Virus record (IMG/VR): IMGVR_UViG_3300011338_000237
Coordinates: 1 to 34,140 of that record
Reading direction: 5' to 3' (one strand)
Length of the DNA stretch: 34,140 nt
From: a virus
Lineage: Duplodnaviria; Caudoviricetes
Shown one piece after another: positions 1 through 34,140 of this stretch (its first letter is position 1; the number at the start of each line of letters is the position of its first letter). A program made the position numbers and the translations under genes. The notes below the pieces were generated by a model. That model made no database searches and was not told the origin of the DNA. It saw only the letters and a list, made by a program, of their open reading frames with translations.

Positions 1-127
1 GATGCTTTACGGGTGTATGTTCGATCTAAGCAGAAGATCGGATCTGAGAGGTACTCAATGTGGAATGTATATTCTATCTTGGGTTCTTTGCATTTTATAG
101 GCATCCCATTAGTAGATGTAACGAGCA
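1..127. repeat. Terminal overlap, identical to 34014-34140 (circular assembly junction)
   Basis: GATGCTTTACGG...GTAACGAGCA occurs at both ends. 127 bp matches a common assembler k-mer, and an ORF reads straight through the junction. Confidence 0.95.
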
Positions 128-363
128 TCACTGCCCATGACTACGAACGCCAGAAGATGCTCCTCGAAGAGTTCCGCTTTATTTTATCGCACGAACTTAG
201 ACAGCCATTGACTTCCATTGGTGGCTTGGTGAGCATGATGATGGAGCATAAGGAGGCAACAGAAAGAGAGAAGCAGGAGATAATAAACATGATTGCTGAC
301 AGTGTGCAGCGATTGGATGAATCAATTAAATTGCTTGTCAAGAAAGCAACTCGACAGCTATAA
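1..363 (+). CDS. 3' part of PAS + HisKA (DHp) protein lacking the HATPase domain; the gene starts at 33810 across the junction (188 aa total)
   Basis: H-box FILSHELRQPLTSIGGLV followed by a second helix, then a stop at 361-363. In frame with ATG 33810. Confidence 0.85.
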   Translation, partial: DALRVYVRSKQKIGSERYSMWNVYSILGSLHFIGIPLVDVTSITAHDYERQKMLLEEFRFILSHELRQPLTSIGGLVSMMMEHKEATEREKQEIINMIADSVQRLDESIKLLVKKATRQL

Positions 364-373
364 TAATTCGATT

Positions 374-571
374 ATGATTGAAGCATTGATTGACTTGCCT
401 AAGACTGACCGCGAATGCGATGAGAGGCTGATTGCTGTTGTTGCTTCTTATGTGATCGAGAAAGGTATGCCGTTCAATGTGGCGATCAATATCTTAAATG
501 ATAACATCAGGGATCAGGGCTGTATGCTTATTCACCTCAACAAACTCATTCAACTTGTCAGCTATGGATAA
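374..571 (+). CDS. Hypothetical protein (65 aa)
   Basis: ATG 374 lies just after the previous stop; the 3' end overlaps the next start. Confidence 0.6.
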   Translation: MIEALIDLPKTDRECDERLIAVVASYVIEKGMPFNVAINILNDNIRDQGCMLIHLNKLIQLVSYG

Positions 572-1232
572 TATCAAGCCATCGACAGCAGTGATGCTAA
601 CTATCATCGGGCTGTTGCTTTTTTTATTGCTTAGGTCTTGCAGTTACAATCGAGAGTTGAAGAGGCTCAATGCTGATGCCTTTGAAACGAATCAGATATT
701 CACCAAGCGCAAGACTGATGATTCGCTTATCATCTATACTCAAGCCTTGCATATCAACGCATCAGAGCGTGAACTGGATCAGATCAAGGAACAGTTAGAG
801 ATGGCTAAGGTGGATCAGGCGGTGAAGATTGAAACGAAAACTATCTACAAGACTGAGTTCAAGGTGGGCGAGGTGGTGTATGTTGATAGCTTTCCGCATA
901 TCAAATTACCTCGCACCTTCCACAAGATAGAAAGATGGTTAGAGATAGGAGGGCGAATTAACCGCTTAGGCTTCATTCAGATCGATTCTTTAATCATTCC
1001 TGCATCTTATACCGTTGCAATCGGAGATACGCTGCGAGAGGGCTTTATTTCAAAGATTCTCAAAAGAACAGATCCAGTGGTTAGAATTGGCGTGGACAAT
1101 CCCAATATCAATCTAACTGGGATGCGTAACGTGGTGGTGAGGCAAGATAAAAAGTGGCATCAAACTACTGCTGCCAAAATCGGGGCAGGCATATTGATCG
1201 GCTTCGGGGTGATGAAGCTCGCAACTCCTTAA
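564..1232 (+). CDS. Membrane-anchored coiled-coil protein, putative spanin-like lysis protein
   Basis: N-terminal TM (VMLTIIGLLLFLLLRSCS), coiled coil, hydrophobic C-terminus (KWHQTTAAKIGAGILIGFGV). Last gene of the lysis cassette. Confidence 0.55.
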   Translation: MDNIKPSTAVMLTIIGLLLFLLLRSCSYNRELKRLNADAFETNQIFTKRKTDDSLIIYTQALHINASERELDQIKEQLEMAKVDQAVKIETKTIYKTEFKVGEVVYVDSFPHIKLPRTFHKIERWLEIGGRINRLGFIQIDSLIIPASYTVAIGDTLREGFISKILKRTDPVVRIGVDNPNINLTGMRNVVVRQDKKWHQTTAAKIGAGILIGFGVMKLATP

Positions 1233-1315
1233 AGATTTATTGAAATTAATTGATTTGATTATCAGCGAGTTATGCAATTTAACGCTGGTAGTTTGTTATT
1301 TTGTTGTTTAGTGTA

Positions 1316-1345
1316 TTGCAGAATCAAAAAATGGTTTTACATTTG
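1316..1345 (+). promoter_or_regulatory. Bacteroidota sigma-70 promoter (TTG...TACATTTG), start of early region
   Basis: TTG at 1316-1318 and TAnnTTTG at 1338-1345 in an AT-rich intergenic gap. Confidence 0.7.
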
Positions 1346-1381
1346 TCAAACCAAAACACACAATTCAAACCTATTCAAGCC

Positions 1382-1606
1382 ATGAACAACTCAACGATCC
1401 AACCAAACACAGTAATTACAGCAGTAAGCGTTTGTGATTCTAACTGCATTTTTAAGGCAGAAGTATTAAGCCGCAAAGGTGATTATGTAACTCTTAAAAT
1501 TGAAGGCTACAAAGACATCGTACGCAAAAAAGTAAAAGTAGGCTATAACGGAAATGAGTACGTAATGGCTTTAGGTTCTTACTCAATGGCTCCAATCTTT
1601 TCATAA
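1382..1606 (+). CDS. Hypothetical early protein (74 aa)
   Basis: ATG 1382 downstream of the promoter; the ORF-track start at 1301 runs through the promoter. Confidence 0.7.
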   Translation: MNNSTIQPNTVITAVSVCDSNCIFKAEVLSRKGDYVTLKIEGYKDIVRKKVKVGYNGNEYVMALGSYSMAPIFS

Positions 1607-1613
1607 CCCAATC

Positions 1614-1632
1614 GGGCGGCTAACTACCGCCC
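1614..1632 (+). other. Intergenic GC hairpin (GGGCGG-ctaacta-CCGCCC), weak terminator or processing site
   Basis: 6-bp perfect stem followed by ATATTTT. Confidence 0.5.
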
Positions 1633-1662
1633 ATATTTTCACACCTTTTACAACTTAAAACA

Positions 1663-1953
1663 ATGACAGCAAAAACACTTTTCCGCAACATCGAATCTAC
1701 CGAGTATTTCCACTACGATCACCTCGCAGGAGTGCTGACAATCGTAATTAATGACGGATGCCGTAAAGGTATTATGACAAGATGCGACAGCCAAGCATCA
1801 GCACTGCCAAGAGAATTCCATAAGGAGTTCAGATATGGCGTACCAAGCGAGATCAGGCTGTTTGAATCTTGCTCCATCGAGGAGTATCATCAAGCCTACT
1901 GTGCAGCAGTGGACACCATGCACGAGGTAGTTGTCGAATCTTTACAATCGTAA
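1663..1953 (+). CDS. Hypothetical protein
   Basis: 96-aa ORF with an A-rich Bacteroidota-type leader. Confidence 0.7.
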   Translation: MTAKTLFRNIESTEYFHYDHLAGVLTIVINDGCRKGIMTRCDSQASALPREFHKEFRYGVPSEIRLFESCSIEEYHQAYCAAVDTMHEVVVESLQS

Positions 1954-1978
1954 TCTTTAACCCTTTAATATTTCAGTA

Positions 1979-2665
1979 ATGAAAGCACCAGTTAACAGCG
2001 GATCATCCGCAAACAAGCAAATCGCTCCTGAAGGCACGCACGTAGCACGCTGCTACCAAATCATCGACAAAGGCACGACCTTCGATGAGAAGTGGCAGAA
2101 CAGAAAGCGCAAGATCCAATTTATGTTTGAACTGCCGATGGAGTTGGCAGTATTCAACGAGGAGAAAGGCGAGCAGCCATTCTATGTAAAGACAGTATTT
2201 AACCTGAGCATGGGCGAGAAATCATCGCTTCGCAAGTTCATTGAATCATGGTTCGGCAAGAAGATGACCGACAAGCAAGCAGCCGATTTTGAAATCTTCA
2301 CTTTGATCGGTGCTGCCTGCATGATCAACGTGGTTCACAACGGCAAAGAAGATCGTACTTATGCCAACATTATGAGCATCTCGCCAATGCCGAAAGGTAT
2401 GCAATGCCCTCCTGCGATTAATATGCCGATGTGCTACGATACCACTGCCCACGATGAGCAAGTGTTTATCATGCTCCCTGAGTTTATGCAGGAGGATATT
2501 AAGAAAAGCGATGAGTGGTTGGCAAGACAATCGCAATCTGCGACAAGTTGGAGCAAGCCTAACTATCCGACTAACAACTTCCAAACGGCTAACACTAACG
2601 GTCAAGGATTGACCGATGACTTAGATGCGCTGTTCGGAACAACAAACGACAAAGATCCATTCTAA
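1979..2665 (+). CDS. Putative phage single-stranded DNA-binding protein
   Basis: N-terminal APEGTHVARCYQIIDKGT motif typical of phage SSB-like proteins; acidic C-terminal tail ending DDLDALFG...DKDPF. Confidence 0.65.
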   Translation: MKAPVNSGSSANKQIAPEGTHVARCYQIIDKGTTFDEKWQNRKRKIQFMFELPMELAVFNEEKGEQPFYVKTVFNLSMGEKSSLRKFIESWFGKKMTDKQAADFEIFTLIGAACMINVVHNGKEDRTYANIMSISPMPKGMQCPPAINMPMCYDTTAHDEQVFIMLPEFMQEDIKKSDEWLARQSQSATSWSKPNYPTNNFQTANTNGQGLTDDLDALFGTTNDKDPF

Positions 2666-2676
2666 CAACAACCAAA

Positions 2677-2702
2677 AAAGGCAGGGGTATTCTCCTGCCT
2701 TT
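2677..2702 (+). terminator. Intrinsic terminator-like hairpin
   Basis: AAAGGCAGGGG-TATT-CTCCTGCCTTT after the SSB-like gene. Confidence 0.6.
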
Positions 2703-2720
2703 AATCAACCTAAAATAAAC

Positions 2721-3395
2721 ATGAACAGCATCGCAAAGATAACAATTCCAGTTGAGAAGATTTATGCAGCCATCAATTCTGCTGATGTACTCAACGCTCA
2801 GTCAATCATTGAACGCAACAGTGTAGCTGATGAGGCTAACAGCGTGAAAAATGTAACCGAATATAACAGCATGGCAGCAGCCATCAAGCAAGTTAATGAT
2901 GCCATCAAGATCGTGGAATCAGCACGTAAGGAAGTAACCGCACCCGTTGATCACTTCAAGAAAGAATTGATCGCACTGGAGAGGCAAACAGTTGACCGCT
3001 TAAACACCTTCATCGCATCGGCTAAGGTTAAAATGCTCGACTATCACAATGAGGTTGAACGGCAGCATAAGGAGGCAGAGGCTAAGATCAAAGCCGAAGC
3101 CGAAGCTAAGATGTCGCTCAAAGGACACTTCAAGGAAATGGATGTTCTGGCTGATATGGTCGATGACCTTTATGTGAGTTCTGTTGAGATGGCAAAGACC
3201 AAGAATATCAGAACACTCTACAAGGCTGAAGTCGATGGTAATGTTGACTGGCTGACAGTGATTGAGGTGCTATTCTCAACGGATCATCTGCGCCATCAGG
3301 ATCTTCTCAGACACTTGCCACGAGCGATGCAGATGGCAGGAGTTAACGCAATCAGTGGAATCAAAATAGTTGAAATCAAAACGCAAACAGTTTAA
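2721..3395 (+). CDS. Coiled-coil hypothetical protein (recombination module)
   Basis: ATG 2721 after an A-rich leader; long helical segments (ESARKEVTAPVD...). Confidence 0.7.
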   Translation: MNSIAKITIPVEKIYAAINSADVLNAQSIIERNSVADEANSVKNVTEYNSMAAAIKQVNDAIKIVESARKEVTAPVDHFKKELIALERQTVDRLNTFIASAKVKMLDYHNEVERQHKEAEAKIKAEAEAKMSLKGHFKEMDVLADMVDDLYVSSVEMAKTKNIRTLYKAEVDGNVDWLTVIEVLFSTDHLRHQDLLRHLPRAMQMAGVNAISGIKIVEIKTQTV

Positions 3396-3406
3396 TCTTT
3401 TAGATC

Positions 3407-3814
3407 ATGCCACAAATCGCAAGAGCAGTAAATAAGTATGGTGATAGCTATGATTGGACACCATTAAAACATTATGAGTTAGTTGAGTTTATTGAATCTA
3501 AACGCATGAATACTAACCTAAGAAAGATTGAATTGTCAAAATTGGCAGGATATGGATCAACTCATTATACATCACTTGTAACGGGAGCGCACAGATTTAG
3601 TAAGGAGTCATTTCAGAGAATTGCCAAAACAGTTGTTGAAGCAACGCCATCACAACTACAAATTGAATTAGACAAGCAGCCTGAGAAGATCGAAGCACCA
3701 GTGAAGATCGAAAAGCCGATCTATGGAGTGATGAGCATCGAGCAGATGATCACCAAGATCAAGGCGGCAGGCTACAAGGTGATGAGAAGAACGGAAGGAT
3801 GGGAGGAGATCTGA
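3407..3814 (+). CDS. Putative XRE-like HTH DNA-binding protein
   Basis: IESKRMNTNLRKIELSKLAGYGSTHYTSLVTG resembles an XRE helix-turn-helix. Confidence 0.5.
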   Translation: MPQIARAVNKYGDSYDWTPLKHYELVEFIESKRMNTNLRKIELSKLAGYGSTHYTSLVTGAHRFSKESFQRIAKTVVEATPSQLQIELDKQPEKIEAPVKIEKPIYGVMSIEQMITKIKAAGYKVMRRTEGWEEI

Positions 3815-4017
3815 TGACAAGTAAACAGACATCAGTGGAGTGGTTGGTTGAGCAATTGGAACAGCACCACACCAGCATCGACATCAAGAATACGGTTGTG
3901 TTTCAACAAGCCAAAGCAATGGAGAAGCAACAGATAGTTGAAACGTACAACGAAGGCGCACTCGACGGTCTGCAACTTGGCGAGCAATATTATAATTTTG
4001 TTTATGGAACTATATAA
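3814..4017 (+). CDS. Small hypothetical protein (QTSVEWL...QAKAMEKQQI type)
   Basis: TGATG coupling at 3812-3816; motif pattern recalled from aquatic Bacteroidota phages. Confidence 0.7.
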   Translation: MTSKQTSVEWLVEQLEQHHTSIDIKNTVVFQQAKAMEKQQIVETYNEGALDGLQLGEQYYNFVYGTI

Positions 4018-4285
4018 ATTATACCACAATTGCTTTACTGATGAGGATAAAAGGCACTTAGCACGCTGGCTAAAAAAGGAAAAAGTAAAAGCATCAAATG
4101 AGCTATTAATTCATGACTGGATTAAAACAGTAGAAGCATCAATTCGGCTTCGTAATGTTATTACAAGCCGTTATGATAATAATATTTTCCCCTCTCAAAT
4201 CACTAAGGAAATGTTTTTGAGCCATCGTAATGTAGGGATTACTACATGGGAAGAGTTTAAAGAATTAAGGGGGGATAATATATGA
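4004..4285 (+). CDS. Protein with an RNA polymerase alpha-CTD-like (HhH) domain
   Basis: ASIRLRNVI...SQITKEMFLSHRNVGITTWEEF parallels the RpoA-CTD pattern LSVRxxNxL...LLxxxNxGxKSxxEI. Confidence 0.5.
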   Translation: MELYKLYHNCFTDEDKRHLARWLKKEKVKASNELLIHDWIKTVEASIRLRNVITSRYDNNIFPSQITKEMFLSHRNVGITTWEEFKELRGDNI

Positions 4286-4875
4286 CAAGAGAAGAATTTA
4301 TCAACTATCCTGCTATCTCAGCAAGTCGCATCAAGCGATTCTATACTGGCGATATTACATACGTGAAGAATGCCCTCGACAAGGGGGCAAACTTTCACTA
4401 CGATCTTTTGGAAACTGAAGTAGAGCAGATGAACGGGGCTGCCAAGAATGTCTACGATGCCTTTCAGGAAGTGCCACTATTGGCTACAATGTTTGAGGAA
4501 TCGATCAAGGAACAAGTGATTGTTTCGGAGGTGAACATCGGAGGCAAGATAGTGATGGGCAAGGGAGCAATCGACATGAATTGGGAGCAGCAAAAGATTA
4601 TCGCTGACATCAAGACCACATCAGCCAAGTCGATTGAGGCATTTGCAGCCGATATGATCAAGCACGCCAACCACATTCAGGCGGTATGGTATTCGCTCCT
4701 GATGGGCGTTGATCCTAAGTGCTTCTACTACATTGGTGTTACTCCAAAGGTTAAGAAGTCGGGCAAGTTTACTGACTTGTTTTTATACCGCCACAATCAG
4801 CAGGAGATCGACAGCGCAAAGGAGTTGATCATTAACTTCATCGAGCAATTCGATGGTAACTACGAGAAGCGATGA
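4282..4875 (+). CDS. RecE/exonuclease VIII-like PD-(D/E)XK nuclease
   Basis: Motifs YPAISASRIK, KGAIDM, IADIKTT, HIQAVWY. Confidence 0.75.
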   Translation: MTREEFINYPAISASRIKRFYTGDITYVKNALDKGANFHYDLLETEVEQMNGAAKNVYDAFQEVPLLATMFEESIKEQVIVSEVNIGGKIVMGKGAIDMNWEQQKIIADIKTTSAKSIEAFAADMIKHANHIQAVWYSLLMGVDPKCFYYIGVTPKVKKSGKFTDLFLYRHNQQEIDSAKELIINFIEQFDGNYEKR

Positions 4876-5129
4876 GAGCGAAGCACAGTAAAGAGGTGAT
4901 TGAATACGTACTGAGCAACTATGCCAATATGCCCACTGTCGAGATCGCTAAGGCATTAGGATTGACTTGCTGTGCTGTTTATCAGATCGCCAATTTAAGA
5001 GGCGTTAAAAAGGCTGATTCGTACAAACGAGATCATCATGGAAGCAGGCTGATGCAGGCAGGCATACCGACAAGGTTCAAGGCAGGGCAACGGGCTTGGA
5101 ATAAAGGAATGAAATTTACAAGCAAATGA
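4872..5129 (+). CDS. HTH protein resembling the N-terminal half of phage HNH proteins (no HNH domain)
   Basis: TVEIAKALGLT HTH plus TRFKAGQRAWNKG motif, then stop. Confidence 0.55.
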   Translation: MRAKHSKEVIEYVLSNYANMPTVEIAKALGLTCCAVYQIANLRGVKKADSYKRDHHGSRLMQAGIPTRFKAGQRAWNKGMKFTSK

Positions 5130-5524
5130 AGATACGCAAACGCAGAGAATCCGACATCTACATCACCATCGCCAAGATGATGGCACTGCAATATCCTAAC
5201 ATCGTTTATCGCTTTGACTTCGCAGCAGGCATGAAGATGAGCATCGGGCAGGGCAGGCTTCACAAAGCAATGAATCACTTTATCGGCTATCCTGACTTGT
5301 TTATTGCCTATCCCAATGGCAAGTATGCAGGGCTGTATCTGGAGATCAAGCTCGAAGGAAAGAAGGTTTTTAAGAAGGATGGCAGCCTACTTGCCGATGA
5401 GCATCTGGAACGGCAGCACAACATCTTAAAAGTGCTATCTGATGCAGGCTATTACACCACGTTTGCAATCGGCATACATGAGTGCTGCAACATCATCGAC
5501 AATTACATCAACAAGAAACTTTAA
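5126..5524 (+). CDS. VRR-NUC-type nuclease / putative Holliday junction resolvase
   Basis: GYPDLFIAYP...GLYLEIK...Q...L...GY pattern. Confidence 0.75.
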   Translation: MKIRKRRESDIYITIAKMMALQYPNIVYRFDFAAGMKMSIGQGRLHKAMNHFIGYPDLFIAYPNGKYAGLYLEIKLEGKKVFKKDGSLLADEHLERQHNILKVLSDAGYYTTFAIGIHECCNIIDNYINKKL

Positions 5525-5531
5525 CAACTAA
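5516..5531 (+). repeat. 16-bp direct repeat AAACTTTAACAACTAA (second copy 6374-6389) flanking the MTase gene
   Basis: Exact match read from the sequence. Confidence 0.8.
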
Positions 5532-5544
5532 ATAAACAAACAGC

Positions 5545-6375
5545 ATGATTTACAGAGATCATTTTCAAAACTACAAAGGGTATGCAATACCTAAAGCACA
5601 GTTGATAATTGCGGACATTCCATACAATCTTGGAAACAACGCCTATGCTTCTAATCCTGCATGGTATAAAGACGGCGATAATTCAAACGGAGAAAGCGCA
5701 TTAGCTGGAAAATCTTTTTTTGATACTGATGAAGATTTTAGACCTGCTGAGTTTATGCACTTTTGCAGCACTATGTTAAAGTCTGAAGGAAAAAAACAAA
5801 AAGTAGAAGGCGAGGCAAGACAAAAGGGGGATGCTCCTTGCATGATTATCTTTTGTGCTTTTGATCAGCAAATGTATTTGATTGAACTTGCCAAACGATA
5901 CGGGCTAAATAACTATATCAATTTGGTTTTCCGTAAAAACTTTTCAGCTCAGGTTCTAAAGGCTAACATGAAAGTAGTTGGAAACTGTGAGTATGGTTTA
6001 ATTCTTTATCGAGATAAATTACCAAAGTTTAGAAACAATGGCAAAATGATTTTTAATTGTATGGACTGGCCGAGGGATGGGGAAAGCGAAAAGATACACC
6101 CTACACAAAAGCCCGTTGAGTTGTTAAAGCGGTTGATCGAAATCTTTACCGATGAAGGCGATGTAGTAATTGATCCATGTGCAGGTAGTGGTTCTACTTT
6201 AGTTGCAGCAGAACGCCTTAATAGAAAGGCTTATGGATTTGAAATAAAGAAAGAATTTTGGACTAAGGCTAATAAGTGGTTAATGCAGGAAAAGCAAATT
6301 AAAAGCGACATTAAAGAATTTGGATTTGCAAAAAGTATAATTGAAAAAGAAGCTCCAACACTTTGGACAGTATAA
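5545..6375 (+). CDS. DNA N6-adenine/N4-cytosine methyltransferase (beta class)
   Basis: DIPY motif IV precedes HPTQKP and DPCAGSGST (motif I), then GFEIK. Confidence 0.9.
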   Translation: MIYRDHFQNYKGYAIPKAQLIIADIPYNLGNNAYASNPAWYKDGDNSNGESALAGKSFFDTDEDFRPAEFMHFCSTMLKSEGKKQKVEGEARQKGDAPCMIIFCAFDQQMYLIELAKRYGLNNYINLVFRKNFSAQVLKANMKVVGNCEYGLILYRDKLPKFRNNGKMIFNCMDWPRDGESEKIHPTQKPVELLKRLIEIFTDEGDVVIDPCAGSGSTLVAAERLNRKAYGFEIKKEFWTKANKWLMQEKQIKSDIKEFGFAKSIIEKEAPTLWTV

Positions 6376-6393
6376 ACTTTAACAACTAACAAC

Positions 6394-6636
6394 ATGAAAA
6401 CAACTCTATCAATTCTTATCCTGCTTGCCTCTCTATCAAGTTGTAGAAAGTGCTACGATTGCAGGGTAACAACAACAACGACTGGCTTTGAATCGCAAAC
6501 GCAAATGACCAGAATCGAAAAGTGCGGAATGACTAACCGAGATGTTAAGGCATTTAAGGTTGGAATGGAAGGCACGACAAGTACAACATTGAATGGCAAA
6601 AAAGTTACTGTCAAGACTACGGTTAACTGCTATTAA
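6394..6636 (+). CDS. Small Cys-containing lipoprotein
   Basis: Signal peptide II MKTTLSILILLASLSS-C, followed by CRKCYDC. Confidence 0.7.
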   Translation: MKTTLSILILLASLSSCRKCYDCRVTTTTTGFESQTQMTRIEKCGMTNRDVKAFKVGMEGTTSTTLNGKKVTVKTTVNCY

Positions 6637-6641
6637 TTTTT

Positions 6642-6649
6642 TATCTTTG
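6642..6649 (+). promoter_or_regulatory. Bacteroidota -7 promoter box TATCTTTG
   Basis: Matches TAnnTTTG upstream of the initiator leader. Confidence 0.65.
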
Positions 6650-6651
6650 TG

Positions 6652-6758
6652 ATCGTTCAGAACTGGAATCCTGAGCAGATTTAAAACATTGAAGCCCTTT
6701 GAGGGCTGCGAGGCAAGGTCTAACCACTGAGCCGATTCCAGCGCAGCCATCAAGGGGC
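6652..6758 (+). ncRNA. Structured 5' leader of the replication initiator (two hairpins with 8-nt loop-loop complementarity)
   Basis: Stems GTTCAG/CTGAGC and GCCCTTTGA-GGCTGCG/CGCAGCC-TCAAGGGGC; loops CTGGAATC (6663-6670) and GATTCCAG (6734-6741). Confidence 0.6.
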
Positions 6759-6768
6759 ATTTTATTTT

Positions 6769-7524
6769 ATGACAAACCGAGATACTTGCATATTCTATCG
6801 CTCGATGTATGAAGCGATAAAGGAGTTACCTAAAGAGATCCAATCCGATGTTTATGATGCAATCTTCAGTTATTCACTCGACTTTGAAAAGAAAGAATTA
6901 ACTGGCATTGCCCGAACAATATGGCTGTTGATTGAGCCAGTGCTTACCAAAGGGAACACAAACTTCGTAAACGGAAAGCAACCGAAACAGAAGCGAATTG
7001 TAAGCGAAGTAGAAGCGAAACAGAAGCGAATTGTAAGCGAAGTAGAAGCCTATAAGGATAAGGATAAGGATAAGGATAAGGATGAAGATAAAGATGTTGA
7101 TATTACTTACCCCGATTCTATCGAATCGAACCCCGTAACTATCCAACATGATTCAATCCAACTATACACCCCTACCCCCCAAAAGAAAAAAGTTCCGCAA
7201 AAAAAGAAAGATCACCGCTTTGCCGATTCGATCTACTGCGATGATCCTGATCTATTTATTGAACACTGGATGCAAACCGAAACAGCGAGAGCCTATCCTG
7301 ACACCGATCCATTAAAAGTTTACACAACCTTAAAAACTTCATCTGATGCCTCCTCAAAATACACCTACGCCAACTGGATCTCAGCAGCCCAAAATTGGGT
7401 TAAGCGAAACCCTGCCGAATACAAGCGAACCTACATCACTGCAAGTGGTCAACAACTCCACCACAGCGATCAAGCAATGCTCGACAGAGTTGAACGCCTT
7501 ACAAGGAATCATATTGGAGGCTAA
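6769..7524 (+). CDS. Replication initiator (DUF6291-like N-terminus, lambda O-type organisation)
   Basis: RDTCIFYRSMYEAIKELP...YDAIFSY N-terminal domain, internal iterons, DKDKDK linker, C-terminal NWISAAQNW domain. Confidence 0.75.
   Translation: MTNRDTCIFYRSMYEAIKELPKEIQSDVYDAIFSYSLDFEKKELTGIARTIWLLIEPVLTKGNTNFVNGKQPKQKRIVSEVEAKQKRIVSEVEAYKDKDKDKDKDEDKDVDITYPDSIESNPVTIQHDSIQLYTPTPQKKKVPQKKKDHRFADSIYCDDPDLFIEHWMQTETARAYPDTDPLKVYTTLKTSSDASSKYTYANWISAAQNWVKRNPAEYKRTYITASGQQLHHSDQAMLDRVERLTRNHIGG
6980..7083 (+). repeat. Iteron array / probable replication origin inside the initiator gene
   Basis: AAGCGAA at 6991, 7002, 7013, 7024 and 7035 (11-bp period, 33-bp superperiod), followed by tandem GATAAG repeats. 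Confidence 0.7.
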
Positions 7525-8287
7525 CAGAACTGGCATCGAAGCACAGCCTCATCAGGTGGCAATGCTCCAGTACCATCGAAACTTCCCGATTAAGAAGATA
7601 CAGGCACAGTTAGCGAGGCGAAAGTTCTACGAGGTGCTGACCGTTATCATACAAGTCTATTTTGGTGCTGATAAGAACACACCTGATTCAGTATTCAGCG
7701 AGTGCTATGATCGGATGATTAAAGACTACGGCAGCATCAGTATTGAGGAGGTGAGAGAAGCACACGCAGAATCTTCCAAGAATGCACTCAAAGCATTCGG
7801 AGGTATGTACACTGTCAATATGTTTAGTGAGATCATGTATGCATGGAAGATCAAGCGTAATAAGTTGATCGCTGCCATTGATGCAACTGAGCGAAGCCAT
7901 GAGGTGCAGGAGGAGGAACTGGCAGAGGCAAAGCGTAAGGAGTTCACAAAGTATTGCCATGATTGGCTAACATCACAACAGAGCAATCCAACAGTCAAGA
8001 GTTATGCAGAGTTGAACTTAGGTATGTGCAATGAGTTGATCCAGTCAGGGGCGGTGCAAGGCAAAAGGAAAGACTTATGGGATCAGGCGAAGAGCGAAGC
8101 CATTAAACAACTCACATCAGATCGGGATGAGGCAATGTATGACACCAATGATTTTAACAAGGTGAGAGCCTTTAATTCGATTCTTTCCAAGATAACCGAG
8201 CATAACTATCCATCCGATATGAAGGGGCGAACAGAGGCGATCTATGCAAGGCTGTTGGTATTTAATGCGATTCAATCTAATGGATAA
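7346..8287 (+). CDS. Hypothetical protein, possible helicase loader (true start probably downstream, ~7445-7560)
   Basis: Directly follows the initiator; helical protein. Function inferred from position only. Confidence 0.5.
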   Translation: MPPQNTPTPTGSQQPKIGLSETLPNTSEPTSLQVVNNSTTAIKQCSTELNALQGIILEANRTGIEAQPHQVAMLQYHRNFPIKKIQAQLARRKFYEVLTVIIQVYFGADKNTPDSVFSECYDRMIKDYGSISIEEVREAHAESSKNALKAFGGMYTVNMFSEIMYAWKIKRNKLIAAIDATERSHEVQEEELAEAKRKEFTKYCHDWLTSQQSNPTVKSYAELNLGMCNELIQSGAVQGKRKDLWDQAKSEAIKQLTSDRDEAMYDTNDFNKVRAFNSILSKITEHNYPSDMKGRTEAIYARLLVFNAIQSNG

Positions 8288-8435
8288 ACCTACTGATAAT
8301 CAAATCAAGTTTTTAGAGATGCTGCAAACATTAACCGATGCCGAACTATCGCATCACTTTCCCAAACTCGATCACCTGACAAGGGATGAGAAGATCAAGT
8401 GCATTGTGTTTAATCTTAACTGCAAAAATTATTGA
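8280..8435 (+). CDS. Small hypothetical protein
   Basis: ATG 8280 overlaps the end of the preceding gene (MDKPTDNQIKFLE...). Confidence 0.5.
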   Translation: MDKPTDNQIKFLEMLQTLTDAELSHHFPKLDHLTRDEKIKCIVFNLNCKNY

Positions 8436-8436
8436 G

Positions 8437-8817
8437 ATGCCAAAAGGATTTAAAAGTGGTGGAAGAAAAAAAGGAGTTCAAAATAAAAACGCTCAGCACG
8501 CAGACTTCCATTTAAAGGATTACAAAAATCAATCTTTAGTTTATGTCTTAAAAGCTAATGATAGATTTAAGATAGGATTTACTAGCAATATGGAGCAGAG
8601 ATTTAAAAAAGTGATTGGATTATGCCCTTATCCTTTAGAATTAATATGGACATTGTCAACTAATGATTATAAAAGAATAGAAAAAGCATTGCATAGAGCA
8701 TTTAAAGATAAACGCATTCATTATGAATGGTTTTTGTTGAGCGATGATGATGTAAAATCTATTGTTAAAATAAAAACAATAGATGATATAAGCCATATTG
8801 GAGGATTGTTTAATTGA
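8437..8817 (+). CDS. GIY-YIG superfamily T5orf172/MUG113-like protein
   Basis: VYVLK...FKIGFTSNMEQR...IEKALHRAFKDKRIHYEWF; AT-rich composition. Confidence 0.8.
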   Translation: MPKGFKSGGRKKGVQNKNAQHADFHLKDYKNQSLVYVLKANDRFKIGFTSNMEQRFKKVIGLCPYPLELIWTLSTNDYKRIEKALHRAFKDKRIHYEWFLLSDDDVKSIVKIKTIDDISHIGGLFN

Positions 8818-8849
8818 AATTTCTAAGCCAATATTTAACTCACAATGTA

Positions 8850-8877
8850 TTGCACAATCAAAAAAAGTGTATATTTG
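8850..8877 (+). promoter_or_regulatory. Promoter TTGCACAATCAAA...TATATTTG, probably giving a leaderless mRNA
   Basis: TTG at 8850-8852, -7 box at 8870-8877, ATG at 8882. Confidence 0.65.
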
Positions 8878-8881
8878 TGAA

Positions 8882-9058
8882 ATGGAAGCATCGACTAACA
8901 AGCGAGGGGGCAGGCGCACTGGAGCAGGATCTAAGTTGAAGTATGGAGAGCCAACGATCAACATCACCTTTAGAATACCTCAATCAAAAAAGGATCAGAT
9001 CAAAGCAATGGTCAAGAAGTACCTCTCAACAATGACAACGACATCAAATGCCAACTAA
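8882..9058 (+). CDS. Small DNA-binding protein (RGGxRxGAG motif + ribbon-helix-helix-like)
   Basis: KRGGRRTGAGSKLKYGEPTINITFRIPQSKKDQIKAMV. Confidence 0.65.
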   Translation: MEASTNKRGGRRTGAGSKLKYGEPTINITFRIPQSKKDQIKAMVKKYLSTMTTTSNAN

Positions 9059-9434
9059 CCTACTCACCATCCCCTGCGCCATTGAATCAGTATCGACAAG
9101 GCGAGATAAGTCAATCAAGATCACCATCGGCACGCAGGAGTTAACGCCTGAGCAGATGACCGAACTTATGAATCAATGGATGGGTGGTGTTGGAGTGATG
9201 GCATTCAAGGGCGAGCAGTTCAACTACAACGATGAGCAGATGCTCCAGTCAATGAAGATCGATGCTCAGGAGATGGGCAGCAAGACACCAAGCCAACGAC
9301 TTCGGGCAGTGCTTTACATTCTTTTTGAGCATAACGCAGAAGGGCATCAGGATTTCAACCTATTCTATAATTCAATGATGGAGCGATTTATCGACATGGT
9401 AAAGAAGCGCATCGACACCTATCAAACATTCTAA
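9048..9434 (+). CDS. Phage hypothetical protein (KTPSQRLRAVLY motif)
   Basis: 128-aa ORF coupled to its neighbours. Confidence 0.75.
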   Translation: MPTNLLTIPCAIESVSTRRDKSIKITIGTQELTPEQMTELMNQWMGGVGVMAFKGEQFNYNDEQMLQSMKIDAQEMGSKTPSQRLRAVLYILFEHNAEGHQDFNLFYNSMMERFIDMVKKRIDTYQTF

Positions 9435-9438
9435 TAAC

Positions 9439-9798
9439 ATGATAAGCATGAACAGCATCAGCATTGTCAGCAAGCTAACCGAGCAGCAGCTATCGAAGCT
9501 TCAAGAGATTGGCTTCAGCCCGAAGAACTGCCTCCGTCAATTCCTGCGTGAGGAATTCGACATTGAATTCACTACCGAAGCATGGCGAGATAACAGCACC
9601 CTGCTTAACGGGATCTTCACAAGATTTAAGGAGGTGGTATCAGATAACCTATGGCTGCCCGAAGATGAAGCACATGGAGCAGAAACGCCAGAGGATGCCT
9701 TCGTGATGAGCATGGATGGCATCATTGACTACTGCGTTGATCTGTACAACGAGAGCAACGTGATGGAGATGCGATACATCAAATATCTAACTTACTGA
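9439..9798 (+). CDS. Hypothetical protein
   Basis: Tightly packed + strand ORF. Confidence 0.65.
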   Translation: MISMNSISIVSKLTEQQLSKLQEIGFSPKNCLRQFLREEFDIEFTTEAWRDNSTLLNGIFTRFKEVVSDNLWLPEDEAHGAETPEDAFVMSMDGIIDYCVDLYNESNVMEMRYIKYLTY

Positions 9799-9801
9799 GC
9801 T

Positions 9802-10173
9802 ATGACAATCAGAATCAGATCAGGCATCTTTGTTGATGCAGAGATGGAAGGTAACTACTTTTTTTTCGGCTATCTATCGAGGGCATCATGGGAGTACGAT
9901 GTGGCAGTGGCATTCTCGCACAAGGATCTTCAGATGTTTATCAAGGGCAACAAGGTGATCATGTCAACCGATCAGCCTCAATATAACTTCGGCATCTTAG
10001 TCAATGCAGAAGATCGGGATGGCAATGAGATATACACGACAATGGCATACATCTGCGGTAAACTCAGGAAGTTGGTAATCTATCCTTCGCAGTATAAGAA
10101 GATAGTTGATATAGGAGAAAGCATCAACAAGCTAAGAGAATCCGACTTTGTCGAGAGTTTAATATCTTTGTAG
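9802..10173 (+). CDS. Hypothetical protein
   Basis: Tightly packed + strand ORF. Confidence 0.65.
   Translation: MTIRIRSGIFVDAEMEGNYFFFGYLSRASWEYDVAVAFSHKDLQMFIKGNKVIMSTDQPQYNFGILVNAEDRDGNEIYTTMAYICGKLRKLVIYPSQYKKIVDIGESINKLRESDFVESLISL
10163..10170 (+). promoter_or_regulatory. -7 box TATCTTTG, start of packaging/late operon
   Basis: Matches TAnnTTTG about 25 nt upstream of ATG 10196. Confidence 0.55.
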
Positions 10174-10195
10174 TTCAGAATCAACACTAACAGCC

Positions 10196-10339
10196 ATGCC
10201 ATTATTTCAAGGAGACAGTGATCAGATCATCCAGATGAACATCCGCAAACTGATCGAAGAGGGTTACAACCAACAGCAAGCCATCGCCATTGCCTACGCT
10301 GAGGCAGATAAGTACAAGAAAGCAAGAGCAAGGAATTGA
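10196..10339 (+). CDS. 47-aa small phage protein (MPL..G.S...I..NI......G....QAIAIA type), absent from the ORF track
   Basis: Manual translation MPLFQGDSDQIIQMNIRKLIEEGYNQQQAIAIAYAEADKYKKARARN; motif recalled from phage head/packaging modules. Confidence 0.8.
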   Translation: MPLFQGDSDQIIQMNIRKLIEEGYNQQQAIAIAYAEADKYKKARARN

Positions 10340-10371
10340 TAAATACTAACCTCGTAAAAAACCCGTAAGCT

Positions 10372-10680
10372 ATGCGACAAGGCAGGAATGGTGGTTTGCT
10401 AAAAACGGGAGGCAACAATGGCGGAGGCAGACCTCGCAAGTTGCCCGAACTGGATAAACTCATGGCTAACATTTTGGGCGATGAGAAGAACGGTGTAACC
10501 ATTGCCGAGCAGATCCTTAAAGCCATTGAAAAGAAAGCATTGAAAGGTGATATCAAAGCAGCCGAGATGTTGCTCGATAGAGGCTACGGCAAAGCCAAGC
10601 AGACGATGGATGCTAATGTGAATATGCTTGAGCCATTGGTGATCGTAAGAACAGAATCAGCAAAACCAAAGAACGACTAA
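10372..10680 (+). CDS. terS: Terminase small subunit
   Basis: GGRPRKLPELDKLMANILG...KALKGDIKAAEMLLDRGYGK; immediately upstream of TerL. Confidence 0.75.
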   Translation: MRQGRNGGLLKTGGNNGGGRPRKLPELDKLMANILGDEKNGVTIAEQILKAIEKKALKGDIKAAEMLLDRGYGKAKQTMDANVNMLEPLVIVRTESAKPKND

Positions 10681-10685
10681 AGATT

Positions 10686-12004
10686 ATGCGATTTACGCTA
10701 ACTGAAACCCAAACAACAGCCTACGATATGGCAACCAACGGAGACAACCGAGTTATTGTCTTTGGCGGTGCTATACGAGGCTAACCCCTTACAGCAATGT
10801 GAGGGGGCATGATTAACGAGGCGGTAAAACTTATTGGCTACTGATTACCATCACATACCTTGCTCTTCAATATCCAAGATCGAGGTGGGTTATCATCAGG
10901 CGATCCTTGCCCGATCTGAAGCGTACTACCTTCCCATCCTTCACTTCAATCTTAGCCGATGGCATTGGCGATTATGTCAAGTCTTGGAATCGAGATACCA
11001 ACGTGGTGAGTTTTGCCAATGGATCGGAGTTGATCTTTATGGCTGAATCATTCGATGATGATAAAGACCTCAACAGATTTAAAGGCTTGGAGGTTAACGG
11101 TGCAGGGCTTGATGAGGTGAATGAATTGCAGGAGCAGACATTCTACAAGGTGCAGGAGAGGATCGGCAGTTGGAATCAGGCAATAGGATCACCTCCCATC
11201 GTTTGCCTCGCTACGTGCAACCCTGCAAATAATTGGGTTAAGACTGTGATCTACGAACGCCATAAGGAGGGAACACTACCGGACAAGTGGAAGTTCATCA
11301 CCTCGAAGATTACCGACAATCCCTACATCCCTGCTGAGTATCTTGAATCATTAAAGGAGTTGCCGCCCGTCCAGTACCAAAGATTCGTTGAGGGCGATTG
11401 GGATGTAATGGACGATGTAACCAACCCATTCTTGTACGAGTGGCAAGATGAGAAGCACATCGATGACAGCATTCAACTTAACTCCAACTTGCCCGTCTAT
11501 GTGTCAGTTGATTTCAACATTAACCCGTTATGTGCTTTAGTGATTCAACAGATTAACAGAGGTGCTGTGGTGGTAGATGAGATCAAGATCGACAAGGGCA
11601 GCGTGGATGCGTTCTGCGATGCTGTGCTTGCCTTGAATGTACCGATGGGCTTGATCAGGATCACTGGCGATGCAATGGGCAAAGGTGGCACTGTGCAGCA
11701 GCGAGATAACTCATCTGCCTATACTCAGATCAAACGCAGGCTTGGGTTAACTGATAGCCAATTCCTGATCCCTGCCAATCCAACGCATTACAACAGCCGT
11801 ATCGATTGCAATTCAGCACTGAGGCGGTTAGACATCAGGGCGAACTCCAAACGCTGTAAGGGCTTTGTGTTCGATGCCAAGCAAGTGCAGTGCGATGCCA
11901 ATGGTGGGATCATCAAGACCAACCGAAAAAACATAGCCGAGCGTGCTGACTTTTTAGATTGTTTCCGTTACTTTGTAAACGCAATCCTAAAGCGTTACTT
12001 ATGA
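10686..12004 (+). CDS. terL: Terminase large subunit, discontinuous: 10686-10781 joined to 10823-12004 (425 aa) across a 41-nt gap
   Basis: Joining restores Walker A FGGAIRG|GKT. Downstream segment has Walker B GAGLDEVNE, coupling motif ATCNP and nuclease motif VSVDFN. The ORF-track product from 10907 lacks Walker A. Confidence 0.85.
10775..10822 (+). other. Candidate translational bypass (hop) element in terL
   Basis: ACGAGGC-TAA-CCCCTTACA-GCAA-TGTGAGGGG-GCATGATTA-ACGAGGC: 7-nt direct repeat, stop codon, 9-bp GNRA hairpin. Confidence 0.75.
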
Positions 12005-12351
12005 GCGTATGTACAGCATGCTTTGATTCAGGAATTATCGTAGACTACTGCAACGAGGGGATCACCTTCGGAGTTGTGCCTGCTGAAGCTACCTATGTGG
12101 TGGATATTAAGCACAATGCAACGGGCAAGATTCAGACCTTCTATAACAGCGAATCAGATGTTGATGGTATGCTTACCATTGTCGGAGCGAAGATCGATCC
12201 ACTGCAAGGCTATACGATCACATTAAGAGGCTGTGAGGTGTTCACTATCTGCGAGATTGAATACAGTTGCATTACCTTCTCGGTAGCCAATACCAATGCC
12301 GATGCTGAAGATGTTGGAGTGATTAACTTAATCGACTGCATCGAATGTTGA
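12001..12351 (+). CDS. Hypothetical Cys-rich protein
   Basis: ATGA overlap with the terL stop. Confidence 0.7.
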   Translation: MSVCTACFDSGIIVDYCNEGITFGVVPAEATYVVDIKHNATGKIQTFYNSESDVDGMLTIVGAKIDPLQGYTITLRGCEVFTICEIEYSCITFSVANTNADAEDVGVINLIDCIEC

Positions 12352-12554
12352 CCAAGCTAAGAATGATCCTTCATGGCTGGATGCTGTGGTGCTTCGATAG
12401 TAAAGAAAGCAGAAAGCGATCAAGGAAGCGGATGATGGAGTGCGTAGTTTGCCCGTATCATCAGAAGCTAACCAACACCTGCAAAGAATGTGGGTGCTTC
12501 CTTCCGGCAAAGACAAGAGTACCAGATGCAGAATGTCCAGTGCAAAGGTGGTAG
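12345..12554 (+). CDS. Small Cys-rich (zinc-binding) protein
   Basis: CVVCP...CKECGCFLPAKTR....CP..RW pattern. Confidence 0.75.
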   Translation: MLTKLRMILHGWMLWCFDSKESRKRSRKRMMECVVCPYHQKLTNTCKECGCFLPAKTRVPDAECPVQRW

Positions 12555-12559
12555 ATCAC

Positions 12560-12805
12560 ATGACTGGCTTCATCATCGTTTCAGCAGTATATCACAGCAA
12601 CGAGATTGATGAGGTGCTTGGCGTGAATAAGGTTGCCGATACGATTATCAATGTTGACTTCATCAGCCATTGCTTCGAGGCGGACGGTGAAGATGGAACG
12701 GTGGTGATCTTGAAGGACAATTCTGAAATCAAAACAAATAACTCATTAGATGAAATCATCCAAAAGATTCGCAGATCGACTGCGATCAATATTTTTGCGC
12801 AGTAA
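12560..12805 (+). CDS. Small protein with FlbD/SwrD-like pattern
   Basis: IINVDFISHCFEA...TVVILKDNSEIKTNNSLDEIIQKI. Confidence 0.5.
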   Translation: MTGFIIVSAVYHSNEIDEVLGVNKVADTIINVDFISHCFEADGEDGTVVILKDNSEIKTNNSLDEIIQKIRRSTAINIFAQ

Positions 12806-13373
12806 AGACACCAAGCCATTGCGACCAATGGTGGAACTGTTCAAGCACGAAGGTTATACCTACTATCGATTCCCAAAGGAAATGAACCTACCATTGGAAA
12901 GGTTTGCGATGTCGATGGGATTGATGGAGCGTATATCTTCTGGGCTTAGTGGATCGGAGATGGAGGGCATCTTGCAAGGGATGGAGAAAGCACTATCGGC
13001 AGGGCTATCCAATCCAAAGAACGCAGCAGTGGTGGCAGGCTACATCCATGTCATTAGAGAAAGACAAGACACCGTTATCCACAGAGATTTATTGCTCAAC
13101 CTTGCTGCTTGTTGGGTGGTTCGCAGTGATGAAGATGTTGCAGTAGTTGATCCTGATATTCACAGTAAGAAATTAGAATTGTTTGAAGCGATGTGCAAGG
13201 AGGCATCGCATGATTTTTTTACTCGCTTGGATATAGATCCGCTGATGCCATTACTAACTATGTCAGCCGATACGTTTCAGAACTTATGGGAGTACAACGT
13301 GGAGGCACAGCGCAACCTAACCAAAGCCTTAACGCATCTGGATTCTCACCTCGACAAAGGGCAAAGAAAGTAA
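12750..13373 (+). CDS. Tail assembly chaperone (G-like); -1 frameshift at 13214-13220 would give a GT-like product ending at 13522
   Basis: Lies directly upstream of the tape measure. The -1 frame opens exactly at a T-TTT-TTT heptamer and runs to 13522. Confidence 0.7.
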   Translation: MKSSKRFADRLRSIFLRSKDTKPLRPMVELFKHEGYTYYRFPKEMNLPLERFAMSMGLMERISSGLSGSEMEGILQGMEKALSAGLSNPKNAAVVAGYIHVIRERQDTVIHRDLLLNLAACWVVRSDEDVAVVDPDIHSKKLELFEAMCKEASHDFFTRLDIDPLMPLLTMSADTFQNLWEYNVEAQRNLTKALTHLDSHLDKGQRK

Positions 13374-13522
13374 TTGAAGATTTTAAGGCTCAGTTGATGA
13401 GTTTGGCAGCAGGCAACATCGTTGAGTTCAATGAGTTAATGCGTGGCGATGTATCGCTTTATTTGCTTAAATTTGAGCAATTCATAAAGCACCAACGCAA
13501 AGATGGCACAAGCAGAAGTTGA
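13214..13522 (+). CDS. Frameshift-accessed T-like extension of the tail chaperone
   Basis: -1 frame: TGA(13211) then TTT TTT TAC ... LMSLAAGNIVEFNELMRGDVSLYLLKFEQF ... stop 13522, overlapping the tape measure start. Confidence 0.65.
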   Translation, partial: FFYSLGYRSADAITNYVSRYVSELMGVQRGGTAQPNQSLNASGFSPRQRAKKVIEDFKAQLMSLAAGNIVEFNELMRGDVSLYLLKFEQFIKHQRKDGTSRS

Positions 13523-16500
13523 GATAATCTACAAGGCTAACGCTACAAGCCTTGAAGCATCAGTCGGCAAGATTACACAAGTCAATGATGAACTTGTAAA
13601 AGGAGCAGCAGCCACATCGAAAAAGGTTGCCGATGAATTTAAGAAGGTAGGCGGTGCAGCAGCAGCAGCCTTCGGCAGTCAGCAAGTAAAGGCTGCACTG
13701 GATCAACTCAATAAAGAATCAGATAAGCTAACTGCCAATCTAAAGGAATTGCAAAAGGAGCAAGTTCTTTTGGTTGCTTCTGGCAATCGAGTGAGCAAGG
13801 CATATCAAGATAATGCAAAGGCTCAACTCGTTCTAAAGAATCAGATCAGTCAGGTTAATGCCGAGCAGCAGCAGTTGAATCAGACCTTTGAACAAACTGA
13901 AACAAAGCAGAAGTCTTTAACTGGTCAATTAAGATTATTAAAGCAGGAGTTATCATTGCTTGAACAATCAGGTCAAGATAACTCTGATCAATTCAGAAAG
14001 CTAACCATAGAGGCTGCCAAGTTAGAAGATCAGATCGGAGATACAAGGGAGCGAGTGAGGGTGTTATCATCTGACACATTCAAGTTCGATGCTGCGGTTG
14101 GTGCTGTTGGTGCTTTGTCATCAGGCTTTGAAATTGCGCAAGGTGCTGCTGCATTGTTTGGTGAAGAGAATAAGAACCTACAAGAAGCAATCAATAAGAC
14201 TACGGCAGTTACAGCCATCGCCAATGGAGTAAATCAACTTGCTAATCAGATAACTGGTCAAGGACCATTGAAGTTGGCATTGTTAGCAGCAGGGCAGAAA
14301 GCGGTTGCTGTTGCCACTGCGATAAGCACTGGAGCGATCAGTGCATTCAAGGTGGCATTGGCAGCAACGGGGATCGGGCTATTCTTGGGTGCGATTGCAA
14401 TAGTTGTTGATAGATTACAGTCAGCAAGCAAAGCACAAAAGGATTTTAATGCTTCGTTAGTATTGTTAAAATCTGCTGCTGAGAATAGTAAAAAAGCATT
14501 AGAAGATATTGCCAATGCTTCTAAATCTGCTGAGGATAAACTTGCTTTACTTACTAAGAGTAAAACTCAGTTAGACCTTGATCGATCAGCAGCAATTAAA
14601 GAGCGTGAAGAAGTAGCCAAGAAATCAGTAAATGTTGAGATAGGCGCACAAACAAAAGCAGTTCAGGCGTTAAAAGGTTTAAGTCAAGAATACAGAGATT
14701 CACGAATAGCAGATGCAAGGGCAGGAGCAAAAACGGGAGATATCATTGCAAGTGAAGAAACTAAAACACTTGAAAAGAAAATTGCTGAACAAGAAAATCT
14801 AATCGCTGAATCACAAAGAACTGCTACAAAGATTATTATAGATTCACAAAACGCTATATCAAATATTAACAAACAGTTTGATGAAGCTGAAAGAATTGAG
14901 CGTGAAGAGAAAGAAAAGGAAGCAGCAAAGAAAGCATTAGAGATTAGCAACAAAGCAGCACAAGATCGATTAAAGATCGTTGAAGAAACAATCCGAAAAG
15001 AGATACTAATCGATGGCGAATCACAGCAGGAGCGAATTGATTTGGCTAAAAACTTAGCAGATCAGGAAAAGTTAAATGCTAAACAAACGATTGAGAACGC
15101 CACGCTAAGGGCAGCAACCATCGCAAGGATCGAGCAGGAACTTGCCAACAACATCGAAGCAATCAAACTTGATGAGCGTAAGAAGGCAAATGAAACTCGT
15201 ATTCTGGAACTTGAAGCAGTACAAGCAGCAGGCAAGTTAGAGATCGATCAGGCTATTGAACTGGCTAAGGCAAAAGCAGAAGCGGAGAAGATCGCAGCAG
15301 GCGGTGAAACCGATCCTGCCAAGAGAAAAGCATTGGAGGCTAAGGCAGAAGCAGATGGTGAAGCAGCCATCAAGAAGATCAAGGCTGATGGATTCCAAGC
15401 CGATGTTGAACTGTTCACAGCCAGATTAAAGTTACAGCAGGAACTTGGTGATTTTAGTATAGCAACACAAGAGAGGTTAATTGATATTGAGTTTAAGGGC
15501 AAGGAGGCTGCATTAAAAGCATCAGCCGATCAAACCGTAGCAGGACAAAAGAAGTTAGCACAAGACTTGCTAAAGCTTGAAGCCGATAAGCAAAAGGCAT
15601 TATTGGATATAAAGCAAAATGCAGCCGATAAAGAGATTGAACTTGACATTCTTAGGATTCAAACTTTGGAGGCATTAAACAAGGCTACATTGGATGATAA
15701 GAAGCAGTTAATCAATGACGAGTTAAAGCTAAAGATCAATGCCATAGATCGAGAGTTAGTAGCGGAAGATGAGAAGGAAAAGAAGCGAGCATTGGCAAGG
15801 GCAAAGGCTAATAAAGAGATTGAGGCTTTAGATGCCGAATCAAAGCAGAAGCAAATTGATGACATTCTTGATATTTCCAATGCAACTGCTGATGCCTTTG
15901 GTGCTATACTTGAACTTCAAAAGCAAGTATCTGAAAATAGAATTGCGGAAATTGAGCAGGTTCGAGATACAGAGATTGCAGCCATTGAGAAATCAACAGA
16001 TTCAGAACGTAAAAAGCAGGACAAGATCGCAGCAGCAAACCTACGGGCGCAGCAAAAGATCAAAGTAGAAAAGACAAGACAAGCACAAGCAGATAAAGCA
16101 CTGGCGGTTTTTCAGGCTATCATTGGAACTGCTGCTGCTGTTGCATCGGCAAAGACAATACCTTTGAAAGTTCTTGCAGGAATTATTGGAGCAGCACAGT
16201 TGGCTATCATTCTATCTCAGCCAATCCCTAAATTCAAAAAGGGTGGTATGGTTGGAGGCAAAAGCCATGAGGCAGGCGGTACAATGATCGAGGCGGAGAA
16301 AGGCGAGTTCGTGGTTAACAAGTCATCAGTGGCACGTCATCGGGATGCTTTGGATGCGATGAATAGATCATCTGTTGCATTTAAGAAGTACATTGATGAT
16401 CGCTATGTTCGCCCTGCATTGATGGACTTCGCCAATAAGAACAAAGGTGCTAACGTAACAGTTAACGCATCGCTCAACAGCAAGTCAATGGAGAAAGAGA

Positions 16501-16583
16501 TTAAGGGGCTGCGTAAGGATCTTAAAGGAAGATCAACAGTGGTTAACATTAACGCATCAGATTCACGCTACCAATGGCAGTAG
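13503..16583 (+). CDS. Tail tape measure protein
   Basis: 1026 aa, Ala/Lys/Glu-rich helical protein with hydrophobic segments (ALAATGIGLFLGAIA) and C-terminal FKKGGMVGGKSHEAGG...EAEKGEFVVN motif. Confidence 0.85.
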   Translation: MAQAEVEIIYKANATSLEASVGKITQVNDELVKGAAATSKKVADEFKKVGGAAAAAFGSQQVKAALDQLNKESDKLTANLKELQKEQVLLVASGNRVSKAYQDNAKAQLVLKNQISQVNAEQQQLNQTFEQTETKQKSLTGQLRLLKQELSLLEQSGQDNSDQFRKLTIEAAKLEDQIGDTRERVRVLSSDTFKFDAAVGAVGALSSGFEIAQGAAALFGEENKNLQEAINKTTAVTAIANGVNQLANQITGQGPLKLALLAAGQKAVAVATAISTGAISAFKVALAATGIGLFLGAIAIVVDRLQSASKAQKDFNASLVLLKSAAENSKKALEDIANASKSAEDKLALLTKSKTQLDLDRSAAIKEREEVAKKSVNVEIGAQTKAVQALKGLSQEYRDSRIADARAGAKTGDIIASEETKTLEKKIAEQENLIAESQRTATKIIIDSQNAISNINKQFDEAERIEREEKEKEAAKKALEISNKAAQDRLKIVEETIRKEILIDGESQQERIDLAKNLADQEKLNAKQTIENATLRAATIARIEQELANNIEAIKLDERKKANETRILELEAVQAAGKLEIDQAIELAKAKAEAEKIAAGGETDPAKRKALEAKAEADGEAAIKKIKADGFQADVELFTARLKLQQELGDFSIATQERLIDIEFKGKEAALKASADQTVAGQKKLAQDLLKLEADKQKALLDIKQNAADKEIELDILRIQTLEALNKATLDDKKQLINDELKLKINAIDRELVAEDEKEKKRALARAKANKEIEALDAESKQKQIDDILDISNATADAFGAILELQKQVSENRIAEIEQVRDTEIAAIEKSTDSERKKQDKIAAANLRAQQKIKVEKTRQAQADKALAVFQAIIGTAAAVASAKTIPLKVLAGIIGAAQLAIILSQPIPKFKKGGMVGGKSHEAGGTMIEAEKGEFVVNKSSVARHRDALDAMNRSSVAFKKYIDDRYVRPALMDFANKNKGANVTVNASLNSKSMEKEIKGLRKDLKGRSTVVNINASDSRYQWQ

Positions 16584-18613
16584 AGATTAAATTCCTGATC
16601 GATGGATTAGATCGAGGTCAGCCATTAAACCCTGAATCATTCGGGCTAACAATTAACGAGGACACTACAATCGGAGCGAGAGTAGTATCATTCGATAATG
16701 AATTGATTTTTGATGGTGAAGTATTCAATTACTTGTATGCAAAACTGCAACAGTCAGGATATTGTGAATTGGTTAATTGCACCGTTCAATATCGCTGCAC
16801 ATCGGGTGCTTGGCTGAATTTAGTTGATGGCTATATCATCGCCACTGAATCAATCTTCCTTATCGATAAATGTCAAGTCAAGACTAAGGTTTATGATGAA
16901 ACATTTAGCACCAAGATAAACAACAACAAGAGCATCCCATTCTCGATGCGGTTAACAACCTCAAAGAACGGCACACCGATAACACCGCCAACACAGCGGA
17001 GCATCTTTATGTTTAACCCTGCTGATGGAACTATTGACGGAACTGCTTATGGCTATGCTATTTATGATGTGTTTGATCACTTGGTTAATTGTATGAGCGA
17101 TGGCTTGGTTGACTTTGGCTCTAACTTTTTTGCCTACGGCACAACAGGAGAAACACCTTGCTACACAAACGGTCTATCAATACGATCATATCAGAATGTT
17201 GAGGTACTGGCTACCTTTGAAGAGATATACCAAGCGATGCGAAACAAGTGCAATCTTGGGATGGGATTTGAGAAGCAAGCCAACGGCAGACCATTGTTGC
17301 GCATTGAGCCAATCGCATACTTTCAGCAAGGCAATGCAATCGTTAATCTCTACGATCAATCAGATATTGAAATGCGGTTTGATACTGCGAGGCTTTACGC
17401 ATCAGTGAATATGGGATCAAACCCAACACTGCAAGCATCAGCCTGCGATTCTGGAGCAACACCTTGCACCTTTATTCAAACTCCATTTAGGGCTTTCCAA
17501 GATGAAACCTTTGGCTTTGCAGGGAAGTGTAATACAACCAACGTATTAAACATTGTAAGCAATGACATTATCTTTGATACCAACGTATTTGAAGATATCA
17601 TTCGATTTGGCAATCAATCATATGACAGGGATAATGCTGTTATTCAATGCGATATCAACTTAGGCATTGGCAGCAATATTACATTCACTGCGATTGAATA
17701 TGATATTTATGGGATAGGTCAAACGCTTTACAATGGTATCTATACCAATCAGAATGTTTCGACTAATTGGCTCAATGGTTATCCAAGTTCTTTACTTTCA
17801 TTTTTTCAGCCGTTTTTGGTTTCGGACACTGAGGTATCAGTTCAAAATCCTTCAACCTTTTTTAATCAGATCGAGGTTGATGATTTACCAGTAACGCTGT
17901 TCGAGTTTTCTGCGCATTACACTATTTGGAATACTATCTTAGACAATCCGAATGGTATCTTTAACATTGACACTTATACCGTTCCATTTGCAGGGATCTA
18001 TACTGTCAATGCAGGCTTAGTATTTGAAGCCTTTAGAGATGGCGGTTCACCTTTCCCTATTGATACTGTTGCTTGGGGTAGAAATGCAAGAGTTGTAATA
18101 AGACAATTAGATCCAGATGGTAATGAACTTGCAAGTTTTTTCGCAGGAGTTAATCAAGCCGATTCAAGAGAAAATCTTTGGGTAGAGGCAAACAATAAAC
18201 TATTCGTTTGCAATGTTGGTGATCAATTAGTGGTCGATTATAGAATCATAAGAGCATCAGGTACAGGATTTTTAACTTTACAAAGACTTCTTGCCACTGC
18301 AATAGCTGAATCACCTGAGGGAGTATTTGAAGAGCATACATCTTACTTTACTATTGAAGGAACTAACTTTGTGCCGCCCGATCTTGATCCAGTTGATATT
18401 GATGAAGTGCAGACATATCTTTACAAGTTCAAAAGACCTTTAACGATGCAAGAGATTACTGCCATTGCAGCAGAAACATCAAAGCCAATTAAACTTGGAA
18501 AACAAGATGATAGCCTTGCGGTTATCGATACCTACATCAAGACAATAAACATTGAATCAATAATGCGCAAGACAGCGCAGTTTGAATTGAGATCAAATAA
18601 ACTTCTGCCATGA
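16574..18613 (+). CDS. Tail tip / hub structural protein
   Basis: 679-aa beta-rich protein immediately after the tape measure; contains YTVPFAGIYTV. Confidence 0.6.
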   Translation: MAVEIKFLIDGLDRGQPLNPESFGLTINEDTTIGARVVSFDNELIFDGEVFNYLYAKLQQSGYCELVNCTVQYRCTSGAWLNLVDGYIIATESIFLIDKCQVKTKVYDETFSTKINNNKSIPFSMRLTTSKNGTPITPPTQRSIFMFNPADGTIDGTAYGYAIYDVFDHLVNCMSDGLVDFGSNFFAYGTTGETPCYTNGLSIRSYQNVEVLATFEEIYQAMRNKCNLGMGFEKQANGRPLLRIEPIAYFQQGNAIVNLYDQSDIEMRFDTARLYASVNMGSNPTLQASACDSGATPCTFIQTPFRAFQDETFGFAGKCNTTNVLNIVSNDIIFDTNVFEDIIRFGNQSYDRDNAVIQCDINLGIGSNITFTAIEYDIYGIGQTLYNGIYTNQNVSTNWLNGYPSSLLSFFQPFLVSDTEVSVQNPSTFFNQIEVDDLPVTLFEFSAHYTIWNTILDNPNGIFNIDTYTVPFAGIYTVNAGLVFEAFRDGGSPFPIDTVAWGRNARVVIRQLDPDGNELASFFAGVNQADSRENLWVEANNKLFVCNVGDQLVVDYRIIRASGTGFLTLQRLLATAIAESPEGVFEEHTSYFTIEGTNFVPPDLDPVDIDEVQTYLYKFKRPLTMQEITAIAAETSKPIKLGKQDDSLAVIDTYIKTINIESIMRKTAQFELRSNKLLP

Positions 18614-20244
18614 GTTACGAATCAATACCTAATCAGCCAATAGTATTCAAGCCAAGCAATCAGCTATCTTCTGACTGCGGTTGCGGTGGTGATGGCTTCA
18701 AGCAACTTGTCGATTATGATGATGAGGTATTCTTTCAGATAGAATCATCGCCCTGCAATGAAACGGGAACTTATGGCAGTGCTACCACTGTGCAGGCTTG
18801 GACAGAAAGCGGATCGACCATAACATCAACGGCAGCGACTTCATTAGGCTTCTTTAGTCAGACATTCTATCCGCAAGATATGTATGGCGTGATCAGGGTG
18901 GTGGTGCAAGTATCTGACATCATTGGATCATTGGTGGTGATTGTATCAGGAGCATCGAGCCAAACGATTACAGCAGCAGGCACGCATACACTTTACTTCG
19001 ACACTGCTCACCTACTGACTAACAGCAGCATCTCGGTAACAATATCGGGCAATACCTTTATTGGTAGCTTTGTATTTGTTAGCTTGGTGGGTGTGCCTAA
19101 TGGTGGCTTGTTCTTGGGCGTAGTGGATGCTGATGATGTGAATACCATTATCGCAAGGATCGATCCTACGATCACCACTATCGATCAATATCTTACGGCA
19201 GGCTTCTCGATGGCTGATGTTGCATTAACGGCAGGATGCTATCGGTTAGCGATTGCGGAGTATTGCTCCAATCTTTGTGGTCAATACTTCATCGCCAATC
19301 CTTACTTCAATCCAACAAGATCAGGAGTGCCAAGTTGGAGTTCAGTCATTGGCACTGGCGTAACTAATTGGACAATCGATCCTAACCTTGCATCAATAGA
19401 ATTAGGAACGGGCGAGAGTGCCTACCTTGAATCAGTTACCACAGTTTGCGAGGGAGTTGAGTATTCTATTGAGATCACTGTGGATGCCATTAGCAACGCT
19501 CGTGTGCGACTTTCAGTGGCAGGGAATATCTACGGCTCACCAATCACAACAGCAGGCACTACAACGATTGTATTCACTCCAACGGCATCAGGTGAGGTTA
19601 GTGTATTAGGATCACAGATCGGAGGCTTACCATCGCTTATCGAGATCAGCAAGGTAACACTGCGAGCAATCTACACTTCAGTTCAATATGACCGATACAG
19701 CGATGTGATCTCAGTTGGTGAATACAGTGGATGCGAATACTTTAAGTTGGAAGGCTGCAATGGCGAGAATCAATTTGGCTTTGCATTCTATGGCTCATCA
19801 TTTCTGCCATCGATCCGCTTGGAAGGTAGAAGATACCAACCGCAATATGACACCGATGCAGACCTTTTCCGGTACTCATCAGGAAGGTGGCACGCATCGT
19901 ATGTGGATCGCAAGAAACGCCATACGTATTACTTCGGCAGATTGCCTGAGTACGTGCTTGACTTCCTTTCGATCTTGGTGTACTTCGATAACTTTTACGT
20001 TAACGGTGAAACCCATTTCCCTGCTGAAGATTCATTCCCTGAAGTTGAATATAACGATGCCGATGATCTTGGTTCGATCTCGATTGACCTAATCAGAAAG
20101 ACGGGCATAGTTCGCAAGACTGTATGTGTTGGCGTGGATGCAGATTGCCTGCCATCGATCCTCAACTTGGATGAGCCGTTCTTGCTTTATCAGGATGATA
20201 ACCGAATCATTACGCAAGACCTCATTAATTTATATCAAGAATAA
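18610..20244 (+). CDS. Tail structural protein with carbohydrate-binding-like beta domains and C-terminal LLYQDD..IITQD motif
   Basis: IANPYFN...W...W CBM-like segments; position in the tail module. Confidence 0.6.
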   Translation: MSYESIPNQPIVFKPSNQLSSDCGCGGDGFKQLVDYDDEVFFQIESSPCNETGTYGSATTVQAWTESGSTITSTAATSLGFFSQTFYPQDMYGVIRVVVQVSDIIGSLVVIVSGASSQTITAAGTHTLYFDTAHLLTNSSISVTISGNTFIGSFVFVSLVGVPNGGLFLGVVDADDVNTIIARIDPTITTIDQYLTAGFSMADVALTAGCYRLAIAEYCSNLCGQYFIANPYFNPTRSGVPSWSSVIGTGVTNWTIDPNLASIELGTGESAYLESVTTVCEGVEYSIEITVDAISNARVRLSVAGNIYGSPITTAGTTTIVFTPTASGEVSVLGSQIGGLPSLIEISKVTLRAIYTSVQYDRYSDVISVGEYSGCEYFKLEGCNGENQFGFAFYGSSFLPSIRLEGRRYQPQYDTDADLFRYSSGRWHASYVDRKKRHTYYFGRLPEYVLDFLSILVYFDNFYVNGETHFPAEDSFPEVEYNDADDLGSISIDLIRKTGIVRKTVCVGVDADCLPSILNLDEPFLLYQDDNRIITQDLINLYQE

Positions 20245-20249
20245 TTTTG

Positions 20250-20257
20250 TAAATTTG
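20250..20257 (+). promoter_or_regulatory. -7 box TAAATTTG upstream of the tail tube gene
   Basis: Matches TAnnTTTG. Confidence 0.6.
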
Positions 20258-20274
20258 CAATCATCATCATAGAC

Positions 20275-20311
20275 GTAGGACTTCTGATGCCATCCTATAC
20301 AATCGGCATCA
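20275..20311 (+). ncRNA. H-type pseudoknot in the tail-tube 5' UTR
   Basis: S1 GTAGGA/TCCTAT and S2 TGATGCC/GGCATCA, interleaved. Confidence 0.6.
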
Positions 20312-20333
20312 TAACAATAAACTCTACAAAACT

Positions 20334-20873
20334 ATGGGATGCGTATCATATTGCGATTCCTCATTGCTCGATCACAACTTAGTCAACTGTAACGACTACA
20401 AGCTTGGCGGTGTATCAGCAATCTTAGTCGGAGCGTGTGGAACGGAATTAGTTGATCCTTCGGATGCTGTTGAAGTACAAGCCTTGATCGATGCTGGCAC
20501 TGCCAAGATCATTGAGGATATTCGCTTCGCCCTTCCTGCTGGCTCACCAGTTACCGTTGATTCACCTATCGGCTGCGGAACATCAATCAGAATTAACGAA
20601 GATCGTACTGCTACTCTTTACGATGCTAACGTAACTGATGAAAACAATACTTTTTGGAATGATGTGAATAATAGACGCATCGCTTGGATTTTGGCTTATG
20701 CTTGCGATTCAGGTAAGGTGATCTATATCAATCCTCCAGTTGGTATTACTACATCGGCTAACTTTATCATCCCTGAGCAGAACAACGAACTTCAGCGTTA
20801 TGAAGTAACTTTCTCTTGGAGAGATAAGGAGATTCCTTCACAGTATGCTGCTCCTGCGGGCATCTTCGGATAA
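20334..20873 (+). CDS. Putative major tail (tube) protein
   Basis: 179 aa, C..Y..GGVSAILV start, beta-rich; has its own promoter and a structured leader shared with the capsid gene. Confidence 0.6.
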   Translation: MGCVSYCDSSLLDHNLVNCNDYKLGGVSAILVGACGTELVDPSDAVEVQALIDAGTAKIIEDIRFALPAGSPVTVDSPIGCGTSIRINEDRTATLYDANVTDENNTFWNDVNNRRIAWILAYACDSGKVIYINPPVGITTSANFIIPEQNNELQRYEVTFSWRDKEIPSQYAAPAGIFG

Positions 20874-21823
20874 TGACAGAGGCAACACAACCACAAAGCC
20901 AAAGCACTGCCTCTATCGGGGTGGTGCTTATGGCGTTTGGTAAGCCTCAGTATTATTGGGCTGCCTACAACTTAGCCTATTCAATTAAACGATTCAATAA
21001 GGATGTTAAGATTGCTTGCCTGATCGAATCAAGGCAGGATGCAGATAAGTATTGCGGTGATCTTTACGAGGTCATTGATACCTTCATCGAGATTCAGCAC
21101 GAGCATCTATACACAAACAAGAAATTAGATCCTGCAAAGGCTAAAGTTCACCTTTACGATTACTTGCCTTTTGATAAGAACATCTATCTTGATGTTGATG
21201 CAGTTGCACTAAAGGACATCCAACCAATGATTGACGAGTTGGTTAATCTTGGCAAGCCTTACGCAAGCCATACGGTAGGCTATCACACAATCGATAAAGG
21301 TCGCAAGATTGATTCGATGCAGTGGGCTTGGGCTGATGATATTTGGCAGCATTACAAGTTTGATGAAACAACGGTATTGCCTGCCATCAATAGTTCAGTT
21401 CAATACATCGAGAAGTCATCTAAGGCATTGGCACTCTATAAGATTGCACAAGACTACCTACTTAATAACCCGATCCCATTAAACAAGCTAAGAATGAAGT
21501 GGGGCGGTGGTCAGCCTGATGAGTTATACATGAACTGTGCATTGGCAAAGTTAGGCATTGATCCTGCGGTTACTGAAGTTGGCAACAACGGCAGCGCAGA
21601 GATCGGCTATATTCACTTCGCAATGGTCAGAGGCTTATCCTTTGGCGATGTTACACAAGCATACTACTTCCAATCTTACTACGGTGGCAAGGGCTTTACT
21701 CCAACATTCTATATCGACTGGATGGATCGGATGCTCAAGTCATGGATGAAAGAAGAAGGGAAACAACATAAATATTTTATTCACCGAATCACAGATAACA
21801 AGCATGCCGATCCAAGAAGATAA
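20873..21823 (+). CDS. Glycosyltransferase (GT-A fold, GT8-like)
   Basis: LAYSIK, AKVHLYDYLPFDKNIYLDVDA (DxD), INSSV, GQPDELY, IHF motifs. Confidence 0.75.
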   Translation: MTEATQPQSQSTASIGVVLMAFGKPQYYWAAYNLAYSIKRFNKDVKIACLIESRQDADKYCGDLYEVIDTFIEIQHEHLYTNKKLDPAKAKVHLYDYLPFDKNIYLDVDAVALKDIQPMIDELVNLGKPYASHTVGYHTIDKGRKIDSMQWAWADDIWQHYKFDETTVLPAINSSVQYIEKSSKALALYKIAQDYLLNNPIPLNKLRMKWGGGQPDELYMNCALAKLGIDPAVTEVGNNGSAEIGYIHFAMVRGLSFGDVTQAYYFQSYYGGKGFTPTFYIDWMDRMLKSWMKEEGKQHKYFIHRITDNKHADPRR

Positions 21824-22370
21824 CAAGCCTAAGAAGGGCAGACCTAAAAAGATAGTAACGACACCAACATTCAACGAGGTTGCAAGACATGGTTGGAATA
21901 GTGAAGTTGATGTTGCTGATTTTCTTGCAGCCTTAATCTCAATGACGGGAGCGAAGCGAGTATTGGAGATCGGAGTGTTTGAGGGTGAAACATCCATCAA
22001 GATGATTCAGGCTATGCCTAATGGTAGCTACTATGTAGGCAATGACATTAACAATTACCGGAAGCACGTTCTGAAAAAGTCGGGCGTGGTGGTTGATCTA
22101 TTGATGGGAATGTCAATCAATGTTATGAGCCAATTCGAGGATGAGTTTTTCGATCTGATCTTTGTTGATGGCGATCATTCATGGGCTAACATATTACCAG
22201 AGTTCAAAGAAGTTGAGCGTATCATTTCAAAGAATGGCGTTATCGCTTACCACGATGCGATCCATATTCCTGATGTTGCTGAGTTGATGAAATACGCAAA
22301 GCACTATAAGTACAATGTAATCACGCTAAACACCAGCGAGGGCAGGGGCTTGGCATTAATCCAACGATAA
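21804..22370 (+). CDS. Class I SAM-dependent methyltransferase (Methyltransf_24-like)
   Basis: VLEIGVFEGETS, FDLIFVDGDHS, GVIAYHD. Confidence 0.85.
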   Translation: MPIQEDNKPKKGRPKKIVTTPTFNEVARHGWNSEVDVADFLAALISMTGAKRVLEIGVFEGETSIKMIQAMPNGSYYVGNDINNYRKHVLKKSGVVVDLLMGMSINVMSQFEDEFFDLIFVDGDHSWANILPEFKEVERIISKNGVIAYHDAIHIPDVAELMKYAKHYKYNVITLNTSEGRGLALIQR

Positions 22371-22371
22371 G

Positions 22372-22449
22372 ATGAAACCGAACTATTGCAGAACGAGGAG
22401 TTGTGGCTCAAACATCATAGACAAACCATCTACTAAAGCAGTTGCGTAA
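22372..22449 (+). CDS. 25-aa small ORF translationally coupled to the portal
   Basis: MKPNYCRTRSCGSNIIDKPSTKAVA* fills the gap exactly; TAATG overlap with the portal start. Confidence 0.45.
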   Translation: MKPNYCRTRSCGSNIIDKPSTKAVA

Positions 22450-24359
22450 TGGCACTATCTACCGAAGAGATCAATAAGATCGTTAACCGATTCGCCAAGC
22501 TTCACAAGCAATGGGAAAATCAGTCGACAAGATCACCAATCAATCCAATCACGAAGGAGCGAGTGGGCGTTACTCAATATCCTGAGTATTGGGAGGGCTA
22601 CAACTACGCTGCTAAGATGTACGATTCAATCCTGCCTCATGCAAGACCTGACATCTATCCATCGCATCTGTTGAGCGTTCGTGCGCCAAACCAAACCGAT
22701 GCTCAGGCAGCCTATATCAAAGCCAACTACAAGCCTACAACCTTGTCGGTGTTTGAAGATTTTAAGGCTACCATCAGCAGGGCGTTTGCCGATCAGAATT
22801 GGTCGATCAGATATGCTCAGGAAGTTGAGCCGATCTTCGGTGAAGATACCTTCGAGCGATACGTGAACATGGAGATCGAGAAGTTTGGCTCACTTGAAAT
22901 GTTCGTTAAGAACTTAGTGCCAACATTGAAGTTGATTGATCCAAACGGTATCATTGCCATCGAGCCTGAGTACAGCGAAGATATGGAGGATGATGAGAAT
23001 GGCGAGAGGGTAATCAGCAATGAGTTGATCCGCCCGATGCCAGAGTATTACTCCTGCAAGCGCATTGTCGGTCAAGATTACGGGCATTATTATCTTGTAA
23101 TCAGCGATGACTATACAGACATTAAGGTTGGCAGCAAAACTGAGAAGTCAGGCATTGTCTTAGAACTTTACGACAGTGAAGCGATCTATAAGATTTATCA
23201 GGTAGGCAAGAAGTCGGACATGGAGTTCTCCGAGCCAGTGCTTTACTACCAACATAATCTTGGCTACGTGCCATGTCATAAGTTAGAAGGTACACCGCAG
23301 ATGATCGGCAACAGCATTGCTTTTCAATCCCCGTTTATTACCGCAGTGCCTTTATTGGATCAAGTGGTGCTTGATGAATCGTACTTGCAAATCAGCAAGG
23401 CTACATCAGCATTTCCGTTTATGGTTGCATTAGGCGAGATTTGCGAGTTCATTGATCGGGAAGGTAACAAATGCCAAGACGGGCAGATATTCGATGCAAT
23501 CAATGGAGGCTATCGCACTTGTGGCAGTTGCTCAGGATCGGGGGTTAAATCAAGATTCTCTCCTACCGGTATGCTATTGATCAAGCCTAAGACTTCATTG
23601 AGTGAGGGCGATAGTTCTTTGAGTGGTGAATACTTGAAGTTCGTATCACCTCCGATGGACACGCTAAACTTTCTGCGTACTGAGATTGAACAACAGATGG
23701 CTAAGTCGAGAAGGATCTTGCACCTACCATCATCAGACGAATCAGGAACGATTGGCGAGGCTTCTACGGCAACGGGATCGCTTAACAAGCTAAGATCATT
23801 ATACGCTTTCATTAAGCCTATCTCAGATCAGATATTCAGTCTTTATGAGTTCTGCCTTGTAACGATGGGCAAGATGCGCTATGGTGAAAACTTTGGAGGT
23901 GTTAACCTTGTCTATCCAACATCATTCGACATCAGCACGCCATCGGATTACTTGGCTGTGATCAGCGAAGGTGTGAAAGCAGGAGTGCCGCCATCGATTA
24001 CCTTCTCGAATGTTTACAACTACATCCGAGCCATCCATTACACTGATGAAGAAACCAGTGCCATCTACGATCTTATCATCAATGCCGATGAGTTACTGCT
24101 TATGAGCAGTGCTGATATTGTAGCAAGGGTGGCAAATGGAACGGTTGAGAAGTGGCAGGATGTACTTCACCATTCAGCACCTCAGTTGGTGATGGAGTTA
24201 ATCAGGGAGTTTATTCCAACGGGCGATGTTCAGAAGTTCACTGACCTACCAATGAATGAGCAAGTGATCGCCCTGCGTAACTTGGCAGCAGCGAAGATCG
24301 CTGAAACCTTAGATCCTATCCAACAAGCACAGCAAGACCTATTGAATGGCATCGTTTGA
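22449..24359 (+). CDS. Portal protein
   Basis: 636 aa with HNLGYVP motif and a CGSCSGSG zinc-finger-like insertion; precedes minor head, scaffold and capsid genes. Confidence 0.8.
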   Translation: MALSTEEINKIVNRFAKLHKQWENQSTRSPINPITKERVGVTQYPEYWEGYNYAAKMYDSILPHARPDIYPSHLLSVRAPNQTDAQAAYIKANYKPTTLSVFEDFKATISRAFADQNWSIRYAQEVEPIFGEDTFERYVNMEIEKFGSLEMFVKNLVPTLKLIDPNGIIAIEPEYSEDMEDDENGERVISNELIRPMPEYYSCKRIVGQDYGHYYLVISDDYTDIKVGSKTEKSGIVLELYDSEAIYKIYQVGKKSDMEFSEPVLYYQHNLGYVPCHKLEGTPQMIGNSIAFQSPFITAVPLLDQVVLDESYLQISKATSAFPFMVALGEICEFIDREGNKCQDGQIFDAINGGYRTCGSCSGSGVKSRFSPTGMLLIKPKTSLSEGDSSLSGEYLKFVSPPMDTLNFLRTEIEQQMAKSRRILHLPSSDESGTIGEASTATGSLNKLRSLYAFIKPISDQIFSLYEFCLVTMGKMRYGENFGGVNLVYPTSFDISTPSDYLAVISEGVKAGVPPSITFSNVYNYIRAIHYTDEETSAIYDLIINADELLLMSSADIVARVANGTVEKWQDVLHHSAPQLVMELIREFIPTGDVQKFTDLPMNEQVIALRNLAAAKIAETLDPIQQAQQDLLNGIV

Positions 24360-25257
24360 TGAACTTGTAAAGCAGAAGATTAAACTCTTTGAGCAAACTC
24401 CTGAGAGGCTTGCAACGGCAGCAGTTAAAACTCAGGCAGAGGCGTGGCGAACAATCCGCCCTTTGCTTGATGAAATGGATGTGGATGCTAATGGTAACAT
24501 CGAACAGACCGAGAATAACATCAGGCGCATCGGTACGATAGCGGATCAACTTCGCATTGTTTTGGGTGGTGATGACTATCGGCAGGCGGTCAAAGCCTTT
24601 TTAGATTCCATCGACAAAGGGGTGGTGCTGACTAATGAAATTGCTCAGACTTTTGAATCGGCATTCGAGCCAACAGAAGCACAGAAGCAACTGCTAAGAA
24701 TATCAAAGCAGAACGCCATCAATGCCTTTTATGGTAGTGGCTTAGATCAGAGATTCACTCAACCATTCTTGGAGCAGCTAACTACCAACATCGCTGCACG
24801 TGCGCCACTAAGAGAAGCAGTGGTGGCATTGGAAGGTATTGTGATCGGAACGGAGGCGAATGATGGAAGGCTATTGGCTAACATCAAGACCACTGCAACA
24901 ACAGCGCAGGCGGTGGCAGACCGATCATATTCCGCAGCTATCAATCAGGAGTTAGGGGTTGAGTGGTTTGAATATCTTGGAGGCGAGATCGACACTACAA
25001 GACCGTTCTGCGCTAATCGGGAGAATGGCATCTATCACCGTTTGGAGATTGAGGCTTGGGGCGATGGCAAGAATAGCGGAGGCTTGAATGATATTAGAGA
25101 TGGCACTTGGGCAGGGCGAATCGATGGAACTGATAGCAAGTCGATATTCACTTTTGTTGGAGGTTGGAATTGCAGACATTACCTGATCCCGATCCCTGAT
25201 CGTAAAGTGCCAGAATCAGTTAAGGCAAGAGCGAGGGCTGAGGGCTTCATCGACTGA
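24346..25257 (+). CDS. Minor head protein (Mu gpF / SPP1 gp7-like)
   Basis: EYLGG...TRPFC...GGWNCRHYLIP motif, directly after the portal. Confidence 0.8.
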   Translation: MASFDELVKQKIKLFEQTPERLATAAVKTQAEAWRTIRPLLDEMDVDANGNIEQTENNIRRIGTIADQLRIVLGGDDYRQAVKAFLDSIDKGVVLTNEIAQTFESAFEPTEAQKQLLRISKQNAINAFYGSGLDQRFTQPFLEQLTTNIAARAPLREAVVALEGIVIGTEANDGRLLANIKTTATTAQAVADRSYSAAINQELGVEWFEYLGGEIDTTRPFCANRENGIYHRLEIEAWGDGKNSGGLNDIRDGTWAGRIDGTDSKSIFTFVGGWNCRHYLIPIPDRKVPESVKARARAEGFID

Positions 25258-25285
25258 TTGCAGAATCAAATAATTACTATCTTTG
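25258..25285 (+). promoter_or_regulatory. Promoter TTGCAGAATCAAA...TATCTTTG
   Basis: TTG at 25258-25260 and -7 box at 25278-25285. Confidence 0.65.
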
Positions 25286-25292
25286 TGGGAGA

Positions 25293-25499
25293 ATGAAATT
25301 CATAATACTTGCCGATGGTAGTATAGTGCGTGCGACTGAATTGGTTGCTGACTACCTTATTAAGAAAGGCGGTAGAGAGTGCAAATTGAAACCAATAGAA
25401 ACACCTAATTTATATGGCAATGAAAGCAGAGGAAGCACTGGAGTTAGTGAACTTCCTAAACCTAAGCGAAGCAGAAAGCCTCGAAGAAGCGAAGGATAA
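25293..25499 (+). CDS. Small hypothetical protein
   Basis: First ATG after the promoter; overlaps the scaffold start. Confidence 0.5.
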   Translation: MKFIILADGSIVRATELVADYLIKKGGRECKLKPIETPNLYGNESRGSTGVSELPKPKRSRKPRRSEG

Positions 25500-26235
25500 A
25501 TTTCAAGATCAGTGGGTTAACTCTAAGGAGTTGAATGATAAGATCGGCAAGATCAACGGCACGATCCATCAGGCAGCCAAGCGAGCATTTGAACCGTTCG
25601 GAGTTGTATTGACTGAGGATGATTTCAAAGACAAGAAAGCGCAGGATGTGATTCGCCAAGCAGCAGATCGGGCAAGAGAAAACTACGAGAAGCAGCAAGA
25701 GGAGTGGCAGCAACGAGCATCTCAAACGGGATCGGATGAACTTGTCAAGGAGTGGGAAAAGAAGCATAAGACACTTGAAAAGAAACTCACTGAGATCGAC
25801 AATGCAAGACAAGAGGCGATCAACCAGTTCGATCAATTCAAGATCAAGGTGGTAGAGGAGCAGAAGCAAGCTAAGATCACTAACACCTTTGAGCGTGAAC
25901 TATCTGCCATCAAGCTTGATCCAACGGTGAACGAATACACCATCAAAGGATTCAAGGCTACCATTGGCGAGAAGTATGCAATCGACATCGAAGAGGATGG
26001 GGCAATGATCGTAAAGGACAAGACAAGCGGTGAGCGATTGAAGAGCAAAGACAAAGCAGGATCATTCTTGAACTTGTCAGATGTGCTATTGCAGGAAGCA
26101 GCAGCGGCAGGGATCATAATGAAGAACCCATCAGCAGGGCAGCGAGTGATAAGGCAAGGTGCTGTAATTCCACAACTCGAACCGCAGTCAGATAAAAAGA
26201 TGAGAGGTATCAATCCAAGATTCTACACAAAATAA
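25414..26235 (+). CDS. Capsid scaffolding protein
   Basis: Highly charged coiled-coil protein between the minor head and capsid genes. Confidence 0.65.
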   Translation: MAMKAEEALELVNFLNLSEAESLEEAKDKFQDQWVNSKELNDKIGKINGTIHQAAKRAFEPFGVVLTEDDFKDKKAQDVIRQAADRARENYEKQQEEWQQRASQTGSDELVKEWEKKHKTLEKKLTEIDNARQEAINQFDQFKIKVVEEQKQAKITNTFERELSAIKLDPTVNEYTIKGFKATIGEKYAIDIEEDGAMIVKDKTSGERLKSKDKAGSFLNLSDVLLQEAAAAGIIMKNPSAGQRVIRQGAVIPQLEPQSDKKMRGINPRFYTK

Positions 26236-26247
26236 AAACGATCTGCC

Positions 26248-26520
26248 ATGCCAATGTATGAAGGTTTCAATGTAACATCATCTGATCGCTCAGGTAAGAA
26301 ATACAAGGCAGTAGATGATGACGGTAACGAGATCCATTTTGGTGCTGAAGGGTATCGAATCAATCCCGGCACTGATGCAGGGAATTCATACTGCGCTCGG
26401 AGCAATGGCATTCCATCACCGAGAGGATCGGCAAATTGGTGGGCGAGGCAGTTGTGGAGTTGTGAGGGCAAGCGGTCAGTGAGCGACAAACCTTTTTTTG
26501 GCAAAATCGATCTACCTTAA
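26248..26520 (+). CDS. Small viral protein (IHFGAEGY...SYCARS...SANWWAR..W type)
   Basis: Motif recalled from phage head modules; function unknown. Confidence 0.7.
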   Translation: MPMYEGFNVTSSDRSGKKYKAVDDDGNEIHFGAEGYRINPGTDAGNSYCARSNGIPSPRGSANWWARQLWSCEGKRSVSDKPFFGKIDLP

Positions 26521-26553
26521 TAACTTTGTAACTCAGTCGTTTTGGGTTAGACT

Positions 26554-26596
26554 AAAAGGGGAGTTGGGCAGCAATGCTCGCTCCCTTTTTGTTTTT
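26554..26596 (+). terminator. Intrinsic terminator
   Basis: AAAAGGGGAG-T-TGGGCA-GCAA-TGCTCG-CTCCCTTTTT-GTTTTT. Confidence 0.8.
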
Positions 26597-26608
26597 AATA
26601 TAATTGAC

Positions 26609-26616
26609 TATCTTTG
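26609..26616 (+). promoter_or_regulatory. -7 box TATCTTTG upstream of the capsid gene
   Basis: Matches TAnnTTTG. Confidence 0.65.
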
Positions 26617-26631
26617 TGGCACTATGATGAT

Positions 26632-26692
26632 GTAGTGAGCCATCACTTATAATGGCAATGTAGGCGAATGCAGCAAGCCTATTAATCGCTGC
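26632..26692 (+). ncRNA. Tandem H-type pseudoknots in the capsid 5' UTR
   Basis: PK1: AGTG/CACT with GCCAT/ATGGC. PK2: GTAGGC/GCCTAT with GCAGC/GCTGC. Confidence 0.6.
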
Positions 26693-26714
26693 TAACTACA
26701 CAATTCAAATCATC

Positions 26715-27755
26715 ATGTCAATTTCAAGAATACTATCTGAATGCCCTAATGTGCAAATGTCGCTGGGCGAACTATTCATTGAGGTAGGTCAGCGTGAGCA
26801 ACTTCCTTTTTTGGAGTTCTTGCTTTCACCTGAAAACTCAAAATTAATCCGCACTGAAGTTGCTCCTGGCAACGGTAAGTTAAAGACTGTTCAAGCACGT
26901 TGGATTCAGCGTTTGCCTGAAACAGAAGTAGAAGAGGGTGCTGATATCCTTACTTGTACATCTACCAACACATACGGAGATTCAACAACAACTTACACAG
27001 TTGATGTTACTGATACCTATGTTGCTTCTCAACTAATCAATGCTGCTGACATTGCTCGCCACTGTCAAGAAAACAGCCGTTATGTTCTTGAGAGCGTTAT
27101 GCGTTTGATGGATGTAATTGATCGCAAGGTTGCTTCTGCTGCTGCTGTTCAAGCGGTTGCTCAAATCGGTAATTGGGGAACTGATGTAGAAGGTTTCTAC
27201 ACTGTAACTGGCGATTGCTTGGAGATCGAAACAATCAACGGCAATGAGCCTAATCCATTCGCTATCGCTGACATTCAGCAAGCAACAAGAATGGCGAACT
27301 ACCCTGCTGCTCCGATTGCTTTCGGTGGTGCTGCAATGCAGCGTTACGCTAATGCGATGGCTGCTGGCTGCTGCACTCAGTACGGTATCGACTTGCTTGC
27401 TATCACTCAGCAAAACGGTTTTGGATTCGCTTACGATTCTCGCTTGGCTGCTGCACAAGGATCTCAATCTAAAGCGTTGGTTACAACAGCAGGAGCAATC
27501 CAGTGGTTGTCATTCAACTTGGCAGATTGGAATACTGGCATCACTCCAACGGCAGGATCAAACTACTCTAAGACTTTGGTGTTTACACCAGCAGGAGTTC
27601 CAGTTGATCTTACGATGAAGGATGATTGCAGTAACTTGTCTATTGTATTGACTACAACTGGCAAGATCGTAACGCTTCCAACTGACATCTACGAGGCAGG
27701 CGATAAGTTCTCAGGTGTGAACTACGTAAACTGCGTATCTATCGTAAACCCGTAA
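26715..27755 (+). CDS. Major capsid protein
   Basis: 346 aa after the scaffold, highly-expressed-type codon bias (GCT/ACT/GTT), own promoter and terminator. Confidence 0.8.
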   Translation: MSISRILSECPNVQMSLGELFIEVGQREQLPFLEFLLSPENSKLIRTEVAPGNGKLKTVQARWIQRLPETEVEEGADILTCTSTNTYGDSTTTYTVDVTDTYVASQLINAADIARHCQENSRYVLESVMRLMDVIDRKVASAAAVQAVAQIGNWGTDVEGFYTVTGDCLEIETINGNEPNPFAIADIQQATRMANYPAAPIAFGGAAMQRYANAMAAGCCTQYGIDLLAITQQNGFGFAYDSRLAAAQGSQSKALVTTAGAIQWLSFNLADWNTGITPTAGSNYSKTLVFTPAGVPVDLTMKDDCSNLSIVLTTTGKIVTLPTDIYEAGDKFSGVNYVNCVSIVNP

Positions 27756-27835
27756 TCGGGTTAACAGCCTTGATCTCGCAAGACGATCAGGATTTGTTAA
27801 CCCAAGACGGAGTTGATTATCTATCAACCGAATAA
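27746..27835 (+). other. -1 frameshift signal (A-AAC-CCG + hairpin 27758-27803) and 27-aa capsid C-terminal extension
   Basis: The -1 frame reads VIGLTALISQDDQDLLTQDGVDYLSTE* and ends just before the terminator. Confidence 0.7.
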
Positions 27836-27863
27836 GAGGGGGGCTTTATGCCTCCCTTTTTTT
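27836..27863 (+). terminator. Intrinsic terminator after the capsid extension
   Basis: GAGGGGGGC-TTTAT-GCCTCCC-TTTTTTT; its tail overlaps a TATCTTTG promoter box (27863-27870). Confidence 0.8.
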
Positions 27864-27887
27864 ATCTTTGTAAAAAATAATCATCCG

Positions 27888-28922
27888 ATGTGCATTGAAT
27901 CGTTACTTGGATTAAGAGATTGCAATCAGACAGAGCCATCAACGGGCTTATACATTGATGATCTCGGAATCAACACAACTTTCTTAGGTCAATTAATTAC
28001 CGATCAATATCTGCAAGGCAGCGAGTTGTTCACCGCTAAGAGAGCGTTTGCGTGGCGCAAATTATCTTCTGATGTATTGACACGACTTGCGCCAGTAATG
28101 AAAGCAGACACCGTTATTGAGGGCAAAAGAGTAGGTCAGTTGGTAAGTAACTATTCCAACGTGCAAACAGCAGCAGGAGCAGGGCGTTATACGGGCATCA
28201 GATTAAAGATCGATCCGCAATCATTGTCATTCCTTAACTTCTACTTAGCTGATATAAACTTAGCGGTAGATGCTGCCAATGTGAACGTGCCGATCCTGAT
28301 CTTCGATATGTCAACGCTGAAGTTGATTGAAACTTTCACCTATGCAACGGGAGGGCTTGATCAATTTCTTGGTAAGACTTTCGCCAGTGCAAGGCGGAAA
28401 CTTGACATCGCCATCGTTTACGAATCGACTTTTGATTCAGCGAAGATGGTAACTAAAAAAGGTCATTGCTTCGATTGTGGTGGTGGAGTTAGAGAGGCGC
28501 ACATCTGCCCGTTCGTGGATGCTATCGGTATTGATTTAACTACCAACGGAACTGATGTGCTATCATCCATTACAAGCAAGTACACCGCAGGGATGAGCAT
28601 CAACTATAATGTGAACTGTGATCGACAAGGATGGCTCTGTTCAATCGGTGGGCTGATGGCTTTGCCTTTGGCTTATGCTACGGCAGTTGAGATTTACAAC
28701 TATGCTCTAACTGTATCACCTAACCAAAGGGTTAACACTACCGTATCAGTCAACAAAGGCTTCAAGCCTGATGCGATTGAGGGGATTGTGGCTGCGAGAG
28801 ATATTGCAGCGACAAGATACAATGAAGAGTTAGGGGCAATGCTTCAGAATATGAGGATGCCTGATGATTCGCACTGTTGGGATTGCAGAAGGAATATGAA
28901 GTATGTAACAGCACTACCGTAA
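27888..28922 (+). CDS. Putative head-tail adaptor / head completion protein
   Basis: ATG 27888 (MCIESLLGLRDC...GLYIDDLGI); first gene after the capsid. The ORF-track start at 27813 runs through the terminator. Confidence 0.55.
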   Translation: MCIESLLGLRDCNQTEPSTGLYIDDLGINTTFLGQLITDQYLQGSELFTAKRAFAWRKLSSDVLTRLAPVMKADTVIEGKRVGQLVSNYSNVQTAAGAGRYTGIRLKIDPQSLSFLNFYLADINLAVDAANVNVPILIFDMSTLKLIETFTYATGGLDQFLGKTFASARRKLDIAIVYESTFDSAKMVTKKGHCFDCGGGVREAHICPFVDAIGIDLTTNGTDVLSSITSKYTAGMSINYNVNCDRQGWLCSIGGLMALPLAYATAVEIYNYALTVSPNQRVNTTVSVNKGFKPDAIEGIVAARDIAATRYNEELGAMLQNMRMPDDSHCWDCRRNMKYVTALP

Positions 28923-29503
28923 TGGCATCGACTCCCGATCAAGTACAACAGAGCCTTAATGTTTTATTGGAGGGGTGGATCTCTAAGTTCACACCTTTGT
29001 ACTTGCCCGTTCGAGAGATGAAGCGGTTAATGTTCAAACGCATCTTTGGCACTGGATCATCGGGTGGCACAAACAGCGAAGGTCAGAAGCTACCGACTAA
29101 ACCTTACAGTACAACTCCGATCTATGTATCACCAAGATCGCTAAGAAACGCACCATCAAAATTTAAGGTAGGCAAACGAGGTGATCCGATTGAATCGCTT
29201 TACTTTCCTAATGGCTATGCTCAGATCAAATCTGAAACATCGGCAAAGTTGCCTTTAGAGTTAACTGGCAGATTAAAGGGTGGATTCTTATCTGAGGAGG
29301 TAATCACTGAGGGCTTGGAGGCTGCTATTGCTTTGCCCGAATCAGAACGATTAAAGGCAGAAGGATTGCAGTTTGGTAATGGTAAAAGTTTTAAGGGCTA
29401 TGGAATAATCTTTCAGCCTACTGCATTTGAGCAGGAGCAGATGTTAGAAGAACACGCTCTATTGATAGCAGAACAAATCACTAATGCAATGAACAAACAA
29501 TGA
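28922..29503 (+). CDS. Putative neck / virion morphogenesis protein
   Basis: TAATG coupling; RIF..G....G..L..YS...LELTGRL pattern. Confidence 0.55.
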   Translation: MASTPDQVQQSLNVLLEGWISKFTPLYLPVREMKRLMFKRIFGTGSSGGTNSEGQKLPTKPYSTTPIYVSPRSLRNAPSKFKVGKRGDPIESLYFPNGYAQIKSETSAKLPLELTGRLKGGFLSEEVITEGLEAAIALPESERLKAEGLQFGNGKSFKGYGIIFQPTAFEQEQMLEEHALLIAEQITNAMNKQ

Positions 29504-31959
29504 ATCTACTTTCCCAAATTATTGAGAGGCTTAATCAGCGCATTGGTGCAGGCAATATCTTCGATCAGATCTACGGTCTATCAGAACTATCGGCAGACGG
29601 CAATGATAAGGCTTGGGTACACTACATCGGCAACGGTCAGGCTGTGCCAGTTACTAACTTCGATGCTCATCAAGCGACAATCTTCTGGGCGAAGCGTGGC
29701 AAGATCACAGTGCAGAAAGTTGATTCAATCAAGCTATCAGGCTGTAAGGCATTGTATGAAACCAAGTTCACGCTATCGGCTTATGCTGTTGCCCGCAAAT
29801 CTCATTTGCCTTGTGATGCTGCCGATGCTCAGGATTGGCTTGCTTCAAGAGTGCTTAGGTTGGTATCAGGCACTGATCCACTATTCAAGACTTCAATCGG
29901 AGTGGTATCTTACGAGGTGATCCCCAATGGATATGCCAATGAGGTCAAGTCATTAACTGCCAATTATGAGTTCGCTTGTGTAACCATTGATGTTGATGTG
30001 AATGTAGTTTCACCTTCGGAGGATGGATGTTACGATACTTGTGGCAGTGGCGATATTCCACTCCCTGATCTGATTCCTTGTACACCTTGCTTGACTGAGG
30101 TTGCTGTGGATGGCGTTACGATTACTGGCAACGGTACTGAAGCAGATCCATTGGTGGCTATCGGAGGCGGTGGTGGAGTTGGAACGCTTCAACAAGTTAC
30201 CAACTTAGGCAATAGCACTACCAACGATATTGACTTCATTGCAAACGCAGGGCTTTCTTTCGACAATGGTTCTTTCTTTAGAAAAGGAACAACCGATGCA
30301 GGCAATGGAGGTGCAAAAGGTACAGCGCAAATCTGCTCCATTAGCTACGAGTTGAAATGGGAGGCAGGGCGATTGTATTACATGGAGCAAGACGGCTTCA
30401 CTATTCGAGATGTAACGCATAACTTCGCTATTGTACCACAGCCAACTGATGATTTAAGCAAGGGCTTTGTAGCAGGATCTCGATGGTCATTAGATGATGG
30501 CACTGTTTATCTTTGCTCAGATGCTACATTAGGCGCAGCCGTTTGGTCGGTTGTAAGTACTGGAGGAGTTACCAATGTAACGGCAACATCACCGATCTTT
30601 TCAAGCGGTGGATCAACTCCTGATATATCAATTCAGCCTGCTAATTTATTTGATGACGGCTATCTTACATCAGCAGACTTCACTTCCTTTAATAATAAGT
30701 TCGACACGCCAACTGGCACGAACGCTGACTATCTCGATGGAACGGGAACACCTACATTGTTTCCAACCATTCCTGCTGCCCAAGTTAACAGTGATTGGAA
30801 TGCAGTTAGTGGCGTGGCAGAGATCCTTAACAAGCCAACCATTCCTGCTGCCCAAATTCAATCAGATTGGAATCAGGCTAATAACGCAGCACTTGACTTT
30901 ATCAAGAATAAGCCAACCATTCCAACGGGAACAGTTACATCGGTTAATTCAGGGATCAACATCAGCGTTGACAATACCAATCCTGCTGCTCCAATTATCA
31001 ATTCACTTTCTGACCGTTACAAGACTACCTCAACCACATCGAACAGTGTAAGTAACGGATCAAAGAACTTTACTGTTGATCTTAATCTATCCTACATTCC
31101 ATTGCAGGAGATATTGGTTGTGTTTAATGCTGCCAATCATATGCACGGTGAGGTAACAAGCTACAATCCTGCTACGGGTGCTTTGGTAGTTGATATTAAA
31201 ACGCATACGGGAAGCGGAACTTATACGGCTTGGACACTTAACCTTGACGGTACGCCAGTCGATGCTTTGACGGGATCAGGAACGGCTAATGAGATCGCAT
31301 ACTTTACGGCTGCGAGAGTATTAACATCTTTGCCAGTTGCTACCTATCCAAGCCTGACTGAGTTGAGTTATGTGAAGGGCGTAACTTCTGCAATTCAAAC
31401 GCAGATCAATGGCAAATTTAACACGCCATCAGGCACGACTGCTCAGTATGTTAGAGGCGATGGATCATTGGCTACCTTCCCAAGTTTGCCATTGATTTAC
31501 AAGGATGTAAACAATCAAACGGCAGTAACGGGCAACACCAATAATAACAAAGTGGTGAGTGTGCTGATCCCTGCCAATACGATCACAGTTGGTGCAATCG
31601 TAGAGATCAAGGCGAGGGTAGGCAAGACGGGCGGAGCAGGGATCACTACCTTGCGAGTGTATGCCAACACTGCTGATTCTATTGTAACTCCTGCACCTAC
31701 GTTGATAATCACATCTGCTACTTCTGCAATCGGTAACATCTACAACGGGATGGATCGTTCGGCTATTGTCAAATCGGCAACGGTAACCCAAACGGCTCAG
31801 GCAAACGCATCAATCCAAACTGATGCAGTTGTGGGTAATGCGACACTGACCAACTCCAATATTGATTGGACGGTTAACCAATATCTTATCTTCGCTATTC
31901 AGAACGGTAGTGCTGCCGATTCAACTGTGCTATCTTACTATCAAATTGAAATCAAATGA
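29500..31959 (+). CDS. Fibre protein with N-terminal neck/terminator-like domain
   Basis: VAVDGVTITGNGT, GTLQQVTNLGNST, QSDWNQ...FIKNKPTIP repeats, TELSYVKGVTSAIQTQIN, GTTAQYVRGDGS fibre motifs. Confidence 0.7.
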   Translation: MNLLSQIIERLNQRIGAGNIFDQIYGLSELSADGNDKAWVHYIGNGQAVPVTNFDAHQATIFWAKRGKITVQKVDSIKLSGCKALYETKFTLSAYAVARKSHLPCDAADAQDWLASRVLRLVSGTDPLFKTSIGVVSYEVIPNGYANEVKSLTANYEFACVTIDVDVNVVSPSEDGCYDTCGSGDIPLPDLIPCTPCLTEVAVDGVTITGNGTEADPLVAIGGGGGVGTLQQVTNLGNSTTNDIDFIANAGLSFDNGSFFRKGTTDAGNGGAKGTAQICSISYELKWEAGRLYYMEQDGFTIRDVTHNFAIVPQPTDDLSKGFVAGSRWSLDDGTVYLCSDATLGAAVWSVVSTGGVTNVTATSPIFSSGGSTPDISIQPANLFDDGYLTSADFTSFNNKFDTPTGTNADYLDGTGTPTLFPTIPAAQVNSDWNAVSGVAEILNKPTIPAAQIQSDWNQANNAALDFIKNKPTIPTGTVTSVNSGINISVDNTNPAAPIINSLSDRYKTTSTTSNSVSNGSKNFTVDLNLSYIPLQEILVVFNAANHMHGEVTSYNPATGALVVDIKTHTGSGTYTAWTLNLDGTPVDALTGSGTANEIAYFTAARVLTSLPVATYPSLTELSYVKGVTSAIQTQINGKFNTPSGTTAQYVRGDGSLATFPSLPLIYKDVNNQTAVTGNTNNNKVVSVLIPANTITVGAIVEIKARVGKTGGAGITTLRVYANTADSIVTPAPTLIITSATSAIGNIYNGMDRSAIVKSATVTQTAQANASIQTDAVVGNATLTNSNIDWTVNQYLIFAIQNGSAADSTVLSYYQIEIK
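30763..30923 (+). repeat. Intragenic fibre repeat (CCAACCATTCCTGCTGCCCAA x2 plus a partial third copy)
   Basis: Copies at 30763, 30835 and 30913 encode PTIPAAQ..DWN...NKPTIP units. Confidence 0.75.
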
Positions 31960-32180
31960 TTGACATAACTATTGATTCAAGTCAACTATCCTACACCTCA
32001 TCAGTGATCGGAGAAGTATCTACCAACTATAACCGTATTGAGATTGACTTTGTTGATGCTAAGTCGATGCACGTACCAACGGATCAGGGAGTGTGGCTGA
32101 TTAACTTGGAGCAATTCAGTTTTAACGGCAATCAATTTAATGATGCTGTTGAGGCTATTGAGTATCTTAATTCTTTGTAA
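31956..32180 (+). CDS. Hypothetical protein (possible fibre-associated)
   Basis: ATGA overlap with the fibre gene. Confidence 0.6.
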   Translation: MIDITIDSSQLSYTSSVIGEVSTNYNRIEIDFVDAKSMHVPTDQGVWLINLEQFSFNGNQFNDAVEAIEYLNSL

Positions 32181-32185
32181 ATTTG
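32178..32185 (+). promoter_or_regulatory. -7 box TAAATTTG
   Basis: Matches TAnnTTTG upstream of ATG 32203. Confidence 0.5.
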
Positions 32186-32202
32186 TAAAAAACTAAGCAA
32201 TC

Positions 32203-32682
32203 ATGGCAGGCATTAAAGTTACCGACTTACCAGTATTAGGAGCAGCAGCAGCGGACGATGTATTCTACATTGTTGACACCTCAACCAATACATCTAAGCA
32301 GATTGAGGTTGGCGATGTGTTAAGCAGCGGAACTTATACTCCAACTGTTAGCGGGCTTGTGAATTCTATAACCGTTACAGTGTTAAAAGGTATTTATTCT
32401 CGTGTTGGCAATGTTGTTAATGTTTCAGTTTTAGTTGATGCGACTTTTGATACCTTAGAAAATCAAGGTGGGTTTCAGTTATCGTTGCCTATTGCATCAG
32501 ATTTCGCTAATGCAAATGATTGTATTGGCACTCCCACTTTTGGGTTAGACTTAACAGAATTAGTTTATTTTGATATTGTAGCAGATACTACAAACAATAC
32601 AATTAGCATAGGTTTGCAAGGTGTTACAAACAATGCCAACTTAGCAAAACTTATTATTCAAGCCCAATACGTAATCATCTAA
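32203..32682 (+). CDS. Short fibre / decoration protein
   Basis: N-terminal KVTDLP...DDVFYIVD...TSKQI module; C-terminal GTYTPT...YSRVGNVVNV receptor-binding-type beta domain. Confidence 0.65.
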   Translation: MAGIKVTDLPVLGAAAADDVFYIVDTSTNTSKQIEVGDVLSSGTYTPTVSGLVNSITVTVLKGIYSRVGNVVNVSVLVDATFDTLENQGGFQLSLPIASDFANANDCIGTPTFGLDLTELVYFDIVADTTNNTISIGLQGVTNNANLAKLIIQAQYVII

Positions 32683-33141
32683 ATGCGCTCTACATCAGCA
32701 GCAGGCTTGGCATTGATTAAGAAGTACGAGGGGCTTCGATTGACTGCCTATCTATGCCCTGCTGGAGTAGCAACAATCGGCTACGGCAGCACTCGCTATC
32801 CAAACGGCAATAGGGTTGAGATCAAGGATAAGCTAAAGGATGAATCGGTTGCAACATCGCTGCTATTGTTAACCCTTGCAGCATTTGAAAAGACGGTCAA
32901 CAATCTTCTGCCCAATATCAACCAGTGCCAATTCGATGCTCTTGTAAGTTTGTGCTATAACATAGGATCTTCAGCACTTTCTAAATCTACATTGATACGT
33001 AAGGCAAAGGTCAATCCTAATGATCCAAGCATCTTAGATGAGTTTATGCGGTGGAATAAGGCAGCAGGAAAGCCATTGGCAGGGCTAACAACAAGACGGG
33101 CAGAGGAGGCTAAGTTATACTTTAAGGCGTGTAAAGATTAA
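32683..33141 (+). CDS. Endolysin, GH24 phage lysozyme
   Basis: IKKYEGLRLTAYLCPAGVATIGYG (E-x8-C-x5-T), QFDALVSLCYNIG, GLTTRRAEE. Confidence 0.92.
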   Translation: MRSTSAAGLALIKKYEGLRLTAYLCPAGVATIGYGSTRYPNGNRVEIKDKLKDESVATSLLLLTLAAFEKTVNNLLPNINQCQFDALVSLCYNIGSSALSKSTLIRKAKVNPNDPSILDEFMRWNKAAGKPLAGLTTRRAEEAKLYFKACKD

Positions 33142-33187
33142 CGTTAATCTTGCCAAACATTCTCAGGCTGCAATCGTATCTTTAATC

Positions 33188-33397
33188 ATGGCAGCAAGAA
33201 TTACTAAGTCTAAAAAGATATTCAATATCATCATTAAGCACTGGCGTTCAACCATTGGCTCGCTGATGATCTTAGTATCAATTTACTTGTTAATCTTCAA
33301 GGTCATCACAACGGAAACGATGGCAGCGATTGTGGCAGCACTGATCGCAGCAGGCTACATACCTAAAGCAAAGAGCGATGAATCAGCAGACAATTAG
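33188..33397 (+). CDS. Putative holin (2 TM)
   Basis: 69 aa with a basic N-terminus and two hydrophobic helices, next to the endolysin. Confidence 0.6.
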   Translation: MAARITKSKKIFNIIIKHWRSTIGSLMILVSIYLLIFKVITTETMAAIVAALIAAGYIPKAKSDESADN

Positions 33398-33782
33398 AGA
33401 TACAGTGTACAAGGTAACTCACAGAACAATTAGCTTCGATACTTCGGTAACTGCTGGATCAGTTGTTGATTCGGCTGTTGAGGTTGTTGCTGTTGTTGAG
33501 TTGCCAAAAATTGACAAGTCAGTAATTGACAAGCCTCAGTTAACTGCATTCGATTCCATCCAACCTTGTAACATATCATTGGTTACCGCAGTTAAAGCAG
33601 AGCCATTGACCTTTGTCGATGTAAGAACGAATCAAAAGAATGAGCCAATGCCTATGAATTTAGATATACCGATTAACGGGATCGTGCTTGCCTTTACGAT
33701 GGCTATCACCGTTCAATATCTTGTAACCAGTCAAGGTGCTTGGAGGTCATTGATCAATAATATCCGCAAGGAGATGGCTTAA
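33378..33782 (+). CDS. Hypothetical protein with a C-terminal TM helix
   Basis: INGIVLAFTMAITVQYLV hydrophobic segment; located in the lysis cassette. Confidence 0.55.
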   Translation: MNQQTIRDTVYKVTHRTISFDTSVTAGSVVDSAVEVVAVVELPKIDKSVIDKPQLTAFDSIQPCNISLVTAVKAEPLTFVDVRTNQKNEPMPMNLDIPINGIVLAFTMAITVQYLVTSQGAWRSLINNIRKEMA

Positions 33783-33809
33783 TAAATCGTTATGTTGTAA
33801 CTTTACAGC

Positions 33810-34140
33810 ATGGCATCACTGCACATTCTTGAATCTTCAATAGATTTATTCTACGTAATAGCTGATGAGCAGGGAGCAATACTTACTTCCAATGATTTAT
33901 TCAGGGAATATTGCAGCCATTTGAAGCCTAAAAACATTCTCGACATTGCCTCCAATGATAGTGATCGGGATGAGTTCTTGACAATCATTGAAAAGGCTAA
34001 GACTAAATCGCCTGATGCTTTACGGGTGTATGTTCGATCTAAGCAGAAGATCGGATCTGAGAGGTACTCAATGTGGAATGTATATTCTATCTTGGGTTCT
34101 TTGCATTTTATAGGCATCCCATTAGTAGATGTAACGAGCA
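33810..34140 (+). CDS. 5' part (PAS domain) of the PAS-HisKA protein, continuing across the junction to 363
   Basis: MASLHILESSIDLFYVIADEQGAILTSNDLF...NILDI...DRDEF...RSKQKIGSERYSMW...GIPLVDVT follows the PAS consensus. Missed by the ORF track because it has no stop within the window. Confidence 0.8.
   Translation, partial: MASLHILESSIDLFYVIADEQGAILTSNDLFREYCSHLKPKNILDIASNDSDRDEFLTIIEKAKTKSPDALRVYVRSKQKIGSERYSMWNVYSILGSLHFIGIPLVDVTS
34014..34140. repeat. Terminal overlap, identical to 1-127
   Basis: Exact sequence match. Confidence 0.95.

What the first reader, a model, noticed from the sequence alone, without database searches (positions are those of the whole stretch)
10686..10831. Essential terminase gene split inside Walker A by a 41-nt element with the architecture of a ribosomal bypass (hop) site
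Seen: ATG 10686 reads MRFTLTETQTTAYDMATNGDNRVIVFGGAIRG and stops (CGA GGC TAA, 10776-10784). A 9-bp hairpin with a GCAA tetraloop follows (CCCCTTACA-GCAA-TGTGAGGGG, 10785-10806). The same dicodon CGA GGC recurs at 10817-10822 in another frame, directly after that frame's TAA, and continues GGT AAA ACT... to 12004. Skipping 10782-10822 (41 nt, frame-changing) rebuilds the P-loop GGAIRGGKT and a 425-aa TerL. Established: matched take-off/landing codons, an adjacent stop and a stem-loop define T4 gene 60 bypassing and the mitochondrial 'byps' of Magnusiomyces; TerL is essential and needs Walker A. Inference: this phage makes TerL by programmed translational bypassing, perhaps to limit or time packaging-motor synthesis. 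Alternatives are an unusually small spliced element or a recent inactivating insertion with a 7-nt target duplication.
Basis: partly seen in the sequence, partly recalled or inferred. Interest (0 to 1): 0.95.

Follow-up and report, generated by a model that had tools for sequence, protein, structure and literature searches.

The report
Ribosome-hop cassette in phage terminase gene
The only DNA-packaging motor gene of this uncultured freshwater phage is cut inside its ATP-binding loop by a 41-base stop-containing insert between two predicted RNA hairpins; dozens of relatives carry the same cassette, often beside a likely selfish nuclease gene, and ribosomes most likely hop over it, a way of reading genes proven in very few cases.

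Summary
Observation confirmed. The complete 34-kb genome has one terL, split in Walker A by 41 nt; DNA contigs of two studies carry the insert. 53 of 107 distinct related genes have a 39-41-nt insert at the same codon: always ATA-CGA before, CGA/CGT/CGC after, with a covarying GNRA hairpin. The conserved pair is therefore CGA (Arg), not GGC, and an adjacent stop is optional. New here: a ~20-bp 5' stem-loop ending at the take-off codon in 30 of 30 insert alleles versus 0 of 49 insert-less, and a NUMOD4-HNH gene upstream in 26 of 50 versus 0 of 51 (lost in the window). Distant terL genes have 4-42-nt gaps with Arg, Ser, Gly or Ala codon pairs. Best reading: programmed translational bypassing of a homing-endonuclease-linked cassette, like T4 gene 60/MobA (about 0.82; no protein-level proof). 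A timing or limiting role is not supported. This scan noted TerL Walker A hairpin gaps before on other DNA; none matched this family by sequence. Not found in print in nine searches.

The parts
10372..10680 (+). terS-like gene; its last codons lie in the foreign block
   Evidence: DUF5681; directly upstream of terL; relatives with the HNH gene carry it between this gene and terL
10652..10816 (+). exchanged block (cassette remnant): end of terS, replacement 5' end of terL and the gap; HNH gene absent
   Evidence: 94% identity to insert-less L001 on both sides, 61-70% inside; contigs in X12 and X14 leave the window at 10648 and rejoin at 10817 with other letters between
10686..10784 (+). terL first frame, 32 codons and TAA
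   Evidence: upstream 29 codons have dN/dS 0.16 among insert alleles
10718..10782 (+). predicted 5' stem-loop in coding sequence (core 10728-10774, loop 10748-10755); its 3' arm holds ATA CGA
   Evidence: z -3.35; 30 of 30 insert alleles versus 0 of 49 insert-less at z <= -2; 17 pairs, 95.9% paired, 3 pairs with two-sided change
10776..10778 (+). likely take-off codon CGA (Arg31), preceded by invariant ATA
   Evidence: ATA CGA in 53 of 53 insert alleles; ATA in 35 of 35 representatives, against 0 of 17 other invariant Ile columns with one codon
10779..10784 (+). GGC TAA: possible second take-off (Gly) and the in-frame stop
   Evidence: sequence; GGY-TAR in 3 of 29 distinct inserts; GGCT also extends the 5' stem
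10779..10819 (+). 41-nt coding gap (CGA register; 10782-10822 in the GGC register)
   Evidence: 39, 40, 41 nt in relatives, 44 nt in L207; all 29 distinct inserts stop the first frame
10785..10806 (+). 9-bp GNRA-capped hairpin, 12 nt from the first base of ATA
   Evidence: 5 of 10 pairs with two-sided change, 95.2% of cells paired, 0 of 500 shuffles reach it
10807..10816 (+). A/T-rich spacer without a CGH triplet; landing-frame TAA at 10814-16
   Evidence: a CGH triplet 3' of the stem occurs in 1 of 29 inserts
10817..10819 (+). likely landing codon CGA
   Evidence: CGA 23, CGT 19, CGC 11 of 53
10817..12004 (+). terL second frame, 395 codons: rest of Walker A, Walker B, nuclease domain
   Evidence: dN/dS 0.037 in insert alleles versus 0.040 in insert-less

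Best explanation
terL of this phage is interrupted at the Walker A arginine codon by a conserved two-hairpin cassette, and full-length TerL is most likely made by programmed translational bypassing. Shown: the gap, its conservation, both hairpins as predicted folds with covariation, synonymous codon pairs, and the HNH linkage. Inferred steps: the ribosome slows when the gap hairpin reaches the mRNA entry (12 nt from ATA in the P site, CGA in the A site); peptidyl-tRNA-Arg, weakly paired to CGA, lets go; the mRNA leaving the ribosome zips into the 5' stem-loop, which also buries the take-off codon and pushes the ribosome forward; the tRNA re-pairs at CGA 41 nt downstream and decoding resumes at GGC GGT AAA. 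Ribosomes that do not hop stop at TAA 10782 (32-aa peptide). Inferred origin: a mobile block (NUMOD4-HNH gene, replacement 5' end of terL, gap) spreads by homing into insert-less alleles, the gap destroys the nuclease target in the conserved Walker A codons, and the window has since lost the HNH gene.
For: One terL in a complete genome. Same-site inserts of 39, 40 and 41 nt, i.e. all three frames, all stopping frame 0 (the 40-nt form rests on one contig). Purifying selection equal to intact alleles. Gap hairpin covaries, with G-U pairs and GNRA loops, which are RNA features. 5' stem-loop tied to the insert, 30 of 30 versus 0 of 49; its loop begins 28 nt before the take-off codon, against 26 nt for the T4 5' stem-loop. 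Hairpin spacing matches the 11-12 nt at which stem-loops block A-site binding and translocation. In two distant terL groups 16 of 80 and 18 of 80 loci have Walker A gaps; in 25 of 31 tabulated rows (10 of 14 gap types) take-off and landing codons share the first two bases although the amino acid differs between types (Arg, Ser, Gly, Ala), and gaps run down to 11, 10 and 6 nt, too short for any known intron. RNA-library contigs of a close relative span the insert with no joint. HNH gene in 26 of 50 insert alleles, 0 of 51 others; insert scattered over the terL tree (22 changes, 25.2 for shuffled labels).
Against: No protein, ribosome-profiling or raw-read evidence. The RNA-library contigs may be DNA and drop rare forms. 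In 21 of 29 inserts a sense codon follows CGA, so take-off must compete with decoding. 4 of 14 distant gap types land on a codon with a different first base (CGA to AGT, AGA, AGC, GGC), and GGT/GGA and GCC/GCA need two-of-three pairing. 3 of 53 insert alleles have an early downstream stop versus 0 of 54 (p 0.12). Because alleles recombine at the landing codon, downstream dN/dS is not independent proof that insert alleles work. The 5' stem-loop was not seen in most distant GGAIR gaps (2 of 12 versus 7 of 48). One insert (L087) has a premature CGA after the stem. Covariation counts are not independent of kinship, and the count of two-sided pairs alone did not beat shuffles (172 and 89 of 500). 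HNH activity and target were not tested. Host and its tRNA set unknown; inosine decoding of CGA/CGC/CGU is recalled.
Confidence: 0.82

Rival explanations
1. The insert is a micro-intron removed from the mRNA by an unknown nuclease and ligase or by self-splicing, the two stems defining the cut sites.
For: Two abutting conserved helices at the junction; in the GGAIR family one register (after CG) repairs even the first-base-unmatched cases AGT and AGA.
Against: Junction sequences change with the encoded amino acid across families (CG, TC, GG, GC); gaps of 4-11 nt at the same site; no joint in two RNA-library assemblies that span the insert; no Rfam match; no RNA ligase among the window proteins scanned.
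Confidence: 0.07
2. Insert alleles are dead and persist as parasites: the HNH cassette spreads by homing and such genomes are packaged with TerL from co-infecting intact phages or repaired by recombination.
For: Both alleles occur in the same samples; frequent exchange; 3 of 53 early stops.
Against: The upstream 29 codons, which travel with the insert, are under purifying selection (dN/dS 0.16 versus 0.14); codon match, spacing and two hairpins are kept; 24 of 50 insert alleles have lost the HNH and could no longer spread; X1 and X6 show the insert allele with no insert-less contig over the gap.
Confidence: 0.04
3. The skip happens at DNA or transcription level: slipped-strand deletion between the repeats in part of the population, or RNA polymerase jumping the hairpin.
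For: 7-nt direct repeat around a hairpin in the window.
Against: The repeat is only 2-3 nt in most relatives; no precise-deletion joint in 5 DNA and 3 RNA-type assemblies (X10 and X20 do not span the gap); third-position variation follows codon logic.
Confidence: 0.04
4. Readthrough or simple frameshifting decodes the insert and adds about 13 residues to the P-loop, or the two frames make separate peptides that assemble.
For: The 39-nt forms are in frame; the 4-nt gaps could be +1 shifts.
Against: Insert lengths cover all three frames and many have stops in both relevant frames; the insert-less relatives read keep the Walker A length (two carry a residue change at the GK); no start codon near the landing site.
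Confidence: 0.03

Closest known systems
Phage T4 gene 60 50-nt bypass with the MobA HNH cassette and its homologues (bioRxiv 10.1101/2022.08.31.505936; first 10,000 characters and passages read)
   Same: [quoted passage not shown]
   Different: [quoted passage not shown]
Mitochondrial byps of Magnusiomyces capitatus (Lang et al. 2014; not read, seen as described)
   Same: Size class (27-55 nt), hairpin-containing inserts, tolerance of imperfect take-off/landing matches with two-of-three pairing.
   Different: Bacterial ribosome; one site in one gene family; A-site codon is usually an ordinary sense codon; linked to an HNH gene.
Streptomyces phage phiHau3 terminase 10-nt UUA bypasses (PMC10732093, passages read)
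   Same: Large terminase split by short non-coding blocks at conserved motifs; bypass shown by mass spectrometry in E. coli for one junction; 5' stem-loop proposed.
   Different: Different terL family; depends on the rare UUA codon with a proposed regulatory role; no gap hairpin and no HNH link reported in the passages read.
Frameshift-stimulating stem-loops of dnaX and HIV (PMC7282821, PMC8861025, passages read)
   Same: 9-11-bp hairpin 11-12 nt from a P-site codon, able to block A-site binding and translocation.
   Different: No slippery heptamer here; the outcome needed is a 41-nt jump, not -1.

Membership tests
Programmed translational bypass (as a mechanism) | Two separated frames that must give one essential protein | tested here: met
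   selection
Programmed translational bypass (as a mechanism) | Take-off and landing codons readable by one tRNA | tested here: met
   CGA to CGA/CGT/CGC in 53 of 53; that one inosine tRNA reads all three is recalled; 4 of 14 distant gap types are unmatched at base 1
Programmed translational bypass (as a mechanism) | mRNA is not spliced | tested here: inconclusive
   RNA-library contigs span the insert without joints but may be DNA
Programmed translational bypass (as a mechanism) | Junction peptide or full-length product shown | not testable with these tools
   needs reporter and mass spectrometry
T4 gene 60/MobA cassette family | Inserted in the topoisomerase large-subunit gene at Gly46/Asp45 | tested here: not met
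   terL, Arg codon
T4 gene 60/MobA cassette family | Stop or hungry codon directly after take-off | tested here: not met
   8 of 29 inserts have a stop there; the window has GGC, a common codon in this genome
T4 gene 60/MobA cassette family | Take-off stem-loop with the take-off codon in its 5' arm | tested here: not met
   hairpin starts 6 nt after CGA; CGA is in the 3' arm of the upstream stem
T4 gene 60/MobA cassette family | 5' stem-loop upstream of take-off | tested here: met
T4 gene 60/MobA cassette family | Mini Shine-Dalgarno about 6 nt before landing | tested here: inconclusive
   a G-run ends 7-9 nt before landing but is the hairpin's 3' arm; L371 has the reverse polarity; the phage's genes mostly lack SD motifs
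T4 gene 60/MobA cassette family | Linked HNH homing endonuclease moving with the gap | tested here: met
   26 of 50 versus 0 of 51; NUMOD4 and HNH_3; absent from the window; activity untested
T4 gene 60/MobA cassette family | Nascent-peptide stimulator | not tested
   upstream residues vary and are confounded with the RNA stem
Mitochondrial byps | Unused codon in the A site, in yeast mitochondrial genes | tested here: not met
   phage gene; TGG and GGC are used normally
Group I/II intron or other Rfam element | Catalytic core or Rfam match | tested here: not met
   41 nt; no match at E <= 5

The most novel reading that the evidence does not exclude
A widespread, so far unpublished class of bacterial ribosome-hop elements at the terminase Walker A motif, spread by homing endonucleases, in which take-off needs no stop or hungry codon: a weakly paired tRNA is squeezed between a roadblock hairpin and a zippering 5' stem. 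The class erodes naturally from 41 nt to an 11-, 10- and 6-nt form, the last a natural in-frame stop hop, so hopping is an evolvable and common rescue of essential phage genes.
Probability: 0.55. Interest if true: 0.9.

Novelty: new variant of a known kind. Interest (0 to 1): 0.8.

Why it matters
Efficient bypassing in bacteria rests on one gene family (T4 gene 60) and one candidate (Hau3 terminase). This cassette gives 29 natural variants in one family, sister alleles with and without the gap, and length and codon series in distant terL genes. That makes open questions directly testable in a 170-nt reporter: what drives forward sliding, whether a stop is needed, how much mismatch landing tolerates, and whether natural stop hops exist (a 2016 review passage knew of none). 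It also suggests a third way, beside introns and inteins, for homing endonucleases to occupy a conserved active-site codon, and explains truncated 'hypothetical protein' calls of terL (321-386 aa entries are probably such cases; not checked).

Tried and rejected
Assembly error: rejected. Recent inactivating insertion with 7-nt duplication: rejected, the insert is old, diverged and covarying. Second terL in the genome: none. HNH gene of the cassette type elsewhere in the window: none at E 0.01. Intrinsic terminator: the same hairpin is U-tailed in 8 intergenic hits but has no U-run in terL. Downstream barrier structure: none, mean z 0.13. Broad patterns allowing other Ile/Arg codons found no window-family insert with AGR or CGG at landing, but AGR is only 5 of 54 in insert-less genes, so this has little power. 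Chance pattern hits dropped: 13 of 62, 7 of 55, 8 of 27, 2 of 7. L207 (44 nt, contig end) fell out of the set; L087 (longer stem) was left out of the covariation alignment. Host: no cultured relative (best 32% to Flavobacterium phage 11b); genome scan gave two binned contigs, both insert-less; protein search gave no host names; no tRNA genes. NUMOD4-HNH link not seen in the PBSX-type gaps (0 of 15; other nuclease types not searched) and in 6 of 16 distant GGAIR gaps versus 0 of 52. X10 and X20 do not cover the gap. Three further papers checked for 'bypass' do not concern terL.

Full report
Observation. The window is a complete virus record with direct terminal repeats and one terL match; the 395-codon second frame is a terminase large subunit, and most intact close homologues are 425 aa. 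Single contigs span the insert without gaps in X1 and X6, which may be the source samples, and in X12 from another study. Holders are river, lake, aquatic and sediment metagenomes. The host is unknown; the scarcity of Shine-Dalgarno motifs before the phage's start codons suggests Bacteroidota, which rests on recalled knowledge.

The family. Of 273 relatives in viral contigs the best 80 were kept; 22 carry an insert after ATA CGA. Four pattern scans added more (chance hits dropped as listed under Tried and rejected). At 70% identity or more, 194 loci collapse to 107 distinct genes, 53 with and 54 without an insert; the 29 distinct inserts are 39 nt (11), 40 nt (1) or 41 nt (17), and L207 has 44 nt. 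All begin after ATA CGA and end in CGA (23), CGT (19) or CGC (11). All stop the first frame, but the stop is the next codon in 8, the second in 7 and the eighth in 14. So the conserved pair is Arg to Arg and an adjacent stop is optional. The window's GGC TAA could be a second take-off giving the same protein, but a GGC lies prematurely at 10806-08, while a CGH triplet 3' of the stem occurs in only 1 of 29 inserts.

Selection. Downstream dN/dS is 0.037 (155 pairs among 38 insert genes) against 0.040 (264 pairs among 51 insert-less); for the upstream 29 codons 0.16 against 0.14. The downstream frame is full in 42 of 53, runs off the contig in 8 and stops early in 3, against 0 of 54 (p 0.12). ATA is invariant in 35 of 35 representatives whereas none of 17 other invariant Ile columns keeps one codon. 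Caveat: alleles recombine at the landing codon, so the downstream figure is not independent proof.

RNA structure. In 23 aligned gap hairpins 95.2% of cells pair, 5 of 10 pairs change on both sides, and no shuffle of 500 reaches the cell counts, although the count of such pairs alone is not exceptional (172 of 500). Unexpectedly, the coding sequence before the gap folds into a stem-loop of about 20 bp whose 3' arm contains ATA CGA: z <= -2 in 30 of 30 insert alleles and 0 of 49 insert-less ones, 95.9% paired, 3 of 17 pairs with two-sided change, one of them tying a synonymous Ala/Gly pair and one tying Asp/Asn/Tyr to the Val codon. This explains the invariant ATA and probably the TGG or GGC after CGA, which can extend the stem. 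Its loop starts 28 nt before the take-off codon; the T4 5' stem-loop, proposed to push the bypassing ribosome, is at 26 nt (section 18 of bioRxiv 10.1101/2024.12.09.627546; abstract). The gap hairpin starts 12 nt from the first base of ATA, the distance at which dnaX and HIV stem-loops hinder A-site binding and translocation (passages of PMC7282821 and PMC8861025).

Distant terminases. A hairpin-only scan (35 hits, 9 on new contigs) found the same hairpin in Walker A of a PBSX-type terL and as a U-tailed intergenic element in 8. Following this and a 43%-identical terL, 16 of 80 and 18 of 80 loci have gaps in Walker A. Of 31 tabulated rows (three identical copies left out) all keep a long downstream frame; 25 have take-off and landing codons from one codon box: TCT/TCA, GGA/GGA, GGT/GGA, GGG/GGA, GCC/GCA, CGT/CGA, CGC/CGT. 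Gap lengths are 37-42 nt with a hairpin, mostly 6 nt after take-off, and 11, 10, 6 and 4 nt without. Every CGT or CGC take-off has a stop next; CGA take-offs often do not. Six rows (four types) land on AGT, AGA, AGC or GGC, which a hop explains only with a first-base mismatch. The 5' stem is seen in 7 of 9 PBSX-type gaps (12 of 47 controls) but only 2 of 12 distant GGAIR gaps (7 of 48). Junctions that change with the amino acid, and gaps of 6-11 nt, fit tRNA re-pairing and not splicing.

Mobility. The insert is scattered over a tree of 75 downstream sequences (22 changes; shuffled mean 25.2). The window is 94% identical to insert-less L001 on both sides of a foreign block, 10652-10816, and X12 and X14 hold both alleles with the same borders. 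A NUMOD4-HNH gene lies between terS and terL in 26 of 50 insert alleles and 0 of 51 insert-less ones (3 and 3 too short); L201 has the window-type insert plus the HNH gene, the window has none. The layout parallels T4 MobA, where the gap protects against nicking and often outlasts the nuclease. Homing and target are inferred.

Reads. Contigs from two metatranscriptome libraries carry a close relative's insert unspliced with no joint; they may be DNA and drop rare forms, so this is weak. No precise 41-nt deletion appeared in the DNA assemblies laid.

Verdict. Bypassing 0.82, micro-intron 0.07, dead parasitic allele 0.04, DNA or transcription-level skip 0.04, decoding through the insert 0.03. 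A regulatory purpose is possible but unsupported (about 0.2); a tolerated selfish insertion fits better. It works like T4 gene 60 but fails three of that family's defining features, so it is a new variant, not a member. Nine searches of open-access papers and preprints found bypassing in terL only for Streptomyces phage Hau3 (passages of PMC10732093; PMC5009743); subscription journals and preprint supplements were not visible and could hold related cases. Lang 2014 and Bonocora 2011 were not read. This scan has eight earlier notes on terL Walker A gaps in other genomes; none resembled this family by sequence, and they are not counted as evidence.

Noticed in passing
L414 and L424, terL Walker A: CGC TGA CGT: a 6-nt in-frame gap, candidate natural stop hop; with L404 (10 nt), L407/L411 (11 nt) and L401/L402/L410/L412 (39 nt) it looks like an erosion series in one terL group.
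   Followed up: partly
L361, L362, L368, L369: 4-nt gaps after ATA CGA with first-base-unmatched landing (AGC, GGC); could be a short hop or a +1 shift adding one residue; L361 has an HNH gene upstream.
   Followed up: partly
L267, L274, L279-281, L297/298, L302, L314 group: PBSX-type terL genes with 37-40-nt hairpin gaps at three neighbouring Walker A codons (Ser, Ala, Gly), mostly with a 5' stem-loop and no NUMOD4-HNH neighbour.
   Followed up: partly
L287 and L365: Intact terL genes with altered Walker A (QGGTNAAKT beside a NUMOD4-HNH gene; GGAIRGSKT): possibly escape from nuclease cutting by point change instead of a gap.
   Followed up: no
L001, between terS and terL: Insert-less alleles carry a 41-codon hydrophobic ORF here that the window's foreign block has replaced.
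   Followed up: no
L230, L231, L240, L246-248, L251, L253: The same 22-nt hairpin followed by a U-run in intergenic DNA, like an intrinsic terminator; the gap hairpin may have been recruited from such an element.
   Followed up: no
window 13503-31959: Structural region of a complete 34-kb genome with a portal and tail fibre but no major capsid protein recognised by Pfam or PHROGs among the ORFs scanned.
   Followed up: no
window 21804-22370 and 5545-6375: An O-methyltransferase-like gene among structural genes, and an N6/N4 DNA methylase.
   Followed up: no
L053 and L057, one 52-kb contig: Holds both an insert-bearing and an insert-less terL; probably two related genomes joined in assembly.
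   Followed up: no
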